DNA from: a virus
Taxonomy: Duplodnaviria > Heunggongvirae > Uroviricota > Caudoviricetes
DNA: 64,000 nucleotides
Virus record (IMG/VR): IMGVR_UViG_3300026549_001031
Strand: one strand, 5' to 3'
Part shown: piece after piece, positions 1 to 64,000 of the stretch
How positions within the stretch are numbered: position 1 is the first letter of the stretch
How the letters are laid out: every line of letters begins with the position of its first letter
Position numbers and translations under genes: made by a program
The notes under the pieces: model-generated
The model's input: the letters and a program-made list of their open reading frames with translations, nothing else
Told to the model about the DNA's origin: nothing
Databases searched by the model: none

Positions 1-1
1 C

Positions 2-214
2 ATGTATATTTTACAGAATGGACAGTTTAGTACATTTGTACTTGGTAGTGTTGGAGGTAAAGCAATCAATGCAAATGTACTGGCATCTGAAAAGGAAGTC
101 AAGAAATTAGTGGAGCAGTCTGCAAGAAATAATGAATCATTACAGACAACTTTACGTCTTAACAGAGTAGACTATGTACCTGTAAATGAAAGAGAGGTTG
201 CAGTATGTTTATAA
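2..214 (+). CDS. hypothetical protein (possibly 5' truncated)
   Basis: ORF at window edge, overlaps next gene in operon fashion. Confidence 0.5.
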   Translation: MYILQNGQFSTFVLGSVGGKAINANVLASEKEVKKLVEQSARNNESLQTTLRLNRVDYVPVNEREVAVCL

Positions 215-531
215 ATATGGGTGATGGAACTTCATATGACTCTGATGAAATGTCTGACTTTGCATATCATTATGCGAGAAGTGCCCTGGATATTGATAGA
301 ATAGACCTGGCAAGAAGGATTACACGTTTATACTTTGATGGTGCAGATGATGAGTACATTGCAGAAGCAATGAGGAGCAATGGAGATTTTCATGTACTCA
401 TTAACGAATATGAGTTTAGACATGCACTTGAAGAGGCTCATAATAAGAGACTAAGAAAAGAGATCAGTAGTGGACTAGGCAAGGTGATCAGAGATAAAGT
501 TAGTGACATTCTTAAAAAAAGAGATGTCTAA
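205..531 (+). CDS. hypothetical protein
   Basis: 108-aa ORF with GAGG RBS, overlapping neighbours. Confidence 0.6.
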   Translation: MFINMGDGTSYDSDEMSDFAYHYARSALDIDRIDLARRITRLYFDGADDEYIAEAMRSNGDFHVLINEYEFRHALEEAHNKRLRKEISSGLGKVIRDKVSDILKKRDV

Positions 532-823
532 CAAAAGGTTTGAAGTACGTACTTTTGGTGCTATTGGAATTTGCATTAAAGTTTATGAGAGCGGACATGA
601 AATATGTGCAATGTCAGTCTATAATCTGCTTGGAACATGCAATAAATTAGAGTATGGCTTTGAAGCTTTTGGTAAGATTCAGGATAGAGATAATATCATT
701 AAGATTGATCCTAAGAAAAATGCAAATGAGCAAAGAGAAAACATTGTTAAACACCTTGCAAGTGAGTTTGGGCAGTTTGTGCAAGCAGTAGAGGAAGTTA
801 GAGAAGAAATGGCAGTGGATTAA
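524..823 (+). CDS. hypothetical protein
   Basis: ATG at 524 overlapping the upstream stop; operon continues into smpB. Confidence 0.6.
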   Translation: MSNKRFEVRTFGAIGICIKVYESGHEICAMSVYNLLGTCNKLEYGFEAFGKIQDRDNIIKIDPKKNANEQRENIVKHLASEFGQFVQAVEEVREEMAVD

Positions 824-832
824 GGAGATAAC

Positions 833-1285
833 ATGGGACAGAAAAAGCTTAACGTTCAGAATAAGAAAGCATATCATGACTATTTTGTAGAGGACAAATT
901 AGAGTGTGGTATTGCACTTAAGGGAAATGAGGTAAAGAGCATAGTAAGTGGTAAGGCATCCATTAAAGAGGCATGGGTAGACATTGTGAATGGTGAACTT
1001 GTGTTGAAACAGATGCATGTCACACCTTGGGATACATCAAATGGTTTCGATGTGGACGAGTTGAGAGCAAGAAAGCTGCTTGCTCATAAGAAAGAGATCA
1101 GAGAATTTGATCAGAAAGTACAGAGAGATGGATACACACTCATTCCTTTAAGTGTGTACAGCAGTCATGGAAAGATCAAAGTCAGTGTTGGTTTGTGTAA
1201 GGGCAAGCACGATTATGACAAGAGAAATTCTCTGAAAGATAAGCAGGTCAAAAGAGACATTGCAAGAGAATTGAAAAACAGATAG
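833..1285 (+). CDS. smpB: SsrA-binding protein SmpB
   Basis: NKKAYHDYFVEDKLECGIALKGNEVKS, RKLLAHKKEI, GKHDYDKR motifs; AGGAG RBS. Confidence 0.97.
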   Translation: MGQKKLNVQNKKAYHDYFVEDKLECGIALKGNEVKSIVSGKASIKEAWVDIVNGELVLKQMHVTPWDTSNGFDVDELRARKLLAHKKEIREFDQKVQRDGYTLIPLSVYSSHGKIKVSVGLCKGKHDYDKRNSLKDKQVKRDIARELKNR

Positions 1286-1416
1286 AAAGAAGGTGGATAC
1301 ATTGAATATTGTAGATGGACAAGTACTTATTTAGAAGTACTTGTTTATTTGCGCTGGTCTTTATAATCGACTTTATAATTATAAGAAATAAAATTTATTT
1401 TTTATATTAGGAGGTT

Positions 1417-1620
1417 GTGAGGACAGTGAGTAAAATTAGAGTTGACATTGAAGACTTAGTTGGTCACCTTAATGAGATGTTAGAGGATGATTATATAACT
1501 GCTGAATTACATATTGAGGAGGATATGTACAGTAGTGAACTAAGAGTTTGTGCAGTGGGTATTGATGACGAGGCACCTGTAGACTACGGTACATTGTCTG
1601 AAGTAAGTGATGAGCTTTAA
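1417..1620 (+). CDS. small acidic hypothetical protein
   Basis: AGGAGG RBS before GTG start, 67 aa. Confidence 0.6.
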   Translation: MRTVSKIRVDIEDLVGHLNEMLEDDYITAELHIEEDMYSSELRVCAVGIDDEAPVDYGTLSEVSDEL

Positions 1621-1819
1621 TCTAATATTTACTCTTAATCTGATAAATGAAAGATAAAGTGCATATTTTAAATAGTGCATATCACAAAAGATTAAGGGAA
1701 TTTAAAGAAATTTGATGTACATTCAAAATTAAAAGCTTAGCATGTGCGAGTGCATGTGGTGATAGGCATATGATTTTGAAAAGTAAAAATTTTTAGTAGA
1801 GGATTGGAGCATTTGAGTA

Positions 1820-2653
1820 ATGAAAGAACTTCAGAAATTGACTGATATGCTCGGGCTAGAAATAATAGTACACTCTGTTGTGTACATATGTATTGCATTT
1901 GTACTTGTCAAACTTGTCAATAAGGCATTTGATAAAGATAAGGTTGCAAATATGATACATATGAAATTCATTAAAAATGCACTTGTGACAATTATATGGG
2001 TCATTGCAGGTTGTACAGTAGCAGGGCAATTTAGCGGAGTCAGTAAGTTAGCAAGTACAATACTTGCTGGTTCAGGTATATTAGCAGCTATAATTGGTTT
2101 AGCTGCACAGGAATCCTTTTCAAATATATTCAGTGGGCTGTTTATTTCTATATTCAAACCATTCAATATTGGTGATAGAATCAGTATTGTTGGGGATAGT
2201 ACAGCAGGGTTTGTTGAGGATATAACTCTTAGACATACAATAATTAGGACTTACACTAATGTGAGTGTGATTATACCTAATTCAATTATTGCATCTTCTA
2301 AGATTGAGAATAGTACATATACTAAAGGGTGTTCATACCCGATAGAAGTGGATATTGCATATGAGGATAAAGAAAAGCGTCATAGAGCAATGGAGATCAT
2401 GGAAGAAGTTGTGATCAATCATCCTAAGTTTTATGATATGCGGAGTGATGAGGCTAAGGTACTTGGTGTTAAACCTGCTCAAGCATTATGTACTGAGCTT
2501 GGAGATAGTGGAATACATATGAAAATTCTTATGTGGACAGAGGAGTTTAGTGATAATGCAGAGGCTTGTAGTGAATGTCGTATGAAAATACTTGATAGAC
2601 TTGAGGAAGAAGGAATAGAGATTCCATATAACAAGATTGAACTTATTAAGTAG
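1820..2653 (+). CDS. small-conductance mechanosensitive channel (MscS family)
   Basis: three N-terminal TM helices, IGLAAQESFSNIFSG, KPFNIGDRI, GFVEDITLRHT, IPNS, GIEIPY. Confidence 0.92.
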   Translation: MKELQKLTDMLGLEIIVHSVVYICIAFVLVKLVNKAFDKDKVANMIHMKFIKNALVTIIWVIAGCTVAGQFSGVSKLASTILAGSGILAAIIGLAAQESFSNIFSGLFISIFKPFNIGDRISIVGDSTAGFVEDITLRHTIIRTYTNVSVIIPNSIIASSKIENSTYTKGCSYPIEVDIAYEDKEKRHRAMEIMEEVVINHPKFYDMRSDEAKVLGVKPAQALCTELGDSGIHMKILMWTEEFSDNAEACSECRMKILDRLEEEGIEIPYNKIELIK

Positions 2654-2706
2654 CAGTTAGATATAATAAGGGTATTTATTATTAAATTAAAAAGGATGGT
2701 ATAAAA

Positions 2707-5067
2707 ATGGCGAATAACAATGGAAGACATATTGGTGGACTTAGTTTTATGGGAGCAAGCAAGGGTGCAAACGATGCATTACTTGAGGCAGCTAACCTTT
2801 GCATTGATAATTGCTGTGAAGGGCTTGAGCCAGTTGAATTCTTCATTGCTTTATTAGATAAGACAAAGTTAGGTAAAAAGATCTTGAAAGATTCAGGAAA
2901 GACAAAGGATGATTTCCTGTTTGCATTTGAAGGTTTAGCAGCAGCTGGTGAGTACGGATATATGGACTATGGCAATGATGGCAGTAAGGTAGATCCACAG
3001 AGATTACTGACACCTACAATTATGAGTTTCATTGCTCCATTAGTACTTCAGTCTCAAATGTCTGGTCAAGGCAAGGGTTTTACTTGTGATGATGCAATGG
3101 ATGGTTTCTTTGAGACAGATGAAGAAACAGGTAAGGTTGAGGAAATCGATGAAGGCATCGAAAAACTGCTTGACATGGTTGGTTACAGCTATGAAAAAGT
3201 GGCTGCAATGGTAAATAAGGAGTTCACCATTCCTGCTGAATTAAAACCATATGTTACATATCTGAATACATCAACTAAAGTGACAGATGGCACCTTTACA
3301 AATATGGGTGACATTGTAAAACAGATGATTGAGATCCTTGGAAGAAAGAGAAAGAGTAATCCTTGTTTAGTAGGATACCCTGGAGTTGGTAAGACAACAG
3401 GTGTTTATGCATATACTCAGTATGTTGTAGACAATAAAATTGATCAGCATATCTGTGCTTTGAATATGGGTACCCTTGTAGCAAATACAAAGTACAGGGG
3501 AGAATTTGAAGAGCGCATGCAGAAAATTATCAAGTGGGCTTCAAATAGTAACATTGTACTGTTTATGGACGAGATTCATACATTAACATCATGCAATTCA
3601 GGCAGTAATTCAGCATCTGCATCTGATATGATTAAAGGAGCATTAGCAGATGGGGAGATCAAGGTAATTGGTGCAACTACACCAGTTGAGTTTCATAAGA
3701 GCATTGAGAAAGATACAGCTCTTAAGAGAAGATTTCAGAGGGTAGAGTTTAAGGAGCCTTCAGTAGAGGAGGCAATCACTATTGTTAAGGCAGCAGTACC
3801 TGAATATGCAGGATTTCATCATGTAGGAATTAGCAATGGCATTGCTGAGCAGGTGGTTAAGCTTTCAGTTAAGTATATTAAGTCAGAGTATTTACCTGAT
3901 AAAGCATTGACAATCTTGGATCAGGCAGCTAGTCATGCTAAGCAGGATAAAAGTAAGTATGCAGTAACTGAAGATGATGTGCTTTATGTAATCAGCAAGA
4001 ATACAGGGGTTGCAGTTGAGAAATTAAACAGTGACCAGAGTAAGAGACTGATTAGACTTGAGGGAATTTTGAAAAAGAACATTATTGGTCAGGACACAGC
4101 AGTTGAAGTTGTGAGCAAGGCAGTAAGAAGAGGAAAGGTTGGCATTAGAGAGAATGCTAAACCGATCGCTTCATTTATGTTTGTTGGACCTACAGGAGTA
4201 GGTAAGACAGAGATCTGTAAGGTTTTAAGTAATGAACTTGGTTTAGGACGGAATAGCTTTATCAAGATTGATATGTCAGAGTATTCAACAGAGACATCAG
4301 TGACAAAGTTGATTGGTTCTGATCCTGGTTACGTAGGATATGAAAGTGGTGGCATCTTAACAGAGAAAGTTAAGCAGAATCCTTACAGTATTGTGCTTCT
4401 TGATGAAATTGAGAAAGCGCATCCTAAGGTGTTTAGCATGTTGTTACAGTTGTTAGACGAGGGAAAAATGACAGATAATACAGGTGTAGAGGTTGACTTT
4501 ACAAACTGTATTGTGGTTATGACATCAAATGCTGGTTATGGAGCATCTGGTTGCAAGCCTTTAGGGTTTGGGGCAGCATCTGAAGAAAAAGATCCTGCAA
4601 GAGAAGCAGAGGACAGAGCACGTGAGGCATTAAAACTGACATTTGCTCCTGAGTTCCTTAACAGAATCGACAACATTGTTGTGTTTAACAGCTTAACAAA
4701 AGAGAATTGCAAGAGCATTAGTAAATTGTTACTGGACAAGCTGGCAAAGAGAATGTCAGAGGATAAAAATATGGTTCTGACATTCGATAATTCAGTAGCG
4801 ACAGCAGTAAATGAAGCTGGATACAGTGAGAAATATGGTGCTCGTAATATTAAGAGAGCAATTCAGGACATTGTTGAAGATGGAATTACAGATGCAATTC
4901 TTGATGGTACCTTGTATGATGGATGCATTGCATCAATTAAATACAATAAGACAAGTAAGAAAATCAAGGTTACAGATAATACACCTGAAACAGTAAAAGA
5001 GACTGGAACAGCATCAGGAAATAAAGGTGTAAGCAGTGAAGATATTTTAGTACCTATTCTTCAGTAA
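2707..5067 (+). CDS. ClpA/ClpC-family Clp protease ATP-binding subunit (two AAA+ domains)
   Basis: Walker A GYPGVGKT and GPTGVGKT, KYRGEFEER, FMDEIH, LLDEIEKAHP, PGYVGY pore loop, KPLGF ClpP-docking-like loop, YGARNIKR. Confidence 0.93.
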   Translation: MANNNGRHIGGLSFMGASKGANDALLEAANLCIDNCCEGLEPVEFFIALLDKTKLGKKILKDSGKTKDDFLFAFEGLAAAGEYGYMDYGNDGSKVDPQRLLTPTIMSFIAPLVLQSQMSGQGKGFTCDDAMDGFFETDEETGKVEEIDEGIEKLLDMVGYSYEKVAAMVNKEFTIPAELKPYVTYLNTSTKVTDGTFTNMGDIVKQMIEILGRKRKSNPCLVGYPGVGKTTGVYAYTQYVVDNKIDQHICALNMGTLVANTKYRGEFEERMQKIIKWASNSNIVLFMDEIHTLTSCNSGSNSASASDMIKGALADGEIKVIGATTPVEFHKSIEKDTALKRRFQRVEFKEPSVEEAITIVKAAVPEYAGFHHVGISNGIAEQVVKLSVKYIKSEYLPDKALTILDQAASHAKQDKSKYAVTEDDVLYVISKNTGVAVEKLNSDQSKRLIRLEGILKKNIIGQDTAVEVVSKAVRRGKVGIRENAKPIASFMFVGPTGVGKTEICKVLSNELGLGRNSFIKIDMSEYSTETSVTKLIGSDPGYVGYESGGILTEKVKQNPYSIVLLDEIEKAHPKVFSMLLQLLDEGKMTDNTGVEVDFTNCIVVMTSNAGYGASGCKPLGFGAASEEKDPAREAEDRAREALKLTFAPEFLNRIDNIVVFNSLTKENCKSISKLLLDKLAKRMSEDKNMVLTFDNSVATAVNEAGYSEKYGARNIKRAIQDIVEDGITDAILDGTLYDGCIASIKYNKTSKKIKVTDNTPETVKETGTASGNKGVSSEDILVPILQ

Positions 5068-5109
5068 AACAGACAGGGCAGATATAGAGGATTGGCACTA
5101 GTAAAGAGG

Positions 5110-5146
5110 ATTGGCTATGTAGGTGTAACTGACTTACATAGCCAAT
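5110..5146 (+). terminator. stem-loop, probable terminator
   Basis: attggctatgtaggt / acttacatagccaat inverted repeat after clp gene. Confidence 0.55.
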
Positions 5147-5189
5147 AAAAATTAGTACATAGGAATTAAGAAATGGAGGACATGGTAAA

Positions 5190-5690
5190 TTGGCAAAGAT
5201 TTTAGTTTGTGGCTCATACAAAATTGTTGGGATACCTGCAGAGGTAGAGAGATGGCTTGAGGAATATACAAAGCAAGGTCATGAGTTTATTGTTGGAGGC
5301 AGTAGTGCTTTAGATAATGCATTGCATCGAACATTATCTGGAGTAGGGGCAGCTGATAAGACAACAGTGTATTGTATGGGATATGCAAGGTATAATAAGT
5401 TTAACTTCAAGGTAAGGGAGTTTGATACAGTATATGATGCAGAAAAGAAACAGGCAATAATTACAGAGCATGGTAATTCAGAGACATTACCATATGTAAT
5501 TGATGATGTTAACATTGAGGCTGATGTACAGAACAATAGAGAGTGGTATGAATACTTGAACAATAAGATGATTAACGATTGTGATGCAGCTATCGTCCTG
5601 TATGATGGAGAGAGCAAGACACTTAAAAACATGATGCAGAAGATTAACATTAAGAATAAGCCTTGTTATACTTTTACTTTACAGGTGTAA
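5190..5690 (+). CDS. SLOG/YspA-like Rossmann-fold protein
   Basis: KILVCGS...FIVGG...D...NNKMINDCDAAIVLYDGES pattern typical of SLOG proteins. Confidence 0.55.
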   Translation: MAKILVCGSYKIVGIPAEVERWLEEYTKQGHEFIVGGSSALDNALHRTLSGVGAADKTTVYCMGYARYNKFNFKVREFDTVYDAEKKQAIITEHGNSETLPYVIDDVNIEADVQNNREWYEYLNNKMINDCDAAIVLYDGESKTLKNMMQKINIKNKPCYTFTLQV

Positions 5691-5693
5691 GAA

Positions 5694-6587
5694 ATGAGAA
5701 TTGGCAATGGAGTTGTAGGAGCTGCACAGCTTTATGAGTCTATGCAGTTGCTAAAGACAGAGTTTGACAATATAATATTAGTAAACCCATTGGAACAGAG
5801 CGAGATAGGCGTTACTGAATATGGTTTACAGGATTTGAATAGGTGTTGCACTGAAACATGTCCTTTGGCAAATGATAAAGTTGGTTGCATTTGCAAAAGT
5901 TGTTTATCAGCAAAGGAGAACAGATGTAGATACATTTATGATAAAACTAATGCATATCTTGTAATTGCTAAACCCATTAAAATGAGGTACAAGGAATATG
6001 CACTGGTGATGATTATGAGACTTAATCCTGCATTTCAATTTGGTGGTAATACAGAGAGTGAAGCGATTGAGAGCATCACTAAACTAAGCAGTAGCTTGGT
6101 ACTTGATCCTCTGACAAAGATTTTCAACAGGCAATACCTTATGGAAAATGTACAATACATGCTAGAGTTTTGTCTAAAACAGAATAAACCAATGTGTTTA
6201 GCATGTATTGACATTGATAACTTTAAGAGGTTTAATGATACATATGGGCATGAGTTTGGAGACAAAGTATTAAAGAGTGTTGCAGACAACATGGTTAAAT
6301 GTACAACTAGTTTAGAGGATGCATACAACATCAGAATTGGTGGTGATGAGTTTGTCATTGTTGGTGTGAATGTTGACAAACAAAGGTTTAAGGCAGTCAT
6401 GAACAAATTGTGCATTACAGTTGATAATACTAAACTTCCATATGGTAAAGAGATGGTAAGCATTAAGATAAGTGTAGGAGTCAGTGAGTTATTATCCGAT
6501 AGACTTTCAAGTTATAAAGAGCTTTATAATAAAGCAGATGGGCAGTTGTATAAGGCTAAAGAGGCAGGTAAGGGTTGTGTAAGATAG
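5694..6587 (+). CDS. GGDEF diguanylate cyclase with Cys-rich N-terminal sensor region
   Basis: DPLTKIFNR, DIDNFKRFNDTYGHEFGD, RIGGDEF, ADGQLYKAKEAGK. Confidence 0.93.
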   Translation: MRIGNGVVGAAQLYESMQLLKTEFDNIILVNPLEQSEIGVTEYGLQDLNRCCTETCPLANDKVGCICKSCLSAKENRCRYIYDKTNAYLVIAKPIKMRYKEYALVMIMRLNPAFQFGGNTESEAIESITKLSSSLVLDPLTKIFNRQYLMENVQYMLEFCLKQNKPMCLACIDIDNFKRFNDTYGHEFGDKVLKSVADNMVKCTTSLEDAYNIRIGGDEFVIVGVNVDKQRFKAVMNKLCITVDNTKLPYGKEMVSIKISVGVSELLSDRLSSYKELYNKADGQLYKAKEAGKGCVR

Positions 6588-6588
6588 C

Positions 6589-7194
6589 ATGGGAAATGAA
6601 AAATGCAAGCATAATGTGATATTTATTGACATAGATGGAGTGTTAAATTCACTTGAGTTTCATAACAGAGACAGGTCAAAGAAAAAGCTATTTGACAGGG
6701 AGTGTGTTGAGAGACTTGCAGAAATAGTAAGGGAGTTAAATTGTTTAGTGGTTCTTGCATCAACTTGGATAGTACTTAACACTAAAGAAAAAGTGGAGAG
6801 ATGCACTAGACAAGAAGATGGTGTGAAAAGTTCAAGTGCTATGTACTTTAAGTTATTGAATGAACTTCAGTCTGTAGGAATTGGGCTTTATGATCAGATA
6901 GAGGATGAGCATATAAGACCAATAGGAATCAATGACTGGTTGATAGAAAACATTGAGATTGTAAAGAATTACGTTATAATAGATGATGATTACAGATTCA
7001 ATGATTATGCTAGCATAGGGAATGGCTTAGAGAGTCATTTAGTTTCAACAGAGTATTTTTGTGATGTGCCTGGTGGAATACAGAATGAGCATATGGTTAA
7101 AATAAGGGGCATACTGAATAATTGGGAATTACATTTGGACTTAGAGGCTTGGCAAAAGCGGTTTAAGAGTTTGCAAAGAAAAATAGACAAGTAA
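6589..7194 (+). CDS. HAD-family phosphatase (Swiss-Army-Knife RNA-repair-like HAD)
   Basis: VIFIDIDGVLN, LASTW, YVIIDDD motifs. Confidence 0.75.
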   Translation: MGNEKCKHNVIFIDIDGVLNSLEFHNRDRSKKKLFDRECVERLAEIVRELNCLVVLASTWIVLNTKEKVERCTRQEDGVKSSSAMYFKLLNELQSVGIGLYDQIEDEHIRPIGINDWLIENIEIVKNYVIIDDDYRFNDYASIGNGLESHLVSTEYFCDVPGGIQNEHMVKIRGILNNWELHLDLEAWQKRFKSLQRKIDK

Positions 7195-7258
7195 ACAACA
7201 AGATAGTAAGTAGAGCAGTGTAAAAGTAAAAGTCAAACCATAGGAAGAGGGAAATGGC

Positions 7259-8062
7259 ATGATATATTTAGTTCAGAAAGAAAATAATGAACTTACATTA
7301 GATGAACATATCATAGTAGATTTACTTAAACAGCATAAATATCAGTTTGAGTGGCAACTAAATAGTTTAGCTGGTATTGAGAAAATGAGTCAAGAGCAGT
7401 TGGAGTGTGTAGTACCCATTGGAACAATTCAGTTTGTCACTAAAGTACTGAACATTGGACATGGGTTTATTAAGGAAAATCCTGTTGAAATACCTAAGTA
7501 TTTAAGAACAGACAGATACTTAAAACGTGATTACAAGATAGTTAAGGGGAGTGAACTACCTAGGACAGGATATTACTTTATTAAAAACGCAAGTACACTA
7601 AAGGACTTTAGTTACTTGGGGCAGTTAGACTATTTCTTGTTTGATGAGATGTTTTACAATAAAGGACAAGAAGATGCAGCTAAATGTAATGATTACACAT
7701 TGAAGATATGCAATGATGACTTATTTGTAGTAAGTTCGAACTTCAATCCTCAAGCAGAATACAGGGTATATGTGGTAGATAACAAGATTATTAACATTGG
7801 AAATTATGATGGAAATATTTGTGAATTTCCACCTGACTTTCAGCTAATAAAAGATGCAGTGAGCGAAATAAGAGATCATGAGGAATGGTTAAAGAGTTAT
7901 ACATTGGATATCATGGTCAATATGACTGGTACAGCTATTATTGAGATTCATAACCTTACGAGTTGTGGTTTATATGCAACTGTGTTTGGTTCAGAGTTAC
8001 TTTATGGCTATAAGCAGGGCATTGATTATTTGTTAAATGACAATCATTTATTGGAGGTATAA
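7259..8062 (+). CDS. ATP-grasp domain protein (DUF4343/R2K-like)
   Basis: PIGTIQFV, YLKRDY, YFIK, AEYRVYV, YTLDI, AIIEIHNLTSCGLY. Confidence 0.75.
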   Translation: MIYLVQKENNELTLDEHIIVDLLKQHKYQFEWQLNSLAGIEKMSQEQLECVVPIGTIQFVTKVLNIGHGFIKENPVEIPKYLRTDRYLKRDYKIVKGSELPRTGYYFIKNASTLKDFSYLGQLDYFLFDEMFYNKGQEDAAKCNDYTLKICNDDLFVVSSNFNPQAEYRVYVVDNKIINIGNYDGNICEFPPDFQLIKDAVSEIRDHEEWLKSYTLDIMVNMTGTAIIEIHNLTSCGLYATVFGSELLYGYKQGIDYLLNDNHLLEV

Positions 8063-8066
8063 GGAA

Positions 8067-8876
8067 ATGAGACCTAGTGAGGTATTAAGTAAGGTCATTG
8101 ATAATGATTGGTTACTTGAAGAAATGGATAGGGTACAGGAGTCAGGCAAGCATGAGTTTTCAGTAAGTGAACTTTCAACACTGGTTTGGCAGAGCTTCAA
8201 GAGCATCAAAGAGAAGAAAGAAGCATTAAGAGATTTGGAAAAGACATTGGATAAGTTTGATGTAAGTAGAACAATGATACCTTTATTTAAGGCATTGGAT
8301 GAAGCAGAGGCAGCTATTAAGGGAAATAAAAGTAATGTTTGTTTGCTGTTTGACATTTTAGATAATGGATGTACAGAGGAAGACGATGAAGACAGCATAA
8401 AAACATATGTTAGAGCAGCTAAGGATATTGATACATTTAGGAAAGTGGTAAGTAAGTACACTGAAGTTTCAGGAAGCTTAAGATGTGTAGATTTAACTAC
8501 ATCTGATGTATTGTATGATATTTTTGTTAATGAAGATGGGCAGGTAATTGGCATTTCAAGTGATGAATTGGATGCACTTGAAATTGTAAATACAAGTATT
8601 GACTGGTCAATTATATTCAATGTAGGAGACACAATCAAGTTTGTAGATAATAAAGATGATACATTTGTGGTTTGTGATGCAAGCAATAAGGCAGGAAAGA
8701 ACAGACTCTATGTAATAGATGATGGGTACATAAATAAGCATTTATCAACCGAAGAATTAAATAAACAGATTGAAGCAGCACTATCAGATGGAGAGAACAG
8801 TGAGTGGTCATTATACTCAAGAATATTAGGGGAGAGCATGTTAATAGGAAAAGTTACATCTTTTGTAAAAGAGTAA
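8067..8876 (+). CDS. hypothetical protein
   Basis: 269-aa ORF with RBS, end of operon. Confidence 0.65.
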   Translation: MRPSEVLSKVIDNDWLLEEMDRVQESGKHEFSVSELSTLVWQSFKSIKEKKEALRDLEKTLDKFDVSRTMIPLFKALDEAEAAIKGNKSNVCLLFDILDNGCTEEDDEDSIKTYVRAAKDIDTFRKVVSKYTEVSGSLRCVDLTTSDVLYDIFVNEDGQVIGISSDELDALEIVNTSIDWSIIFNVGDTIKFVDNKDDTFVVCDASNKAGKNRLYVIDDGYINKHLSTEELNKQIEAALSDGENSEWSLYSRILGESMLIGKVTSFVKE

Positions 8877-8973
8877 ACATTAAATTTGACAGAATGGTGT
8901 TTAGATGTTAAAATAGTATTTGTAAGTGAGAGAGATATTAAAGAAAAGTTAAAAAAATAAATGAAATTGTTTA

Positions 8974-9002
8974 TTGACTTTTCTGGAAGGAAATGGTATA
9001 AT
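8974..9002 (+). promoter_or_regulatory. sigma-A promoter for tRNA-Gln / large ncRNA / tmRNA transcript
   Basis: TTGACT-17-TATAAT with extended -10 TG and upstream A-tracts. Confidence 0.8.
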
Positions 9003-9079
9003 AAATAATGTTGAGAGAGATAAGTGATAGACATTAAGAAATGTAAGGAGCATATCTAATCAACATAATGTTAAGGTTT

Positions 9080-9152
9080 TGGGCATTCGCCAAGTGGTAA
9101 GGCACGGGATTTTGATTCCCGCATTACGTTGGTTCGAATCCGACATGCCCAG
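9080..9152 (+). tRNA. tRNA-Gln(UUG)
   Basis: TGGGCAT/ATGCCCA acceptor, cggga-TTTTGAT-tcccg anticodon arm, GGTTCGAATCC T arm; no encoded CCA. Confidence 0.95.
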
Positions 9153-9211
9153 TTCCGGGGAGGGATAAACCGTTAAGACAACCTGCCTGGTATGGAACAA
9201 AGTGTTCCATT

Positions 9212-9900
9212 TAAAATTTATATGTTGCATTTTGGAAGTGATTGAGCAGGATAACGCGAGCTTTTAGCATGAACGTTGTTTGTAGCAAGGCAAATGTACA
9301 TAGTACGTTTAAGAGATCACCGACTGCATTGATTGGCGAGTTGAGGATGCAGGGCTTGACAAGGGTAGTCAAGTCGAATATGAATGGATGCGGCGTAGGA
9401 GGCGGTTGGCAATTCCGAGTTGAGGATATGCTTAGGATGCGCCTCAGCCGGTCCGTGAGATGAACTCGTGTGAACCCGCATGGGCGTGATGTAGTGACCA
9501 AGGGAGATGACATTGTTGCAGGATAACAGTGTTAGCTACATCATGTAATTAAAGCTTGGCGCAGCTATGATGCGATAAGTACATAGAGGGCAACATGAGT
9601 GACTTAGCATTAAGTCATTTAGCATTGTTGATGTGTCGTATGTGGAGAGGTAAGGCGACAAAGTTAATATCCAATACGCGTTAAGGGTATTCGCGACTAC
9701 ATTGATCTTCAACTGAGGCAGAGAGGTTTGTTGGGATTGGTTCACACAATTATGCAGGTGGGCACCATTTCGGATCATTGGTGTCATTGAAGGATAAGCC
9801 GGCATCGCAGAGGCAGGCAGGCAGTAGATGAAAGGTGCGAACTTAAGGTAGTGATCAGGTGAGTCACTAGTGTAGGTTGGAGTAATCATTGTAGATTTAA
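9212..9900 (+). ncRNA. large (~690 nt) structured non-coding RNA, family unassigned
   Basis: GC-richer than flanks, no credible ORF, many local and long-range helices (e.g. 9468-9476/9739-9747, 9485-9495/9535-9545). Confidence 0.75.
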
Positions 9901-9923
9901 TGAAATGTTTGGAGGAAAGTGAA

Positions 9924-10055
9924 ATGAACAAAGAAGCAAAGATTGCATTAGCAGAGAACAGACTCGCTAATCTTCAGGGAAGTCCTAAGAACATCAAGTG
10001 TCCTGGAGTAGCACGTAAGGTAGCACGTCAGTTGCGTAACCTTAAGAGGGACTAA
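9924..10055 (+). CDS. 43-aa basic peptide MNKEAKIALAENRLANLQGSPKNIKCPGVARKVARQLRNLKRD
   Basis: GGAGG RBS at 9911, ATG 9924, TAA 10053-10055; below ORF-track cutoff. Confidence 0.7.
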   Translation: MNKEAKIALAENRLANLQGSPKNIKCPGVARKVARQLRNLKRD

Positions 10056-10182
10056 TACATAGAACTTGTAGGTAACAATTATTAGAAGTTAGACCTGGTT
10101 GAGAGGTTGAACTACTCATTCATTACTTCTAGTGACAAGGAAAACCTTGGGTTAAACCTTCAAAAATAAAACAATAAAACAT

Positions 10183-10549
10183 GGGCTAGCTCTGGTTTCG
10201 ACAGGGGCTTGAAAGCAAAATACGACAGCAAGGGTGGATTCCCTTAACAGCCAAACAAAAATAAATGCTGACGAAAAATTAGCAATGGTTGCCTAGTTTA
10301 TTCTGGGTTTAACCCTCTTAGCTGATAGAAGCCATAGGTATTCAGTAAGAGTTAAGAACGATTGGCATTGTTGTTGATTCACAGATTCTCAGAACGCATT
10401 GACGGCATGAAAGAGTGAGATGTCTTATGTTAAATGCTTTAGGTAGCATAGTCAGTAAGAGGAAGGCTTTGACAAATACCGAGAGATTGCTGTAGTGATG
10501 TATTTGTAAGTACAGTTTTTGGATAGGGGTTCGACTCCCCTCTAGTCCA
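10183..10549 (+). ncRNA. ssrA: tmRNA (SsrA), tag (A)ADEKLAMVA
   Basis: GGGCTAG/CTAGTCC acceptor with G3-U, GGTTTCGACAGGG 5' signature, GGTTCGACTCC T arm, tag ORF 10267-10296 after ATAAAT. Confidence 0.95.
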
Positions 10550-10615
10550 CTGGGCACCATTCAGAGGAATGGCTGTCCTGATTTCCCAATTTTCACATTA
10601 AACTCAATCTTAAGG

Positions 10616-10660
10616 AAAAGGAGGTGCACATTATTGAAATGTGTGCCTCCTTTTTCTTTT
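10616..10660 (+). terminator. Rho-independent terminator
   Basis: ggaggtgcacatt/aatgtgtgcctcc stem followed by T-tract. Confidence 0.85.
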
Positions 10661-10731
10661 ATAGGGAATATACATAATCATTAACATTGATATTACTTAA
10701 ATAAAATTTTATTTTTATTTAGGAGATAGAT

Positions 10732-13700
10732 ATGTTTACATGGTTATTGTATTTTGTGCTTATACTGATGGCAGTGTGTGCATTCTTTGTAGTGTTTAAT
10801 CTACTTGGTTTGTTTATATGTCATAAGTTAAAAGATAAGGCAGCAAAAGCTGGTGGGGAAGCAGCTAAAAGATATGTAAGTCACATGAATCCCTTGTTTA
10901 AGTTACTTATGAAAAGTAAGAAAATACAAGAGGGAACAGATGCAGCTGCAGAGAAACAAGTAAATAAGCAGTGTAAAAGAGCAAGTAGGATATTCTTTTG
11001 CGGGGCTGCTATATCATTAGCATTGTTAATTGCACTTGGTGTATTGGCAGAGACATTGTATGAAATGAATTTGTCAATGACGTCAACTACATCAGTAATT
11101 AGTATACTTACAAGGAATAAGGATTGTACCTGCTATGTAAAATGTACAAATGATGCAGATGATGATCATAAGTCAACATATGAATTATTGTTTGGACCTA
11201 CTGAATTTGCTACATTTGCAGGTCATATGAAATTGAATCCTCAGGAACAAGATGAGTGGAAAGCATTATATCCTGATGTGAAAGACGGTGAGACAAGAGA
11301 TTATGACAAGTTAGACGGTAAAAAGCAGAATGAGTTTATTGCTGAACATCTAAACGATAAAATGGTTGATGATTATAAGACCATACTACAGGACTATCAG
11401 AACTTTATGAAGTCTGCTGATGGCAAAGACAGAATGAAAATGTCTAATGATGAATTGATGGCAGACTTAAAGAAAATGTGTAAAGACTATAAAGTCAATG
11501 GTAGGAATCCTAATTGTAAGGTTTGTAAGTCAGCTAATACTTCTTCCTTACAGCGTAAATGTAATGGAATGAACAAATGGGTTAAGGGTTGGACATGGCA
11601 AGAAATTGCAGATGCAAATGGAAATAATAAAGATGATAAAAATAAGGGTTCAGTTGAGGTTCCTGCATTAGGTCATGCATCTGGAAAATATGCAGTTACA
11701 TTAGGAGATGGGAATAGCTATTATTGGTATCATCAGACACAGGAGGCTTGTAAGTATAACGTAGTTAAATATGGACAGCGCTATGGATTTGTAAACCTTG
11801 GAGGTCTTGGTCCAGCATATAGCAGAGGTTGTAGTTCATATGCAACTGCAATGGCAATAAGTAATGTACTTGGAGAAGAGGTCACTCCTTTTGATGTTCA
11901 AGAAAAACTTGAGGGTGTTAAGCCATCTAAAAGTTCAAATGGCACAATCACTTACTATGGAAAGTCACCTATAGATTTCTGTAGTACCATTGGAGTAACA
12001 TTTAATGGGGTAGGAAAAAAGGCAATGGTAAAGAAGGCATTAGATGTTTATGGGAATGATGGACTTCAAGCAGCTTACTTAGGGCATAGTCAGAAGGAAT
12101 TTGATAAATACTTGGATAAAGGAGCACTAATCGTAGTTTCTATAATAAATGCTGGTGGAAGTTACGATAGTATGCCTTGGTACAGAGGCGGTGGACACTA
12201 TATAGTAATTAGAAAGAAAGAAAATGATAAATACTATCATCTAAACAGCTGTGTCATTGGCAGTCTAAGCAGTCATTATTCGGGTAGTGGCACTGATGAA
12301 AAAGCTAAATCACTAATGAATATAGGAATTTCATGGAATACATTATCAAGTCACTTCAAAGCAGAGGGGGCAGTAGCATTTTGGTCAGACAACAAAGTCA
12401 TGATAGATGGAGATAGTAGCACTGGAACAAATACGTTTAGCAATTATGAATACAATAAAGACGTACTAAAAGCGGTTATTAAAGCATTTGAAAAAATAGA
12501 TGGAAAAAGTTATAAGGATTTAGCAGACATCAAGAAAAAGAGTACCTGGACTTACTCAAAAGTAATAGTGACCACTGTGTTATTTACAGAGTTATCTAAA
12601 AAGTATGGAATAGAGGCATTATGTGGTATAGGGGGCAACATAGCAGTAGAAGGAGCATCAGGTTTGATCGAGGATTTTGGGTGTGGTAAAGCATTTAGTC
12701 TAGATCATAAGTTTGTTAAGAGTGATGCAGATGTGAATAAAGCTTTAGCAGAGGCAAAGAGGCATGCACTTAGGGGTAGTAATGTAGTGTACACTGGTCC
12801 TATGGGTGATTTAATATATGGAAAGTGGACATCATTTTCAGAACAGCCTGGATATAGCTTATGCCTAGGTTATAAGGAAACCGATTATTCATTAGAGGCA
12901 ATGTCCCTATCAGATGCACGCTGTTATTTAACAACAGATAAAAAAAGTAAATTCTACATTCAAAAATTCTGGGATTCGATTAACGGAATGAAGGGCAATA
13001 ATAATGTGATAAGCTGCTCAGATCATTGGATGAAGGCCTATGAACGATGTGTAAACAGAGATGGAACATACCAAAAAGTTTCCGAGAGAAGAAGTGCATC
13101 TAATTATTTGTATAAATACCTTAAGGATGTTCATGTGTCACCTACAATAGGTAAAAACAACAGTTTAAAACCTGGTTCAAGCAACAATAAAAACAATAAA
13201 AACAAAGATAAAGGAAAAACAACCATTACTAGTAATGGTTGGGAAACAACTTATACTGATTTAGGTCATAAAGTTTATAAACAGAAGTCTGGTGATGGAA
13301 CATACGACGCAAAGGGAGCAATTAAGAACATATTAAAATATACAAAAGACACTGATTCTTCTAAGATAGGTTCAGAGGTAGTAATATATGGTACAAGGTT
13401 TATAGGAAACCGTTACGTCTGGGGTGGAGCTAGCCTTACAAATGGATGTGACTGTTCAGGCTTTATTATGTCATTATATGCTCATTTTGGAGTAAATTTA
13501 CCTCACTCCTCAGGTGGCATGAGAAACGTAGGTGTAAACGTAGCAGAGAATGACATTCAACCTGGAGACATAGTTTGTTACCATAATCACGTAGCCTTAT
13601 ACATTGGTGGAGGTAAGATACTGCACGCATCAAGTGCTGATTCAGGTATAAAAATAGGAAATAAGTATAACTATAGGACTATACTGGCAATTCGTAGACC

Positions 13701-13740
13701 TACAGGAGTTAAGAGTAGAGGCAACTTATATAAGAAATAA
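10732..13740 (+). CDS. membrane-anchored multidomain cell-wall hydrolase (C39-like + lysozyme-like + C-terminal NlpC/P60)
   Basis: two N-terminal TM segments; GCSSYATAMAISN...GGHYIVI (C39-like); GIGGNIAVE (phage-tail-lysozyme-like, weak); YVWGGASLTNGCDCSGF...HVALYIG...HAS (NlpC/P60). Confidence 0.8.
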   Translation: MFTWLLYFVLILMAVCAFFVVFNLLGLFICHKLKDKAAKAGGEAAKRYVSHMNPLFKLLMKSKKIQEGTDAAAEKQVNKQCKRASRIFFCGAAISLALLIALGVLAETLYEMNLSMTSTTSVISILTRNKDCTCYVKCTNDADDDHKSTYELLFGPTEFATFAGHMKLNPQEQDEWKALYPDVKDGETRDYDKLDGKKQNEFIAEHLNDKMVDDYKTILQDYQNFMKSADGKDRMKMSNDELMADLKKMCKDYKVNGRNPNCKVCKSANTSSLQRKCNGMNKWVKGWTWQEIADANGNNKDDKNKGSVEVPALGHASGKYAVTLGDGNSYYWYHQTQEACKYNVVKYGQRYGFVNLGGLGPAYSRGCSSYATAMAISNVLGEEVTPFDVQEKLEGVKPSKSSNGTITYYGKSPIDFCSTIGVTFNGVGKKAMVKKALDVYGNDGLQAAYLGHSQKEFDKYLDKGALIVVSIINAGGSYDSMPWYRGGGHYIVIRKKENDKYYHLNSCVIGSLSSHYSGSGTDEKAKSLMNIGISWNTLSSHFKAEGAVAFWSDNKVMIDGDSSTGTNTFSNYEYNKDVLKAVIKAFEKIDGKSYKDLADIKKKSTWTYSKVIVTTVLFTELSKKYGIEALCGIGGNIAVEGASGLIEDFGCGKAFSLDHKFVKSDADVNKALAEAKRHALRGSNVVYTGPMGDLIYGKWTSFSEQPGYSLCLGYKETDYSLEAMSLSDARCYLTTDKKSKFYIQKFWDSINGMKGNNNVISCSDHWMKAYERCVNRDGTYQKVSERRSASNYLYKYLKDVHVSPTIGKNNSLKPGSSNNKNNKNKDKGKTTITSNGWETTYTDLGHKVYKQKSGDGTYDAKGAIKNILKYTKDTDSSKIGSEVVIYGTRFIGNRYVWGGASLTNGCDCSGFIMSLYAHFGVNLPHSSGGMRNVGVNVAENDIQPGDIVCYHNHVALYIGGGKILHASSADSGIKIGNKYNYRTILAIRRPTGVKSRGNLYKK

Positions 13741-13766
13741 CATTCAAAAAGAAAGGATAGACCATT

Positions 13767-14570
13767 ATGAAGAATAAAAAACCATTGATTTTAACATTAT
13801 TGTGCATAGTAGCAGTTGCACTAATCATCATTGCAGTTTTAGTAACACCAATGTTAAATAAAACTAGCAATGCAAATAAGAAGTATCAGCATGGAGATTC
13901 TTTTAGTAGACTTACAGCTAATAATGAGGTTTATGAAGATAGTACAGGTGGGAAGTTTAGTGACAACACCTCAAATTCCTCAAATACAAACTCAAATTCA
14001 TCAGATGCATCGACTTCAAACAATTCAACACAGGAGACACAGAGTGAGGACACTCAAGATGAACAAAATAAGAAGTTAATGGATGATAAGGACACTGATG
14101 TAGTAGGATATACAGACTCAAATGGAAAGATGCATGTTAATAAAGATAAGATTAACAAGATAAATGAAGAGGTTGCATCTGAATTGGCAACAGAGACAGA
14201 AACAGAGGATGAGGGATATGGAAAATCAACCAGTTCAGATGTAGTGGCAGACAAGTTAAAAGTAAGTAAAGACGTTGATAATATCAAGGTAATGGTTTAT
14301 AGGATAAACCAATTAGCATTGGATAATAACTACAAGACAGTAAAGGTTTGGGATAAGCCATCAAAGTCAGATATAAGAGATGCTAAAGAAACTAATGGAT
14401 CATTAGTTTATGTAGTTGAACTTGACTATGATTTTTACTGGATCACCTATTATTATGATAGTAACGAGGCAACTTCAGATAGAGACTTTGATGGTTCATT
14501 GGCTAGTCTTTATATTGCAGATACAGAAGAGGATGATAATGATGTGGACACAGAGGTTGTAGTGTGGTAA
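13767..14570 (+). CDS. single-pass membrane/secreted protein with Ser/Asn-rich linker
   Basis: N-terminal hydrophobic helix, low-complexity linker, RBS. Confidence 0.7.
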   Translation: MKNKKPLILTLLCIVAVALIIIAVLVTPMLNKTSNANKKYQHGDSFSRLTANNEVYEDSTGGKFSDNTSNSSNTNSNSSDASTSNNSTQETQSEDTQDEQNKKLMDDKDTDVVGYTDSNGKMHVNKDKINKINEEVASELATETETEDEGYGKSTSSDVVADKLKVSKDVDNIKVMVYRINQLALDNNYKTVKVWDKPSKSDIRDAKETNGSLVYVVELDYDFYWITYYYDSNEATSDRDFDGSLASLYIADTEEDDNDVDTEVVVW

Positions 14571-14601
14571 ACATAGTATGATAAGAAAGGGCAGTAGGAA
14601 A

Positions 14602-15249
14602 ATGAAATTTAGACAACTTGGTTTAATTTTATTAGCAGTATTAAGTTTAACATCTTGTGGAAGTTCAGATATAGACTCTACAGAAAATTCAGCGGAGCGT
14701 ACAACTTTTCAAGCAGATTCATACTCGATTAGAAAAGAGAATGAGAATGAAGAGTTGAAGTCACAGGAGGATGAGAAGTCAGACAGTAATGATACAGATG
14801 GTACAGACTATGAATACAAAGTGGCACAGGTAAAATTAAAGAACAGCACTAATACAAAAGATTATGTCATTAAGAAAAATGATATAGTATCATATGATGA
14901 TAGAACATTTCATGAGTTGTATAAGTGTTTATCACGAATTAAAGCACCATACAGTGTAAATGAAATGGCAAACTTCATAACAAAAACTTATGCATATGAT
15001 GATAAAGATATATACACAGAATGTACGAAGATGTCAGATCTTACTGAAGATTATGACATAGGATTTGATGGAGATCTGGCAGGGATTGATAAGTATGAGG
15101 AACTTGAGGATCAATATGGTGCAGTAGAATGGAAATTGGATGTCTTTAGATATGGTAGAGAGGACACATTAACACTATATGGAAACAGTAAATATATTTT
15201 AGCAGCAGGTTATAATAATGATATAATCATTGATATGGATAAACAATAG
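14602..15249 (+). CDS. lipoprotein of unknown function
   Basis: MKFRQ...LSLTSC lipobox. Confidence 0.7.
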   Translation: MKFRQLGLILLAVLSLTSCGSSDIDSTENSAERTTFQADSYSIRKENENEELKSQEDEKSDSNDTDGTDYEYKVAQVKLKNSTNTKDYVIKKNDIVSYDDRTFHELYKCLSRIKAPYSVNEMANFITKTYAYDDKDIYTECTKMSDLTEDYDIGFDGDLAGIDKYEELEDQYGAVEWKLDVFRYGREDTLTLYGNSKYILAAGYNNDIIIDMDKQ

Positions 15250-15270
15250 CTTGTAAAGGAGAGAAAAGCA

Positions 15271-15684
15271 TTGGATAAGAGACATATAAATTTTGGAGTA
15301 GTCTTTATAGCTTGTTTAGTGGTGCTTGCGATAATAAGTAGTCTAAACACAGCTAATAAAAACTCAACAAAAGAAAAAGAGCAAGACATAACAAAGGTTT
15401 ATAGAAGCATAGATAAAAAAGATATAACAGAGGACCTGTTGGAGGTAATACAGTCAGGAGATACAGCTGAGTCAACATACTGCATAGGTAACTTTGATAT
15501 GGACGATGAAGATGTACTTGCAGATGCAGTATTGAATAAGAGTTACATGTCAGATTCAGCAGTATACTTACAGGTAGAGTCAGATGAGTCATCAAGTGTA
15601 AATAAGAATTACATGTATAGATTTCAGTTAGACACTGATACAGATGTGGTTGTGTCATATATAAAATATACATTGGAGCATTAA
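15271..15684 (+). CDS. single-pass membrane protein
   Basis: TTG start with AGGAG RBS, N-terminal TM helix. Confidence 0.65.
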   Translation: MDKRHINFGVVFIACLVVLAIISSLNTANKNSTKEKEQDITKVYRSIDKKDITEDLLEVIQSGDTAESTYCIGNFDMDDEDVLADAVLNKSYMSDSAVYLQVESDESSSVNKNYMYRFQLDTDTDVVVSYIKYTLEH

Positions 15685-15728
15685 AGAAAAGAGCAGAGCA
15701 AGGGAAAAAGAGAAGGCAGAGGTAGAAA

Positions 15729-16205
15729 ATGAGAGAGTCATTGAAATTAAAAAACAACACCATAGGAAAAAGAGTGATAGTTGCAGTACTATGTTTAGTA
15801 GTTGCATTGACAAGTTTAATCTACTATAGAGAGCAAGCATTTGGGGAAAACAAGATCTTAGATGAGTTTGATATGACATCATCTAGTAAATGTCAAGATC
15901 AGGTTACCGAATTGATAGAGGCAATAATAACTGGAGACAATACAGAGTTAGATAAGTTTCAACGAGTAATACCTAGTACAATACTTAAAGAAATGAAGGG
16001 GTATGCATCTAACAATAATATTGACAGCACAGTGTTTAGTGACAAGTCAGTTGAGTTTATAAATGCAGACAACAGTTCAACAGAAGATACAGTTATAATG
16101 GCTAATGTGAAGCTTTACTATAAAGATTATAACAAGTTATATTTGTTTGAGTTTCATATGAATGAGAGTGGTTCAATCTATGGCTATAACATCTGGCAGT
16201 GGTGA
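15729..16205 (+). CDS. single-pass membrane protein, possible NTF2-like ectodomain
   Basis: N-terminal TM, helical then beta-rich C-terminus. Confidence 0.65.
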   Translation: MRESLKLKNNTIGKRVIVAVLCLVVALTSLIYYREQAFGENKILDEFDMTSSSKCQDQVTELIEAIITGDNTELDKFQRVIPSTILKEMKGYASNNNIDSTVFSDKSVEFINADNSSTEDTVIMANVKLYYKDYNKLYLFEFHMNESGSIYGYNIWQW

Positions 16206-16560
16206 GAAAGGCTGATGCACTGGTAGAAAAGAGCAGATGCACTGGTAGAAAAAGAGATGCAGTGGTGAGAATGAAATAGAGACATCACTTAGTGAAAATA
16301 GATGCACTGGTATGAATGGGTGATGCACTGAATGAAATATGGCTGATGCATCACTAAATAAACTAGATGCTTCGCTATTGAGAACTAGATGCTTCGCTAA
16401 ATGTGATTGCATACTTCACTATTAAAAGAATTAGCATAGCAAATTAAATGTTTAATCATACAAACAAAGCTGATGCATAGCAAAATGAAAAATTAAAGCA
16501 TTAACAATAGACCATTAGTAATAAAAATTGATGCATTATATGAAAAAATTGTATCATAGC
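16206..16560. repeat. degenerate direct-repeat array (GATGC core, ~21-22 bp period)
   Basis: GATGC at 16214, 16236, 16256, 16301, 16322, 16345, 16366, 16388, 16472, 16530. Confidence 0.8.
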
Positions 16561-16588
16561 AAAAATGAAAAGAAAGGACATATAAAAC

Positions 16589-17344
16589 ATGACATTTAAG
16601 TTTAGGAAAAGTAACAATAGAAAAAGAGGGTTGCATATCAATTTTATAGCAACAGGCATTGCAGTGTGTTTAACACTGCTTGTTGGAATAGTTTGTGTCA
16701 AGGGTTATGTAGATGAATACAGCAATGAATTAGAAACTGAGCATGAGCAAATGGAAAATGAACAAAAGGTAAGTGTGGCGGAGCAGTCACTACAGAGTTC
16801 ACTAGCAAGTGCAAGTGAGATGAAAGACAACATGAATAATGGTAGATACAATGGAACAATTGATACACTCAAGTTTATTGTTGAGGTTACAAATATTAAA
16901 AAGGGAGATACACAGACAGTTGTAACTGGTAACACAGTAATGACTGGTAAATACATTGGTCAAATCAAGATAGTTTATAACAATGAAAACATTGACATTG
17001 AAATTAAGAGATTTGGAACATATAAGTTTACTACAGAGCCTTTAATGACAATGGGTGATCCTGTAAAGGTGAATATGGTATCATGTACAAAGGCGAGTAA
17101 TAAAGATAAAAAGAAATTAGCAAACAATAAGAAAAAGAGTTCAACATACGCTGATAGGATGTTAAGCTATAAGAGAATGATACTAAAAGACATTATTAAA
17201 GATGCTAACAGTAATTATTATAGTTGGACAGATGGAGAAATTAAGAACTATCAAGCATTTTTAAGGTCTAAGGGTTATAAAGGTAAGGACAGTAAGGTTT
17301 ATACAATTAAGCAGTTAAAAAGTAAAGCTGGGCGTAAAAAATAG
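16589..17344 (+). CDS. single-pass membrane protein, basic C-terminus
   Basis: TM helix aa ~18-37, RBS AAGGA. Confidence 0.65.
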   Translation: MTFKFRKSNNRKRGLHINFIATGIAVCLTLLVGIVCVKGYVDEYSNELETEHEQMENEQKVSVAEQSLQSSLASASEMKDNMNNGRYNGTIDTLKFIVEVTNIKKGDTQTVVTGNTVMTGKYIGQIKIVYNNENIDIEIKRFGTYKFTTEPLMTMGDPVKVNMVSCTKASNKDKKKLANNKKKSSTYADRMLSYKRMILKDIIKDANSNYYSWTDGEIKNYQAFLRSKGYKGKDSKVYTIKQLKSKAGRKK

Positions 17345-17404
17345 CTTAAAAATAATATAAATTGTATTTTAATTTTTATTTTTTGTTGAAAGGTGGGAAT
17401 ACAA

Positions 17405-17878
17405 ATGAACTTGGCAGGTTTAGTAGAGGCTTATAACCATGGCGTTACAAAAGTAAAGAAAGACAAGGATACTCCTTATGCTGCATTACAGGTGGCAGAG
17501 GTTGGAGGTCAGGCAATGAATGTTGATACAGCTAGACAGCTATGTGCTAGTTTAGGCGTAGTTGAAATGTATTGCAATCCTTTTGAGGAATTGAGTAACC
17601 TTAACAAATACATTAAGGAGTTTAGCAAGTTTAAGGAGATGCCTCAGGTATATGCAAATACACAGGTGGATTTCATGAATAGACGTGGAGATTTACCTGG
17701 TTCATCATATAACAGAGTACATTTCAATTGTCCGGGCGTATTTGAAGTTTCAGTAATCATTGGAATGAAGAGTTGTGGAGCATCACATGTGGTTTATGAC
17801 TCGTTTACAAATAATGCAATTGGAAAATACAGAACATTTGGTAAAGCAGTTGAGGGCATTATCAGTAAGATTGATTAG
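17405..17878 (+). CDS. hypothetical protein
   Basis: ORF with RBS. Confidence 0.6.
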   Translation: MNLAGLVEAYNHGVTKVKKDKDTPYAALQVAEVGGQAMNVDTARQLCASLGVVEMYCNPFEELSNLNKYIKEFSKFKEMPQVYANTQVDFMNRRGDLPGSSYNRVHFNCPGVFEVSVIIGMKSCGASHVVYDSFTNNAIGKYRTFGKAVEGIISKID

Positions 17879-17926
17879 CCTTGAACATTAAAAATAAAAG
17901 TATTGAAAATTTAGGAGGATAACAAT

Positions 17927-18397
17927 ATGAAGGCAAGAGATGTGTTATTAGGAGTAGTAGTTGGTGCAGGAGTTGCAGTAGTTGGTGCTAAAGTTGCAAC
18001 AAAGAAATACATGGATACACATGGTTTTTCTGATGTAGCACAGAGAATGGCAGCTGATGGCAAGAGAATCGCAGAGGATAGCAAGGATCTTGGTAGAGTG
18101 ATGGCAGAGAGTGCTAAAGAGGCAGCTGGTAAGGCAAAGGCTCATGGAGAGAGATTCGTAAGTGATGCAAAGGAAAAGATCAATGAGGCAGTTGCTAAAA
18201 AGAGCAGTGACATAGGTGAAGCTGACGAAGATGCATTTGAGGATGAGGAATTCAAGGAAAGTGCAGAGGCAGAGAAAGAATACGGCTTCGACGATGATTA
18301 TGACGAAGAGGAGTCAGAAGAGGCTACAGTGGAAAACGGTGACAGCAGCGAAGATGCAGGGGAAAAGTCATCAGATGATGAGGACCTGCTAGATTAG
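17927..18397 (+). CDS. YtxH-like membrane-anchored protein with acidic tail
   Basis: LLGVVVGAGVAVVG helix, amphipathic coiled region, very acidic C-terminus. Confidence 0.55.
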   Translation: MKARDVLLGVVVGAGVAVVGAKVATKKYMDTHGFSDVAQRMAADGKRIAEDSKDLGRVMAESAKEAAGKAKAHGERFVSDAKEKINEAVAKKSSDIGEADEDAFEDEEFKESAEAEKEYGFDDDYDEEESEEATVENGDSSEDAGEKSSDDEDLLD

Positions 18398-18421
18398 TTT
18401 ATAAGAGAGGACAGTTAAAGA

Positions 18422-21160
18422 ATGGAACAGCAGAAATTCATTGACTTAGCAGAAGATATATTAGCTACGATAGGAACTCGTAAGCATGATATGGAAAATA
18501 GCAGACCTGCTACAAATGATTTGATTGTCACTGATATTTTGATGGGTCTTGGTTACAATATGAGAAGAGATACATCAGTTGAGAGGATATACTCTGGGGA
18601 CTATGATTGGTCTCTGGAGTCAGCTCAAGGTGACGCAGTAGCAGTTTATACAGTACCTGCTTGTAAGGAAATCACACTTGATAATGATTTGATGGTTGCA
18701 TTTGAAACATTGTCTGGTGTACCTTACAAGGTTGTCTTGGTAACAAATGCTGAGACATTAGAGATTTGGAAGTATGATAATGAATCAGAGAACAAATACA
18801 AAAGAGTTTATACAGTAGACTTTAAGAGTTTGGACGATACAGACTTTAAGGTGTTAGATGCAGTATCAAAACAGGGTTTTGATGAGGATATACTGGATGA
18901 GATCAGTAAGGACTGTGAAGTTACAGTAGAAAAAATCAAGAAATTATTTGATACACACATCAAGGGAATGTTACTCAACTTGGTTACAAATTCAGGCGCT
19001 GACGAAAATGAGGCAAGCAATGTCATTGACGAGTTTATGAACAAGATGTCATTTGACAATGAGAGTATTGTCTCTGGTGGAATTGACATCAGCAATGAAG
19101 AAGTAAACAAACTCAGGGCAATGTTGAATGAGAGCAATGAGAAAATCAAGAGACTTGAGAGCAATGAGGCACGTGCAGAGAGTGATAAGGTTGACAGCTA
19201 TATTGAACAGATTAGAGACCTTAACATTAAGATGAGTGACAAAGATAAAAAGATTGAGGAACTTGAGGAAGAGAATAAAGACCTTAAGGACCAAATCAAT
19301 CAGCTATCAGGTTCTGATAGAAAGCGTGCTCAGGAAATGTTAGACTTGATGGATGATAACCCTGAATCACCTAGAAATTACGTGGCAGTTGTAAATTCTG
19401 AATTGTTACAGAATGATAATTTACATACATTTGTAGGTAGAGTAATGCAGAAGTTGTATGGCATTAAGAGTTTAGAGGCTTCACAGTACATTTTTAATGG
19501 AGAGCTGTTCAAGTTAAACAGCAATGCAGTTAGAAATGACTTGAGAATGAACTCAAAGAATTATGACATTGACTTTAGAGAGGGTGAGACAGAGGATGAA
19601 ATCCTTAACAAGTTAAGGGTTTTGATGAGCAACTTCAGTGATGTTGTGTTTGAGTGTAAAAAGATTGGTTCATTACATCCTGTTAAGAATCAGGCATATG
19701 AGGATGGATTTGAAAACCCTGGGGATTCTGGAGAGAGTCAAGGATTTGATGGAAATGAGCAGGACTTCAATGGAAATGAGCAGGACTTTGATGAATCAGA
19801 CAGCTATGAGGAAGATGGTTTAGCAATTGATTCAGAGAATGGCAACTTTGAAGGAAACATTGGAGCATTTGATTCAGGAGAGCAGGGCTTCAATGAAGAG
19901 GCAGATGGACAAGGCTTTGAAGAAAATGAATCAGCAGAGGATTCAGGTTTTGACAGCATGGCTGGGTTTAATGCTGACAACAATGAATTTGAGCCTGGTT
20001 TTAATTCAGAGACAGATAGTTTTGGAGAGTTTATTCCTGATGAAACAGAAGTACCTGAAGAAAATGATGAATTTACATCTGATAAACAGAGAAAACCTGT
20101 ATTGTTAGCCTGTCAGCTTTCAACAGTTGACGAACTCATTTGGTCAGATGAAGAGATCAATTTCAAGAGTGTTAAATACATTACAGATGATCAAATGAAG
20201 CTTGTGTTCTCAATCAATAATGATGGTGGAAATGATAATACATTATGTAAATGTATCAATGCAATGTTAGCAATTGAGGCACATAAGAAAAATAAAGATA
20301 TCATTAAGCAGGTTAAGCTTAAGAATTTCTCACAGGTCAATTCATTTATTAAGCTATACACAGAGCAATATAAAGATTGTCCTAGAATCAATGGTACTAA
20401 ATACGCTATATGCGGTGTGAGTACAGTAGGAAATATTGGTTCTGCACTGAATGATATTGGTAAGGCACTGAATATTGATACATCTTCAATGTTTATTTAC
20501 TTTGAGGCTGAAACAGATTCATATTCAATTTTGGATAATTACCAGTATGATGAGAACTATATCACACCTAGAGAGAATGTGAACTTTGTAAGTAGTGGAA
20601 ACAACACTATGAAAGAAGTAGTTCTCCGTGGAGATATGTTGAGTAGCATTGTTATTACTAAGAATTCATTACAGGTTCAGAAAGAGATCTTATCAAATAT
20701 TGTAGCAGTTAAAACAAAATACATTGGTAAGGTAATTCATTCATCAGAGGGATCTGATGGTGCCTTGGTAAATAGCAATGAGGATGTTGCAGAAGTCTTC
20801 AGTAAAATGTTGATGGAGGCTAGGGCAAATGGAACTAACATTGATCCTAAAGATATATGCACTGTGATTGGTACAGGATATAAACTTATGTCCTATAATG
20901 AAAATGATGTGGCACCTGATCATATGGAAATGAGCATTGAGGGAGAAAAGATTTACATTTCTAAATTAGAGAATTGGCAAATGGTTGAATCCCTTGTAAA
21001 GGTTCATACAGTGTTGTTTAATAATACTGGCATTGCTATTAAAATTCATACAAATGTGGATGCAATTAACTTCTATGGTACACAGTTCTGCACAGCAGAG
21101 CCAACATTAAGTTTAGCAGTGAACAGTTTAGTTAACTACGTTACAAGTTGTTTTAAGTAA
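18422..21160 (+). CDS. large hypothetical protein (HsdR-N-like N-terminus, coiled coil, acidic Phe-spaced disordered region)
   Basis: 912 aa; ATNDLIVTDILMGLGY..VERIY N-terminus, coiled coil aa ~225-300, GF/DF-rich acidic stretch aa ~425-555. Confidence 0.7.
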   Translation: MEQQKFIDLAEDILATIGTRKHDMENSRPATNDLIVTDILMGLGYNMRRDTSVERIYSGDYDWSLESAQGDAVAVYTVPACKEITLDNDLMVAFETLSGVPYKVVLVTNAETLEIWKYDNESENKYKRVYTVDFKSLDDTDFKVLDAVSKQGFDEDILDEISKDCEVTVEKIKKLFDTHIKGMLLNLVTNSGADENEASNVIDEFMNKMSFDNESIVSGGIDISNEEVNKLRAMLNESNEKIKRLESNEARAESDKVDSYIEQIRDLNIKMSDKDKKIEELEEENKDLKDQINQLSGSDRKRAQEMLDLMDDNPESPRNYVAVVNSELLQNDNLHTFVGRVMQKLYGIKSLEASQYIFNGELFKLNSNAVRNDLRMNSKNYDIDFREGETEDEILNKLRVLMSNFSDVVFECKKIGSLHPVKNQAYEDGFENPGDSGESQGFDGNEQDFNGNEQDFDESDSYEEDGLAIDSENGNFEGNIGAFDSGEQGFNEEADGQGFEENESAEDSGFDSMAGFNADNNEFEPGFNSETDSFGEFIPDETEVPEENDEFTSDKQRKPVLLACQLSTVDELIWSDEEINFKSVKYITDDQMKLVFSINNDGGNDNTLCKCINAMLAIEAHKKNKDIIKQVKLKNFSQVNSFIKLYTEQYKDCPRINGTKYAICGVSTVGNIGSALNDIGKALNIDTSSMFIYFEAETDSYSILDNYQYDENYITPRENVNFVSSGNNTMKEVVLRGDMLSSIVITKNSLQVQKEILSNIVAVKTKYIGKVIHSSEGSDGALVNSNEDVAEVFSKMLMEARANGTNIDPKDICTVIGTGYKLMSYNENDVAPDHMEMSIEGEKIYISKLENWQMVESLVKVHTVLFNNTGIAIKIHTNVDAINFYGTQFCTAEPTLSLAVNSLVNYVTSCFK

Positions 21161-21187
21161 GATAAATTAAGGTGTAAGCGGTGCTTA

Positions 21188-21988
21188 ATGGAGTTGAGCA
21201 TCGCTTATATTTTTATAAGAGTGCGTGATTTATGGGTGGAGCATATGAATATCAGTGAGGTTTGTAGAAGAGGCTATTTTGACAATGTAATTATTGATGG
21301 TTATACAATGCCATTGTATAATAGCATGGGAATTGAATTACATAACAATGAGTCTTTGAATGAGGCATTGGACTTAAAAACACAAGCATATTTACATGGT
21401 TTAGCTAAAATCAGAGTAAATATTTATGGCAAGGTTGAAAATTATGAATCTGCAGAGGATATAACGCAGATGCAATTATATAGAAGCGAGGAACTTGGTT
21501 TAATAAGACAAGCAATAGGAAAATTTGATAGATACTTGATTGGATATGTGGATATCATTATTGTAAAAGGGAATTGTGTTTTTCCTACTGATGTGGAAAG
21601 CAAGGGAATTTCAGAAGAGACAGCAGTTAAATTGGCAAAGTCAGATGGTCAGTTTAACTTAATCATTCAGGCAATAAAGATGCAAAAAGATAAGGATATC
21701 AATATAGCAATTATAGACAAGATATTCATAGATAAGCACTTCAGAAGGTGTGGAGTGGCATCTTGGATGCATGATAACATTCAGGAAGTGGTTAAGGTAT
21801 TTGGTTTAATTGACATAAACGATGTGCTGTTAACACCTGGTGATTTTACACAAGCAGCTGAAACAGAGTTCAACATGAGTACAAAACAGTACAATAAAAT
21901 GTTGGCTAAGCACTACAAGGGGCTTGGGTACAGATTTATTGCACCTGATATAATGTGTAAGCATATAAGGAAACAATTATTATTTTAG
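21188..21988 (+). CDS. GNAT-like acetyltransferase fold protein
   Basis: IDKIFIDKHFRRCGVAS motif A; HYKGLGYRF motif B. Confidence 0.6.
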   Translation: MELSIAYIFIRVRDLWVEHMNISEVCRRGYFDNVIIDGYTMPLYNSMGIELHNNESLNEALDLKTQAYLHGLAKIRVNIYGKVENYESAEDITQMQLYRSEELGLIRQAIGKFDRYLIGYVDIIIVKGNCVFPTDVESKGISEETAVKLAKSDGQFNLIIQAIKMQKDKDINIAIIDKIFIDKHFRRCGVASWMHDNIQEVVKVFGLIDINDVLLTPGDFTQAAETEFNMSTKQYNKMLAKHYKGLGYRFIAPDIMCKHIRKQLLF

Positions 21989-22237
21989 TTACAAGCAAAA
22001 ATTTGGGTGTTTTAAGGGGTTTTTATTGTTAAGTGGTAAAGTGTTAGGGTAAGTATATAAAACTTGAATTTGGGGTGAAATTCAAAGCCACAGAGGTATT
22101 CTAGGATAGAAAGAGTTTATGTACTGGAAAATGGAAATTTCAAAAATAATTGAAAAATGTGCATGTATTTGGACATGTAATTATAGAAATTAAGAATTTT
22201 TAATTTATAACAGAAAAAGAAAGGAAAATTAAACAGC

Positions 22238-22828
22238 ATGAAAAGAATATTTTTAGACACTGAGACATCAGGATTAAGACCTGGTCAGATTGGACAACTT
22301 TCAATTATCATTGTAACAGACAATGAGAAAGAGGGAGAAGCAGCAAAGATAGAGAGCTATAACTACTATTTTGAAATGGATTACATTGAGCGTGGTGCAG
22401 AAGAAGCATGCGGAAGAGGATTGGACTTCTATAAAGAGGCTTCAGGTGGTAGAAAGTTTAAGGATGATGCAGCAGAGATTTTCAATCTGCTTAAAGATGG
22501 AACAGTGATTGCACATAACATCAAATTTGATAACAATTTCTTAAGTACAGAATTTTGGAGATTAGGTCTGACATATGCACCTCAGGGAGTATTTGATACG
22601 ATGGCTTATTTTAAGGATGTGCTTAAAATTCCTGGTAGGAGGACAAAGTACAAGAATCCTAAGCTTTGTGATGTTACAAACTTCTTAGGAATTACAGAAA
22701 AAGACATTGAGGAAGAGACAGCAAGGTTATTTGATAATGGTGCAGCAGAATTTCATGATGCAACATTTGATACAGCAGCATTATATTTGATTTACTTAAA
22801 AGAAAGTGAAAGACGAGCAAATGGCTAA
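22238..22828 (+). CDS. DEDDh 3'-5' exonuclease (DnaQ-like)
   Basis: FLDTETSGL, AHNIKFD, HDATFD. Confidence 0.9.
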   Translation: MKRIFLDTETSGLRPGQIGQLSIIIVTDNEKEGEAAKIESYNYYFEMDYIERGAEEACGRGLDFYKEASGGRKFKDDAAEIFNLLKDGTVIAHNIKFDNNFLSTEFWRLGLTYAPQGVFDTMAYFKDVLKIPGRRTKYKNPKLCDVTNFLGITEKDIEEETARLFDNGAAEFHDATFDTAALYLIYLKESERRANG

Positions 22829-23540
22829 AAAGAGAACTTATAAGAAAAAGGCAGACAGCACTAAACCAATACCTGTACTTAAGCCTGTTGAAGCAGGTGC
22901 ACCTGGAAGCTTCTTGGGGCAAGCAAGTAAATTAGGTGTGCAGAGGGCAGATGAAGAGGTACATAAGATTGAAAAGATGGATACAGAGTTTCCTTATATA
23001 CCTGCAGTGTTAATGACTAGGGCGGAAATCAAATTATACAGGTTTCTTTTGAATAATCTTGACTTAATTGATAGAGTTACAATATTTACTAAAGTAAGAC
23101 TGGCTGATATAATTCAGGTCAATGATAAAATTACTAGAGATCCTGTGTATTTTTACAAGATAGCAAGTAAGCATATTGATTTCCTTATTGTAAATAAAGA
23201 GACACTTGATGTAATATGTGCATTGGAATTAGATGATTATACACATAAATCAGAAGATAGACAAAAAAGGGACTTCTTTGTTGAATCAGCATTGAGAGCA
23301 GCAGGGGTGCCTCTTGAAAGAATAGGTGTCAAGATAGATAACATTAAGAAATGTGATCTGTCATTACTTGAGGAAAGAGTTTATAATGCATTTGCACCTG
23401 CTTGTGAAAAGTGTGGTAAGAAAATGGTGCTACGTGTAAACAATTGGAATGGACGTAAGTTTTATGCTTGCATAGACAATGTAAAGTGTAGACATACATT
23501 GAATCTTTGGGAAGTTTTTGATACTATAGGAAAAGCATAG
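22821..23540 (+). CDS. DUF2726 domain protein with C-terminal zinc ribbon
   Basis: KVRLADII, KHIDFLI, LELDDYTH, RDFFVE; CEKCG...FYAC...C. Confidence 0.8.
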   Translation: MAKKRTYKKKADSTKPIPVLKPVEAGAPGSFLGQASKLGVQRADEEVHKIEKMDTEFPYIPAVLMTRAEIKLYRFLLNNLDLIDRVTIFTKVRLADIIQVNDKITRDPVYFYKIASKHIDFLIVNKETLDVICALELDDYTHKSEDRQKRDFFVESALRAAGVPLERIGVKIDNIKKCDLSLLEERVYNAFAPACEKCGKKMVLRVNNWNGRKFYACIDNVKCRHTLNLWEVFDTIGKA

Positions 23541-23559
23541 GAAATGAGGGATAGGGCAA

Positions 23560-24849
23560 ATGGCTAGATTAAAAAGCAAGAAAATGAGAAATTCAAACTT
23601 TGGGGATACAGTGACAACATTCTTTTTATGGTTTATACCTATTGTTATAATTGTGTCCTTCATATGGGCACAAAATAATTACATAACAGTTTCAATGAAT
23701 ACATTTGAATCAGAGAGTATGCCTAAGAAATTTGTAGGGTACTCAATTGTTCAGGTATCAGACTTAGATAACTCAAGTAAGGTAGGTAAAATTGTAAGTA
23801 AGACAAAAGAGTTAAAGCCTGACATCATTGTATTAACAGGTGGTTACTATGATAAAAATGGTAATTGCAATAATTCAGTTAAAGCAGTCACTAAATTAGC
23901 AAAGATTGCACCTACTTATTATGTTACATCACCTGATGATAAAGAGGACTGTTTAGCAAGTACAGGTGCAATAAATGTATCAAACACATTAGCAAGAATA
24001 GAGCCTGAGCAATTAACAGCAGAGCAGTTTATAAAGAAAAACTACGGCGATGACATTATTAACAAGGCAAAGGCAGGAGATAAGAAGTCCTCTGAATATG
24101 TGAAATACATTGAGACAGAATTAAGTAAGTCATCAGATGGACAAATGGCACTTAGTTTAATTGGTTTGACTTCAGATTCAACAAGTGAAAAAGTGAATGT
24201 GGATGATGCACAGCTTAGTACAGAAGAGGCTATGCAGAGACAGATAGACACAACACTTGAGGAATATAAGGAGACACATCCTGATGCAACAGAAAACACT
24301 GATTCAGACTTAAATGCATTACTTGGAACAGATACAGCAAGTTCAGATTCAAGCGAGACAGAGTCAAATGAAAGTGTAGACAGTACACAGAGTAGTGAAG
24401 ATGAAGGAACAGTCATTGATACTGATGAAAACGAGCTTAAGAAGGCAACAGATGCACTTACAAAGTATGATGACTCACATTACAGAATTGCATTACTTGG
24501 TGATATCAGCAAGGCAGACTTGCTTAATGGAGCAAAGTTAAACCTTATTTTTGCAGGTGGTACACATGGTACATCTGATGTAAGTCAGTATAGTAAGGGA
24601 ATGTATACAGTTGGTAATATATCATTATTAGTAAGTGGTGGCATTGGTAAACCTGATTCAGGCAGTAGATTTCTGAATTTACCTGAAATAAATTACATTA
24701 GATTGTCAGATGGTACAATCAAACAAAAAAATACACTAGAGAAGTTTATTGATAAGTTTTATAAGGGCGACGTCAAAACTATTTTTGACAATGATGGTGG
24801 TTTTTCTAAGCATACTTACAGAGTAAATAGCAGTGGAGAAATGAAGTAA
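23560..24849 (+). CDS. membrane-anchored metallophosphoesterase-like protein (degenerate YkuE-like)
   Basis: TM helix, IVQVSDL, PDIIVLTGG, AGGTHG, VSGGIG...RFLNLPEI; several metal ligands missing. Confidence 0.6.
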   Translation: MARLKSKKMRNSNFGDTVTTFFLWFIPIVIIVSFIWAQNNYITVSMNTFESESMPKKFVGYSIVQVSDLDNSSKVGKIVSKTKELKPDIIVLTGGYYDKNGNCNNSVKAVTKLAKIAPTYYVTSPDDKEDCLASTGAINVSNTLARIEPEQLTAEQFIKKNYGDDIINKAKAGDKKSSEYVKYIETELSKSSDGQMALSLIGLTSDSTSEKVNVDDAQLSTEEAMQRQIDTTLEEYKETHPDATENTDSDLNALLGTDTASSDSSETESNESVDSTQSSEDEGTVIDTDENELKKATDALTKYDDSHYRIALLGDISKADLLNGAKLNLIFAGGTHGTSDVSQYSKGMYTVGNISLLVSGGIGKPDSGSRFLNLPEINYIRLSDGTIKQKNTLEKFIDKFYKGDVKTIFDNDGGFSKHTYRVNSSGEMK

Positions 24850-24948
24850 GGTTTGGCAATAGCATTTGGTGGTAAGAGTTATTACCTGTTTAATGTCATT
24901 GGTTTTAAGAGAAAGAAAAATTAAAAATAATAATTAGAGAGGTAATAA

Positions 24949-25908
24949 TTGGAAATGAGCAAGTATAGTCCAGAATTTTTGACAAGTATGCATAGGGAGC
25001 CTATGACACTTAATTTTATAAAGCAGGCAATTAAAGATAGATCTATGCTGGAGGGTTTAGTAATTGCATGCAGCGAATCACATGAATTGACTATTGATAT
25101 TGGACGTGGGATTGTAGGAAAGGTTGCATTTGAGGAGGTTGAGTACCATTATGATGGTTCACCTATCAAAGAAGTTTCTGCAAGGTCACGTGTAGGAAAA
25201 TACATTAAGTTTATTGCCTTGGGTATTGAGAAAGTGGGAGATAGCTATGTTGTAGAGTGTTCAAGACGTGAGGCACAAAAGGAGTGTCATGAGAATTTTA
25301 TTTCTAAGCTTGAGCCTGGAGATATAGTACCTGCTAGATTATTGAGGATTGAAGATTATGGAATCTTCTGTGACATTGGTTGCGGTATTGTGGCCTTATT
25401 ACCTACAAATAATATTAGTGTCACACATATTGTAAATCCTAAGGTAATATTAAGGGATGTGAAGAGACTTTCAGTAGTAATTCAGAGTATTGATGAAAAT
25501 TACAAGATACAGTTAACACACAAGGAATTGCTTGGAACTTGGGAAGAGAACATTGCAAAGTTCCATGAGGATGAAATTGTGCATGGTGCAGTGATCTCTG
25601 TTGAAGATTATGGTGTCTTTGTTAGATTAAGTCAAAACCTGTCTGGTTTATCAGAGTTACCTGATGATATTCAGGTAGAGCCTGGTAATATGGTGGCAGT
25701 AAAGATTAATCACATTTCACCTAAGAATATGAAGGTTAAGCTTCTGATTATGGATAGGACCATGGAAGATGAACCTGAATCATTAAAATTTGAATACAAG
25801 AAAACAAGTGGACATATAGATGAATGGCATTACTCCACACCAACAGCAAAGAAACAGATTGATTCTGTGTTTAGACCTGTTGATAATGGAGGAAAGCAGG
25901 AAGGTTAG
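24949..25908 (+). CDS. S1 RNA-binding domain protein (ribosomal S1-like, three S1 repeats)
   Basis: IEDYGIFCDIGCGIVALLP, VEDYGVFVRLSQNLSGL, SRREAQ. Confidence 0.85.
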   Translation: MEMSKYSPEFLTSMHREPMTLNFIKQAIKDRSMLEGLVIACSESHELTIDIGRGIVGKVAFEEVEYHYDGSPIKEVSARSRVGKYIKFIALGIEKVGDSYVVECSRREAQKECHENFISKLEPGDIVPARLLRIEDYGIFCDIGCGIVALLPTNNISVTHIVNPKVILRDVKRLSVVIQSIDENYKIQLTHKELLGTWEENIAKFHEDEIVHGAVISVEDYGVFVRLSQNLSGLSELPDDIQVEPGNMVAVKINHISPKNMKVKLLIMDRTMEDEPESLKFEYKKTSGHIDEWHYSTPTAKKQIDSVFRPVDNGGKQEG

Positions 25909-25917
25909 AGGTTAGAC

Positions 25918-26724
25918 ATGATATTTGTTACAGGTGATACTCATGGTTACTTCAAAAGCAGGTTTAACACTAAGAATTTTCCAGAGCAATACAGTATGAC
26001 AAAGAATGATTACGTTATAATCGTTGGGGATTTTGGTGGTATTTGGGATGAGCGTGGAGAAACTAAAGAGGAAAAGCACTGGCTAGATTGGTTTGACACT
26101 AGACGATATACTTTGTTGTTCATAGATGGTAACCATGAGAATTTTGACAGGCTTTATGATTATCCTGTAATACCTTGGCATGGCGGTTATGTACATCAAA
26201 TTAGGAATAGTGTTTACCATTTAATGAGAGGTCAGATTTACAATTTGTGTGGTAAGACAATATTTACTTTTGGTGGCGCAAGGTCAAGTGATGCTGAGGG
26301 CGGAATATTTGAGTCTAAGAAAGATCCTAGATTACTTGCTAATAAAAAGTGGTTGCATAGGAATAATGTGAACTACAGAATAAATCATGTGTCTTGGTGG
26401 GCACAAGAGATGCCTACAGAGAATGAGATGCAGTTGGGCATGAAAAATTTAGCAGATCATGGTTTATATGCAGACTTGGTATTAACTCATTGCTGTGCAA
26501 ATAGTACACAGACACTAGTTGAGGAAGAGTTAAACAATAAAATTATGTTGTTACATAAGAATAAAGAGCTAAAGCAATTCAAATATAATGAATTGACAAG
26601 TTATTTTGAATTTATTAAGCAGCATATAAGATATGGCAAGTGGATTTTTGGTCACTACCATGATAATATGAATGTTACACCTAATGAAATTCTAATATAT
26701 GAGCAGATAATTAGAGTTGCATAA
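25918..26724 (+). CDS. calcineurin-like metallophosphoesterase
   Basis: GDTHG, GDFG, GNHE, THC, GHYH. Confidence 0.9.
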   Translation: MIFVTGDTHGYFKSRFNTKNFPEQYSMTKNDYVIIVGDFGGIWDERGETKEEKHWLDWFDTRRYTLLFIDGNHENFDRLYDYPVIPWHGGYVHQIRNSVYHLMRGQIYNLCGKTIFTFGGARSSDAEGGIFESKKDPRLLANKKWLHRNNVNYRINHVSWWAQEMPTENEMQLGMKNLADHGLYADLVLTHCCANSTQTLVEEELNNKIMLLHKNKELKQFKYNELTSYFEFIKQHIRYGKWIFGHYHDNMNVTPNEILIYEQIIRVA

Positions 26725-26753
26725 GGAGTAATGAGGAAGGACAAGTTAAGTTT

Positions 26754-27539
26754 ATGAGTAACACAGAGGTTGGTTTGGGTAATGACAATGGAATTGAACA
26801 GCTTCAGCATATGATTGATGAAGCTAATCATATTGTATTCTTTGGTGGTGCAGGAACTTCAACAGATAGCGGCTTACCAGATTTTAGAGGGGCAAATGGT
26901 TTATACAAAGGAGCAAATTCACCTGAAGAGATACTTAGTCATGGATACTATGTTAAGCATACAAAAGACTTCTTTGACTTTTACAGAGAGAATATGATCT
27001 TTGATGGAAAAGCAAAACCTACAGAAATTCATGAGAAGCTTGTTGTTCTTGAGAAAAAGCATAAGTTAGATGCAATAATCACTCAGAATATAGATAGTTT
27101 ACATCAGATGGCAGGTAGTAAGAATGTGATTGAACTTCATGGGACATCAGCAACTAACACATGTCGTAGATGTAAAGCTAAATATACAGCTAAATGGATG
27201 TTGGGTACAAAGAATATACCTAGATGCACACAGCTAGTTGATGGACCTGGAGGACAAAAGGTTGCATGTGGTGGAATCGTTAAGCCTGATATAGTATTGT
27301 ATGGGGAAAAACTTCCTGTCAGGGCTTTGAATAAGGCATACATGGCAGTTAAGGGTGCAGATCTTATGATTGTAGCTGGTACATCATTGGTGGTTTATCC
27401 TGCAGCAGGGTTAGTAAGCGAGCTTAGTGAAGACTGTAAGCTGATCGTTATAAATAATGACAAGACAGGGGTGGATGAGGCTGCTGATCTGGTAATTCAT
27501 GGAAATATACTCAATGTGTTTAAGCAGTTAGAGGTTTAA
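26754..27539 (+). CDS. cobB: Sir2-family NAD-dependent protein deacylase
   Basis: GGAGTSTDSGLPDFRG, TQNIDSLHQMAG, ELHG, KPDIVLYGE, GTSLVVYPAA. Confidence 0.93.
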   Translation: MSNTEVGLGNDNGIEQLQHMIDEANHIVFFGGAGTSTDSGLPDFRGANGLYKGANSPEEILSHGYYVKHTKDFFDFYRENMIFDGKAKPTEIHEKLVVLEKKHKLDAIITQNIDSLHQMAGSKNVIELHGTSATNTCRRCKAKYTAKWMLGTKNIPRCTQLVDGPGGQKVACGGIVKPDIVLYGEKLPVRALNKAYMAVKGADLMIVAGTSLVVYPAAGLVSELSEDCKLIVINNDKTGVDEAADLVIHGNILNVFKQLEV

Positions 27540-27642
27540 TAACATGATAAACTTGGTAAGAAATGGGGCATGGTTGACATGTCCTATTTTTGTGCATTAT
27601 TATATAGTGTGGTAAATAATAATTTTAGTTAGGAGTAGAAAA

Positions 27643-28911
27643 ATGAGGAAAAAAGTAAAGTACATTGTAGGTGGAGTAGTTGCATTGGTAATTTTATGTG
27701 GATCAATTCCATTAGTAAATGTCACACATAAATATAATGCAGGAATTGTAAACGCAGCAGTTAATGGGAACAATGAGACAGTTGGAAAGAGCATTGATGA
27801 AGTAAGTGGCATTATTTCAGCAAGTGAATTGCATAGACTTGGAGACCTTGACATTTCAGGTGCAGTTAGTTTGGATGTTGATACATCACCTATTGAAAGC
27901 TTAAGCCTCATTGAATACATGACTACAGATAATGTAGAGTGTACATATAAAACAAATGTTAACTACAATAAGTTAAAAGAAATCATAAAAGATTATAATA
28001 AGTCACAGAAGAAGAGTACAAATGCAACATATAAAAGAACAGAGGATGGACATTTTGAAGTAGTTGCAGAAAAGAAAGGAACAGTGATTGACAGTAAAAA
28101 GTTGATCTCACATATCAAAGAAAATGGTTTAGACAATATTGAATTAAGTGATTACATTAAGGAACCAAAGGTCACTACATCTGATATGAAAAAGATTGTG
28201 AAAAAGGCAAATAAGGTGCTTGATTGGAAAGCAACATATACAGATGGAAACACCTATACAGTACCAAGTGATAGTGTCACAATTACAACAGGTGGGGCAG
28301 TTGAGATTGATTACAGCTTCGTAGATGATATTGTAAAGTCATTAGAAAAGACATATGATAATGTAGGAGCAGCTAGAAAGTTTAAAACACACAGTGGAAA
28401 GAAAGTGAAAGTAACAGGTGGTACATGGGGAACAATCATGGATTCTGCTAAAGAGAAAGATATGCTTATGTTGAGCGTTCATACAAATGATGACCTTAAT
28501 AATAGGACACCTTATATGAAGCAGGATTACACTGATATTGGAGATACATACATTGAGGTAAGTATAAGTAATCAGCATGTATGGGTTTATAAAGATGGTA
28601 AACAGATTATGGACAGTGCATGTGTGACAGGTAATTCAAATAAAGGACATGACACACCTAAGGGTACATATTTCATTTCTGAAAGAGTGAATGGTAAGTA
28701 CTTAACAGGAGATAACTATAAGACATGGGTAAATAAGTGGATGCGTCTGACAAATACAGGTGTGGGCTTACATGATGCTTATTGGAGATACTCGTTTGGA
28801 GGACAGATATACAAGAGCAATGGTTCACATGGATGTATCAATCTTCCTAAAGACTTTGCATATAAGTTATATGATAAGACATATGTGGGTATGCCTGTAA
28901 TTGTATATTAG
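27643..28911 (+). CDS. L,D-transpeptidase (YkuD) with peptidoglycan-binding repeats
   Basis: N-terminal TM, YIEVSISNQH, VTG...TPKG, GLHDAYW, GSHGCINL. Confidence 0.9.
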   Translation: MRKKVKYIVGGVVALVILCGSIPLVNVTHKYNAGIVNAAVNGNNETVGKSIDEVSGIISASELHRLGDLDISGAVSLDVDTSPIESLSLIEYMTTDNVECTYKTNVNYNKLKEIIKDYNKSQKKSTNATYKRTEDGHFEVVAEKKGTVIDSKKLISHIKENGLDNIELSDYIKEPKVTTSDMKKIVKKANKVLDWKATYTDGNTYTVPSDSVTITTGGAVEIDYSFVDDIVKSLEKTYDNVGAARKFKTHSGKKVKVTGGTWGTIMDSAKEKDMLMLSVHTNDDLNNRTPYMKQDYTDIGDTYIEVSISNQHVWVYKDGKQIMDSACVTGNSNKGHDTPKGTYFISERVNGKYLTGDNYKTWVNKWMRLTNTGVGLHDAYWRYSFGGQIYKSNGSHGCINLPKDFAYKLYDKTYVGMPVIVY

Positions 28912-28991
28912 TATTGACTTCTACATTTGTTTGTGGTATAATTTATATAGGGAGTGGAGAAAATATAATCAATAGATAAAAACAGGGAGGC

Positions 28992-29333
28992 ATGTTTGGA
29001 ATGAAATTAGCAAAGGTAAAGGGAACATGTATAAAGCTAGTAAGGACTGTAAACTATGGTGATAGCGTTACAGACAGATATGTATGTGAGTACACATATG
29101 AATATAATGGTAAATCCTTTTATTCTCATTATTGTCAACATACTAATGATAAAAGGACATTCATAGATGATGTAGCTCCTAAGGTTGGCAAAGAGTATAC
29201 ATTGTATATAGATGAGAGTGACCCTGAACATGTGGTGTTCAGGCCATTTGCATATGTGCAGTGGTTGGGTAGTTTAGCAGTAGGAGTAATTGCTGCAGTG
29301 GTTATAGGCATAGCAATAGCAGCAATTAGCTAG
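28992..29333 (+). CDS. small membrane protein (DUF3592-like)
   Basis: YTYEYNG..F..., VGKEYTLYIDESDP, C-terminal TM; own TTGACT-TATAAT promoter. Confidence 0.55.
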   Translation: MFGMKLAKVKGTCIKLVRTVNYGDSVTDRYVCEYTYEYNGKSFYSHYCQHTNDKRTFIDDVAPKVGKEYTLYIDESDPEHVVFRPFAYVQWLGSLAVGVIAAVVIGIAIAAIS

Positions 29334-29372
29334 AAATAAATAGTTGCAATTTGTAATATAGGAGGTAATGTC

Positions 29373-30053
29373 ATGGCAAAGAATTATATGATCATTGGAA
29401 TTAGTTACGATTGGATAAGAAAGGTATATACCTGGCGTACAGACTATATGACAAGAAAAATGTTTATACATAGGATTGCAATTAACTCAACTTATGCTAA
29501 AGATGATTCAATACTCGCTAAAAGATTGTCAGGCTTTAGTACTGTAGAGTTAGACATGATTCTGAACAAGGCTATTGAGTATGACTACCATAAATCAGGT
29601 TATATACTCGTGACTAAAATAAAAGATATCATTAGCGAAGTTGACATTAACAGTATGGTGACAGAGATAGAGTCTGAAAGACTTAGGATTTTAGAGCATA
29701 AGGCAAGAGTAAAAGCTAAAATTGCAGCAGAACAAAGATCACAGCAAAGTGAGTTTAGGAGAGGACCTGTGGCATACGCAAGTCATACAAAGTATAGTAA
29801 ATACTTTAGAAACCCTAGACTTGGCAGAGTAAAGAGGCAGGGTTCAATTGTGGAATACAAGGAGTTTATGACACCTGACATGAGTTATAAAAACTTACCT
29901 TGCTTTGATGATAGAAAGAGACATTACGATAAAAGTTGGAAATCATCTTATAAAGTAAAGAAGCAATGGATGAAACATCAGGACAGACATATAGATACTT
30001 ATGACAGTTCAGTAAAAAGAGTTGATTTATTTAAGGATTTGGAGGCAAGTTGA
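29373..30053 (+). CDS. hypothetical basic protein
   Basis: AGGAGG RBS; KSWK...KKQW C-terminal motif. Confidence 0.65.
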   Translation: MAKNYMIIGISYDWIRKVYTWRTDYMTRKMFIHRIAINSTYAKDDSILAKRLSGFSTVELDMILNKAIEYDYHKSGYILVTKIKDIISEVDINSMVTEIESERLRILEHKARVKAKIAAEQRSQQSEFRRGPVAYASHTKYSKYFRNPRLGRVKRQGSIVEYKEFMTPDMSYKNLPCFDDRKRHYDKSWKSSYKVKKQWMKHQDRHIDTYDSSVKRVDLFKDLEAS

Positions 30054-30589
30054 TTATGTTAAAGATCATACTTGGTAGTGATTATGCAGAGGAAAAATTA
30101 GGAATACACGTAATGTATGGCATTGAGAGTGTATTTAAGGCATCTAAAAAGAAAGAATGGTTCAGAGATGACTTCGTTAAGAAAATAATTTCAGACATTG
30201 ATAATGCAGATGTCATACTTGACTTTTCCATATACAGTAGAATGTATGAGACTGGGTACAGTGTAGATAGTTTATCTGCAGGTGCAATGTCACTTATTAT
30301 GGCATATGAGAAACCTGAACTTAACATAGTACTTAGAATGGGAGACAATTGTACTGACTTATTAGAGCAAATAGTAAGTAAGTATGACAAGCAGGGAAAA
30401 GACATTACAATTATATGTAATTACATGCATATGTTTAACTTCAAATACATTGATAAAATAGAGTATGTAAATTGGGGAATCACCTGTAAATCTAGAGCAG
30501 ACATTGTTAATAAGGTGATGGACAAATGGTATAAGCAGGAGAATCCAGATTGGGATCAAAAGAAAAGAGAGGATAGCAGTAATGATTGA
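30050..30589 (+). CDS. DUF4869-like protein
   Basis: EWFRDDFVKKIISDID, LSAGAMSLI, MGDNCTD. Confidence 0.7.
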   Translation: MIMLKIILGSDYAEEKLGIHVMYGIESVFKASKKKEWFRDDFVKKIISDIDNADVILDFSIYSRMYETGYSVDSLSAGAMSLIMAYEKPELNIVLRMGDNCTDLLEQIVSKYDKQGKDITIICNYMHMFNFKYIDKIEYVNWGITCKSRADIVNKVMDKWYKQENPDWDQKKREDSSND

Positions 30590-31664
30590 GTTAGAGTTAA
30601 ATAAGATAATTGGAGACATTACAGCATCTTTTAAGACAGAGTTAAAATATAGAATAAACATTGTTACAGGTGAGTCAGCATCTGGTAAATCTTTTCTTGT
30701 GCAGGGATTCAGAGAAGCAATAAACCTTACTGGAACTTGGGAGTACAGCTGTAATAAAGAGGTTGTACTTATACAGGATGTAAGTGCACTTCAGGTAATG
30801 TTGCAGAGCAAAAAGGATTGTTTGTTTATCATTGATGAGGATACACTTGACACAGTGAGATCAAATAGAGTATCAGTATCAATGAGGGATATCATTAAAT
30901 CACATAATTACTTCTTATTGTTTGATAGACAGTCATCAATTAAAATAGAGTGTGACGTAAAGGCAGTTTATGCATTGACTAGCAATAAGGAGAATGAGCA
31001 TGTAACATACAGCTTGGATCCTTATTTTAAGTTAGGGGACACAGGAGATATTGATGTTAGCAAGTATAAATATTTGATAACAGAGGATTCAATGTCAGGA
31101 AAGACATTCTTTAAGAAGTTGTTGCATAAACTTGAGGTTGTAGACTTAAATGGAGATGGTAGTGGAGCATTAGCAAAGACAATTACACCTGAATTATTAA
31201 AGGATGGTGTAGTGATTGCATTAGATTATGATTGTGGAGCAGTTGCTTTACAGAGTATACTTCATAAATGTAAGGAAAATGGTTGGTCAGGTACAGCAGG
31301 GTTAATACCTATGGAATGCTTTGAAGAAATTGTTTGTAACTCAGATTTCATATTGGATGCATTTCCTGAAATGAGAGATAAGGTAATAAATTATGAGAAG
31401 TACTTATCAGCTGATGATAAACATACAGGTAAATATTTTGCAAGGCTTCTAAAAGAATATGTAAAGCAGAGACCTCCTGTAGAGACACATAGTGATAGGA
31501 ATGTGGAGAAATTTTATTCTAAAGGAGCAGGTCATATTGAGAATTGTTTAACAGAAGATTGTTGTAAATACAATAAAGAAGATGAGTGTAGACTCTATGT
31601 AAATGGAGATAAGCAGGATAAGATGTTAAGTAATAAATTTGATTGGTTAAATGCCTTCAGATAA
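30582..31664 (+). CDS. P-loop ATPase with C-terminal TOPRIM-like region (DUF4869 partner)
   Basis: GESASGKS Walker A, FIIDED Walker B, ITEDSMSG. Confidence 0.65.
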   Translation: MIELELNKIIGDITASFKTELKYRINIVTGESASGKSFLVQGFREAINLTGTWEYSCNKEVVLIQDVSALQVMLQSKKDCLFIIDEDTLDTVRSNRVSVSMRDIIKSHNYFLLFDRQSSIKIECDVKAVYALTSNKENEHVTYSLDPYFKLGDTGDIDVSKYKYLITEDSMSGKTFFKKLLHKLEVVDLNGDGSGALAKTITPELLKDGVVIALDYDCGAVALQSILHKCKENGWSGTAGLIPMECFEEIVCNSDFILDAFPEMRDKVINYEKYLSADDKHTGKYFARLLKEYVKQRPPVETHSDRNVEKFYSKGAGHIENCLTEDCCKYNKEDECRLYVNGDKQDKMLSNKFDWLNAFR

Positions 31665-31687
31665 ATAAAAGGAAAGAGAGAAAAATA

Positions 31688-32188
31688 ATGATTGACTTAA
31701 AGAAAGCAAAGGTTGTACTTTTTGATTTTGATGACACATTGTGTTTGCACCCACAGCATAGAAAAGATACACAGGTAGAACATGAGAAGTTCATGAGTGA
31801 TAATGTGTTTACTTCTGGGGATTTTACAGAAACATGGGATGATACAAAGATAAGCACTACAATGGACAGGTTCATGCATAAATGTAATGAGTTAGGACTT
31901 GAACTTGGTTTAGTTTCAAGCGTTGAAAATTATAGGGTAGCAAAGAATAAGGTGAGATGGGTCAAGGCAGTTTATGGCTTGAAGCTTAGAAATTATTGTA
32001 CATCAGCTTCAGATGGTGGAACTGCAAAGGTTAATATGATGCAGGCTATTGCAGATAGCAAAGGTTTAGCAAATGAACAGATCTTAATCATTGATGATTG
32101 GTGGGTTGTCCTGGAGGCAGCAGCTAACAGAGGATTCCAGGCAGCTAGTCCAATGGAGTGCATTGCATATATTGAGGAACATGAATAA
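31688..32188 (+). CDS. HAD-family hydrolase
   Basis: LFDFDDTL, K, LIIDD motifs. Confidence 0.8.
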   Translation: MIDLKKAKVVLFDFDDTLCLHPQHRKDTQVEHEKFMSDNVFTSGDFTETWDDTKISTTMDRFMHKCNELGLELGLVSSVENYRVAKNKVRWVKAVYGLKLRNYCTSASDGGTAKVNMMQAIADSKGLANEQILIIDDWWVVLEAAANRGFQAASPMECIAYIEEHE

Positions 32189-32620
32189 AAGAGAGGGCAT
32201 AAAAATGAGAAAGGATACACTTGTAAGAAATTCATATTGGCATGGTTATTACTGGTATAACAATACTGGTTATTTGTCGTGCAATTAAATATGAAAGTTT
32301 AGCAAGTGAATTATCTTTGTGTACATATAATAAAGCACCTAAGGCATGGAATAATTGACTTAGGTGCTTTTAGTATGTATAAAAACATAGAATGGAAGTG
32401 ATGCATATGGATAGTGACTATGACTATTGGTGGCAAAAGAGAGACATGAATAATAAAGAGTTTAGCAAGTACTTTGAGAAGTAACTGTAAAGTCCTTGGA
32501 GATACTTTACTTAAAAATAGGGTATGCATTGTAAAATTTTTCAATAAAAATTATAAAAAGGTGTTGACAAATTGGTTTAGATGGTGTAATATGTATTTAG
32601 AGTTAAGGGAAAGAAAATAT

Positions 32621-32704
32621 TGGTAGGTATGCAAATGGCTGAAGCAAGCGGTCTGTAAAACCGTGACGTAAGATACAGTGTGGGTTCAAATCCCACCCTA
32701 CCAA
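32621..32704 (+). tRNA. tRNA-Tyr(GUA)
   Basis: TGGTAGG/CCTACCA acceptor, gcggt-CTGTAAA-accgt, long variable arm. Confidence 0.92.
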
Positions 32705-32718
32705 CTTTATAAAAATTT

Positions 32719-32807
32719 GCGTCGGTGAGCAGAATTGGCATCGCAGCGGTATGTAAAATCATGGTTGGGGAGACCTGACATTTCTGGTTCAAGTTCAGAG
32801 CGGCGCA
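32719..32807 (+). tRNA. degenerate class II tRNA (GUA-containing loop), possible pseudo-tRNA-Tyr
   Basis: cloverleaf with mismatched anticodon and acceptor stems, ATGTAAA loop, long variable hairpin, TCTGG-TTCAAGT-TCAGA T arm. Confidence 0.55.
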
Positions 32808-32815
32808 CTTAATAA

Positions 32816-32886
32816 AGGTCTTTGGTGTAGTGGTAACATGTCGTTCTCCAAAAACGAAGTCATCAGTTCAACTCTGATAGGGCCTG
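32816..32886 (+). tRNA. tRNA-Trp(CCA)
   Basis: AGGTCTT/AGGGCCT acceptor, tcgtt-CTCCAAA-aacga. Confidence 0.92.
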
Positions 32887-32928
32887 TTCTAAATATTAGA
32901 TTACAAATAAATTTAAGGAGTAGGACAT

Positions 32929-33198
32929 ATGAAACAGAATGTAATCATAGGAAAACATGTTTGTGAACCTTGGTTAATGTTTGCAAATGATAAAAATGAC
33001 TGGAAAGACAATGAGGAAAGGAATACACTCATCACAGAAGAAAGGTTTCTACCTAGGATTTTGGTAGAGTGTGGGGTAGTTAAGAGCATTAACGAAGTAA
33101 AGCGTAACAAGCCTGACTTTGTTAAGACATTGGATGGTGTAGACTTCATTGAGGTTAAGTGGGGTAAAAAGAGGGTGTTCATTCAGGTTGGAGAATAA
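32929..33198 (+). CDS. stand-alone S4-like domain protein resembling the TyrRS C-terminal domain
   Basis: LPRILVECGVVKSINEVKR...IEVKWGKKR pattern; AGGAG RBS. Confidence 0.5.
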   Translation: MKQNVIIGKHVCEPWLMFANDKNDWKDNEERNTLITEERFLPRILVECGVVKSINEVKRNKPDFVKTLDGVDFIEVKWGKKRVFIQVGE

Positions 33199-33304
33199 TC
33201 ATTAAGAGAATTACTAATTACAGTAATTCTCTTTTTTATTGTTGACAAGGCAGGTTTAGTTTGATATAATATGTATATAAGTAAAGAAAGAGAGGAAACA
33301 TGGC

Positions 33305-33544
33305 ATGGTAAAAGCTTCAGAGATACATACTTTTGGAAAAGAAAGCATTGGACATGTGCAAGAATATGGAGAATCATTCATTGTTGTGAGAGACAGTGAC
33401 AAAGAGGTTCTTGCAATGTCACAAGGATGGTGTAACTTTAATGGGTTACCTGTATACACTAAGCAGTTGGATAATGGACTTAAGGTGTTAGAGGTAGATA
33501 CACCTAATGGAAAGGGCGAGATCATTTATTATTTCCATGAATAG
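33305..33544 (+). CDS. hypothetical protein
   Basis: own TTGACA-17-TATAAT promoter (33242-33270), RBS and downstream terminator. Confidence 0.7.
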   Translation: MVKASEIHTFGKESIGHVQEYGESFIVVRDSDKEVLAMSQGWCNFNGLPVYTKQLDNGLKVLEVDTPNGKGEIIYYFHE

Positions 33545-33818
33545 CATAGAGTATGTGGTAGGCACTGACTAGTTTAGGCTAGTTGGTGCCTATTTTAATG
33601 CTCATATATGCTCAACTCTAAGCATTATGTGCAATTAGAATTATAAATTTTAATTAAAATAGTTTGGAGCTACCTAACTATTCATCTAACATTAGACAAG
33701 AGTTAGTCAAGATGGCGAAAAATGATGCAGACAGTAGTATTATAAAATAAGAGCAGTGGAATTGACAAATAGTATGAAATGTGTTATAATAAAAGAGAAG
33801 TAAGAAAGAAAGGAGATC

Positions 33819-33950
33819 TTGGATAAAATGAATCAGACACTTAGATTTTTTGATGAACATGATTTTATTATTGCCGAGGCGCATGATGAGCGTGTCGACT
33901 TATTTTCATGTAATCAAATAAAGAAATCTAAGCATAGTGGTTTATTTTAG
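33819..33950 (+). CDS. small hypothetical peptide (~43 aa)
   Basis: TTGACA-17-TATAAT at 33762-33790, AAGGAG RBS, terminator at ~33983-34021. Confidence 0.45.
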   Translation: MDKMNQTLRFFDEHDFIIAEAHDERVDLFSCNQIKKSKHSGLF

Positions 33951-34051
33951 GACAAGTTCTTTATAATTTAATGCACGTGGTAAAGCACCAGAGGCTTAGA
34001 AATAAGTTTCTGGTGTTTTTTATTTGCATTAAAAGTCAGGAGGAAAATGGT

Positions 34052-34198
34052 ATGGAACATGAAATTAAAAGTGATGAACATGACATTGAAAGTGATGATC
34101 ATGATGCGGATGATTTTGAACATCACTTTATAAGAAAATGGCACATTGATAACGTAAAAGTACATTCAAAAGGTATGCAAGCATGTAAGTTGGTTTAG
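34052..34198 (+). CDS. small His/Asp-rich peptide (48 aa)
   Basis: AGGAGG 8 nt before ATG 34052; MEHEIKSDEHDIESDDHD repeats. Confidence 0.4.
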   Translation: MEHEIKSDEHDIESDDHDADDFEHHFIRKWHIDNVKVHSKGMQACKLV

Positions 34199-34355
34199 CA
34201 TATAAGGTCCCTAGGTGGACTATAACCTTTTTTAGGTTAAGCATTGAAAAATTTATTTGAACTTTTTATATAAAAAGTGTTGACAAAGAATAAGAGGTAT
34301 GATATAGTATAGTTGTGGTTGAGAGATATATAAAATAAATAAGGAGGTCAGTGTT

Positions 34356-34547
34356 ATGGGATATTATGACGATGATGACTTTTACAGCTACAGTGATAGG
34401 ATGGCTCGTAGGAGAGAAAGAACTGCTCAGGAATTAAGAGCATCTGGACTTCGTGATAATGGATATGGCACTTGGGAAGATCCTGATAAACCATGGAGAA
34501 CATCTTGGCATATAAACCCTGATGGGAGTAAATTTGCTGACATGTAG
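34356..34547 (+). CDS. small hypothetical protein
   Basis: promoter TTGACA-17-TATAGT at 34280-34308, AGGAGG RBS. Confidence 0.7.
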   Translation: MGYYDDDDFYSYSDRMARRRERTAQELRASGLRDNGYGTWEDPDKPWRTSWHINPDGSKFADM

Positions 34548-34600
34548 GAAGTTAGGAGGTAGCCTTGAAATTGTTTGGCTACCTCCTGGATAAAAATTTA

Positions 34601-34673
34601 TGGGTTTTAGCTCAGCTGGGAGAGCACCTGCCTTGCAAGCAGGAGGTCAAGGGTTCAAGCCCCTTAAGCTCCA
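34601..34673 (+). tRNA. tRNA-Ala(UGC)
   Basis: cctgc-CTTGCAA-gcagg, G3-U70 retained, 1:72 mismatch. Confidence 0.9.
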
Positions 34674-34686
34674 CTTAAAATAATTT

Positions 34687-34758
34687 GGTCTTATAGTATA
34701 AAGGTTAGTACATCTGACCGTCTATCAGAAAATGAGGGTTCGATTCCCTCTAAGATCG
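34687..34758 (+). tRNA. tRNA-Asp(GUC), atypical loop
   Basis: GGTCTTA/TAAGATC, tctga-CCGTCTA-tcaga, G73. Confidence 0.8.
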
Positions 34759-34782
34759 CTATGGAACATATAATTTAGTTAT

Positions 34783-34855
34783 GGCGCAAGTAGCTTAAAG
34801 GTAGAGCAGTGGATTGTGGATCCACCATATGTGAGTTCAAATCTCACCCTGTGCC
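34783..34855 (+). tRNA. tRNA-His(GUG)
   Basis: G-1:C73, gtgga-TTGTGGA-tccac. Confidence 0.9.
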
Positions 34856-34870
34856 CTTATACAAATACAT

Positions 34871-34942
34871 CGGTGATTACTCGAGCGGATCAGAGGCAGG
34901 CCTTTCAAGCCTGTTAGATGGGGTCAGCACCCATATCATCGA
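34871..34942 (+). tRNA. tRNA-Glu(UUC)
   Basis: CGGTGAT/ATCATCG, caggc-CTTTCAA-gcctg, atypical GTCAGCA T loop. Confidence 0.85.
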
Positions 34943-34988
34943 CTATGATAAACACTTGGGTTTAAGGGTTTGTCATTAAATTAAATAT

Positions 34989-35060
34989 GGGGCATTAGTC
35001 TAATGGCTACGATGAGTGATTCTCAGTCACTAGATGTAGGTTCGATTCCTACATGCCCTA
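34989..35060 (+). tRNA. tRNA-Glu(CUC)
   Basis: GGGGCAT/ATGCCCT, agtga-TTCTCAG-tcact. Confidence 0.85.
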
Positions 35061-35125
35061 CTAGAAACATATGAAAGGAGAGTGGTTGTAATGTTTAGTG
35101 AATTTGACAACAGTGGATTTACTTA

Positions 35126-35197
35126 GGGTTGCTAGCTGAGATGGATTAGCGACAGACTGAAAATCTGTAGAGAGTGGTTCAATACCACTGCAGCCCA
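35126..35197 (+). tRNA. tRNA-Phe(GAA)
   Basis: GGGTTGC/GCAGCCC, acaga-CTGAAAA-tctgt. Confidence 0.92.
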
Positions 35198-35210
35198 CTA
35201 AAATGAATAT

Positions 35211-35282
35211 TGATGCTTAGCTCAGTGGTAGAGTAGTCGTCTGATACGCGATTGGTCATTGGTTCAAATCCAATAGCATCAA
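35211..35282 (+). tRNA. tRNA-Ile(GAU)
   Basis: TGATGCT/AGCATCA, gtcgt-CTGATAC-gcgat. Confidence 0.9.
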
Positions 35283-35326
35283 CTTAATAAACCATAGCAT
35301 TGTTAAAAATGTTGTGGTTTATTTTA

Positions 35327-35355
35327 TTGATTTCTTCAATAAAATGTGATATAAT
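35327..35355 (+). promoter_or_regulatory. sigma-A promoter, copy 1 of shared 29-bp promoter
   Basis: ttgatttcttcaataaaatgtgatataat. Confidence 0.75.
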
Positions 35356-35376
35356 AAATTACAGGAGGTATGGGAA

Positions 35377-35742
35377 ATGGGTGCATTAAGTCAGAAAGCG
35401 AATAACATTAAATATACACTGAATCATAGAAAAGCGTTTAGAGGACTTGAAAGAAGACTGCTAGGACATAACACTTTTCGTTCTCTATTCCATGATTTAG
35501 ATAAAGTATTCTTGTATATGATATTTGATCATGACAAAGTGCATAATATGCATGTCAAACACGCTCATCACCATGAGTTAAAAGCAAAGACACATGGAGA
35601 TTATGTTCAGATGGTCATTGATTGGGAATGTGCACGTTTCACTAAACCTGATAAACCATTAAATGCAAGACAGACACTTGATAAATACTATCCTCATTTG
35701 AAAGATAAGGTATTACCTGTAATTGAGGAACTTGGATTATAA
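35377..35742 (+). CDS. small HD-superfamily phosphohydrolase-like protein
   Basis: H...HDLDK...HHH...MVIDWEC. Confidence 0.7.
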   Translation: MGALSQKANNIKYTLNHRKAFRGLERRLLGHNTFRSLFHDLDKVFLYMIFDHDKVHNMHVKHAHHHELKAKTHGDYVQMVIDWECARFTKPDKPLNARQTLDKYYPHLKDKVLPVIEELGL

Positions 35743-35764
35743 AGTTTATAAGGAGGACAAAGAG

Positions 35765-36013
35765 ATGAGTTTTCAAAAGAGATATTTAGTCATTGCTGAA
35801 CCTTTGGATGATCCTTTCAGTTATGCAGTGAACATCTATGATACAAAGAATAAAAATGAGAAAATGACTACTGGACAATTTGAGTTTGATTTGAACATGC
35901 AGCATGTGGATCATGGGCGTAATTTTTTGAATGGTAGTCTTACTACTTATGGGGATGCAATCAAAGCAAAGAGAGTATTCAATTTATTTACTAGGTATTC
36001 AGTAGACTTTTAA
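35765..36013 (+). CDS. hypothetical protein
   Basis: AGGAGG RBS, ATG 35765. Confidence 0.65.
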   Translation: MSFQKRYLVIAEPLDDPFSYAVNIYDTKNKNEKMTTGQFEFDLNMQHVDHGRNFLNGSLTTYGDAIKAKRVFNLFTRYSVDF

Positions 36014-36329
36014 AAGAAGGCGTTTACAGAACAGTTCAGACAATTAAGTTTTGGTATTAGATGCATAATCAGTATGACATAGGGTGAAAATTAGATATGC
36101 AGTGGGGTCAAAATTAGTATCAACAAGAATGAAATTAGATTGTGTGAAATGATAAATGAAAGGTCAATTAAAAAGATAAGAGATGCTATTGATAAAAGAG
36201 GCAATCAGCATTGAAAAATTGAATGAAAATGAGAGAAAAATCAGTGATGCAATGGGCTAAAAAGTGGTATACAGTGAGTGATGGGCATTGGTTTTTCAAA
36301 ATTAAAATTTTTATAAGGGAGCGAGAGCA

Positions 36330-36629
36330 TTGGATGAATTGAACATCTGGTTAGATGATGTAAGGGAGGCACCTGATGAAAGTTTTGTTACTTGTCATTC
36401 AGTGAATGAGGCAAAGAGAGTAATTGAACAAGCAGAGGAACTTGGGGAGCAGGTAATTGGTTTAATTGATATGGATCATGACCTTGGAGATTATGCATAT
36501 GATGGCGGAGATGGTATCTGTTTAATGGATTGGTTAGTTGAGAGAGGAACATTATATAACATAGCTTTTCATACAGCAAACCCTGTTGGAAGATCTAATA
36601 TGCAGCGAATGAAAGATAGGTTTTGGTAA
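36330..36629 (+). CDS. cyclic-phosphate processing receiver-domain protein (cREC-like)
   Basis: IWLDDVR, DMDHDLG, FHTANPVGRSNM. Confidence 0.8.
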   Translation: MDELNIWLDDVREAPDESFVTCHSVNEAKRVIEQAEELGEQVIGLIDMDHDLGDYAYDGGDGICLMDWLVERGTLYNIAFHTANPVGRSNMQRMKDRFW

Positions 36630-36743
36630 TGGGCATTTAGATAAAGAGATTGACATGAATATGGACAAGATTGACTAGATGTGCAACCTTATAATAATAT
36701 AATATAAATTATATTATTTTTAGTAAGGAGTTGAAAAGGAGAG

Positions 36744-37529
36744 ATGGGTACATATGTAGTTGGAGATGTACATGGATGTTTAAGCCAGTGGCTTGCATTC
36801 AAAGAGAAGATCGAAAAAACGGACAGGGATGCAAGATTTATTTTGGTAGGAGACATTGTTGATAGAGGAAAAGAAACATTTGAGATGATTGAATGGGCAA
36901 TTGAAAACATATCAGACAATGGGAAATATCAAATGGTTATTGGTAATCACGAGCATGAAAAAATTGAGTGGTGGGACATTATAGTGTCTAGGTGCATAGA
37001 GGAGCATGCATTAGATGTAAATTCAGACAACTCAGAAGATTTAGATAACATATATGAAATAAGATATGACTTCCTAAAACATTACAGAAACAGATGTTTA
37101 GGGTTAAAGACAATAAAGAGGCACATAGACTTCTTCAAAACACTTAAATACTATAAGGATTTGGAGATAGGCAGTAAGAGGTTTATTGTAGTACATGCAG
37201 GTTTAACTGATTCTGTCATTAAGGAAGATGGATCACTCAAGGATGTAGGAGAGATGAGCAAGAAAGAATTAGAGTACATACTTTGGGATAGATCCTTGGA
37301 GCCCTTTACAGGTTTAAGTGGTACTATGGTAGTGCATGGACATACACCTACAGTTAGTCATTGTGCTTTTACAGAGAGCACTAGATTTACAGATAGGAAA
37401 TTAGGTAAGATTGCATATTATGGTAATAGATGCAATGTGGATTGTGGTTTAGTATTTAAAAGTAATCATGAGTTCGCTAATTTAGGGGCTTTAAGGTTAG
37501 AAGATGGCAAAGAGTTTTATTTATTTTAG
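36744..37529 (+). CDS. PPP-type Ser/Thr phosphatase-like metallophosphoesterase
   Basis: GDVHG, GDIVDRG, GNHE, VHAG, HGHTP, VDCG. Confidence 0.9.
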   Translation: MGTYVVGDVHGCLSQWLAFKEKIEKTDRDARFILVGDIVDRGKETFEMIEWAIENISDNGKYQMVIGNHEHEKIEWWDIIVSRCIEEHALDVNSDNSEDLDNIYEIRYDFLKHYRNRCLGLKTIKRHIDFFKTLKYYKDLEIGSKRFIVVHAGLTDSVIKEDGSLKDVGEMSKKELEYILWDRSLEPFTGLSGTMVVHGHTPTVSHCAFTESTRFTDRKLGKIAYYGNRCNVDCGLVFKSNHEFANLGALRLEDGKEFYLF

Positions 37530-37559
37530 ACATTAAGAATGTCAGAAAGGCGTGTAATT

Positions 37560-37970
37560 ATGAGACAGGCAATCAGATCATTTTGGGGAAATTATTTTAA
37601 TTTCTCTGGTAGGGCAACAAGGGCAGAATATTGGTACTATGTTCTGTTATATGCAATCGTTGGTTTTGTGATTGGAATACCAGCAAGTTCAAGATTTTGG
37701 CTTGTGAAAATTCCATTTGGCATCATAGGATTTATCTGGGTGGTGGTAAGCTTCATTGGATTTTTAGCCTTGACAATCAGGAGATTGCATGACTCAAATA
37801 AGTCAGGTTGGTGGCTTTTGTTATGTATTGTGTTATCAGGGTTTGTAATTGGTGAGATCATCTTCATTGTGCTTATGGTACTTCCTAGTAATGATGGAGG
37901 CAACAGGTTTGGACCTGGAAACAATTATGCAAATGGATCAGGCATGAACAATAATGGGTATACTTACTAA
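37560..37970 (+). CDS. DUF805 family membrane protein
   Basis: YFNFSGRATRAEYW, IRRLHDSNKSGW, NRFGP. Confidence 0.9.
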   Translation: MRQAIRSFWGNYFNFSGRATRAEYWYYVLLYAIVGFVIGIPASSRFWLVKIPFGIIGFIWVVVSFIGFLALTIRRLHDSNKSGWWLLLCIVLSGFVIGEIIFIVLMVLPSNDGGNRFGPGNNYANGSGMNNNGYTY

Positions 37971-38038
37971 GTAAAATAGAATAGGCACCTGTCAAGAAAA
38001 AGATTGACAGGTGTCTAAAAATTATTTTGAAAAAGTTG

Positions 38039-38067
38039 TTGACAAAATAATTTCTTGGTATTATAAT
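38039..38067 (+). promoter_or_regulatory. sigma-A promoter of NAD-salvage operon
   Basis: TTGACA-17-TATAAT. Confidence 0.85.
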
Positions 38068-38092
38068 AATATGTATAAGGAGAGAGGAAATC

Positions 38093-38929
38093 ATGAGTAA
38101 GAGAAACAAAGATGGTTTAACTTTAGAGCAGTTCCTTGAGAGATACAAGCCCGGAGATTATGAGAGACCTAGTGTTACAGTAGATTCTGTAATACTTGGT
38201 GTAAAAGAGGACTACAGTACATTAAAAGTTCTGCTTATTCAAAGAGGGGATCACCCTTACATAGGAGATTGGGCACTACCTGGTGGGTTTATCAACATGG
38301 ATGAATCTGCTGAGGATGCAGCCAGTAGAGAACTCAAAGAAGAGACTGGACTTGAGGCAAATTACCTTGAACAGTTGTATACAATGAGTGAGCCTGGCAG
38401 AGATCCTCGAATGAGAGTAATTAGCATTGCATATATGGCTTTGACAAAGATTACAAGTGTTAAAGCAGGGGATGATGCAAGCAGAGCAGTATGGTGTGAC
38501 ATTAAACTTAATAAGGGCACTGAAAGTAATGAACTTGTCATTGAGAATCAGGACTGTGGCATTTGCATTAAGTATAATGTCAAGGGAAGTATTGAAGAGT
38601 ACATGAGAAATAAAAAGGCAAGTGAGGAAAAATTTGCAGTAAGGGCAGCTTCAGATATGAAACTTGCATTTGATCATGTGTTCATCATACTTATGGCACT
38701 TGAGAGGCTTAAGAATAAAGCTAAGTATACAAATGTAATGTTTAGTGTGGCAGAGAAGATGTTCACACTGCCTGATATTCAGGCATTGTACAGTTTAATG
38801 ATCAATGAAAAGGTTTATGATAAGTCATTCAGAGACAAGATTAAGCCTATGTTGGAGGATACAGGGTACAAGGCTAAATCAATTGTTGGCAATAAGGTAA
38901 GTAAGCTATACAGTTATAAAGAAATTTGA
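38093..38929 (+). CDS. nrtR: NrtR-family Nudix/wHTH protein
   Basis: YERPSVTVD, WALPGGF, AASRELKEETG Nudix box, RDPRMR, LAFDH, FTLPDIQ...FRDK wHTH. Confidence 0.85.
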   Translation: MSKRNKDGLTLEQFLERYKPGDYERPSVTVDSVILGVKEDYSTLKVLLIQRGDHPYIGDWALPGGFINMDESAEDAASRELKEETGLEANYLEQLYTMSEPGRDPRMRVISIAYMALTKITSVKAGDDASRAVWCDIKLNKGTESNELVIENQDCGICIKYNVKGSIEEYMRNKKASEEKFAVRAASDMKLAFDHVFIILMALERLKNKAKYTNVMFSVAEKMFTLPDIQALYSLMINEKVYDKSFRDKIKPMLEDTGYKAKSIVGNKVSKLYSYKEI

Positions 38930-38947
38930 TCATAGGAGGATAAAAAG

Positions 38948-39535
38948 ATGTTAAAGAGTAGAATTTTAGTAGTCATTGATATGCAAAATGACTTCTTAAC
39001 TGGTCCATTAGGTTGCATGGAACCTGAAAGAGTTTGTAACAAGGTATTAAAGCGGCTGAACAGTGGAAAATACGATAAGGTCTTTGCTACAAGAGATACA
39101 CATTATCAGAATACATATGCATCTACGATGGAGGGCAAAAAGCTTCCTGTTTTACATTGTGTGCAGAGTACAGATGGTTGGTGCATTGAGAAAAGAATTC
39201 AGGAGGCGCTGGATAAGCTGGCAGCATCTGATGAGTTTAAGGTGAGTATCATCAACAAGGAAACATTTGGTAGTCTTGACCTTGCATATCAGATTAAGAA
39301 TTGGACTAATAGAGAGTGCTTAGATGAAGATGACCTGATCATTGATATTTGTGGAGTGTTTACAGATATCTGCGTGATTAGCAATGCAACTTTGATTAAG
39401 GCAGCTGTGCCTAATGCAACCATTAGAATTATTTCTAATGCATGTTCATGTGGCAGTGAGGAGGATCAGGAGAGAGCACTTAAGAGTATGGAGAAAATGC
39501 ACATGGACATATTGTATCCTGTGACAATGCAGTAG
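38948..39535 (+). CDS. pncA: nicotinamidase (isochorismatase family)
   Basis: VIDMQNDF, TRDTH, HC, K, GVFTDICV; context with pncB. Confidence 0.85.
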   Translation: MLKSRILVVIDMQNDFLTGPLGCMEPERVCNKVLKRLNSGKYDKVFATRDTHYQNTYASTMEGKKLPVLHCVQSTDGWCIEKRIQEALDKLAASDEFKVSIINKETFGSLDLAYQIKNWTNRECLDEDDLIIDICGVFTDICVISNATLIKAAVPNATIRIISNACSCGSEEDQERALKSMEKMHMDILYPVTMQ

Positions 39536-39556
39536 TTATTAAGAGAGGACATAGAA

Positions 39557-40321
39557 ATGACAAAGCCTGACATGATAAAAGAACTTAAGGTTTATGGTGC
39601 TGATGATAAAAGCATCAAGATCATTTTAAGACGTGGAGAACCTACATATAAGTTTAACGTTGGGGACATGGTTAAGCATGGTGGGTTTGCAGAGACAGTA
39701 GTGAAGGACCAGTTATGTAATGGAATGGCTTACATTGTAGAATGTAAGACAGATAAGGGAGAAAGGGTAGAGCATCTGGTTCCTTGGACAGAAGTAAGAA
39801 AATTAGAGAGAAGCAGTGAAATTATCTCAACTAACAATGATGTTGATTTACTGTTTCACCCTAAGGACTTAACAGAACTTATTGGAACTTACTACTACAG
39901 TTTTGGTATTGATACTGATCCTGAATATCAGAGAGGTTACGTGTGGAACGAGGCAGATAGAGAAGAGCTGATGGACAGTGTGTTCAAGTCAATTGACATT
40001 GGTAAAATAGTGCTGGTAGACAAGGAACACGCAGGAGATACAGATGATTGGTATGAGATCCTGGATGGTAAGCAGCGGCTTTTAACACTTGTTGCATACT
40101 TTGAAGATAGATTCCCTTATAAAGGCTTGTACTACAGTGATCTTTGTAGGGAGGACAAGAGAAAGTTCGACAATACAAGTGTTTCAGTGGCAATTGTCAG
40201 AAACGCTAGTAAAGAATTGATATACAGATTGTTTATCATGCTCAACACGGCAGGAAAGTCAATGAGCAGCGAGGACATGGATAGAGCATTGAAACTTTAC
40301 AAAGAAAGCATTGAGAAATAG
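39557..40321 (+). CDS. DUF262 (ParB/Srx-like) domain protein
   Basis: PEYQRGYVW, ILDGKQRL, LFIMLNTAG. Confidence 0.85.
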   Translation: MTKPDMIKELKVYGADDKSIKIILRRGEPTYKFNVGDMVKHGGFAETVVKDQLCNGMAYIVECKTDKGERVEHLVPWTEVRKLERSSEIISTNNDVDLLFHPKDLTELIGTYYYSFGIDTDPEYQRGYVWNEADREELMDSVFKSIDIGKIVLVDKEHAGDTDDWYEILDGKQRLLTLVAYFEDRFPYKGLYYSDLCREDKRKFDNTSVSVAIVRNASKELIYRLFIMLNTAGKSMSSEDMDRALKLYKESIEK

Positions 40322-40333
40322 GAGGATACAATT

Positions 40334-41551
40334 ATGAAATTAGCACAAATCATTAACAGTTTGTTAGAGACAGACATGTACAAATTCAGCATGGGGCAGG
40401 CAATTTATCATCAGTTTTCAGGATACAAGACAACCTGGACATTTAAGTGTCGTAACAAGGATGTGAAATTTACACCTGAAATGGTGCAGGAGATCAGAGA
40501 GCAGATCAAGGCATATTGTGGCTTAAGATTTACAGAGCCTGAACTTGAGTATCTGCATGGTATCAAGTGGCTTAAGGGATCGTATGTGGACTTCTTAAGA
40601 TTGTGGCAGCCTCGATTTGAGGACTTTACAATCACAGAGGATGGTCCTTGTGGTTTATCAATCGAAACATTTGGTACATGGTTGAATACCTCTATGTATG
40701 AGATTCCTACACTTGCAGTTGTAAATGAGGTATACTTCAGAATGTCAAAAGACTATGACAAGTTGATCAAGAGCTTTAAGGAAAAAATGGATGCCAAGTA
40801 TGAAATGCTGAAGAGCGGTCACTGGTACATTGGTACATTCAGTGAGTTTGGTCTGCGTCGTAGACTTTCAGCAGAGGCACAGGAGTATGCAATTGATAAG
40901 CTTTCTCATCTGAATGATACATTACATTGTTCATCAAAGTTCATTGGCACTTCAAATGTGTACCTTGCAAAGAAGTTTGGTTTAACACCTGTAGGAACGA
41001 TGGCACATGAGTGGATTATGTGTACTGGACAGGGAAATCATAAGCATAATCCTGCATATTCTAACTGGTATGCACTGGACGCTTGGGTTAAGGAGTATGG
41101 AGTATTAAATGGTATTGCATTAACAGATACAATCACCACTGATTGTTTCTTAAGAGACTTTCAGTTAACCTATGCAACACTGTTTAACGGAGTAAGACAT
41201 GACAGTGGAGACCCTGTAGAATGGGGAGAGAAAATGATTGAGCACTACAAGGCTCTTGGAATTGATCCTAAGACAAAGACACTTCTGTTCAGTGACAGCC
41301 TGAACTTTGAGAAGGCAGATAAACTTTACAGACGCTTCTGCAATGATACAAATGTAGCATTTGGAATTGGAACTTACATTTCAAATGACACCTGTGAAGA
41401 GCCTCTGAACATTGTGATGAAAGTTACACGTTGTAATGGAATGGACGTTGCAAAGATCTCTGATACAGTAGGTAAAGGCATGTGCAAGAATCAGGAATAC
41501 GTTGACTATCTGCAGAGATGCATCGACTGGAGAATGGACAACGATAAATAG
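40334..41551 (+). CDS. pncB: nicotinate phosphoribosyltransferase
   Basis: SLLETDMYKFSM, EFGLRRR, GTSNV, GTMAHEW, RHDSGDP, FSDSL, FGIGT, KISD. Confidence 0.95.
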   Translation: MKLAQIINSLLETDMYKFSMGQAIYHQFSGYKTTWTFKCRNKDVKFTPEMVQEIREQIKAYCGLRFTEPELEYLHGIKWLKGSYVDFLRLWQPRFEDFTITEDGPCGLSIETFGTWLNTSMYEIPTLAVVNEVYFRMSKDYDKLIKSFKEKMDAKYEMLKSGHWYIGTFSEFGLRRRLSAEAQEYAIDKLSHLNDTLHCSSKFIGTSNVYLAKKFGLTPVGTMAHEWIMCTGQGNHKHNPAYSNWYALDAWVKEYGVLNGIALTDTITTDCFLRDFQLTYATLFNGVRHDSGDPVEWGEKMIEHYKALGIDPKTKTLLFSDSLNFEKADKLYRRFCNDTNVAFGIGTYISNDTCEEPLNIVMKVTRCNGMDVAKISDTVGKGMCKNQEYVDYLQRCIDWRMDNDK

Positions 41552-41627
41552 AAAACAACAAAAGCAGTTGGAAGTAGAGCATACACCAGTTTCTAATAGG
41601 GCTGGTGTATGTTTAGTTGGGGGGACA

Positions 41628-42221
41628 ATGGAGATGGAGAACAAACTTACTAAACTTGAAAAAGTGCAAGGTGGAAAATTTCTTAACTTGTACAATTTAG
41701 AGTATACACGTGAAGATGGCAGTAAGAAAATCTATGAGACAGTAAGTAGAAAATCAGATCTTACACTTGATGATATGCAAGACAGTTCAATAGTTGCACA
41801 GGCAGTAGGAATGATAATGTTTAATCATGACATGAGTAAGATTATGCTTCAGCAGGAGTTCAGGATGGCAATGAACAAATGGGTGTATAACTTCCCAGGT
41901 GGTTTAATTGACAGCGGAGAAGATGCAGAGCAAGCAGCAACAAGAGAACTCTGGGAGGAGACAGGGTTGCATTTGGACAAGGTGATTGCACATTTACCTG
42001 TGACTTATACATCAGTTGGAATTAGTAATGAGACATCTGAGACAATTGTAGGTACAGCAAGTGGAGAGTTCAAGGCAAGTACATCAGTGGATGAGCAGAT
42101 CAAACCTGGTTGGTACAGTAAGGAAGATGTTAAGGCACTTCTTGAGAAGAAAGTACCAATGAGTATGAGAACAATGTCAGTGCTTTGGATGTGGGTCAGC
42201 ATGGACACATTGAAAGCATAA
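41628..42221 (+). CDS. Nudix hydrolase (ADP-ribose pyrophosphatase-like)
   Basis: QEFRMAM, FPGGLIDSGEDAEQAATRELWEETG. Confidence 0.88.
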   Translation: MEMENKLTKLEKVQGGKFLNLYNLEYTREDGSKKIYETVSRKSDLTLDDMQDSSIVAQAVGMIMFNHDMSKIMLQQEFRMAMNKWVYNFPGGLIDSGEDAEQAATRELWEETGLHLDKVIAHLPVTYTSVGISNETSETIVGTASGEFKASTSVDEQIKPGWYSKEDVKALLEKKVPMSMRTMSVLWMWVSMDTLKA

Positions 42222-42257
42222 CATAAAAAGAAAATAGGTTGAGTGGAGGTGGACATT

Positions 42258-42473
42258 ATGGGAATAAAGATGTTCATGGTAAAAGTTGTAACAGACAATG
42301 GGTATAACTGGGTGGCACATAAAGTCATTGTACGGGCAGACAATGAGGAACAGGCAGTAGCAAAGGCACATAAGAGTTTTGAGGGAAAACTTAAATTTGA
42401 TTGCTATGTACTTAAGGATAAAACAGAGTGCATAGAGATTGAATTTGATGAGCATGATTGTTACTATGTTTAA
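42258..42473 (+). CDS. small hypothetical protein
   Basis: GGAGG RBS; IVRADNEEQAVAKA. Confidence 0.6.
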   Translation: MGIKMFMVKVVTDNGYNWVAHKVIVRADNEEQAVAKAHKSFEGKLKFDCYVLKDKTECIEIEFDEHDCYYV

Positions 42474-42563
42474 TATGATAGGGCATATATCATTTGATGT
42501 ATGTCCTATTTTTATGCTTTAATATAAAAAAGAAATAAATTTATTTTTATTTTGGAGGAAAGA

Positions 42564-43418
42564 ATGGAAACGTACACACGCTTTGATTTTGAGCGAGAAG
42601 TCTTTGGTATGGATGTTGTAGACTTACTAGAGATATTAGATTATAAAAAGAACATCATATTGCAAGGGGCACCTGGTGTAGGTAAGACATATACTGCAAA
42701 AAGATTAGCCTATGCAAAGCTTGGATACATTGATAAGGATAGAGTGGTGCAGGTACAATTTCATCAGAACTATACATACGATGACTTTGTCATTGGTTTA
42801 AGACCTACAGAGGATGGTGGTTTTAGGTTTGAGCATGGACCTTTTTACAATATCTGTAAAAAAGCAGAGTCAGACTTTGAACATAAACCTTACTTCATAG
42901 TAATTGATGAGATCAACAGAGCAAATATGAGTAAGGTACTTGGTGAGGGCTTTTCACTTATTGAGAAAGATCATAGAAATGAACCTATTCTACTTAAGTA
43001 TGGTAATGAGGAGTTCAGTGTTCCTGATAACTTATACATTATTGGGACAATGAATACAGCTGATAGAGGCTTGGTAATGCTTGATTATGCATTAAGACGA
43101 AGATTTGCATTCATTACAGTTGATCCTCAATACAAGTCAGAGGGATTTAGACAGATAATGTATCAGTCAAACAACATTAAGTTTAATAGGATAGCAAAGA
43201 AAATAATTGAGTTAAATAAAGAGATCAGTAATGATGATATGCTAGGACCTGGTTTTCAGATTGGTCACTCATATTTTTGTTTGGGTAGACCTGTAACAGA
43301 TGATGATTTGAATTGTATAATTACATTCGAGATAATGCCTCTACTTAATGAATATTGGTATGACTCACCAGATAAAGTGAGTAAGTGGGAAGATACCTTC
43401 AGGGCAATACTTGGATAG
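42564..43418 (+). CDS. McrB-like AAA+ GTPase lacking N-terminal DNA-binding domain
   Basis: GAPGVGKT, QFHQNYTYDDF, IDEINRAN, GTMNTADR, DYALRRRF, IGHSYF. Confidence 0.9.
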   Translation: METYTRFDFEREVFGMDVVDLLEILDYKKNIILQGAPGVGKTYTAKRLAYAKLGYIDKDRVVQVQFHQNYTYDDFVIGLRPTEDGGFRFEHGPFYNICKKAESDFEHKPYFIVIDEINRANMSKVLGEGFSLIEKDHRNEPILLKYGNEEFSVPDNLYIIGTMNTADRGLVMLDYALRRRFAFITVDPQYKSEGFRQIMYQSNNIKFNRIAKKIIELNKEISNDDMLGPGFQIGHSYFCLGRPVTDDDLNCIITFEIMPLLNEYWYDSPDKVSKWEDTFRAILG

Positions 43419-43435
43419 CATTGGGAGAGTTAAAA

Positions 43436-43840
43436 ATGACATATGAAATTAAGAAAGAAAAGAAATTGAAAATGAGTGGAATACATAGTGAGAATAAGAT
43501 ATGCATGTACTTATTGAGTTTATTTGCAATTGGAGTTATGCTTAGCCTGCTTGGAATAAACATTGACAAACAGTTAAAGACATTCAATGGAGTTGGAATA
43601 CTTGTAAGTGCAAGTTTAATAGTTATAGTAAATACAGTACACAAAGAGAGAAAAGCATTGGGATATAAAGAAAAATGCATTGAATATGGTGATACTGATG
43701 TATTAAATGCAATGTTACTTTTTGTGGGACTTATGTCAATACATAATAGAGTCACTTGTGAGATTATAGTGATATGTAATTTGGTGTTTGAACAGTTGTT
43801 AAGGAGATTGAACTTTGGCAGTAAGAAAACAGCAGAATAG
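43436..43840 (+). CDS. small polytopic membrane protein
   Basis: 3-4 hydrophobic helices, between mcrB and mcrC. Confidence 0.6.
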   Translation: MTYEIKKEKKLKMSGIHSENKICMYLLSLFAIGVMLSLLGINIDKQLKTFNGVGILVSASLIVIVNTVHKERKALGYKEKCIEYGDTDVLNAMLLFVGLMSIHNRVTCEIIVICNLVFEQLLRRLNFGSKKTAE

Positions 43841-44912
43841 AGAAATTGAAAATGCATTTAATATGTTATGTTACTTATATGATGAGATAAAAGGTAGAAA
43901 ATTTAAGACATTTACGTTAGATGGAATAAACAATTTAGATAGTTTATATGCAGCGATTGTTTCAAGATGGTGTGCAGCATTAGCAAAGCAAGGGCTTTAT
44001 AAGGAATATGTAGTACAGGAAAATGAAGAATTAACATCACCGAAAGGTCAGATAAACATTCAGGAATCAATTACAAGACAGACAAGATCAAGAGGAACAT
44101 TGATTTGTAGTTATGATGAGTTAAGTGAAGATATTTATATAAATCATATATTAAAAGGCACGTTACAGTATTTATTATTTAACAGCAATGTAGATGAAAA
44201 AGTGAAAGTTGAAGTTAAAAAAGCATTACAGATGTTTAATGGTGTAGGATACGTTGATATTAACTTAATACATTGGAAAACAATTAAGTATAACAATAAT
44301 AATATGACTTACAAGCATTTGATTGAATTATGTAAAACAATGTTGGATGAACAGAAAGCATGTAAGAATGGAATATTAACAGATGATCAGAGAATGTACA
44401 TATTGTTTAAGAAACAGATTAGAAAATGGTTCAGAGAGACATATAGTGATGAAGATAATACAGTAGAAATAGTTGATGCACCTTATGAGAGAATGGAGGA
44501 TGAGCCTGAATTTGAATTAAAAACGAGCAAGTCACAGAGAATGATAGCAATAAGAAATGATAGATGTGCATTGTTAATATGTGTTAGGTTGCAAGATGAA
44601 AAATTACAGCAAGACAGTACATTAGGACGTAGACATGCAGAGGAATTAGTAAGACATTGTAGAGATTATAAAGATACATACAGAGTTAAGGTATTTGGCT
44701 GTATAGTTTATGTGAATATAGACAAGAGGAAATTGAATTTGCAGCCTATTACAGTGAATGCATTTAATGATTACATGATTGGTGAGACAACAGTTGATAT
44801 TTATGATCAGTGGAGGTTTGTAGAGAACAAGTTAAAAGATTGTTATAAATATTTCATTGAGCGTGAGAACAATAGAGCACACAAGGTAAATAATAAGAAA
44901 ATCAGGAAATAA
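43815..44912 (+). CDS. McrC-like protein
   Basis: NAFNMLCY, GLYKEY, PKGQI, CSYDELSEDIYINHILK; adjacent to McrB. Confidence 0.75.
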   Translation: MAVRKQQNREIENAFNMLCYLYDEIKGRKFKTFTLDGINNLDSLYAAIVSRWCAALAKQGLYKEYVVQENEELTSPKGQINIQESITRQTRSRGTLICSYDELSEDIYINHILKGTLQYLLFNSNVDEKVKVEVKKALQMFNGVGYVDINLIHWKTIKYNNNNMTYKHLIELCKTMLDEQKACKNGILTDDQRMYILFKKQIRKWFRETYSDEDNTVEIVDAPYERMEDEPEFELKTSKSQRMIAIRNDRCALLICVRLQDEKLQQDSTLGRRHAEELVRHCRDYKDTYRVKVFGCIVYVNIDKRKLNLQPITVNAFNDYMIGETTVDIYDQWRFVENKLKDCYKYFIERENNRAHKVNNKKIRK

Positions 44913-45017
44913 AATGACAGATGCATACAAAAGATAAAGAAGTAATAAGAAAAGTTTTGATATAAGGACATGGTTTAATTGATATGTCCTTATATTTTTA
45001 CAGAGTTTAGCATAGGT

Positions 45018-45046
45018 TTGATATTTTCAATAAAATGTGATATAAT
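45018..45046 (+). promoter_or_regulatory. sigma-A promoter, copy 2 of shared 29-bp promoter
   Basis: ttgatattttcaataaaatgtgatataat. Confidence 0.75.
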
Positions 45047-45067
45047 AAGTATAAAGGAGGACTTTAT

Positions 45068-46273
45068 ATGGAAAAGCAAGAAAGATGTAGATTGACATTG
45101 CAAGAAAAGCAACGGGCAATGGAAAAAACAGGTGGGCGTTGTGCTCATTGTGGTAAGAAAATCAGTATTCAGGAAATGACAGTGGAACACATTCATCCGA
45201 TCAGTAAGGGAGGGGATAACTCAGAATATAATATAACGGTGCTTTGTGAAGATTGCAATACTCGTAAGAGTAATTTTATGTACAGACCTTCAGATTATTA
45301 CAAGTACATAAAGCAGGAGTATATGCCTTTGTATTTGATAAGTTCACTTAAGTTTAGGAATGAGTACATTAAAGATGGAAGAAATGATCTTGATTTCTTG
45401 GTGTATGATGCAGTGTCTTATTCATACTTACCCTTTGAGAAATTTATGATGGTACGTAATACAGCAAAGCGTGACAAGAGGAAGGGAGCAGACCTAATTG
45501 AAAAAGTGAGTGTCAAGGTAAAATTGGAGTATGCATATCCTGGTGATGCAGAGAGAATTTTAGAGTACATTAACAAAATGTATGAGAAGCATGGTGTAGA
45601 CAGATTGATTTATGATAACGAGTATACAATACTCAATGCAATTAAGACAGGTAAGGTGTTAATGTTGACACGTGCTAATGAGACATTATGTGGTTTATTC
45701 ATACTTGACAATTTTGAGGGCGTACAGGTCGAGAATTGCCAGTTTAACAATATTATTGAGTCAACGACATTAAGACAAGAGTACATTATGACTTATTGTT
45801 TCTCATCTGTTGAGGATACTAGACTGTTTAATGATGTGATGGTAGACATTATAAACTTTTTGGTAAACACTAAGATTTTTCCTGTGATGTTTGGATATTT
45901 GTCAGAGTGTTATGCAGGAGAGTCACAATACATAGACATACCTTACAACTACAAGGGTTGTGATGGACAATTACAGTTCTTTACAATTAAGGGCATCAGG
46001 TCAGTATTGAGAGAGACAGTTGACAACTTAGTTAAGGTAGGGTTTATGACAGACGAAGATGCAAGTAACATTATTGAAAAACAGATATACTCAGAGATTG
46101 GAGAAAGTACACAGGAATATATTAGGTTACTCACTGAAAAATGTAAATTAAACACTAAAGAGATGGAGGCAATTGGAGTAGACGAGAATGGTGCAACTAT
46201 AGAGAAAGCAGATACTGAGAAGAAGGACATGGATACGGAAAAGACAGGCATAAGAAAGGCAGTAGAGGCATGA
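45068..46273 (+). CDS. HNH endonuclease domain fused to long C-terminal region
   Basis: CAHCG...TVEHIHPISKGG...NITVLCEDCNTRK. Confidence 0.85.
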   Translation: MEKQERCRLTLQEKQRAMEKTGGRCAHCGKKISIQEMTVEHIHPISKGGDNSEYNITVLCEDCNTRKSNFMYRPSDYYKYIKQEYMPLYLISSLKFRNEYIKDGRNDLDFLVYDAVSYSYLPFEKFMMVRNTAKRDKRKGADLIEKVSVKVKLEYAYPGDAERILEYINKMYEKHGVDRLIYDNEYTILNAIKTGKVLMLTRANETLCGLFILDNFEGVQVENCQFNNIIESTTLRQEYIMTYCFSSVEDTRLFNDVMVDIINFLVNTKIFPVMFGYLSECYAGESQYIDIPYNYKGCDGQLQFFTIKGIRSVLRETVDNLVKVGFMTDEDASNIIEKQIYSEIGESTQEYIRLLTEKCKLNTKEMEAIGVDENGATIEKADTEKKDMDTEKTGIRKAVEA

Positions 46274-46683
46274 GTATAAAATTCGAGCAACAGATAGAGG
46301 ATGATTTCAGACATATGTGTGACAGCATAGCATATTATCAGGGCGACGTAGAAGAGGTTACAATAGACCATGAGTGGACTAGGCACGACCTTGAGGAAGA
46401 TGTGTTAGAGATGGTGCACAAGGCGTTAAGCGGTGATAAGAAAACGGGTATACCTAGCTGGATAGAACAGAATCAGTATAGGGTAGTGAAAGATCCTGAT
46501 TTATTAAAGGATGAGTACTTGGCAAATTATATCATTGAGCAGTGGGATATGATTGAGGCATATAATAGAATATATGATAAGCACAGAAATGATAAGCCTA
46601 TGAAGTTTGGTATATGTTACTTTGATGATGAAATCGTTGATACAGCACAGAATATACTTAAGAAAAACTTGGTGAGCAATTGA
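46270..46683 (+). CDS. hypothetical protein
   Basis: ATGA overlap with upstream gene. Confidence 0.65.
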   Translation: MSIKFEQQIEDDFRHMCDSIAYYQGDVEEVTIDHEWTRHDLEEDVLEMVHKALSGDKKTGIPSWIEQNQYRVVKDPDLLKDEYLANYIIEQWDMIEAYNRIYDKHRNDKPMKFGICYFDDEIVDTAQNILKKNLVSN

Positions 46684-46768
46684 GATTTTAGTGATAGACT
46701 TGTTTAGATGCATAGAAGTAATAAAAAGGTAGTTTTTATTTATTAAAAATAAGAAAGAGGTTTAAGAT

Positions 46769-46884
46769 ATGTTAGGCATGATGATAAATTCAACATCAAA
46801 TGGAAATACAAGTTCGACTATAAAAAGTAATAGTACGGGCTTTATTTTGATGTTGAATACTTTATCGTTGTGATAGCTTAACAT
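46769..46884 (+). other. long imperfect rod-like hairpin (possible sRNA) overlapping a 34-aa ORF
   Basis: stacked helices 46769-77/46876-84, 46778-88/46861-71, 46788-800/46846-58. Confidence 0.6.
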
Positions 46885-46896
46885 TAGTGGTGTAAC

Positions 46897-46932
46897 AAAT
46901 GCCAGTGAGGTTAATCTTCACTGGCATTTTTT
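46897..46932 (+). terminator. Rho-independent terminator
   Basis: aaatgccagtgagg/cttcactggcattt + T-tract. Confidence 0.85.
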
Positions 46933-47104
46933 ATTGTACTAATACATTTTAGATAAAAGAATAAGGCGGTGGTTTTATTTGATAGACAGTTCAGATACTG
47001 ATGGAACAGGTAAAAATCGTGCAACATTAAGGCTATTTAGATAGCCTGTTAAAGTGCGTCTAATTTCATTTCAATAAAAATTGAAAAATTTTTAGAGAAA
47101 ATGG

Positions 47105-47133
47105 TTGACAGAGTGGAATTTATATGGTAAGAT
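47105..47133 (+). promoter_or_regulatory. sigma-A promoter of the large tRNA/ncRNA array
   Basis: TTGACA-17-TAAGAT with extended TG, upstream A-tracts. Confidence 0.75.
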
Positions 47134-47176
47134 AGATATATGTTAAGGGAAAGGAAAACATATTAAGAAAGAAATA

Positions 47177-47256
47177 TCCCCGTCAAGTTTTCAATGGGAA
47201 AACACTGTTAGTAAGCGCGCTACAGAGATGTTAGGTTCGATCCCTAAGGCGTGGGG
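47177..47256 (+). ncRNA. tRNA-like RNA with 13-nt anticodon-position loop
   Basis: D arm gtttt/aaaac, ctgt/acag stem, TTAGG-TTCGATC-CCTAA T arm, imperfect acceptor stem. Confidence 0.65.
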
Positions 47257-47295
47257 CTAGTCAGTTTAGTTAATAGACTGGCATTAAAAGAATAA

Positions 47296-47368
47296 TCCTT
47301 CATAGCTCAGTAGGTAGAGCGCCTGACTGTTAATCAGGTTGTCGCAGGTTCGAGCCCTGCTGGAGGAG
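47296..47368 (+). tRNA. tRNA-Asn(GUU)
   Basis: TCCTTCA/TGGAGGA, cctga-CTGTTAA-tcagg. Confidence 0.95.
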
Positions 47369-47568
47369 CTTTTAAACATTGATATTAAATCAATGGTGCA
47401 TGAGGTAGTTTCTGACTTGGCAAGAGAAAAGTGGAATGAATTAAGAGGTGACCAGCTTGTGAAAAATGTTAAGACATCACAAGTAGCAGATAGAATCGTT
47501 AGTGAGTTATCAGACAGAATAGTTCATGATTTGACGATTAAGGTTTATAGTAGTAATTAAGAAGATAT

Positions 47569-47641
47569 GGGTCATTAGCTCAGTTGGGAGAGCACGTGAC
47601 TTTTAATCACGGGGTCATGGGTTCAAATCCCATATGGCTCA
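47569..47641 (+). tRNA. tRNA-Lys(UUU)
   Basis: GGGTCAT/ATGGCTC, cgtga-CTTTTAA-tcacg. Confidence 0.95.
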
Positions 47642-47682
47642 TTGATAGGCTTCACAACCATTAAAATTAAGATAAGGTGTAT

Positions 47683-47816
47683 GACTGCTGAGAGAGCATT
47701 TGTATTTTTAGGTATAGGCAGTCGAGAGGTTCAGTAGAGAAGAGTATCTTGCCTAACAATTGTGTTAGGAGATCGCAAGTAGTAACGCGCCGCCTGGACC
47801 GCAGAGAAAAATACAA
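47683..47816 (+). ncRNA. unassigned structured RNA in tRNA array
   Basis: 47700-09/47807-16, 47728-34/47794-800, 47752-58/47763-69 and crossing 47683-88/47718-23 helices. Confidence 0.5.
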
Positions 47817-47824
47817 TTTAATAT

Positions 47825-47898
47825 GGACCATTAGCTCAGCTGGTTAGAGCAGTCGGCTCATAACCGATCGGTCCGGGGTTCGAGTCCCTGATGGTCCA
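47825..47898 (+). tRNA. tRNA(CAU), most likely Ile2 (lysidine)
   Basis: GGACCAT/ATGGTCC, gtcgg-CTCATAA-ccgat; body resembles Firmicutes tRNA-Ile2. Confidence 0.88.
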
Positions 47899-47903
47899 CT
47901 ACA

Positions 47904-48022
47904 TTCTATGTGAGGTTATTGACGGTGGTCAATGCTAAAGTTCCTTAAAGGTTTCTGCTGTAACAGGTGGAGTAATATTAAACACGTGGTTTCGTGTGTT
48001 CAACCATGCGACTTACATAGAG
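47904..48022 (+). ncRNA. unassigned multibranch structured RNA in tRNA array
   Basis: 11-bp closing stem 47904-14/48012-22 enclosing several hairpins. Confidence 0.5.
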
Positions 48023-48064
48023 GGTAACAAGGGCATTAATACTAATGCCCTTAACAATGAAAAC

Positions 48065-48146
48065 GCTGCATGTCCGGGTGGTGAGGGAGCGGTCTTGAAA
48101 ACCGTTGGATGTAACAGTCTTGCAGGTTCAAATCCTGTGTGCAGCG
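48065..48146 (+). tRNA. tRNA-Ser(UGA)
   Basis: gcggt-CTTGAAA-accgt, long variable arm, G73. Confidence 0.88.
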
Positions 48147-48177
48147 CTAGCATGTTTAATCATGCAAAATAGAATAT

Positions 48178-48265
48178 GTAGTTGTACTCAAGAGGTTTAA
48201 GAGGATCCCCTGCTAAGGGATTAGGTCAGTAAAATGATGCATGGGTTCGAATCCCATCAACTACG
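48178..48265 (+). tRNA. tRNA-Ser(GCU)
   Basis: GTAGTTG/CAACTAC, atccc-CTGCTAA-gggat, long variable arm. Confidence 0.93.
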
Positions 48266-48267
48266 CT

Positions 48268-48346
48268 AGGTGCTTTTGGTTCTTACAGCAATTTTTCAGG
48301 CATAGACTTTTAATCTATAAACCATACAGAATCATGTTTAGCACTT
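48268..48346 (+). ncRNA. YUACAGCAAU-module RNA carrying a tRNA-Lys anticodon stem-loop
   Basis: aggtgct/agcactt outer stem; tggttc-TTACAGCAAT ... gaatca-TGT; ataga-CTTTTAA-tctat inside. Confidence 0.7.
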
Positions 48347-48351
48347 AAAAT

Positions 48352-48423
48352 GTGGGTATAGTACATCGGCTAGTACGCTAGTCTTCCACACTAGATAAAC
48401 GGGTTCGATTCCCGTTACCCACT
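48352..48423 (+). tRNA. tRNA-Gly(UCC)
   Basis: GTGGGTA/TACCCAC, ctagt-CTTCCAC-actag, U73. Confidence 0.93.
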
Positions 48424-48424
48424 T

Positions 48425-48541
48425 AATAAATAATGGAGTACATGGGGTTGCCTGGCAGGGCTGAACGGTTCAACTCCGTCTCGAAGTGTGGTACACATAA
48501 GATATAAAAGCAGTTCAAGTCTGCTCGCTTCATTGTTTATT
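48425..48541 (+). ncRNA. tRNA-derived RNA with two T-loop arms
   Basis: 15-bp terminal stem; acgg-TTCAACT-ccgt and agcag-TTCAAGT-ctgct. Confidence 0.6.
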
Positions 48542-48547
48542 TAATAT

Positions 48548-48629
48548 CTCTTCATAGCTCAAGGGTGGAGTACCCGTCAGTTGATTAGATTCAATCGGGT
48601 GGTTGCAGGTTCGAGTCCTGCTGAAGGGA
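48548..48629 (+). ncRNA. tRNA-like RNA with extended anticodon arm
   Basis: CTCTTCA/TGAAGGG acceptor, normal D and T arms, cccg-tca-gttga-TTAGAT-tcaat-cggg arm. Confidence 0.7.
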
Positions 48630-48669
48630 ATTCAAGCATCATATCAGATGATGTTTGAAAATTAAATAT

Positions 48670-48743
48670 GCCGACATAGCTCTAATTGGTAGAGCGAGAG
48701 CCTTGTAATCTCTAGGTTGTCAGTTCGAGTCTGACTGTCGGCT
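48670..48743 (+). tRNA. tRNA-Thr(UGU)
   Basis: GCCGACA/TGTCGGC, CTTGTAA loop. Confidence 0.9.
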
Positions 48744-48790
48744 CTCTTATCTCAGATCGCTCAATGAGATAAGAATCCTTTGTATAACTT

Positions 48791-48835
48791 AAAAGGTGCC
48801 ATGCATTACAATTTATGTGGTGTGTGGCACTTTTT
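48791..48835 (+). terminator. terminator of tRNA array
   Basis: aaaaggtgccatgcattaca/tgtggtgtgtggcacttttt. Confidence 0.8.
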
Positions 48836-48897
48836 ATGTTGTTATACATAGAAAATGTACATCTAAAATATAATAAGAGTATTTTATTTTTTAATTT

Positions 48898-49305
48898 ATG
48901 TTTGGAGGAAAAGAGCGAGTGTACATTGAGAAAAATTTGAATCCTAGTGGAAAAAAGACTTCAGACTGTGCTATTAGGGCGGTTGCAGCTGCTACTGATC
49001 AGTCATGGGATAAAGTTTATATGGACTTAGCTAACACAGGTTTTCAACTTAAGAAGGAAATGAGTGACGTTGATACAGTAGATAGGTACTTAACTAGTTT
49101 AGGGTTCATCACAGGTAAGATTAAGGTGGCTAAGGGGCAGCATAGACCGACAGTAGAGGGCTTTGCTAGAAATAATCCTGACAAGGTAGCAGTATTGAGA
49201 GTAGCAAACCATTTAACATGTTGTGCATATGGAAATTATGTAGACATATGGGATTGTGGAGACTGTTCTGTTTATAAATACTGGTACAAGGAGTTAAGGG
49301 GGTAA
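48898..49305 (+). CDS. conserved phage-type hypothetical protein
   Basis: NP.GK.TSDCAIRA...HLTC...DIWD motif. Confidence 0.7.
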   Translation: MFGGKERVYIEKNLNPSGKKTSDCAIRAVAAATDQSWDKVYMDLANTGFQLKKEMSDVDTVDRYLTSLGFITGKIKVAKGQHRPTVEGFARNNPDKVAVLRVANHLTCCAYGNYVDIWDCGDCSVYKYWYKELRG

Positions 49306-49310
49306 TATAC

Positions 49311-49496
49311 ATGATTAGTTCACCTTGTTATGGTTGCACTGAGCATAATGAATTTTGTCATAGCATTTGTGGAGAGTACTTGGACTATGTAAAAGAAAAC
49401 GAGAAAGTGAAAAAGGAGAGGGCAAAGGCTCTTCAGTTCACAGGCAGACACTTTTACAAGGCAACAAATGGATATTGGAGAGAGCATGCAAGATAA
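49311..49496 (+). CDS. small Cys-rich hypothetical protein
   Basis: PCYGC...CHSICGEY zinc-binding pattern. Confidence 0.65.
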   Translation: MISSPCYGCTEHNEFCHSICGEYLDYVKENEKVKKERAKALQFTGRHFYKATNGYWREHAR

Positions 49497-49714
49497 GAAG
49501 TGTACATATAAAAATAAAAGAAATAACAGTAGTGAAAAGAGAAAACACTATGATTTCAGTGTGTTTAACAACTATAAATGTGATGGACAGTTGAGTTTTG
49601 AGTTTAATCAGGGAGATGTAAAGATTGTTGAGGACAAATGAACATATGATTGACTTTTCACGTCATTTATGATATAATTAAATTTAAGAAAATAGATTTA
49701 GGAGGACAGTTAAA

Positions 49715-50524
49715 ATGGTAGATGCACGTAGAGTAGGATACAGACTTGCTGAAAGAATTGCCGCTAACTTAAATGCATTAAGCAGTCATGGAAAGGACGA
49801 CCTGCTTGGAAATGTAGTTGCAGTGCTTAAGAGAACAGATTATGGACTTGGTTCACCTGAAGAGGGCAACAGTGCATATTATGTGATCTTCAATGACAGT
49901 GCATTAGCATGCAACTCAATGCAGCGTTTTGGTGCTAAAAGATTTGACGATGACATTGTGTTTGTAAGTGTAAGTGAATTCGTCGATAAGGTAATGCATT
50001 GTGACTTCACATACTTGCAGCTGATGAACAGAAGTGAGATCATATATCAAACTGAGGCATATGATAATTTAGTTGATGAGGTCATTGGAGTTATGAATGG
50101 GGTTAAGTATGCTGAAGATCAGATACTGTTTAGCAGATTCATGATTTCAAAATTAGCAGGGCTTTGCTACGGGGTTAAGAGCAACCTTGATAAAGAGAGC
50201 AACCTTGATAAAAAAGGTGAACTTACAAACAATGTAAAATACATGGTGCAGTCAGCATTGTATAGTCTTGACAGAACATATGTAAACAGAAGGGTATCAC
50301 TGGCAATTGGAAAGGATACACTTATTGATAAGCAGTTTGGTTGTGGCGAGATCAAAACAAAGCAGGACTTAAAGCAGCTTTTAGAGGCAGTGCTTAAAGA
50401 TTATGAGGACGTTATTAAAACCTCGAATGAATACATTGGGAATGTGGAAAACATTAGAACACTGCATATTAAAGTGGCAAATACCCTTGTATTTTATTAT
50501 GAAGATGTCTTAAGAAAAAGTTAA
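49715..50524 (+). CDS. hypothetical protein, possibly degenerate nucleotidyltransferase fold
   Basis: own promoter and AGGAGG RBS; RTDYGLGSPEE region loosely mirrors GSxxYG of the downstream NTase. Confidence 0.6.
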   Translation: MVDARRVGYRLAERIAANLNALSSHGKDDLLGNVVAVLKRTDYGLGSPEEGNSAYYVIFNDSALACNSMQRFGAKRFDDDIVFVSVSEFVDKVMHCDFTYLQLMNRSEIIYQTEAYDNLVDEVIGVMNGVKYAEDQILFSRFMISKLAGLCYGVKSNLDKESNLDKKGELTNNVKYMVQSALYSLDRTYVNRRVSLAIGKDTLIDKQFGCGEIKTKQDLKQLLEAVLKDYEDVIKTSNEYIGNVENIRTLHIKVANTLVFYYEDVLRKS

Positions 50525-50543
50525 AAACAGGGGTGGTAGAAAA

Positions 50544-51518
50544 GTGTTAACAGCTAACTTAAATAAAAGGTTCTGTAGGGATACAGGAACAAGCATTGCA
50601 GTGTTTATTGATCCTTATTTTTCAGAGAGAATCAAGTTGCTTGGACTTGAGGAAAAGTACATGGACTTTGAGAAAATGATCAATGAACAGTTTGGAGGAA
50701 TTGAACAACAGTACTTTGAGTATTGTGAACAGGTAGAAAAAGAGGTTCTAGCATTTCTAAAAGATAGTGAGTCACTAAAAAGTTTGCAGACTTGTGATAT
50801 GAGCAAGTATAAAAATACTTTTAGCATTCCTAGTGGAAATGTTTACAAGGGTGACAACATTGGTAAAAAGTACATAAGCATTGATATGGCTAAAGCAAAC
50901 TTCAGTGCATTAGTTCACTACGAGAAAGAAATTGGAATGGACAGTGCAGAAAAGAGTTTTGGACAGTTATGCGGATATGATTACAATAAGTTTATTGATC
51001 ACTTCACAGATAATAAGTTTGTTGCAGAGTCAAAATATGTGAGACAGTACATTTTTGGTCACTGCTGTTCAAAGAGAGTTGTCAACTATGAAAAATGGAT
51101 TATGGGTACAGTAATGGATAAGTTACCTGCCAGTGCAGTAAATAAGGTAGTTACATTGAATAATGATGAAATCATTATTGATGCAGGGGACTTAACATTA
51201 GAAGAGGTAAATGGTCTTAGAATATTAGTTGAACAGCTTTCAGAAGAAATTGTACCATTACATTTTGAATACTTTACACTGAAAGGTTTCTATGGCACAG
51301 AGCAGAAAGTGTTTATGAAGCAGTTCATTGATGAGAATGGACAGCAGAATGGGTACAAGTTAGCATGTAATAATTCAATTGATACAGTGTTCATTGAGAA
51401 GTATTTGCATGGAATTGAAATTACAGACAATGACTTGGTGTTCAACTGTCAGTATGGTTTAGCAAAATTGCTTAAAGTTCCAGAAGCATACACGAAAGGA
51501 ATCAAAAATGTTCAATGA
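50544..51518 (+). CDS. hypothetical protein with polymerase-palm-like motifs
   Basis: YISIDMAKANFSAL, SKYVRQYIFG, NNDEII. Confidence 0.6.
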   Translation: MLTANLNKRFCRDTGTSIAVFIDPYFSERIKLLGLEEKYMDFEKMINEQFGGIEQQYFEYCEQVEKEVLAFLKDSESLKSLQTCDMSKYKNTFSIPSGNVYKGDNIGKKYISIDMAKANFSALVHYEKEIGMDSAEKSFGQLCGYDYNKFIDHFTDNKFVAESKYVRQYIFGHCCSKRVVNYEKWIMGTVMDKLPASAVNKVVTLNNDEIIIDAGDLTLEEVNGLRILVEQLSEEIVPLHFEYFTLKGFYGTEQKVFMKQFIDENGQQNGYKLACNNSIDTVFIEKYLHGIEITDNDLVFNCQYGLAKLLKVPEAYTKGIKNVQ

Positions 51519-52569
51519 GAAATACAGAGAGTTGCTTGAGGGAAGTGAGTATGACTTCTTAAGAGAACACAATAGACTTGGTAAAAAATTAATGATGCTT
51601 GTGGTAAGTGGTAGTAAGGCACATGGAACTGATACACCTACTAGTGATACAGACATTAGGGGTGTGATGGGCAACAGTGTGAATGAACTTGTGAAAGTTG
51701 AAAAAGACTTTGGTACTTTCATTGAAAAAGACACTGATACTTGTATTCATACATTTGATAAAACCTGTGATCTTATGCTATCGTGTAACCCTTCAATCAT
51801 GGAAATGTTTGGATGCAGGGATGAAGAAATCATCTATTATGATAAGCATGGAAAAATGCTGATGGACAATTATGATAAGTTCTTAAGCATTAGGGCAGTG
51901 AGCAGCTTTGGTGGATTTGCTAATGCACAGTTTAACAGAATGAAGCACAGCTTAATTGCAAATGGGCAGAATCCTGATGCAGAGTTAGAAATGCTCAAGC
52001 ATAGTTTAGAAAATGCAATGACAGCGTTTAATGCAACTCATCAGGGAACAGCAATTGATGTACAGATCAGAATGGTAAGTGATCAGGAATTAAAGAGAAT
52101 TCATCCTGAAATTAAGACAACAAGCGAATATGACAAACATCACATTTTAGTTAATGGACACTTTAATGAAGCAGATGTCACTGATTTTAAGACAGTAATT
52201 AGTGAGTTACACAAGATTCAAAGTGAGTATGGCAAGTTGAATAAAGAGAATACAAAGAAAACAGATATTAAGCTTGCTAAACATATGATGGACCTGGTTT
52301 ATATTTACCTTGTTGGGGCAGATCTGAACAGTGGAAAAGGAATGATTACTTACAGAGAAAAAGAGCATGACATGCTGATGGATATTAGGAACATGAAGTA
52401 TTTAACACCAGATGGGTTGAAAGTAAAATCTGACTTCTATGATTTGCTGAATGACATTGAAAAAGAATATATGTATACAGCTAAAAATTGTGTATTACCT
52501 GAGAAACCTGACTATGAGGCAATCAGTGATATGAAAAGACAGGTTTATTTAGATATGCTAGCAGGATAG
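51508..52569 (+). CDS. DNA polymerase beta superfamily nucleotidyltransferase (RlaP/YcgL-like)
   Basis: SGSKAHGTDTPTSDTDIRG, NPSIME, KLAKHM, LPEKPD. Confidence 0.85.
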   Translation: MFNEKYRELLEGSEYDFLREHNRLGKKLMMLVVSGSKAHGTDTPTSDTDIRGVMGNSVNELVKVEKDFGTFIEKDTDTCIHTFDKTCDLMLSCNPSIMEMFGCRDEEIIYYDKHGKMLMDNYDKFLSIRAVSSFGGFANAQFNRMKHSLIANGQNPDAELEMLKHSLENAMTAFNATHQGTAIDVQIRMVSDQELKRIHPEIKTTSEYDKHHILVNGHFNEADVTDFKTVISELHKIQSEYGKLNKENTKKTDIKLAKHMMDLVYIYLVGADLNSGKGMITYREKEHDMLMDIRNMKYLTPDGLKVKSDFYDLLNDIEKEYMYTAKNCVLPEKPDYEAISDMKRQVYLDMLAG

Positions 52570-53059
52570 AAAAAGAAATAAGCATAAAAGAATTGAGATA
52601 GCACTATATGTGACAAATGCATATGGTGCTATTTTTGTTACATATAAGATTAAAAGAGTGATGCATAGGTGATTTTTTAACAATGCATGTATAGATAGGC
52701 AGTATGAAAAATCAACTAAGCAGTAAGGTTAAATTCTACAATTTTGCAAAAAGTAAATATTAAATGATAAATGGAAAGATAATGAATTGTAACTTCAGTT
52801 CTCTGCTGAAAAATTACAGTAGTAGCAGTAAAACGTGAAATCAACATGGAATAAATGCTAGGACTGACAGTGCGAAAAATTTGGGTGAACAGTGGGTCAA
52901 AAATTGGGGTATGCATTGGTTCTAAAAATTTATGGGAAATAAAAGGGTCAAAATAGGGTTGGAAAGAGAACGAGAAAAGTGTGTTAATTGTGTATATAAT
53001 TTGAAAAATTGAGACAAAAGATTGGGCAATCAGTAAGAAAGTTTAGCATATACATGAGT

Positions 53060-53091
53060 AGGCACCTACTCATAGGAGGAAGTAGGTGCCT
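53060..53091. terminator. stem-loop downstream of SASP gene
   Basis: aggcacctact/agtaggtgcct inverted repeat. Confidence 0.55.
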
Positions 53092-53157
53092 TGTAATTTG
53101 AGGTTTTTATCTTTTGTAAAAGATAGTTGGATTTATCTTTTGTAAAAGGGGCTTGTG

Positions 53158-53340
53158 TTAGATATTAGACTTAGCCTTGGAAATCATTTCCTTGATCATC
53201 TGTCCTCCTACTCGACCTGCATCTTTTGCAGTTAAGCTTGGGGAAGTTAAGTCAATACCTAACTCGTTTGCAACTTCATTCTTAAATTTATTGAGATTAG
53301 ATTTCATCTCCTGTGAAAATTCGTCTGTACGTCTTGTCAT
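53158..53340 (-). CDS. alpha/beta-type small acid-soluble spore protein
   Basis: LNKFKNEVANELGI...LTAKDAGRVGGQMIKEMI; AAGGAG RBS on minus strand. Confidence 0.93.
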   Translation of the reverse strand: MTRRTDEFSQEMKSNLNKFKNEVANELGIDLTSPSLTAKDAGRVGGQMIKEMISKAKSNI

Positions 53341-53451
53341 GGTTAAATTACTCCTTTCTTAATAAAGATAAAAATTTTGATGTTGCAGTATTATTATATG
53401 TAGTATAAATAAAATTATTTTAGTAATTTTTGGCTAAATAGGAGGTAAGGC

Positions 53452-53790
53452 ATGGGCGAAAATAATGAGACATTAAGGAAAGAAGAAAAAGACATAGGGG
53501 AGTCAGAGGTTAAGCACGAGAAGAAGAAGTTGACGCCTGAAGAGGAAATGGAGATCGTCAGGAGAGTAAGGGTACAGACACGAAGTGAATATGCTGGCAT
53601 GGTGAGCAATAAGAGTTCATATAATGTGAGTAGCATTGCGATTATGTTCGTTGCAGTACTGGTATTATTTATGCTTGCTAAATATATTATGACTAGCACT
53701 AGAACAGGTGGAAGCAAAGTGGAGAATCAGCAAACTACAGAGCAAAGTTCAGATAGAACAGATTCAGGTAGGGTGGACAGTGATGATTAA
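53452..53790 (+). CDS. single-pass membrane protein
   Basis: AGGAGG RBS, one TM helix. Confidence 0.65.
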   Translation: MGENNETLRKEEKDIGESEVKHEKKKLTPEEEMEIVRRVRVQTRSEYAGMVSNKSSYNVSSIAIMFVAVLVLFMLAKYIMTSTRTGGSKVENQQTTEQSSDRTDSGRVDSDD

Positions 53791-53815
53791 AGGCAAGGCA
53801 GTGGAGGAAAGATAA

Positions 53816-54121
53816 ATGGCAGAGGTTTACTCAGGTATTGAGAGGTTTATGTTTGCAGATGCATATAGTTTATTTCTTAAATACAGAGATATGAAAGATA
53901 TAGACAGTGAATGGGAACAGCTAACACAGGATATAAGTCAACTCACTATGAAGTACAATCAACATAGGTTAATAATGTGTTTAACAATGGCAGTTGCAGA
54001 ACAACTTACTCATAAAATAGAAGATGCACCAATAAATGGTTTATCACATGAACAATGGGAAACAGTTTTGAAAGATAGTCATTATATGTCAAAATTTATG
54101 CCTATTCAAAGAAAATTTTAA
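53816..54121 (+). CDS. hypothetical protein
   Basis: GGAGG RBS, 101 aa helical. Confidence 0.65.
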   Translation: MAEVYSGIERFMFADAYSLFLKYRDMKDIDSEWEQLTQDISQLTMKYNQHRLIMCLTMAVAEQLTHKIEDAPINGLSHEQWETVLKDSHYMSKFMPIQRKF

Positions 54122-54129
54122 TTTATTTG

Positions 54130-54158
54130 TTGACAAAATATGGGAAGTAGTATATAAT
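54130..54158 (+). promoter_or_regulatory. sigma-A promoter of DUF2828 operon
   Basis: TTGACA-17-TATAAT. Confidence 0.88.
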
Positions 54159-54225
54159 AAATATTGTTGAGAGGTAAGGAAGTAAAGCAACAAGTTGTTT
54201 GAGGATTCTTACTTCGAAACATTGA

Positions 54226-54293
54226 AACTGGTGTACTTACAGCAATCTTTTATAAAACATTTCAGGGTAAAGTTTTTATAGTACACTGTAGTT
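54226..54293 (+). ncRNA. YUACAGCAAU-module RNA, leader copy 1
   Basis: aactG-gtgtac-TTACAGCAAT ... gtacac-TGT-agtt. Confidence 0.75.
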
Positions 54294-54295
54294 AA

Positions 54296-54360
54296 GTTTG
54301 AGGTGCCTACAGCAATTTTTAAATCACATTAGGCATGTATGAAATGTGCACCTTGTAAAC
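54296..54360 (+). ncRNA. YUACAGCAAU-module RNA, leader copy 2
   Basis: gtttG-aggtgc-CTACAGCAAT ... gcacct-TGT-aaac, abutting RBS. Confidence 0.75.
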
Positions 54361-54374
54361 AGGAGGAAAACAAA

Positions 54375-55859
54375 ATGGGTTTAGGATCAGCAATCAGAGA
54401 AGAGGCGTCATGGGGAAAAACGACCAATGGTGCAGATGCAAGGGTAGCAACTGGCAGTGCTTTGCTTGATATGTTTGGACGTGCAGGAGCAATGCGTGGA
54501 GCAGATGAGATTGATAAGCAGATTATGATCTCACAGGCATTCAAGGAAAATGCAGACTTCGCAGTGAAGTTATTGTTCTACACGAGAGATGTTCGTGAGG
54601 GCTATGGTGAAAGAGATACCTTCCATACCATGTTAAGATGGCTTGCATTTGAATCAAAAGAGTCAGTGGAGAAAAATCTCTGGGCAATTCTGGAGTTTGG
54701 AAGAGCAAGTGACCTTTATGCACTTGTTGGAACACCTGCAGAGGATGCAATGTGGGAGTTTATGAGAAATCAGTTCGAACTCGACTACAAAAACATGCAG
54801 GCAGGTAAGAGTATTTCACTACTTGCAAAATGGATGGCTTCGCCTAATTCAAGAACAGCTAAGAAAAAGCAGCTTGGTAAACTGACAGCTAAGGCACTTG
54901 GCTACTCATACAAAAATATGAGAGAGCTTAAGCAGAAAATCAGTGCAATGCGTAAATACCTTGATCTGCCTGAAGTAAAAATGGCAGCAGGCAAGTGGGG
55001 CGAGATTGAGTACAGTACTTGCGCATCGAAAGCACTTCTGTATCACAAGAATGCATTTGCAAGACATGATATGCAGAGATGGCAGGAATACCTGGAGTCA
55101 GTTAACAAGGGCGAAGAGAAGATGAATACAGGCACTTTGACACCTTGTGACATTGTTGCAAAATACAATGACCTGTCTAATGTAGACAAGGCATTGGAGA
55201 CAATGTGGGATAACCTTGAGGATGTAAACGATGGCAATGTGCTTGTAATGGCAGATACATCAGGTTCAATGTTCCACAATCATTTTGGAGGATTAAGACC
55301 TATTTACGTGTCAGTTGCATTGGCAATTTACTTTGCTAAGCATAACAAGGGAGACCTCAAAAACTTGTTTATGACATTTGAGAGTAATCCTCACTTCATT
55401 GAAATTAAGGAGGCTTCACTGTTTGATACAATTCATGCAGTAAAAAAGGCAGAATGGGGCAATAGTACAAACCTTGTGAAAGCATTTGATAAATTGCTTG
55501 AGGTCTGTGTTAAAGGTGGTGTGTCACAGGAAGATATGCCTAAAGCAATCCTTGTTGTTTCTGATATGCAGATCAATTCAGCATCAAGTGCTTGTGATGG
55601 GGAGGGTCGTATCAGTTTCTTTGAAAGCATGTCTAAGAAATATGAGAAGGCAGGATACAAAATGCCACAGCTTGTATTTTGGAATGTAAATGCAAAGAGA
55701 GCAACATTCCATGCATCAAAAGATGATGCAGGAGCATCCCTTGTAAGTGGATTTTCAGTGAATGTGTTTAAGCAGGTCATCGAATGTATTGGTTCTACAC
55801 CATACGAGTTGATGATGAGCATTCTTGAATCCGAGAGATACAAGGACATTGTTGCATAA
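54375..55859 (+). CDS. DUF2828 family protein (TROVE/Ro60-like helical domain + vWA)
   Basis: TTNGA...TGSALLDMF, FYTRDVREGYGER, SLLAKW, MIDAS DTSGSM, WGNSTN, SDMQI, FWNVN; AGGAGG RBS at 54361. Confidence 0.88.
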   Translation: MGLGSAIREEASWGKTTNGADARVATGSALLDMFGRAGAMRGADEIDKQIMISQAFKENADFAVKLLFYTRDVREGYGERDTFHTMLRWLAFESKESVEKNLWAILEFGRASDLYALVGTPAEDAMWEFMRNQFELDYKNMQAGKSISLLAKWMASPNSRTAKKKQLGKLTAKALGYSYKNMRELKQKISAMRKYLDLPEVKMAAGKWGEIEYSTCASKALLYHKNAFARHDMQRWQEYLESVNKGEEKMNTGTLTPCDIVAKYNDLSNVDKALETMWDNLEDVNDGNVLVMADTSGSMFHNHFGGLRPIYVSVALAIYFAKHNKGDLKNLFMTFESNPHFIEIKEASLFDTIHAVKKAEWGNSTNLVKAFDKLLEVCVKGGVSQEDMPKAILVVSDMQINSASSACDGEGRISFFESMSKKYEKAGYKMPQLVFWNVNAKRATFHASKDDAGASLVSGFSVNVFKQVIECIGSTPYELMMSILESERYKDIVA

Positions 55860-55944
55860 GTAACAATAAGAAGATTGAATATGCATCAGTTGATAAAACT
55901 CAACTTCAGTGTTTTACCAACTGATGCATTGAAAATAAAAATAT

Positions 55945-56078
55945 GACGATGTAGCTCAGCTGGTAGAGCACCTGGAATATATTTTTGTGATTCATGTTGT
56001 TTATCTGTGAATCCTACAGCAATCATTTTTAAATGTTGGCAGCCAGGGGGGTCATAGGTTCGAATCCTATCATCGTCA
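55945..56078 (+). ncRNA. tRNA-like RNA with 67-nt anticodon-loop replacement containing permuted YUACAGCAAU module
   Basis: GACGATG/CATCGTC acceptor, GCTC-AGCTGGTA-GAGC D arm, CCTGG/CCAGG stem, ATAGG-TTCGAAT-CCTAT T arm. Confidence 0.85.
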
Positions 56079-56162
56079 CTGACATGCATAGTAGTGCATG
56101 CATGTCATTGTCCTTAGTTTTTGTGCAGTGATTTTGTAGGATAAAGTCGTTGCAGTGATCCA

Positions 56163-56204
56163 GAAAAGAGCCCTCAGGTGGTGGTGTACCTGAGGGCTCT
56201 TTTC
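56163..56204 (+). terminator. terminator of DUF2828 operon
   Basis: gaaaagagccctcaggt/acctgagggctcttttc perfect 17-bp inverted repeat. Confidence 0.85.
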
Positions 56205-56278
56205 ATATGCATTGAATGGAGCATTGAAATATAATAAAAAGAATTTTTAATTTCTTTGTTTAGCAGGAGGATTGTGGA

Positions 56279-57049
56279 ATGTTTGCATGTGAATTATATT
56301 TAGACGATTGCTTTAAGAGAATGGAACAGCTAATTTCAGAGGGTAGACAAGTGGATGCTATTATCTGTGACGTACCTTATAATATAGGCATAGCTGATTG
56401 GGATACAAGCTTTGATGTAGAAAAGGCATTGAAATTGTGTTATCAGTTACTTAAAGAAAATGGTAACATCATTATATTTCAGGGTTGGAGTGAAGTATGC
56501 AAGACAATAGACATTATGAATAAATTGTTTACTCCTATGAACTGGATAATTTGGGACAGGGTCAAGGGGCGTGGAGCATCTAAAAATCTTGTTTCTACAA
56601 GAGAGGATATTTTGTGGTACTGCAAGGGAGAAAATGCAACATTTCATAAACAAATGTCTAACATAGTTAAGAAGACATCTGGCATGGGTGATAAGAATGG
56701 AATGGATACAAGAGCACTAACTAATGTTTGGTATGACATAGGATCATTGGTGCCTTGGTCACCTGAAAGTGAAGAGGGCAAGAATAGTAATGGAGATAGA
56801 CATCCTTCACAAAAACCTGTTGAACTTATGGAAAGGTGTATTAAGCTTTGGACAAGTCCTATGGATACAGTGTTAGATTTTACAATGGGCACTGGAACAA
56901 CAGGTGTGGCATGTAGAAACTTAAACAGAAACTTTATAGGTATTGAGAAAGACAATGAGTGGTTTAGTATTGCACAGAGAAGAATAAACAATACAGAGAG
57001 TGAAAACAGCAATGCAGAGGATGATGTTTATGATGGACTCGACTTTTAG
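56279..57049 (+). CDS. orphan N6-adenine/N4-cytosine DNA methyltransferase (beta class)
   Basis: CDVPYN motif IV, HPSQKP, LDFTMGTGTTG motif I, IGIEKD. Confidence 0.9.
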   Translation: MFACELYLDDCFKRMEQLISEGRQVDAIICDVPYNIGIADWDTSFDVEKALKLCYQLLKENGNIIIFQGWSEVCKTIDIMNKLFTPMNWIIWDRVKGRGASKNLVSTREDILWYCKGENATFHKQMSNIVKKTSGMGDKNGMDTRALTNVWYDIGSLVPWSPESEEGKNSNGDRHPSQKPVELMERCIKLWTSPMDTVLDFTMGTGTTGVACRNLNRNFIGIEKDNEWFSIAQRRINNTESENSNAEDDVYDGLDF

Positions 57050-57065
57050 AGACTGATACATAGAC

Positions 57066-57094
57066 TTGATATTTTCAATAAAATGTGATATAAT
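57066..57094 (+). promoter_or_regulatory. sigma-A promoter, copy 3 of shared 29-bp promoter
   Basis: identical to 45018-45046. Confidence 0.75.
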
Positions 57095-57113
57095 ATAAGA
57101 AAAGGAGTTATAC

Positions 57114-58538
57114 ATGAGTGAGGAATTAAAATTTACAGTAAAACAAATTAAAAGCATACCTGGAGAAGTTGTAGCATTGTCATCAATGTTTTATACAGAG
57201 GGTTTTGAAATATATGCAGTGGGTGGTTGTGTAAGAGACTTATACTTAAATAGAACACCACATGATTGGGATTTATGTACAAGTGCAAAACCTGAACAGA
57301 CAATGGAAGTGTTGAAGAAATTTGGAGTATCGTTTACTACAGTAGGTATTGAGTTTGGTACAGTGGAGGCTCAGTGGAATGGCAGTGAGTTTGAAATCAC
57401 AACTTTCAGAAAAGATGGTGATTACAGTGACAGCAGACATCCTGATGTAGTGGAATACAGTACAAATGTATACGACGACTTACAGAGAAGAGACTTCACC
57501 ATTAACTCAATTGCTTATGACTGTGTAAGAAATAAGTTTATAACATTGGATGGTGCAGTGAGTGACCTTAATAATAGGGTATTGCGTTGTGTAGGAGATC
57601 CTGACAAGAGGTTTAAAGAGGATCCTTTAAGAATTTTACGTGCACTCAGGTTTAAGACAGTGCTTGGATTAAGTATTAAGAGTGAGACATCTGATAAAAT
57701 GCATGAACTTAAAGATTTGTTAACTACAGTATCAAAGGAAAGAGTGACAGATGAGTTTAGAAAGATGCTTAGTACAAGAGCATCAATTAAGGAAGGTTTC
57801 ATGGAATATCATGATGTGATCTTTACTTTAATTCATGAACTACAGCAATGTTTTGAATTTGATCAGAGAAACAAGTATCATACACATGATGTTTATGAGC
57901 ATATGCTTTATGTAGCAGACTACTGCAATACTTATATTGATATGCAGTGGTGTGATAAAGAAAAGACCTTTGTAATCAGACTTGCTGGTTTATTGCATGA
58001 CATTGGTAAACCCGATTGCTTCACTATGGATGAAAATGGGCAGGGTCATTTTTATAAACATCCTGTGAGATCAGCAGAGATATGTAAGGTGATGCTTAAA
58101 AAGAATTTCAGACTTACACTGGAAGAATACAATGAAGTCATGGGATTAGTAGAATACCATGACATGGACTTAGGGGATACACCTAAGGCAGTTAAGAGGG
58201 CAATGAATAAGTTTGGGGTCGACTTTATGAAAATGTGGTGTGTCATTAAGCAGGCAGATAAGAATGATCATGTAAATGTGAATGGCATTATGCCTAATGC
58301 AGATATAATTAGAAATGAGATTGATAGCATAGTTGAGGATGGGCAGTGTTTTTCTCTTAAGGACCTTGCTATTTCAGGTGATACAGTTATGAGTTTATTA
58401 GGTATTAGACCTGGTAAGACAGTGGGATTGATATTACAAACATTATTGTCAGAAGTAATAGATGATAAGATTGAGAATGATCCTGAAGTGTTAAAGGGCA
58501 GGGCATTGGAGTTATTTGGAGAGGACATTTCAAAATGA
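57114..58538 (+). CDS. cca: CCA tRNA nucleotidyltransferase with HD domain
   Basis: VGGCVRD, HDWDL, EITTFR, DLQRRDFTINSIA, EDPLRILRALRF, SKERV, LLHDIGKP. Confidence 0.93.
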   Translation: MSEELKFTVKQIKSIPGEVVALSSMFYTEGFEIYAVGGCVRDLYLNRTPHDWDLCTSAKPEQTMEVLKKFGVSFTTVGIEFGTVEAQWNGSEFEITTFRKDGDYSDSRHPDVVEYSTNVYDDLQRRDFTINSIAYDCVRNKFITLDGAVSDLNNRVLRCVGDPDKRFKEDPLRILRALRFKTVLGLSIKSETSDKMHELKDLLTTVSKERVTDEFRKMLSTRASIKEGFMEYHDVIFTLIHELQQCFEFDQRNKYHTHDVYEHMLYVADYCNTYIDMQWCDKEKTFVIRLAGLLHDIGKPDCFTMDENGQGHFYKHPVRSAEICKVMLKKNFRLTLEEYNEVMGLVEYHDMDLGDTPKAVKRAMNKFGVDFMKMWCVIKQADKNDHVNVNGIMPNADIIRNEIDSIVEDGQCFSLKDLAISGDTVMSLLGIRPGKTVGLILQTLLSEVIDDKIENDPEVLKGRALELFGEDISK

Positions 58539-59701
58539 GTTTAGGAATACTTGAGGAAGATCAGACACTAACTTATTATAGTGTATTTCATATGAGAGTA
58601 AGTGATATACATGACAATGTAGGCTACTTACTTGCTGGGGATTCACTAAATATAAGGCTTGAGGGCATTGAGAATATAAGAGATACACTTAATAAAGAAA
58701 GGTTTATCTTATGTGCATATGAGGAGACTGATGGAAATATCAGGTATGCATCTGGAGATGTAAAAACAGCAGTAGTGTTTGGATATCTGATAGACATTGG
58801 TGTTAAGTGTGAGAACATATTGGTAAGTTACACTACATTTTCAGGTAAACCTGCTGGTATAGTATTCGATATTGATGGCAGACCACGATTGGGTCATGGA
58901 GAGGTCAAGTTTAATGACATTGTAACAGATATGATGCTTAGACAGACATTAACAACATATTCATTAAAAAAGATGGGCGTTCTTAATAATTTTCAAAATA
59001 AACAGAAAATGATGGATATAATAGATTTATGTACTGAAGAAGTTTATAGTCTTAACAAAGACATAGTAATGCATGAGTTAATTAGATTAAGGCATAACAT
59101 TGAGACAAGTAAGACACCATCATATAAAGTTGAGGCTATTGATAAATCAATAAGACTTTTGAGAAATTCAACCTACACAAGGGAAGGCTTATCACTACTG
59201 CATAACAACATTTGTATGTTGCTAACACGTATGAAATCAGGTAGAGCAGAGGATGCAGGGTTAGCAGACATACTCGAAAAGATTCATAGGGCAACACTAA
59301 TGAGTCTTGGTACATTTGTAGTGTGGAGAGTGTCTAAGAAACGAGATGAAGAAAGATTGAATATGTCAGCTAATTTGAGTGCAATTACAGGGTTTAGAGG
59401 TAATAAAGCAACCTATAAAAAGGCATTTGACATATCAAAATTGTATGAAGTCAACGGGTTTAATGAGATAATCATTCATGGCAAGTTTATTTGTAATGAG
59501 TTAAATCATAGAACATTGCTGGAATTACAGCGGACATTACTAGATAATGAGTTGCACCTAATATCTGTAGTAAGAGACACACCAATGTATGGTGATACCG
59601 ATTATATGATTATATTTACACAGAATAAGGATGCAATCAGCATAATTAACAAAACATTTGCAGGGATATATGAAATTTCAGACATAAGGAGTAACTTATG
59701 A
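58535..59701 (+). CDS. hypothetical protein, paralog 1 of 3
   Basis: 388 aa; LIDIGVKCENILV motif shared with next two ORFs. Confidence 0.7.
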   Translation: MSLGILEEDQTLTYYSVFHMRVSDIHDNVGYLLAGDSLNIRLEGIENIRDTLNKERFILCAYEETDGNIRYASGDVKTAVVFGYLIDIGVKCENILVSYTTFSGKPAGIVFDIDGRPRLGHGEVKFNDIVTDMMLRQTLTTYSLKKMGVLNNFQNKQKMMDIIDLCTEEVYSLNKDIVMHELIRLRHNIETSKTPSYKVEAIDKSIRLLRNSTYTREGLSLLHNNICMLLTRMKSGRAEDAGLADILEKIHRATLMSLGTFVVWRVSKKRDEERLNMSANLSAITGFRGNKATYKKAFDISKLYEVNGFNEIIIHGKFICNELNHRTLLELQRTLLDNELHLISVVRDTPMYGDTDYMIIFTQNKDAISIINKTFAGIYEISDIRSNL

Positions 59702-60807
59702 TACTTGATGAAAAGGATTTGAGTACCACAATTATAAGTAAACCTGGGTTAAGCGTAGCTAGCATAAGCTTTCAAAGGGATAACTTTGAAATTGATGGAT
59801 ATGACATGTATTCTAAAAAGAGGGTAGACATTGATGGTTTAGTTGATATCATACAGAATGGAACATGTGTACTTGTTAGGGTGGATGCAATACTTTCTAA
59901 TTTTGATATGTTTAACTTCTGGTTAAAGATAACTGACCTGTTATTAAAAAAGGGTGTGGCAGCAGAGAAAATCATGATCTGTAGTGCTTTGCATATTTTA
60001 AATAAGAATACTCCTGAAAGAATATACAGTGACATGTTAATTGATAGGCTAATACTTACTGATTATTTTGAAACAGATAGTATTGAGATTAGACTATACA
60101 CATTAGGAGTATTAACATATATAAAATGGTGTGGGGCATGGTCATTAGATTATGCACATGTTATGAATTTGGAGTTACTCAAACACTATGTGTTTGCTAA
60201 TTCAGATTGCTTGTTACATCAGGTAAATACATTATATGATGATGCAGTTGAACATAGTAAACAAAATGGATTTTTTGATACTGAAGTAAACACATTTAGA
60301 ATGTTGAAGTCAGTATTCAAGTGTGGGGGTTGTACAGAGGATATAATCAATTTCAACTCTAATATCATATCAGCATTAAAGGTATTGGCATTGAATATTA
60401 ATTCATCAGTAGAGAGTACAGTAGATGATTACACTAGTGATGTAGCATACACAATGTTTAGATTGCTATGTAACATTGATTCAATAGAAAGAGCAATTCC
60501 TACAATGAAAATGTTTCCTAGCATGTTGAGCACTGGTAAGAAAGTGTTAATGCCTATATTAAATTTTAATACACGATTTATGTATTCAGATATACCTTAT
60601 TGTAAAAAGGTAGTTGCAGTAAGGAATATGGACATATTTAAGAACTATAACGCTGGAGAATATAATTTTGATCATCTTGTAAAAGAGTTATATGCAATGT
60701 ATAATAAGGGGTGCTATGTGAAAGAATTGTCTTGGACATCTTCAAGTTTCATAACATTGGATAAAGAGTGTAACATAGACAGATCAATTAGTCTGGCATT
60801 TGTGTGA
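59698..60807 (+). CDS. hypothetical protein, paralog 2 of 3
   Basis: 369 aa; LLKKGVAAEKIMI. Confidence 0.7.
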   Translation: MILDEKDLSTTIISKPGLSVASISFQRDNFEIDGYDMYSKKRVDIDGLVDIIQNGTCVLVRVDAILSNFDMFNFWLKITDLLLKKGVAAEKIMICSALHILNKNTPERIYSDMLIDRLILTDYFETDSIEIRLYTLGVLTYIKWCGAWSLDYAHVMNLELLKHYVFANSDCLLHQVNTLYDDAVEHSKQNGFFDTEVNTFRMLKSVFKCGGCTEDIINFNSNIISALKVLALNINSSVESTVDDYTSDVAYTMFRLLCNIDSIERAIPTMKMFPSMLSTGKKVLMPILNFNTRFMYSDIPYCKKVVAVRNMDIFKNYNAGEYNFDHLVKELYAMYNKGCYVKELSWTSSSFITLDKECNIDRSISLAFV

Positions 60808-60826
60808 GATATAGTGCTTAGGAAGT

Positions 60827-61948
60827 TTGGTAATAAGAAGTATGAGTAAGGATAATATGCATTTACATGTAGACAATTTAATTATTAGGAGAGGCAATAC
60901 AAGATTAACAAATCATATATTTACAATTAATTACACTAATAGAACTTATGGTGTCAATATAAATGGGGATGATGCAGTGTATATTACACCTGATATAGAA
61001 GAATGTACATTGAATGACTTGATATATACATGCAAGAGAGTAAGAAGTTACAAAAAATGCATGATATTGAGCAGTGTTTACATGGAGGCACAACCTGATG
61101 ATTATGACTTGTTTGTGCTGCTAGCATATGAATTAATAAAGAGTGGCATTGATATAGATGACGTAGTCATGTTTGACTCATATCATTTAAGAAACTTCAA
61201 GACATCAGATGGTATTGTCAAAGACAGTGTAGATCAATATGAACTCTTAGAAGCAAAGTTCTATACACTTATTGTGTTTAGTACAGCTAGGTTATGGGGA
61301 GGTAACGTTAAGGAAAAAGCAATTAGAACACTAGTTGAAATTGCTAATCATTATATTTACTCTAATGCAGACGTAATAATGAGTGAGATAGACAGGGAAA
61401 GAAAACTGAATCTACCATTGTTCATGGAGAAAACAAAAAAGGATAATGAGGGATTAGCAGAGATAATAAAAGGAGAGGCATTGATAGATGATCCTGATAT
61501 GTTAAATTTAGCAGCTACAATTCTAAAACAAGCATGTGGGTCTAACAAAAGTAAAAGAGAAAAGATTGGAGATAAATACATCACTAATGCATATATACAG
61601 ATATTAAATGCTTATAGAGCATTATTAGACACAAGTGTCATGAGAATACTATGTGACTTTACAAATGATAAACTCTACAATATCATTACAGATAGTACAT
61701 TCAATGCAATGTTTATGGGTATTAGAGGTTGCATATGTTTATTGGATAGAGATGCAATAAACAGAAATGAGATATACAGTAGATTATATAGGTTGTACAG
61801 TAGGCATGTTTATGTTGGACAGTTAGAATTAGGGGTAGCTTATGTAGTAACAAATGATGATACAGTAGATATTGTGATGGAGGCACTCAGAGAGTTTGGG
61901 ATAGGCAATGTGAGTGAGGAAAAATATAAAATGCCATTATTATTTTAA
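60827..61948 (+). CDS. hypothetical protein, paralog 3 of 3
   Basis: 373 aa; LIKSGIDIDDVVM. Confidence 0.7.
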   Translation: MVIRSMSKDNMHLHVDNLIIRRGNTRLTNHIFTINYTNRTYGVNINGDDAVYITPDIEECTLNDLIYTCKRVRSYKKCMILSSVYMEAQPDDYDLFVLLAYELIKSGIDIDDVVMFDSYHLRNFKTSDGIVKDSVDQYELLEAKFYTLIVFSTARLWGGNVKEKAIRTLVEIANHYIYSNADVIMSEIDRERKLNLPLFMEKTKKDNEGLAEIIKGEALIDDPDMLNLAATILKQACGSNKSKREKIGDKYITNAYIQILNAYRALLDTSVMRILCDFTNDKLYNIITDSTFNAMFMGIRGCICLLDRDAINRNEIYSRLYRLYSRHVYVGQLELGVAYVVTNDDTVDIVMEALREFGIGNVSEEKYKMPLLF

Positions 61949-61968
61949 AGTAGGACAGGAGGACAATT

Positions 61969-63660
61969 ATGTTAGAGATTAAAGGAAAGAATAATACTTG
62001 TAAGGTTTTTACTGATGTCATTGATAGTGCAACAGTTGGGCAGTTGACTAGTTTAATGAATACAGAGGCAGTTAAGGGTAGTACAGTAAGAATTATGAGT
62101 GACTGTCATGCTGGAGCAGGTTCTGTCATTGGAACAACTATGACATTACATGATAAGGTAATACCTAACCTGGTTGGGGTGGACATTGGTTGTTTTACAG
62201 GAGATACAAAGGTGTTTACAGCTAGTGGCTCATGGGCAAAGATTAAAGACCTTGTGGATAAGGGAGTATTCACAGTAGATTCCTATGATACAGAGACTAG
62301 AAGTTTTGTGACAAGTAAAGCAGTAGCAAAGAAAACAAGAGAAAATGCACAGCTTGTTAAGGTAGTGTATCATACAGTATCAAGTATCAATGAGAAGCAG
62401 TTTGAAGTTTACTGTACACCTGATCATAAGTTCTTGACCAGGGGGAATAATGGTGATGAGCATTGGGTTGAGGCAAGTCACTTAAGCTTGGGTATTGAGT
62501 TGGTATCAGAAGATTACAGAGTCATTGTTGATGATGTATGTAGTACAGATAGAGTAGAGGATGTGTACTGTTTAACAGTAGAGGATACACATAGTTTTCT
62601 TATTGAGGGCAGTGTAGTAGTTCACAATTGCGGAATGTTAGCAATTAAATTAAAGGAAAAGCGTATTGATTTTACTAAATTGGACAGTGTTATTAGAAAA
62701 TATGTACCTAGTGGAAAAGAGAGCAACAGTGAGTCTAAAGAGGACAGAACAAGTTTAGATGTTAGGGCATTAAGGTGTTTTGGTAAGACAGGGGCAGCAA
62801 TTAGAGAGGAACTTGCATATAGAAGTGTAGGTACACTGGGAGGTGGGAATCACTTCATTGAGATAGACAAGGATGCTCAGGGTTGTTTATGGTTGGTCAT
62901 TCATACTGGAAGCAGACAGCTTGGAATTGGAGTTTGCAAATATTATCAGGATTTAGCTTACATTAAGTTAAAAGATAAGTTCAATGGTGGCTCAAAGAAA
63001 GACAAGATGAATGAGATAATTGGCAGACTGAAGTCAGAGGGTAGACAGCAGGAGATTAGCAAGGAACTTGATAAGTTTAATAAAACATATAATGAAAAAC
63101 ATCCTCCTATTTCTCATGAGCTAGCATATGTAGAAGGCAGTGATTTTGATGATTACATTCATGATATGAAAATGGTGCAGGATCATGCATGTTGCAACAG
63201 GGCTGAAATTGCTAGAATCATACTTAAGAAAGCAAAGTTGCATGAGGTTGACAGGTTCGAGACAATCCATAACTATATTGATACAGAGAATATGATATTA
63301 AGAAAAGGAGCGATTAGTGCACAAGCAGGTGAAAGAGTGCTAATACCATTAAATATGAGAGATGGATCATTGATTTGTTTAGGTAAGGGCAATCCTGATT
63401 GGAACTACAGCGCACCTCATGGAGCAGGTCGTTTAATGAGCAGGGCACAGGCTAAAGAGAAAATTGCAGTGAAGGATTTTCAGAAAAGCATGGATGGAAT
63501 TTTCACTACTTGTGTAGGTAGAGGTACAATTGATGAAAGTCCGATGGCATATAAGCCAATGGAGAGTATCATTGAAAATATTGGAGATACAGTAGAAATT
63601 GTAGAGAGGATTTTACCTGTATACAATTTCAAGGCTGGCAGTGAGGATGAGGAGGAATAA
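61969..63660 (+). CDS. rtcB: RtcB RNA ligase interrupted by an intein
   Basis: MSDCHAG, VGVDIG|CGM, GTLGGGNHFIE, HTGSR, HNY, RKGA, SAPHGAGR, DESPMAYK. Confidence 0.95.
   Translation: MLEIKGKNNTCKVFTDVIDSATVGQLTSLMNTEAVKGSTVRIMSDCHAGAGSVIGTTMTLHDKVIPNLVGVDIGCFTGDTKVFTASGSWAKIKDLVDKGVFTVDSYDTETRSFVTSKAVAKKTRENAQLVKVVYHTVSSINEKQFEVYCTPDHKFLTRGNNGDEHWVEASHLSLGIELVSEDYRVIVDDVCSTDRVEDVYCLTVEDTHSFLIEGSVVVHNCGMLAIKLKEKRIDFTKLDSVIRKYVPSGKESNSESKEDRTSLDVRALRCFGKTGAAIREELAYRSVGTLGGGNHFIEIDKDAQGCLWLVIHTGSRQLGIGVCKYYQDLAYIKLKDKFNGGSKKDKMNEIIGRLKSEGRQQEISKELDKFNKTYNEKHPPISHELAYVEGSDFDDYIHDMKMVQDHACCNRAEIARIILKKAKLHEVDRFETIHNYIDTENMILRKGAISAQAGERVLIPLNMRDGSLICLGKGNPDWNYSAPHGAGRLMSRAQAKEKIAVKDFQKSMDGIFTTCVGRGTIDESPMAYKPMESIIENIGDTVEIVERILPVYNFKAGSEDEEE
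62191..62628 (+). mobile_element. 146-aa mini-intein in RtcB
   Basis: starts CFTGDT, block B CTPDHKF, block F DVYCLTV, ends VVHN before +1 Cys; no homing endonuclease motifs. Confidence 0.93.
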
Positions 63661-63661
63661 C

Positions 63662-63982
63662 ATGTCTAATTGGTGTAAAAACATGACAAAACCCAAGGCT
63701 GAGCAGCTCAGCCTTGGCAGACAATTTTGCAATTGGGCATATGATAATTGTTGGAAAATCATAGAGATTGTAGTGTGGACAGCTGTAAGTATTGGACTAT
63801 TGGTTTATGGAACATACTCGTCAACAGAAGCAAGAGATCAGTTAGTAAAATTTATGTGCTTGCTTGGGTTTATAACAGCACAGCCTATAGAAAGAGATGG
63901 GAATGGATATTATAAGTATAACAAAAATTATGCTAGATACATACCTTATATATTAGCTATTCTTACAATAAAGTGTTTGTAG
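63662..63982 (+). CDS. small membrane protein
   Basis: GAGGAGG RBS, hydrophobic segments. Confidence 0.6.
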   Translation: MSNWCKNMTKPKAEQLSLGRQFCNWAYDNCWKIIEIVVWTAVSIGLLVYGTYSSTEARDQLVKFMCLLGFITAQPIERDGNGYYKYNKNYARYIPYILAILTIKCL

Positions 63983-64000
63983 AAGTACAGAAAGGAAGTA

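What the first reader, a model, noticed from the sequence alone, without database searches (positions are those of the whole stretch)
9212..9900. ~690-nt ornate non-coding RNA between tRNA-Gln and tmRNA
Seen: a stretch visibly richer in GC and CpG than the coding DNA, with no RBS-led ORF. Long-range helices: GTGTGAACC 9468-76/GGTTCACAC 9739-47 (perfect 9 bp), 9387-94/9798-9806, and end-closing pairs 9238-44/9883-89 and 9214-22/9890-98. Local helices: 9485-95/9535-45, 9508-17/9525-34, 9596-9606/9611-21, 9324-30/9346-52, 9353-60/9368-75, 9419-25/9442-48, 9761-67/9779-85. It lies between the promoter at 8974 and the terminator at 10616. Known: GOLLD and ROOL are large RNAs of unknown function found beside tRNAs in Firmicutes phages. 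Inference: a member of those classes or a new large RNA class.
Basis: partly seen in the sequence, partly recalled or inferred. Interest (0 to 1): 0.8.

Follow-up and report, generated by a model that had tools for sequence, protein, structure and literature searches.

The report
New large folded RNA gene family
Giant mobile DNA elements of gut bacteria carry, between a tRNA gene and the ribosome-rescue RNA gene, an abundant RNA of about 740 bases. It has an elaborate conserved fold that matches no catalogued family and probably sticks to copies of itself, as the cage-forming ROOL and GOLLD RNAs do.

Summary
Real, and longer than reported: about 9154-9897, starting right after tRNA-Gln(UUG). 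I found it in 50 loci from two element types: ~390-550 kb (rumen/human gut) and ~240-270 kb (human gut). It lies between tRNA-Gln and tmRNA wherever the flanks are present. Core structure: 61 pairs, 98.6% paired, 29 with two-sided changes (0/500 shuffles). The core has an invariant CCAAG/CUUGG pseudoknot, a covarying loop-loop kiss, and a self-complementary loop (ACGCGU or GCGCGC) in every member. Rumen RNA libraries from four studies hold it; in one, its contig depth is ~4200 against 5-21 on flanking genes. Rfam gives no hit at E<=10, while true ROOL (130-359 bits) and GOLLD (165-190 bits) controls ring. ROOL/GOLLD consensus motifs are absent, apart from a weak ROOL-like 3' tail. Core alleles only 34-45% alike swap inside flanks that are mostly 90-98% alike, and there are three interchangeable 3' modules. 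Best reading: a new class of large ornate RNA, probably homo-oligomeric, in a translation-rescue operon. Oligomer and function are inferred. The scan had not noted it on other DNA.

The parts
8974..9002 (+). sigma-A-type promoter with extended -10 (a second one at 8886-8914)
   Evidence: 11 of 12 consensus bases, TG; conserved; RNA depth rises only downstream of it
9079..9153 (+). tRNA-Gln(UUG); directly upstream of the RNA in all homologues with intact flanks
9154..9897 (+). large ornate non-coding RNA, about 740 nt; ends approximate
9155..9210 (+). two 5' hairpins (9155-63/9182-90; 9192-99/9203-10), shape kept with different sequence in the other element type
9238..9320 (+). multibranch domain closed by 9238-43/9315-20, after an invariant GGAAG
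   Evidence: helix 1: 3 of 6 pairs with two-sided change
9324..9375 (+). tandem hairpins 9324-30/9346-52 (loop with conserved GUUGAG) and 9353-60/9368-75 (kissing loop, 9363-66)
   Evidence: helices 2, 3
9384..9456 (+). extended arm (9384-89/9451-56, 9391-94/9447-50, 9399-9404/9440-45); a short hairpin in other alleles
9465..9484 (+). hairpin whose loop (9474-77 ACCC) kisses 9363-66 GGGU; the other alleles use AUCA x UGAU
   Evidence: helix 4 (2 of 4 pairs two-sided); swapped loops do not pair
9485..9566 (+). most conserved domain: helix 9485-95/9535-45, hairpin 9508-17/9525-34, invariant pseudoknot CCAAG 9498-9502 x CUUGG 9555-59
9596..9660 (+). hairpins 9596-9606/9611-21 and 9634-38/9656-60
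   Evidence: helices 9, 10
9666..9691 (+). hairpin 9666-72/9685-91 carrying a self-complementary loop, ACGCGU at 9677-82 (GCGCGC in other alleles): candidate intermolecular kissing loop
   Evidence: helix 11 (5 of 7 pairs two-sided); 26 loci ACGCGT, 24 GCGCGC, no other form
9697..9894 (+). exchangeable 3' module (type A of three) closed by a long helix 9697-9714/9875-94; inner hairpins 9761-67/9779-85 and 9850-55/9863-68
9924..10055 (+). 43-aa basic ORF (KNIKCPGV motif) after a GGAGG ribosome-binding site; absent in the ~260-kb element type; its relatives sit in phage tRNA islands, often near ROOL
10183..10550 (+). tmRNA, tag ADEKLAMVA
10612..10658 (+). probable intrinsic terminator (21-nt inverted repeat with T run)
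   Evidence: depth falls after about 10550; not flagged by the scan

Best explanation
A previously uncatalogued class of large ornate non-coding RNA carried by giant gut mobile elements. It is co-transcribed from the 8974 promoter with tRNA-Gln, a small ORF and tmRNA (operon inferred; continuous RNA contigs seen). It is probably released by tRNA 3' processing (5' end about 9154-9163) and trimming to the 3' closing helix (inferred; weak hint from contig ends). It folds into a pseudoknotted core plus a swappable 3' module (shown by covariation). It most likely works like ROOL/GOLLD: an abundant RNA-only homo-oligomer built through kissing loops, especially the self-complementary CGCG loop at 9677-82 (inferred, about 0.55). 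Its most likely role, given the operon and the element's SmpB, Clp ATPase, RtcB and HAD-SAK genes, is to help keep translation running under RNA-damaging attack. It would do so as a stable shelter or decoy for tRNA/tmRNA or for host RNases (inferred, about 0.3). The confidence given is for 'real, expressed, structured RNA of a class distinct from ROOL and GOLLD'.
For: Fifty loci carry the motif set, with conserved tRNA-Gln > RNA > tmRNA order in two element types whose fetched flanks share no protein. Covariation: 98.6% paired, 29 of 61 pairs two-sided, 0/500 shuffles, slid controls 34-46%; 3' module 97%. Indels are mostly not multiples of three. Expression: 12 RNA runs from 6 bovine-gut studies hold it. 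In X1 (no base differences) the RNA-tmRNA contig has depth 4208 against 5-21 on flanks; in three other runs, one of only 7-8 Mb, only the RNA operon is assembled. No Rfam hit for the window or 9 homologous loci at E<=10, while controls score 130-359 (ROOL) and 165-190 bits (GOLLD). A ROOL profile finds all ROOLs and no member of this family. The loop palindrome switches between two self-complementary forms, similar to the signature used for the OLE and GOLLD symmetric bridges (PMC12286853). Neighbouring SmpB, AAA+ Clp, HAD_SAK_2, RtcB.
Against: The members fall into a few clades, so many two-sided changes are single events (window type versus the rest) counted many times. The ACGCGU/GCGCGC change affects positions 1 and 6, which could also pair within one molecule around a CGCG tetraloop, so it does not prove intermolecular pairing. 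Only assembled contigs, not reads, were available: ends, strand and level are not formally shown. The type-A 3' tail resembles the ROOL tail weakly (best p 0.017 uncorrected), and the RNA sits where ROOL sits in phage L082. No experiment bears on function.
Confidence: 0.78

Rival explanations
1. An extremely diverged or chimeric ROOL (common ancestry, or a ROOL-derived 3' end) that the Rfam model cannot see.
For: Same habitat and slot: ROOL starts 36 nt after tRNA-Gln(UUG) in L082. The same 43-aa ORF family lies within 5 kb of ROOL in 8 of 20 phage loci. The type-A tail aligns 16/18 with one ROOL tail and 10/10 with another.
Against: No ROOL hit at E<=10. No profile hit either way; best local match E 0.1. 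Whole-length alignment scores are at shuffle level. ROOL motifs (GGAUAC loop, AAUAGA, UAUAA, GGUGAAA) are absent. There is no long 5'-3' closing P1: the 3' end pairs internally. The tail likeness is absent in types B and C (p about 1).
Confidence: 0.13
2. A monomeric functional RNA: a ribozyme or protein-binding scaffold, for example a processing enzyme for the element's tRNA/tmRNA precursors, or an antitoxin-like ligand.
For: A strictly invariant pseudoknot domain (GACCAAGGGAGAUG ... GCUUGGCGCAGC) inside otherwise freely drifting sequence looks like an active or binding site. The large raiA RNA is monomeric (PMC12286853). The element carries many tRNAs.
Against: No RNase P, group I or group II intron match. 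No spliced joint across it in four RNA runs (table 5). An invariant self-complementary loop is easier to explain by self-association. This rival and the oligomer reading are not exclusive.
Confidence: 0.25
3. Not an independent gene but a structured spacer or processing scaffold of the tRNA-tmRNA operon, or a string of smaller RNAs.
For: Continuous contigs run from the RNA into the ORF and tmRNA in X1 and X6. The 3' module is closed by its own long helix and swaps as a unit. The 5' hairpins also vary independently.
Against: 740 nt of covarying structure with two tertiary contacts. A separate 717-nt contig in two studies (X5, X12). Depth equal to tmRNA's. No pairing to tRNA or tmRNA ends that covaries.
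Confidence: 0.1

Closest known systems
ROOL RNA (Rfam RF03087; PMC5737381, PMC5643018; cryo-EM PMC12286853)
   Same: Large, many-helix, pseudoknotted RNA in Firmicutes mobile elements (phages, megaplasmid); beside tRNAs; very abundant; found in rumen; few invariant bases; neighbour of the same small ORF family; weak likeness of one 3' tail.
   Different: No model or profile match; different conserved motifs; about 740-850 nt versus a mean of 581; no long end-closing P1; exchangeable 3' module; fixed link to tRNA-Gln and tmRNA.
GOLLD RNA (Rfam RF02032; PMC12286853)
   Same: Size class (750-850 nt), position downstream of a tRNA, modular build with one variable domain, palindromic loops that switch between self-complementary forms.
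   Different: GOLLD keeps the 3' domain and varies the 5'; here the middle is kept and the 3' module is swapped. None of the GOLLD consensus motifs is present; no hit.
OLE, ARRPOF, raiA RNAs (PMC12286853, PMC12990946)
   Same: Large structured bacterial RNAs; OLE and ARRPOF dimerise through kissing loops, including GAUC-type palindromes like those in the non-window alleles.
   Different: No Rfam hit; chromosomal, or tied to plasmid replication; different context.

Membership tests
ROOL (RF03087) | Match to the covariance model at or near 99 bits | tested here: not met
   no hit at E<=10 for the window or 9 homologous loci; controls 130-359 bits
ROOL (RF03087) | Conserved motifs and sequence similarity to known ROOLs | tested here: not met
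   profile searches both ways negative; whole-length scores at shuffle level
ROOL (RF03087) | Long P1 joining the 5' and 3' ends | tested here: not met
   3' end pairs with 9697-9714 with two-sided changes; 9214-22/9890-98 has none and overlaps it
ROOL (RF03087) | 3' terminal GUA plus GAAG hairpin | tested here: inconclusive
   type-A tails resemble it, p 0.017-0.15 uncorrected; types B and C do not
ROOL (RF03087) | Beside tRNAs in Firmicutes phages or plasmids; highly abundant | tested here: met
ROOL (RF03087) | RNA-only hexamer or octamer cage | not testable with these tools
   needs mass photometry or cryo-EM
GOLLD (RF02032) | Match to the conserved 3' domain model (150 bits) | tested here: not met
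   negative; controls 165 and 190 bits
GOLLD (RF02032) | Conserved 3' domain with variable 5' domain | tested here: not met
   3' module comes in three unalignable types while the middle is kept
GOLLD (RF02032) | Self-complementary kissing loops | tested here: inconclusive
   palindromic loop in all 50 loci; intermolecular pairing not shown
RNase P / group I / group II intron / OLE / raiA / HEARO | Rfam model match; for introns, removal from the transcript | tested here: not met
   no joint skipping it in RNA contigs
Large ornate RNA as a kind (works-like claim) | Over 500 nt, multi-junction, pseudoknots, covariation support, non-coding, expressed | tested here: met

The most novel reading that the evidence does not exclude
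A third, independently evolved family of RNA-only nanocage, built from a fixed pseudoknotted core and interchangeable modules. Its kissing-loop codes (ACGCGU vs GCGCGC; GGGU/ACCC vs UGAU/AUCA) are allele-specific and are swapped between unrelated giant elements under conflict-type selection, and it serves the tRNA/tmRNA translation-rescue operon.
Probability: 0.4. Interest if true: 0.88.

Novelty: new variant of a known kind. Interest (0 to 1): 0.72.

Why it matters
Bacterial RNAs this long and this folded are rare: rRNA, group II introns, GOLLD, ROOL and few others. ROOL and GOLLD were recently found to form protein-free cages of unknown purpose, and whether cage formation is general is stated as open (PMC12286853). 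A separate family in the same genomic slot tests that directly: one in vitro transcript and a cryo-EM session. Its natural mosaics (alleles 34-45% alike, three 3' modules, two loop codes) show which contacts matter. Its fixed link to tRNA-Gln and tmRNA is a sharper functional clue than 'near tRNAs'.

Tried and rejected
No whole genome was held. BLAST against INPHARED phages and PLSDB plasmids gave only 37-45-nt chance matches; three were opened and lie at an unrelated D-Ala-D-Ala carboxypeptidase remnant or a hypothetical gene. IMG/VR pattern scans gave chance hits or nothing, rejected by nhmmer and by my model. GTDB genomes gave nothing. My core model found nothing convincing in 19 gut phage genomes (best E 0.03, lacking the invariant motif). 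The Agathobacter 252-kb plasmid hit is only an NlpC/P60 domain among chromosome-like genes. Motif look-ups in the stored supplements of PMC12286853 (cut, gapped alignments) and in 200 of 408 files of PMC8040213 were negative; PMC10690425 has no stored supplements. Overlap of fragments with those large candidate lists is therefore not excluded. One search used a mis-registered structure string of mine and is void; one search is the corrected count. Two helix coordinates were likewise corrected. A tempting 9-bp pairing 9340-48/9705-13 covaries in type-A alleles but is broken in recombinants and absent in types B and C, so it is left unresolved. Runs X20-X22 hold none of the stretch and were not used.

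Full report
Observation. The stretch between tRNA-Gln(UUG) 9079-9153 and tmRNA 10183-10550 is GC- and CpG-rich: CpG o/e 0.93 against 0.28, the top 689-nt stretch of the window. All listed helices can form, one only at 6/8. Folding energy alone is weak evidence (z -2.2). Rfam gives nothing but the tRNA at E<=10.

Homologues. The 43-aa ORF downstream led to syntenic contigs. L005 and L008 have flanks mostly 90-98% identical to the window (one adjacent ORF 80%) but an RNA core only 34-45% identical, with islands of invariant sequence. One island, used as a pattern on metagenomes, gave 21 further homologues, mostly on human-gut contigs of up to 240-270 kb. More copies came from flanking proteins on contigs of 390-550 kb. 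In all, 50 fetched loci carry the motif set; some are identical sequences. The order tRNA-Gln > RNA > tmRNA is kept in every homologue with intact flanks. The ~260-kb element shares no protein with the window over the fetched flanks, so the cassette appears to move between different elements. Neither element was found in IMG/VR, GTDB representatives, PLSDB or INPHARED. The 20 window proteins scanned include no virion protein. A giant plasmid-like element of gut Clostridia is the likelier host; earlier unchecked notes report a conjugation-like cluster upstream.

Structure. On 23 distinct core sequences, 61 pairs in 11 helices are 98.6% paired and 29 show changes on both sides. No shuffle of 500 reached this, and slid partners give 34-46%. 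The structure was derived from this alignment and the sequences form a few clades, so the count overstates independent events; but nine of eleven helices have two or more such pairs. Two tertiary contacts stand out: an invariant pseudoknot CCAAG 9498-9502 with CUUGG 9555-59, and a loop-loop kiss, GGGU x ACCC in the window type and UGAU x AUCA in the others. Crossed combinations do not pair. The hairpin 9666-91 shows a self-complementary hexamer in all 50 loci, ACGCGU (26) or GCGCGC (24). The outer pair of the hexamer could close an intramolecular CGCG tetraloop, so this suggests but does not prove a symmetric intermolecular kiss. The 3' part exists in three unalignable types, each opened by a GC(G/A)(A/G)C motif and closed by its own long helix. 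In the window's type this helix is 9697-9714/9875-94. Recombinants join the window core to a different type-A variant (L006, L079), and one core to all three types. Two 5' hairpins at 9155-9210 keep their shape with different sequences. Indels of 1-2 nt dominate among close copies, so it is not coding.

Expression. Twelve RNA runs from six bovine-gut studies hold the stretch. In X1, identical in sequence, the contig 9114-10540 has depth 4208 against 5-21 for neighbouring genes. In X5, X6 and X12 only the RNA operon is assembled, with contigs starting at 9163; in X5 and X12 a separate 717-nt piece ends at 9870-9879. Contigs cannot fix ends, strand or level, so this is a hint of a discrete, abundant ~740-nt RNA cut from a longer precursor.

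Comparison. Real ROOL genes (pMP118 and five gut phages by Rfam) score 130-359 bits and GOLLD genes 165-190 bits in the same tool; ten loci of this family score nothing. A profile of six ROOLs finds three more ROOLs and no member of this family. The consensus motifs printed are absent. Two links to ROOL remain. The 43-aa ORF family lies within 5 kb of ROOL in 8 of 20 phage loci, and in L082 ROOL follows tRNA-Gln(UUG) just as this RNA does. The last 20 nt of type-A modules resemble ROOL tails (best p 0.017 uncorrected). I read this as the same niche and possibly a borrowed tail, not membership.

How it works. Shown: gene, fold, conservation, presence in RNA libraries at high contig depth. Inferred: processing from the tRNA-led precursor; self-assembly through kissing loops as in ROOL, GOLLD and OLE (PMC12286853; about 0.55); a role in protecting the element's translation kit, given tmRNA in the operon and SmpB, a Clp ATPase, HAD_SAK_2 and RtcB in the window, plus allele swapping of the sort seen in conflict systems (about 0.3). 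A monomeric catalytic or protein-binding role for the invariant pseudoknot is the main functional rival.

Verdict. A new family within the known kind of large ornate mobile-element RNAs; not ROOL, not GOLLD. The scan's sequence look-ups found only this same stretch. Interest 0.72.

Noticed in passing
window:9924-10055; L082-L101: An unnamed ~43-aa basic protein family (KNIKCPGV..RK; no Pfam or PHROG) sits in tRNA islands of 100-200 kb gut phages and within 5 kb of ROOL in 8 of 20 loci; a candidate partner of large ornate RNAs or of tRNA islands.
   Followed up: partly
window:55945-56078: tRNA-like gene with a ~60-nt insert in place of the anticodon loop (Rfam tRNA 51.9 bits, missed by ARAGORN), right after a DUF2828/DUF7788 gene (54339-55859); reminiscent of Y-RNA-like tRNA mimics beside Ro60-type genes (from memory, untested). 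One X1 contig joins its 3' end to position 9114 of tRNA-Gln, possibly a library chimera.
   Followed up: no
window:10056-10182: Spacer between the small ORF and tmRNA is 91-98% conserved and folds into a long imperfect hairpin (-26 kcal/mol); some relatives carry an extra ~200-280 nt before tmRNA.
   Followed up: partly
window:9306-9333 and 9679-9706: Internal 28-nt direct repeat (71%) inside the RNA; it explains the alternative pairing 9340-48/9705-13 and may allow strand exchange between domains or subunits.
   Followed up: partly
window:61969-63660: RtcB RNA ligase carrying an intein (Pfam Intein_splicing, PT-HINT).
   Followed up: no
L048:1200-6600: The RNA cassette of the ~260-kb element is joined, at a tRNA-Met, to a chromosome-like polA-mutM-coaE block (names read from the sequences): integration at a tRNA or a misassembly.
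   Followed up: no
L033:8319-9850: About 1.5 kb with a 376-aa ORF inserted between the RNA and tmRNA.
   Followed up: no
L082:3339-3411; L086:7022-7095; L089:7317-7387: Gut phages carrying the small ORF have tRNAs called with stop-reading anticodons (UUA, CUA) by ARAGORN.
   Followed up: no

What the first reader, a model, noticed from the sequence alone, without database searches (positions are those of the whole stretch)
48268..48346. DUF2828-leader motif reappears in the tRNA array presenting a tRNA-Lys anticodon stem-loop
Seen: 6 kb from the DUF2828 gene, between tRNA-Ser and tRNA-Gly, the same module (tggttc-TTACAGCAAT ... gaatca-TGT) encloses ataga-CTTTTAA-tctat. This is a 5-bp/7-nt arm with the same loop as the tRNA-Lys(UUU) at 47569. 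Known: tRNA-Lys(UUU) is the target of the PrrC anticodon nuclease. Inference: a modular RNA with a protein-binding handle plus an anticodon bait that decoys nucleases or recruits them to a repair RNP.
Basis: partly seen in the sequence, partly recalled or inferred. Interest (0 to 1): 0.8.

Follow-up and report, generated by a model that had tools for sequence, protein, structure and literature searches.

The report
Phage small RNA mimicking lysine-tRNA anticodon
Between two tRNA genes this giant gut phage or plasmid encodes an ~85-base RNA that joins a conserved "handle", found wherever a Ro60-like protein gene occurs, to an exact copy of the lysine-tRNA anticodon arm; it belongs to a large family I found neither in Rfam nor in the papers searched, and may act as bait in the fight over tRNAs.

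Summary
Window 48267-48351 folds into a 7-bp helix (P1), then single-stranded UACAGCAA, then a 5-bp/7-nt hairpin. The hairpin loop, CUUUUAA, equals the anticodon loop of the window's own tRNA-Lys(UUU).

- **Membership:** a covariance model built only from 17 modules of other phages hits RNA A at 55.9 bits (E 1e-10). It gives 140 hits in 1.58 Mb around DUF2828 genes, all on the gene strand.
- **Covariation:** P1 and the hairpin stem both covary.
- **Anticodon mimicry:** 26 of 91 short modules, chosen only by handle, carry a loop identical to a real tRNA anticodon loop (shuffles 1.1, max 5). Twelve of the 26 are Lys(UUU) on nine different stems (p 6e-10).
- **Protein partner:** contigs found through the RNA handle alone encode DUF2828 in 13 of 15 cases, against 0 of 5 controls. 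The DUF2828 protein is predicted to fold like Ro60.

RNA A is therefore a Y-RNA-like partner RNA that displays an anticodon arm. Its function is inferred, not shown; the most likely one is bait for anticodon-directed nucleases. No Rfam family or paper describes it. Its handle matches the Dictyostelium Class I RNAs. This scan has already found the family many times on other DNA.

The parts
48267..48351 (+). RNA A: the whole spacer between tRNA-Ser(GCU) and tRNA-Gly(UCC). It is probably released by tRNA 5'/3' processing.
   Evidence: tRNA borders are. The MFE fold gives an outer stem, P1 and the hairpin. A promoter-like site at 47105-47133 and a terminator at 48790-48836 bracket the tRNA operon.
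48267..48274 (+). Outer stem, 5' strand. It pairs with 48340-48347 and is specific to this lineage.
   Evidence: In L002 an A-to-G change at the position equivalent to 48340 keeps the pair as U.G.
48277..48283 (+). P1 helix, 5' strand (TGGTTCT). It pairs with 48328-48334.
   Evidence: P1 covaries across the family: 7 of 9 pairs change on both sides and 89% of cells are paired.
48284..48292 (+). Single-stranded core motif TACAGCAA(T).
   Evidence: Invariant in alignments A2-A4. It generalises to NACAGCAA among 124 unique model hits.
48302..48318 (+). Anticodon-arm mimic: ATAGA / CTTTTAA / TCTAT, a 5-bp stem and 7-nt loop equal to the tRNA-Lys(UUU) anticodon loop.
   Evidence: Other phages keep the same loop on nine different stems. 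The stem covaries in 4 of 4 pairs.
48328..48337 (+). P1 3' strand (AGAATCA) plus the conserved 3' UGU.
   Evidence: The U-G after the helix is invariant or nearly so in A4.
48340..48347 (+). Outer stem, 3' strand.
47568..47642 (+). Genuine tRNA-Lys(UUU) of the same operon. Its anticodon loop CTTTTAA is at 47600-47606.
54227..54290 (+). Handle module in the DUF2828 leader (RNA B).
   Evidence: R1 gives 27.8 bits, E 4e-4. Sequence.
54297..54357 (+). Second handle module in the DUF2828 leader (RNA C). It ends 5 nt before the AGGAGG ribosome-binding site.
   Evidence: R1 gives 33.9 bits, E 1.6e-5. Sequence.
54372..55859 (+). DUF2828 + DUF7788 protein, predicted to fold like Ro60 (TROVE-like ring + vWA); the proposed protein partner. 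The mechanical ORF begins at 54339.
   Evidence: Pfam. PHROG 850 'RNA-binding protein'. AF2 model with pLDDT 84, whose top 12 PDB matches are all Ro60/TROVE.
55945..56078 (+). tRNA-shaped RNA D with the handle inserted in place of the anticodon loop. The strand order is permuted: GATTC..TG..GAATC-C-TACAGCAAT.
   Evidence: Rfam tRNA 51.9 bits over 134 nt. Sequence. R1 gives a weak hit at 56004-56058.

Best explanation
RNA A is a small non-coding RNA of a widespread phage RNA family that I found neither in Rfam nor in the papers searched. The family members are the partner RNAs of the Ro60-like DUF2828 protein, so they are analogues of Y RNAs.

**Shown**
- RNA A has the family's handle: a 7-bp helix P1, single-stranded UACAGCAA directly 3' of the helix's 5' strand, and UG(U) 3' of the other strand.
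- Its cargo is a covarying 5-bp/7-nt hairpin whose loop equals the anticodon loop of tRNA-Lys(UUU).
- The handle co-occurs with DUF2828 genes.
- DUF2828 is predicted to fold like Ro60.

**Inferred**
1. The RNA is cut out of the tRNA operon transcript by RNase P and 3' processing of the flanking tRNAs.
2. The handle docks on the DUF2828 ring.
3. The exposed anticodon arm is bound by factors that read the tRNA-Lys anticodon arm. The most likely such factors are host anticodon nucleases of the PrrC/RloC/AriB kind. The particle would then compete with tRNA-Lys or trap the nuclease, protecting translation during infection.

Sister RNAs in other phages present Asn, Thr, Ser, Tyr, Pro, Gly, Ile or Leu anticodon arms or whole tRNA bodies. 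The family therefore looks like a set of exchangeable baits.

My odds: family membership 0.95, DUF2828 partnership 0.75, nuclease bait 0.4.
For: **Membership**
- Model R1 was built from 17 modules of other phages. It scores RNA A at 55.9 bits, E 1e-10.
- It gives 140 hits at E<=0.01 in 1.58 Mb, all on the DUF2828 strand.

**Structure**
- P1 and the hairpin stem covary. 86.7% of cells are paired against 64.6% in shuffles, and against 33-48% when partners are slid.

**Anticodon mimicry**
- 33 of 92 modules have a YUNNNRN 7-nt loop, against 7.8 in shuffles.
- 26 of 91 short modules have a loop identical to one of the anticodon loops of 874 real tRNAs in the same loci. Shuffles give 1.1, with a maximum of 5 in 300.
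- 12 of those 26 are CUUUUAA, against 4.7% among real tRNAs (p 6e-10). They sit on nine different stems.

**Partner protein**
- Predicted Ro60 fold.
- 13 of 15 contigs found through the handle encode DUF2828, including 6 of 6 that are at least 90% complete. Helix-less chance matches give 0 of 5.
- Whole-genome searches find 1-5 modules per phage, both next to the gene and far from it.

**Processing**
- 49 of 140 hits lie within 20 nt of a tRNA gene.
- RNA A abuts two tRNAs.

**Close relatives**
- At about 90% protein identity they differ from RNA A at only three positions, all outside P1, the core and the hairpin.

**Precedents in the literature**
- YrlA was proposed as a competitive inhibitor of an anticodon nuclease (PMC7790460).
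- Phage T5 tRNAs may inhibit AriB by competition, and AriB targets Lys(UUU), Thr(UGU) and Asn(GUU) (PMC12409363).
- Phage phiLo Ro60 with its Yrl RNAs attenuates host PNPase (PMC12135203).
Against: - There are no expression, binding or cleavage data.
- 65 of 91 short modules carry cargo that matches no real anticodon loop, so bait display cannot be the whole story of the family.
- A stoichiometric decoy must compete with abundant host tRNA.
- PrrC needs t6A37 (PMC12409363), and whether the mimic is modified is unknown.
- Why a bait would need a Ro60-like ring is not explained.
- The host and its nucleases are unknown.
- In this window the neighbours RlaP, a CCA-adding enzyme and RtcB would fit a repair role equally well.
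- The RNAfold z-score of RNA A alone is only -2.1.
Confidence: 0.45

Rival explanations
1. Repair or quality-control adaptor. The same Ro60-like RNP forms, but the anticodon-arm cargo recruits tRNA repair or processing enzymes (RNA ligase, RlaP, CCA-adding enzyme). Alternatively it guides the ring to damaged tRNA-Lys, much as Y RNA tethers Ro60 to PNPase.
For: - In this window the system lies among RlaP (51508-52569), a CCA-adding/HD enzyme (57114-58538) and an intein-bearing RtcB (61969-63660). The close relatives L002 and L003 keep this synteny.
- L004 has an RNA ligase, a CCA enzyme and RtcB nearby.
- In one contig (G004) an RNA ligase gene lies about 1.4 kb from DUF2828.
- Bacterial rsr-yrlBA-rtcBA operons provide a precedent (PMC7790460, PMC7824862).
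Against: - RtcB is absent from 13 of 13 other contigs with DUF2828 and the handle, 6 of them at least 90% complete.
- PF09414 ligase passes its cut-off in only 3 of 13.
- A complete 48.8-kb phage has DUF2828 and a module but neither ligase.
- An intact anticodon arm is a mimic of the undamaged substrate, not of a repair intermediate.
Confidence: 0.22
2. Damage sensor or regulator. The mimic is itself cut by the nuclease that attacks tRNA-Lys. Its cleavage, or release from the ring, signals attack and switches on counter-measures. Leader copies would couple this to DUF2828 translation.
For: - Two handle modules sit in the DUF2828 leader, the second ending 5 nt before the ribosome-binding site.
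- In L004 the leader module carries a Gly(GCC)-type anticodon loop.
- RtcR senses tRNA fragments in Salmonella (PMC7790460).
Against: - RNA A lies in a tRNA operon 6 kb from the gene and cannot act in cis.
- The window's own leader modules do not carry canonical anticodon loops.
- No receiver for such a signal has been identified.
Confidence: 0.1
3. No dedicated function. RNA A would be a decayed tRNA-Lys gene fragment, a small mobile repeat that lands in tRNA arrays, or an attP-like copy of a host tRNA segment.
For: - It lies in a tRNA array, has tRNA length, and long family members contain T-arms and D-arms.
- Integrative elements often carry copies of tRNA gene segments (general knowledge).
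Against: - The loop is invariant while the stem covaries across phages whose DUF2828 proteins are only 35-60% identical.
- Hits show a strict strand bias of 140 to 0.
- Lys is enriched tenfold over its share of real tRNAs.
- The handle co-occurs with DUF2828.
- No T-arm or 3' tRNA half is present, as an attP core would have.
- No Pfam hit to an integrase among the neighbouring ORFs I scanned.
Confidence: 0.04

Closest known systems
Bacterial and phage Y RNAs with Ro60/Rsr, especially YrlA (Chen et al. 2014, PMC4201824; bioRxiv 10.1101/312249; Thermus phage phiLo Ro60 with Yrl1/Yrl2, PMC12135203)
   Same: - Small RNAs are encoded next to a Ro60-fold protein, often several per genome.
- A terminal helix serves as the presumed protein site, with a tRNA-derived effector domain attached.
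- Some family members elsewhere (L081:520, L086:2490) are circularly permuted tRNAs closed inside the handle, as in YrlA.
- The phage context and the link to RNA-repair genes are also shared.
   Different: - The protein is DUF2828/DUF7788, not Pfam TROVE.
- The handle is a plain helix plus single-stranded NACAGCAA and 3' UG, not the bulged Ro-binding helix.
- No Rfam family matches it.
- YrlA lacks an anticodon arm, whereas RNA A consists of little else.
- Binding has not been shown.
Class I RNAs of dictyostelid social amoebae (PMC7919456; search pattern GTTGRCCTTACAGCAA ... GTCAACTG in PMC5054030)
   Same: - They are about 60 nt long, with a covarying 6-bp stem joining the 5' and 3' ends.
- An unstructured conserved motif sits directly 3' of the 5' strand. 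It contains TTACAGCAA, identical to 48283-48291.
- The 3' strand is followed by (C)UGU.
- The interior is variable.
   Different: - These are eukaryotic genes with their own DUSE promoter, reported as unique to Dictyostelia.
- The known direct binder is the RRM protein Rnp1A/CIBP.
- No anticodon-arm cargo has been described.
- I could not test whether dictyostelids have a DUF2828 protein.
Phage-encoded tRNAs that defeat anticodon nucleases (T5 tRNA-Lys/Thr/Asn against PARIS AriB, PMC11464382 and PMC12409363) and T4 Pnk/Rnl1 repair of PrrC damage
   Same: The same arena: tRNA-Lys(UUU) is the prime target. Phage RNAs carrying that anticodon arm counter the attack, possibly partly by competition.
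   Different: Those are full, decoding-competent tRNAs that replace the cleaved host tRNA. RNA A has no acceptor end, D-arm or T-arm and cannot decode.

Membership tests
DUF2828-associated handle RNAs (uncatalogued family, defined here by model R1) | A 7-9-bp covarying helix joins the two ends of the module. | tested here: met
   48277-48283 pairs with 48328-48334. Family covariation is shown.
DUF2828-associated handle RNAs (uncatalogued family, defined here by model R1) | Single-stranded NACAGCAA lies directly 3' of the 5' strand, and UG lies 3' of the 3' strand. | tested here: met
   TACAGCAA at 48284-48291 and TGT at 48335-48337.
DUF2828-associated handle RNAs (uncatalogued family, defined here by model R1) | A significant score against a model built without the candidate. 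| tested here: met
   55.9 bits, E 1e-10, full-length match.
DUF2828-associated handle RNAs (uncatalogued family, defined here by model R1) | A DUF2828 gene is present in the same genome. | tested here: met
   The gene is at 54372-55859, 6 kb away. In the wider family 13 of 15 contigs have it, against 0 of 5 controls.
Y RNA / YrlA (Rfam) | A match to the Rfam covariance models for Y RNA or YrlA. | tested here: not met
   No such hit at gathering score in the window or in 7 related loci. None at E<=10 on 48150-48450.
Y RNA / YrlA (Rfam) | A tRNA-like domain with T-arm and D-arm. | tested here: not met
   RNA A has only an anticodon-type arm. Other members of the family do have T-arms.
Y RNA / YrlA (Rfam) | Encoded near a Ro60 orthologue, and bound by it. 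| tested here: inconclusive
   A protein with a predicted Ro60 fold is encoded 6 kb away. Binding is not testable here.
tRNA (RF00005) | A cloverleaf with acceptor stem, D-arm and T-arm. | tested here: not met
   Not called by ARAGORN or Infernal, even at E<=10.
Dictyostelid Class I RNA | A short terminal stem, the 11-nt motif CCTTACAGCAA next to the 5' strand, and a 3' CUGU. | tested here: met
   9 of 11 motif bases are identical (TTACAGCAA at 48283-48291). Stem and UGU are present (compared with PMC5054030 and PMC7919456).
Dictyostelid Class I RNA | A DUSE promoter about 60 nt upstream, and dictyostelid origin. | tested here: not met
   RNA A lies in a bacterial-type tRNA operon of a phage or plasmid.
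Ro60 / TROVE proteins (for the partner gene) | A ring of helical repeats followed by a vWA domain. | tested here: met
   In the AF2 model (pLDDT 84) the top 12 PDB matches are all Ro60/TROVE, with E from 5e-8 to 2e-4 and TM 0.45-0.56 over more than 500 columns.
Ro60 / TROVE proteins (for the partner gene) | Sequence membership (a Pfam TROVE hit or PDB sequence similarity). | tested here: not met
   Pfam gives only DUF2828 + DUF7788. phmmer and a profile search against PDB sequences find nothing.

The most novel reading that the evidence does not exclude
Phages use a Ro60-like ring loaded with interchangeable anticodon-arm RNAs as an anti-defence particle. Each RNA would be a bait for one class of anticodon-directed host nuclease, with Lys(UUU) first among them. 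The ring would hold, inhibit or hand over the captured enzyme. The same handle in Dictyostelium Class I RNAs would then mark an ancient RNP shared across kingdoms.
Probability: 0.3. Interest if true: 0.9.

Novelty: new variant of a known kind. Interest (0 to 1): 0.75.

Why it matters
Cleavage of tRNA anticodon loops is now recognised as a common bacterial defence; PrrC, RloC, PARIS, retron Eco7 and Cas13 all do it. The known phage answers are repair enzymes and replacement tRNAs. A dedicated RNP that displays bare anticodon arms would be a third kind of answer.

It would also give a concrete, testable function to the poorly understood bacterial and phage Ro60/Y-RNA systems. The anticodon shown by each RNA predicts which tRNA the host attacks, so the family could serve as a readout of tRNA-targeting defences in uncultured hosts.

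The shared handle also offers a lead on the Class I RNAs of social amoebae, whose function is unknown.

Tried and rejected
- **Pseudoknot between UACAG and the 3' YUGUA.** With zero-length linkers on both sides of P1 the two pairings cannot coexist, and the complementarity is not conserved. I rejected it by reasoning.
- **A second helix (GG/CC) flanking the hairpin.** Only 51% of cells are paired, so it is at most a subfamily feature.
- **Reading TACAGCAA as tRNA positions 8-15.** Long members place a separate D-arm after the motif. Rejected.
- **Close relatives in phage GenBank records.** None found.
- **The window's whole genome.** None is held.
- **Sequence similarity of DUF2828 to solved structures.** None; only the fold search worked.
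- **Literature on DUF2828.** Five unrelated papers, mostly on plants. Motif searches found only the Dictyostelium pattern. No paper on phage anticodon-arm decoys turned up.
- **Longer or fused DUF2828 forms, looking for named eukaryotic relatives.** None found, which is weak evidence.
- **DDB_G0281243**, the unknown protein pulled down with a Class I RNA. No further text exists in the library, so its family could not be checked.
- **An obligatory link to RtcB.** Rejected.

Full report
**What is there.** The window is a 35.6% G+C stretch of a very large phage or plasmid, with a tmRNA and 18 tRNA genes. It has no close relative among deposited phages. The finding lies in a tRNA operon bracketed by a promoter-like site at 47105-47133 and a terminator at 48790-48836. 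It fills almost exactly the 85-nt gap between tRNA-Ser(GCU), which ends at 48266, and tRNA-Gly(UCC), which starts at 48352.

- TGGTTCT (48277-48283) pairs with AGAATCA (48328-48334).
- TACAGCAA(T) follows the first strand, and TGT follows the second.
- Inside lies ATAGA-CTTTTAA-TCTAT (48302-48318).
- The loop is the same 7-mer as the anticodon loop of the operon's own tRNA-Lys(UUU) at 47600-47606.

RNAfold returns an outer 8-bp stem, P1 and the hairpin (-15 kcal/mol, z -2.1). The 10-mer YTACAGCAAT recurs exactly at 54237 and 54307, in the leader of the DUF2828 gene, and at 56014, inside a 134-nt tRNA-shaped RNA just after that gene.

**The neighbouring protein.** ORF 54372-55859 matches Pfam DUF2828 + DUF7788 and PHROG 850 'RNA-binding protein'. 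Sequence searches against solved structures find nothing. An AlphaFold model (pLDDT 84) matches only Ro60/TROVE proteins in its top 12 PDB hits. These include frog, human, Deinococcus and Thermus-phage Ro60. By predicted fold it is therefore a Ro60-like ring plus vWA domain, although it is not a sequence member of Pfam TROVE.

**The RNA is a member of a large family.**
- I fetched 80 IMG/VR loci with DUF2828 relatives at 35-58% identity, plus metagenome contigs.
- TACAGCAA occurs 161 times on the gene strand and 24 times on the other strand.
- 109 of 172 gene-strand copies, but only 2 of 25 opposite-strand copies, are flanked by a strong complementary helix.
- An alignment of 20 short modules shows clear covariation. 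In P1, 7 of 9 pairs change on both sides. In the hairpin stem, 4 of 4 pairs do so. Overall 86.7% of cells are paired, against 64.6% in shuffles and 33-48% when partners are slid.
- I selected these sequences for having a helix. The strand control and the next test therefore carry more weight.
- A covariance model built from 17 modules of other phages, none from this lineage, finds RNA A as the top hit in the window at 55.9 bits, E 1e-10.
- The same model finds the two leader modules at 33.9 and 27.8 bits.
- Over 1.58 Mb it gives 140 hits at E<=0.01, every one on the DUF2828 strand.
- The core generalises to NACAGCAA.
- No Rfam family covers these RNAs.

**Link to the protein.** A cargo-blind and protein-blind scan of IMG/VR with a 14-base handle pattern gave 43 helix-bearing modules and many helix-less chance matches in coding DNA.
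- Of 15 contigs with helix-bearing modules, 13 encode DUF2828, including 6 of 6 that are at least 90% complete. The two misses are fragments estimated at 22-33% complete.
- Of 5 contigs with chance matches, none does.
- Complete phage genomes hold 1-5 modules, both directly upstream of the gene and far from it. A copy 6 kb away in a tRNA array is therefore normal for the family.
- 49 of 140 hits lie within 20 nt of a tRNA gene. This fits release by tRNA processing.

**Is the enclosed loop anticodon-like in homologues?** Yes.
- 33 of 92 modules have a YUNNNRN loop on a stem of at least 4 bp, against 7.8 (maximum 13) in shuffles.
- A stricter test used 91 short modules chosen only by TACAGCAA plus P1. 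Of these, 26 have a hairpin loop identical to the anticodon loop of one of 874 real tRNA genes in the same loci. Shuffles give 1.1 +/- 1.05, with a maximum of 5 in 300.
- The loops are those of Lys(UUU), Ser(GCU), Asn(GUU), Pro(UGG), Tyr(GUA), Gly(GCC), Ile(UAU), Leu(UAA) and Phe(GAA). Model hits add Thr(UGU), Thr(GGU), Ser(UGA) and Arg(UCU) types.
- Lys(UUU) accounts for 12 of the 26, against 4.7% of real tRNAs (p 6e-10).
- Lys(UUU) sits on nine different stem sequences under an invariant loop.
- Long members carry D-arm, anticodon-arm and T-arm inside the handle. Some are circularly permuted tRNAs, and others are tRNAs with the handle in place of the anticodon loop, like RNA D here.
- Close relatives of this element, at about 90% protein identity, differ from RNA A at three positions only. 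All three lie outside P1, the core and the hairpin.

**Mechanism.**
- *Shown:* the anatomy, the conservation and covariation, the anticodon identity, the Lys bias, the association with DUF2828, and the predicted Ro60 fold.
- *Inferred:* the handle binds the ring, as the Y RNA stem binds Ro60, and the cargo engages factors that recognise the tRNA-Lys anticodon arm.
- I rank a bait or competitive-inhibitor role against anticodon nucleases first. The arm is exactly what such enzymes read, and tRNA-Lys(UUU) is the target of both PrrC and AriB.
- AriB also cuts Thr(UGU) and Asn(GUU), and weakly Pro(UGG) (PMC12409363). These types recur among the cargoes.
- Competition by phage tRNAs has been suggested for AriB (PMC12409363) and by YrlA for a Salmonella nuclease (PMC7790460).
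- A phage Ro60-Yrl complex attenuates host PNPase (PMC12135203).
- A repair-adaptor role is the main rival. It fits this window, which has RlaP, a CCA-adding enzyme and an intein-bearing RtcB.
- That rival is weakened because none of 13 other contigs with DUF2828 and the handle has RtcB. One complete 48.8-kb phage has no detectable RNA ligase either.
- Most short modules (65 of 91) do not show a real anticodon loop, so the family does more than display anticodons.

**Comparison with what is known.**
- The system works like Ro60/Y RNA, and YrlA in particular (PMC4201824). It fails membership on sequence, on the Rfam models and, for RNA A, on the tRNA-like T/D domain.
- The handle is strikingly like that of the Class I RNAs of Dictyostelium. 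The published search pattern is GTTGRCCTTACAGCAA ... GTCAACTG, for a ~60-nt RNA with a covarying 6-bp stem and a 3' CUGU (PMC5054030, PMC7919456).
- One of four proteins pulled down with a Class I RNA, DDB_G0281243, has no known function (bioRxiv 10.1101/2020.04.05.026054). I could not check its family.

**Novelty and caveats.** I found no paper or Rfam entry for this RNA family, or for anticodon-arm display by a Ro60-like system. Notes of this same scan show the family has been met many times on other DNA, with the same reading. Relative to published knowledge it is a new variant of the Ro60/Y-RNA kind. E-values from my model are rough because its calibration was short. There are no expression or binding data.

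Noticed in passing
window 55945-56078: A 134-nt tRNA-shaped RNA (Rfam tRNA 51.9 bits) in which a ~67-nt insert holding the handle in permuted order replaces the anticodon loop. Similar 115-135-nt 'long tRNAs' occur in L014, L017, L023, L050 and L086.
   Followed up: partly
window 54227-54357: Two tandem handle modules lie in the DUF2828 leader. The mechanical ORF start at 54339 falls inside the second module. The real start is probably the ATG at 54372, after AGGAGG.
   Followed up: partly
window 48424-48546: A 123-nt spacer between tRNA-Gly and tRNA-Ser folds into a 15-bp terminal stem enclosing hairpins with T-loop-like loops (z -3.2). It has no Rfam family and no TACAGCAA handle.
   Followed up: partly
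window 47900-48064: A 165-nt spacer between tRNA-Met and tRNA-Ser folds unusually well (-48 kcal/mol, z -3.6). No Rfam match.
   Followed up: partly
window 61969-63660: An RtcB RNA ligase gene interrupted by an intein (Pfam RtcB + Intein_splicing). The same is seen in relatives L002 and L003.
   Followed up: no
L081:520-640 and L086:2490-2610: Handle modules whose cargo is a circularly permuted tRNA: the 3' half ending in CCA, a short loop, then the 5' half. This is the YrlA topology.
   Followed up: partly
L021:6577-6644, L022:12319-12387, L050:11534-11601, L054:8165-8232: Mimic loops in which A replaces the universal U33 (CAGTTAA, an Asn-like loop; TATGGGA, a Pro-like loop). No real tRNA in the set has them. 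They may be deliberately non-tRNA-like variants.
   Followed up: no
L017:9371-9952 (also L015, L014, L083, L039, L011): Arrays of five to seven handle RNAs and long tRNAs are packed directly upstream of the DUF2828 gene. Each RNA has a different cargo (Tyr, Pro, Lys and others).
   Followed up: partly
L086:20075-20669; L017:3737-3938: A ROOL RNA (331 bits) and a HEARO RNA (160 bits) lie in the neighbourhoods of DUF2828 genes in other phages.
   Followed up: no
literature (bioRxiv 10.1101/2020.04.05.026054): DDB_G0281243, a protein of unknown function, was pulled down with the Dictyostelium Class I RNA DdR-21. Whether it is a DUF2828/Ro60-like protein could not be checked here.
   Followed up: partly

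What the first reader, a model, noticed from the sequence alone, without database searches (positions are those of the whole stretch)
55945..56078. Perfect tRNA body whose anticodon loop is replaced by a circularly permuted copy of the module
Seen: canonical acceptor, D and T arms and a CCTGG/CCAGG stem, but a 67-nt insert (55976-56042) containing gattca-TGT...G-tgaatc-CTACAGCAAT, i.e. the module with strand order reversed. Known: bacterial YrlA Y RNAs are permuted tRNA mimics in which the Ro-binding stem takes the place of the anticodon arm. Inference: this RNA has the same 3D logic but with native tRNA ends, so it could be matured by RNase P/Z, CCA-tailed and perhaps aminoacylated, tethering DUF2828 to tRNA-handling machinery. 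Alternative: a 60-nt intron whose removal leaves loop TTGGCAG (GGC), ligated by RtcB, though the acceptor lacks the Ala G3-U70.
Basis: partly seen in the sequence, partly recalled or inferred. Interest (0 to 1): 0.88.

Follow-up and report, generated by a model that had tools for sequence, protein, structure and literature searches.

The report
tRNA-shaped RNA with Ro60-type handle
Right after the gene for a phage protein that folds like the RNA-binding ring protein Ro60 lies a gene for a tRNA look-alike carrying a 60-base side arm, and that arm is a conserved "handle" found beside this protein gene in very different phages, so the RNA is most likely the protein's partner and not a working tRNA or a tRNA with an intron.

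Summary
Window 55945-56078(+) matches the Rfam tRNA model (51.9 bits) with a 67-nt insertion exactly at 55976-56042. The insertion holds a hairpin (GATTCA/TGAATC) followed by CU-ACAGCAAU.

The element belongs to a large RNA family that I found neither in Rfam nor in the papers searched. About 50 sequence clusters occur in viral contigs, with members also in Klebsiella, Enterococcus and Felix-O1-like phages. All 143 copies with a DUF2828 gene in reach lie on that gene's strand, within 1.4 kb of it. The window's DUF2828 protein folds like Ro60.

The same GAYAC-NN-ACAGCAA element occurs as an open-ended helix in the DUF2828 leader, so the "circular permutation" reading holds.

One correction: across the family the handle does not replace the anticodon arm. 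It is inserted into the 5' strand of the anticodon stem. Half of the members keep a canonical 7-nt loop (35 of 70, against 1.3 by chance).

Several results speak against a spliced decoding tRNA. Bodies do not match their anticodons, Ser anticodons lack long variable arms, this copy lacks G3-U70, and its closest relative has lost U33 and R37.

Best reading: a new variant of the Ro60/Y-RNA (YrlA) theme. Protein binding and RNA processing are untested. This scan has met the same RNA class before on other DNA.

The parts
54130..54158 (+). Promoter of the DUF2828 unit (TTGACA-17-TATAAT)
   Evidence: It is the only 12/12 sigma-70-type match in 53700-56400. No promoter-like site lies directly before the tRNA-like RNA, so co-transcription is inferred.
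54230..54287 (+). Leader RNA with the open-ended handle: helix GGTGTAC/GTACACT enclosing TT-ACAGCAAT
   Evidence: Sequence, motif match at 54237, and the same GAYAC-NN-ACAGCAA profile as in 344 Y-like contexts.
54302..54337 (+). Second leader handle: helix GTGCCT/AGGCAT with ACAGCAAT, ending about 25 nt before the ribosome-binding site
   Evidence: Sequence and motif match at 54307.
54375..55859 (+). DUF2828 + DUF7788 (vWA) protein, 494 aa, Ro60-like ring protein
   Evidence: Pfam PF11443 1.5e-33 and PF25043 7.4e-41. PHROG 850 'RNA-binding protein' 1.7e-122. AF2 model pLDDT 89. The 11 best Foldseek PDB hits are all Ro60: 1yvr TM 0.63, 9kop, 2nvo.
55881..55929 (+). Stable hairpin between the DUF2828 stop codon and the tRNA-like RNA
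   Evidence: dG -22.2 kcal/mol, z -6.4. The outer stem is conserved in L221. Its role is unknown; it may act in processing or as an mRNA 3' stabiliser.
55945..56078 (+). Handle-tagged tRNA-like RNA, the finding itself
   Evidence: Rfam tRNA 51.9 bits and family model R1 85.6 bits. The homologue in L221 sits at the same place after the gene.
55976..56035 (+). 60-nt side arm: A/U-rich spacer, hairpin H (55989-56013), CU, ACAGCAAU (56016-56023), 12-nt spacer
   Evidence: Hairpin H covaries in the family: all six pairs show changes on both sides and 92% of cells are paired. No filter had required this hairpin.
56036..56047 (+). Residual anticodon-like loop UUGGCAG (GGC) plus the 3' strand CCAGG of the anticodon stem
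   Evidence: Parse; ARAGORN -i. In L221 the stem keeps pairing through a G31-C39 to C31-G39 change, but the loop becomes UAGGCCA.
56163..56204 (+). Intrinsic terminator closing the unit
   Evidence: An 18-bp GC-rich stem followed by UUUUC, dG -34.1, z -7.4. It aligned as the terminator part.
48268..48346 (+). Further copy of the handle (TTACAGCAAT at 48283) inside the tRNA array
   Evidence: Motif match and sequence. It was followed up by another agent of this scan and is not re-analysed here.

Best explanation
This is a small non-coding RNA of the Y-RNA class, built on a complete tRNA body.

Inferred from signals: it is made from the DUF2828 transcript, running from the promoter at 54130 to the terminator at 56204.

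Inferred from the canonical acceptor, D and T arms: it is released like a tRNA, by RNase P at the 5' end and by 3' trimming plus the phage's own CCA-adding enzyme encoded 1 kb downstream.

Shown: its anticodon stem carries a 60-nt side arm whose core is a short helix ending in GAYAC, two bases, and single-stranded ACAGCAAU. This is the same 'handle' that sits as an open-ended helix in the leader of the DUF2828 mRNA, and beside DUF2828 genes in unrelated phages.

Inferred from strict linkage and the Ro60 fold: the handle is the docking site for the DUF2828 ring protein. The RNA therefore hangs a tRNA shape, with or without an anticodon-like loop, on that protein. This would couple the protein to tRNA-handling or tRNA-repair enzymes (RlaP, the CCA-adding enzyme and RtcB are neighbours), or present a tRNA look-alike as bait. 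The RNA is not a decoding tRNA.
For: 1. The tRNA body is real. U8, A14, G18, G19 and A21 are at least 90% conserved in 46 family representatives, although no filter required them.
2. The family is large. There are 96 unique sequences in 49 clusters. Many non-seed hits score 60-100 bits, and arrays of 3-5 copies are common.
3. Hairpin H covaries.
4. Linkage to DUF2828. Of 102 loci fished by RNA pattern alone, 73 hold a DUF2828 gene. All 143 RNA copies in those loci are on the gene's strand, at most 1364 nt away (median 536). Most of the other loci are cut off on the side where the gene would lie.
5. The reverse test. In 10 loci chosen only by the protein (Bacillus, Mycobacterium, Salmonella, Staphylococcus, Vibrio, Listeria, Klebsiella and Enterococcus phages), ACAGCAA occurs 35 times on the gene strand and once on the other, against about 4.5 expected per strand.
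6. In three whole phage genomes the only R1 hits longer than 100 nt lie next to DUF2828.
7. The profile GAYAC-NN-ACAGCAAU is the same in the hairpin and open-helix forms.
8. DUF2828 folds like Ro60.
9. There is precedent: Ro60 binds Y RNAs, YrlA mimics tRNA, and M. smegmatis YrlA is cut by RNase P and receives CCA (PMC4201824; bioRxiv 10.1101/312249).
10. It is not a decoder. The body's nearest ordinary tRNA shares the anticodon's isotype in 3 of 35 cases, against 441 of 899 for ordinary tRNAs. Anticodons GCT, TGA and GGA occur with 4-5-nt variable loops. Seven of 14 assessable copies duplicate an ordinary tRNA's anticodon. This copy has C3-G70 and not G3-U70, and a 6-nt variable loop.
Against: - No binding, expression or processing data exist. 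Everything about DUF2828 docking rests on linkage.
- Half of the family keeps a canonical anticodon stem-loop (35 of 70 against 1.3 by chance). That is what a spliced tRNA would also need, and a pure 'handle plus tRNA elbow' model does not explain it.
- RtcB, a tRNA-splicing ligase, is encoded 6 kb away.
- About 10 loci with lower-scoring family hits have no DUF2828 gene within about 5 kb.
- The isotype classifier is crude.
Confidence: 0.6

Rival explanations
1. It is a tRNA-Ala(GGC) gene interrupted by a 60-nt intron at position 31/32. An unknown endonuclease, perhaps guided by the handle or by DUF2828, excises the intron. RtcB joins the halves to give a decoding tRNA.
For: - ARAGORN -i calls exactly this.
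- The loop left behind, UUGGCAG, has U33 and A37.
- Half of the family retains a canonical split anticodon stem-loop.
- RtcB lies at 61969-63660.
- GGC is not among the 18 ordinary tRNAs of the window.
Against: - G3-U70, the Ala identity pair, is absent (C3-G70), and the variable loop has 6 nt.
- In the closest relative (protein 94% identical) the loop is UAGGCCA, without U33 or R37. ARAGORN's own solution there puts the intron at 34/35 with C37.
- The insertion point varies from 26/27 to 31/32, and its distance from the handle varies too. No fixed-distance cleavage fits this.
- Bodies do not match anticodon isotypes (3 of 35 against 49%).
- Ser anticodons lack long variable arms.
- The same handle occurs in RNAs with no tRNA body.
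- Rfam finds no group I intron or ribozyme.
- No splicing endonuclease has been reported in bacteria (stated in bioRxiv 10.1101/312249).
Confidence: 0.12
2. It is a bait or decoy. The handle-bound Ro-like ring displays a tRNA look-alike, with its anticodon-like loop, to host anticodon nucleases or other tRNA-targeting defences. It either soaks them up or senses their attack and starts repair by RlaP, the CCA-adding enzyme and RtcB.
For: - Anticodon stem-loops are retained far above chance although the bodies are not cognate.
- The same handle is joined to a free anticodon-like hairpin (loop CUUUUAA) in the tRNA array at 48268-48346.
- The locus sits in an RNA-repair island.
- The jumbo-phage literature links Ro/TROVE proteins to RNA repair (PMC7824862).
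Against: - In 7 tested cases the tagged anticodon stem-loops are not copies of the phage's own tRNA stem-loops (6-14 of 17 positions identical).
- In this lineage the loop is not conserved.
- No nuclease partner is identified.
- This reading elaborates the best explanation more than it excludes it.
Confidence: 0.15
3. The ACAGCAAU element is a cis-acting processing or regulatory signal of the tRNA/DUF2828 transcripts, for example an RNase site or an autoregulatory operator, and not a stable ribonucleoprotein handle. The tRNA-like RNA would then be only a 3' processing device for the DUF2828 mRNA.
For: - Two copies lie in the 5' leader, one about 25 nt from the ribosome-binding site.
- The tRNA-like RNA directly follows the gene with no promoter of its own.
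- tRNA-like 3' end processing is known for some long non-coding RNAs.
Against: - Arrays of 3-5 tagged tRNA-likes lie upstream of the gene in most loci (132 of 143 copies are upstream). A 3' end device does not explain them.
- Hairpin H covaries and the tRNA tertiary nucleotides are conserved. This fits a folded stable RNA.
Confidence: 0.08

Closest known systems
YrlA-type Y RNAs bound by Ro60/Rsr in bacteria and mycobacteriophages (Rfam RF02553; Chen et al. 2014, PMC4201824; Wang et al. 2018, bioRxiv 10.1101/312249)
   Same: - A small RNA encoded beside, and on the strand of, a Ro60-fold ring protein.
- It is modular: a protein-binding helix plus a tRNA mimic with D and T arms and tRNA tertiary nucleotides.
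- A mycobacteriophage with a DUF2828-type 'Ro-like' gene has a weak YrlA match (39.8 bits) flanked by helix+CAGCAAU. This bridges the two classes.
   Different: - YrlA has a closed acceptor loop, no free CCA end and no anticodon loop. Its 5' and 3' ends form the Ro-binding stem. Here the ends form a normal acceptor stem, and the handle is a hairpin side arm in the anticodon stem.
- The YrlA motif is GNCGAA(N)G. Here it is GAYAC-NN-ACAGCAAU.
- RF02553 does not match the window element, even at E up to 10.
- The protein is Pfam DUF2828, not TROVE, and has no phmmer match to any Ro60 in the PDB.
Thermus phage phiLo Ro60 with Yrl1/Yrl2 (PMC12135203; PDB 9KOP, 9L5Y)
   Same: A phage-encoded Ro60-fold protein with small RNAs encoded just upstream that bind it. 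9KOP is the second-best structural match of the DUF2828 model.
   Different: The phiLo RNAs are simple stem-bulge-stem RNAs with a CGAA motif and no tRNA body. Sequence identity of the proteins is about 14%.
tRNA genes with introns (bacterial group I introns in the anticodon loop; archaeal BHB introns at non-canonical positions)
   Same: An insertion in the anticodon arm of an otherwise complete tRNA gene. ARAGORN -i reports it as an intron.
   Different: - At 60 nt it is too short for a group I intron, and Rfam finds no intron family.
- The insert carries a conserved protein-linked module that also occurs outside tRNAs.
- Bodies and anticodons are not cognate.
- A BHB fold was not tested.
tmRNA and viral tRNA-like structures
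   Same: A tRNA-shaped domain with native acceptor ends fused to a second functional module.
   Different: These act in translation or replication and are charged. There is no Ro-like partner and no shared sequence motif. The window's real tmRNA lies elsewhere, at 10183-10552.

Membership tests
tRNA (Rfam RF00005) | Cloverleaf with acceptor, D and T arms scoring above the gathering score | tested here: met
   51.9 bits against 29, with all 71 model positions matched.
tRNA (Rfam RF00005) | Contiguous 5-bp anticodon stem with a 7-nt loop | tested here: not met
   Sixty to 67 nt are inserted between CCTGG and CCAGG. ARAGORN without introns finds nothing.
tRNA (Rfam RF00005) | Identity elements that agree with the anticodon (for GGC: G3-U70) | tested here: not met
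   The pair is C3-G70. Across the family, body and anticodon isotype agree in 3 of 35 cases, against 49% for ordinary tRNAs.
YrlA Y RNA (Rfam RF02553) | Match to the covariance model | tested here: not met
   No RF02553 match in 55400-56600 at E up to 10. The model is in the library and gives 39.8 bits on mycobacteriophage locus L006.
YrlA Y RNA (Rfam RF02553) | Permuted topology: closed acceptor loop, with the 5'/3' ends forming the Ro-binding stem | tested here: not met
   The ends form a 7-bp acceptor stem with discriminator A. The handle is an internal hairpin.
YrlA Y RNA (Rfam RF02553) | GNCGAA(N)G motif in the Ro-binding module | tested here: not met
   The handle reads CU-ACAGCAAU. The only CGAA in the element is in the T loop.
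YrlA Y RNA (Rfam RF02553) | Encoded within a few kb of, and on the strand of, a Ro60-type gene | tested here: met
   It lies 86 nt after the DUF2828 stop codon on the same strand. Family-wide, 143 of 143 copies are on the gene's strand within 1.4 kb.
Ro60 / TROVE proteins (for the neighbouring gene) | HEAT-repeat ring closed by a vWA domain | tested here: met
   AF2 model pLDDT 89, pTM 0.89. Foldseek ranks 1-11 are all Ro60, TM 0.47-0.63.
Ro60 / TROVE proteins (for the neighbouring gene) | Sequence membership in Pfam TROVE (PF05731) | tested here: not met
   Only DUF2828, DUF7788 and weak VWA_2 match at E up to 0.01. phmmer finds nothing in the PDB.
Ro60 / TROVE proteins (for the neighbouring gene) | Binds its neighbouring small RNAs | not testable with these tools
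   This needs EMSA or co-immunoprecipitation.
Group I intron in a tRNA | Catalytic core P3-P9, usually more than 200 nt | tested here: not met
   The insert is 60-67 nt, and Rfam gives no intron match at E up to 10.
Archaeal-type BHB intron | Bulge-helix-bulge at the exon-intron junctions, and a splicing endonuclease | not tested
   No BHB scan was run. Only a 64-kb window is held, with no whole genome, so absence of an EndA-type enzyme could not be checked.

The most novel reading that the evidence does not exclude
The handle is a removable tag, which would make this a new protein-guided kind of tRNA intron in phages. The Ro60-like ring would hold the handle while an unknown nuclease and the phage RtcB excise the side arm. 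Stored, nuclease-resistant pro-tRNAs would thus be turned into working tRNAs on demand, for example after host anticodon nucleases have struck.
Probability: 0.1. Interest if true: 0.92.

Novelty: new variant of a known kind. Interest (0 to 1): 0.76.

Why it matters
Ro60 and Y RNAs are a long-studied but functionally unclear pair, known from human autoimmunity through to bacteria.

This work points to a second, much more widespread phage version. It has its own protein family (DUF2828, 695 phage records), its own RNA handle, and partner RNAs that are whole tRNAs with native ends.

The system occurs in well-studied laboratory phages, including Listeria A511, Felix-O1-like phages and Klebsiella and Enterococcus phages, so the partnership is directly testable.

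If the RNA couples a Ro-like ring to tRNA repair or to the contest over tRNAs between phage and host, it would explain why these genes sit in tRNA arrays beside RtcB, RlaP and CCA-adding enzymes.

It also matters for annotation. These RNAs are currently missed, called 'tRNA with intron', or covered by spurious small ORFs.

Tried and rejected
- blastn of the locus against 50,697 phage records found no match.
- phmmer of DUF2828 against PDB sequences gave nothing useful. The fold search was needed.
- Full-text searches for 'DUF2828', 'ACAGCAAU' and Ro60 + phage + anticodon stem + insertion found nothing relevant.
- The supplements of the YrlA paper are not held.
- No whole genome is held for the window, so the handle count and a search for a splicing endonuclease across the whole element were impossible.
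- The energy of the insert alone is not better than shuffles, so energy was rejected as evidence.
- ARAGORN -i on the family forces introns into the loop and gives inconsistent anticodons, so it was not used for the anticodon stem-loop analysis.
- I tested whether the tagged anticodon stem-loops copy the phage's own tRNA stem-loops. They do not.
- CTACAGCAAT at 57840, inside the CCA-adding enzyme gene, and the minus-strand match at 10486 in the tmRNA have no helix context (the former seen). I treat both as chance.
- A pairing between ACAGCAAU and the hairpin loop was looked for by eye and not found.
- Acceptor, D and T pairings in my alignment were required by my own filters. Their covariation is not counted as evidence; only hairpin H and the unpaired tertiary nucleotides are.

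Full report
**1. Observation**

The window is a tRNA-rich, phage-like stretch with 18 tRNAs and a tmRNA. At 55945-56078(+) the Rfam tRNA model matches over its full length at 51.9 bits, with 67 nt inserted in place of the 7-nt anticodon loop.

Reading the sequence gives these parts:
- a 7-bp acceptor stem with discriminator A
- a D arm with G18 and G19
- CCTGG 55971-75 pairing with CCAGG 56043-47
- a T arm GGTTCGAATCC
- inside the insert, the hairpin GATTCA-13 nt-TGAATC (55989-56013), followed by CU and ACAGCAAT (56016-23)

YTACAGCAAT occurs 6 times in the window against 0.76 expected. Four copies lie in plus-strand intergenic DNA: 48283, 54237, 54307 and 56014.

**2. Surroundings**

The gene just upstream (54375-55859) is DUF2828 + DUF7788 and PHROG 850 'RNA-binding protein'.

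The unit appears to run as follows:
- a perfect TTGACA-17-TATAAT promoter at 54130-54158
- a leader of about 200 nt with two open-ended helix+ACAGCAAT elements
- the gene
- a very stable hairpin (z -6.4)
- the tRNA-like RNA
- a small hairpin
- a strong terminator at 56163-56204 (z -7.4)

Neighbouring genes are RlaP (51508-52569), a DNA methylase, a CCA-adding enzyme (57114-58538) and an intein-bearing RtcB (61969-63660). The locus therefore sits in an RNA-repair island.

**3. The protein**

phmmer finds no PDB relative. An AlphaFold2 model built on 26 homologues has pLDDT 89 and pTM 0.89. Its 11 best Foldseek hits are all Ro60: Xenopus 1yvr (TM 0.63/0.60), Thermus phage phiLo 9kop and 9l5y, and Deinococcus 2nvo. 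DUF2828 is thus a Ro60-fold ring with a vWA domain, outside Pfam TROVE by sequence. It is widespread, with tblastn matches in 695 phage records.

**4. The RNA family**

Two gut-phage fragments with 42-45% identical DUF2828 carry several long tRNA matches with the same kind of insert, just upstream of the gene.

Two pattern scans of viral contigs, followed by a script that required only CAGCAA, a T arm, an acceptor stem and a D stem, gave 96 unique sequences in 49 clusters.

In an alignment of 46 representatives, U8, A14, G18, G19 and A21 are at least 90% conserved. RNAalifold finds the insert hairpin, which no filter had required, with changes on both sides at all six pairs. In that helix 92% of cells are paired, against about 45% when the partners are slid.

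A covariance model (R1) gives these scores:

| Target | Bits |
|---|---|
| Window element (in the seed) | 85.6 |
| Ordinary tRNAs of the window | at most 39.5 |
| Many non-seed hits | 60-100 |

Arrays of 3-5 copies per locus are common.

**5. Linkage to DUF2828**

Starting from the RNA: 73 of 102 loci hold a DUF2828 gene in the DNA fetched. All 143 RNA copies there lie on the gene's strand, at most 1364 nt away (median 536), with 132 upstream and 11 downstream. Most of the remaining loci are cut off on the relevant side.

Starting from the protein: ten loci were chosen only by tblastn, from Bacillus, Mycobacterium, Salmonella (Felix-O1-like), Staphylococcus, Vibrio, Listeria A511, Klebsiella and Enterococcus phages. 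They show ACAGCAA 35 times on the gene strand and once on the other, against about 4.5 expected per strand, and the copies cluster at the ends of the gene.

In three complete phage genomes the only R1 hits longer than 100 nt lie next to DUF2828.

**6. Circular permutation**

The ten bases before ACAGCAA have the same profile in two settings: 64 hairpin-type contexts and 344 contexts where the partner strand lies downstream. The profile is G 69/67%, A 73/49%, Y 89/77%, A 53/40%, C 67/57%, then two free bases.

The same strand of the same helix therefore precedes the motif in both topologies.

**7. Correction: the anticodon arm is usually kept**

I parsed each family member for a 5-bp anticodon stem whose 5' strand may be split by the insert. 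Thirty-five of 70 have 5 of 5 pairs plus a 7-nt loop with U33 and a purine at 37, mostly (A/C)U-NNN-AA. Shuffled controls give a mean of 1.3 and a maximum of 5.

The insert usually enters after base pair 2 or 3 of the stem (22 of 35), but anywhere from 26/27 to 31/32. The handle is therefore a side arm on the 5' strand of the anticodon stem and not a substitute for the arm.

In the window copy the insert lies at 31/32 and leaves UUGGCAG.

**8. Intron or permanent arm?**

Evidence against a spliced decoding tRNA:
- This copy has C3-G70 and not the Ala determinant G3-U70, and a 6-nt variable loop.
- The closest relative is L221, on a 464.7-kb human-gut contig, with a 94% identical protein. It keeps the body, hairpin H and CUACAGCAA nearly unchanged, and keeps the anticodon stem through a compensatory G31-C39 to C31-G39 change. 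Its loop, however, is UAGGCCA, with neither U33 nor R37. ARAGORN's alternative there needs an intron at 34/35 and C37.
- Across the family, the nearest ordinary tRNA body has the anticodon's isotype in 3 of 35 cases, against 441 of 899 for ordinary tRNAs.
- Ser anticodons (GCT, TGA, GGA) come with 4-5-nt variable loops.
- Seven of 14 assessable copies duplicate the anticodon of an ordinary tRNA nearby.
- The insertion point and its distances from the handle vary.
- The same handle occurs in RNAs without any tRNA body.
- Rfam finds no intron or ribozyme family.

Evidence for splicing:
- the retained anticodon stem-loops
- the nearby RtcB

I put the intron reading at about 0.12.

**9. Comparison with what is known**

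YrlA RNAs are tRNA mimics beside Ro60 genes. They have closed acceptor loops, no anticodon loop and a GNCGAA(N)G motif. The phiLo Ro60 binds stem-bulge-stem RNAs with a CGAA motif.

RF02553 does not match the window element. It does give 39.8 bits, below its gathering score of 69, on a mycobacteriophage RNA next to a DUF2828-type 'Ro-like' gene, and that RNA is flanked by helix+CAGCAAU. The two classes are therefore connected.

The element works like a Y RNA. It is not a member of the YrlA family, because topology, motif and model score all fail.

I found no description of the handle or of these tagged tRNAs in Rfam or in the papers searched.

**10. Earlier notes of this scan**

Notes from other windows had reached the same 'Ro60-type handle on a tRNA body' reading on other DNA. 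They gave me the pointers to RF02553, PMC12135203 and bioRxiv 10.1101/312249, and the idea that the insert sits in the anticodon stem. I re-tested each of these here. This class has therefore been found before by the scan. The window copy is one more member, notable for lying downstream of the gene and for its insertion point at 31/32.

**11. Verdict**

This is a real, conserved RNA and a new variant of the Ro60/Y-RNA theme.

- Shown: the anatomy, the family, the covariation of the handle hairpin, the linkage to DUF2828, the Ro60 fold of the protein, and the non-cognate bodies.
- Inferred: binding of the handle by DUF2828, tRNA-type maturation, and a function in tethering to tRNA-handling or tRNA-repair enzymes, or as bait.

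Noticed in passing
window 61969-63660 (+): The RtcB RNA ligase gene is interrupted by an intein: PF01139 in two stretches, plus Intein_splicing and HINT domains.
   Followed up: no
L218 (Listeria phage A511, NC_009811.2) 1486-2037: A ROOL RNA match of 87.5 bits, just below its gathering score of 99.1, lies between a tRNA and the DUF2828 gene. Three ACAGCAA handles follow at 2690-2848.
   Followed up: no
L219 (Klebsiella phage PQ360875.1) 4494-5002: Three small 'hypothetical protein' CDS annotated on the minus strand overlie handle-tagged tRNA-like RNAs on the plus strand (R1 hits 4614-4722, 4737-4866 and 4873-5002). They are probably mis-annotations.
   Followed up: partly
window 55881-55929 (+): A very stable hairpin (dG -22.2, z -6.4) lies between the DUF2828 stop codon and the tRNA-like RNA, with no U tract after it. 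Its outer stem is conserved in L221. It may be a processing site or an mRNA 3' stabiliser.
   Followed up: partly
L003 1622-1719 and L002 about 1692-1790: These are mini tRNA-likes with only an acceptor stem and a T arm, plus a hairpin and the handle (TGCCCCGA...CTTACAGCAAT...ACGGGTTCAAGTCCTGTCGGGGCA). This is a third architecture that carries the same handle.
   Followed up: no
L221 (human-gut contig ORTT01000003, 464,735 bp): This contig holds a 94% identical DUF2828 gene and the same downstream tagged tRNA. The window therefore probably comes from a gut phage or extrachromosomal element of about 0.4-0.5 Mb.
   Followed up: partly
window 39557-44912 (+): GmrSD-N-like, NAPRTase, AAA_5 (McrB-like) and McrBC-component genes lie together upstream of the tRNA array.
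   Followed up: no
window 57840-57849 (+): An exact CTACAGCAAT lies inside the CCA-adding enzyme gene without any flanking helix. It is probably a chance match.
   Followed up: partly
L006 (Mycobacterium phage Silverleaf) 4415-4672: The 360-nt gap after the 'Ro-like' gene holds three handle RNAs. One is a weak YrlA (RF02553) match at 39.8 bits, and one is a tRNA-like 5' half joined to helix+ACAGCAAU.
   Followed up: partly
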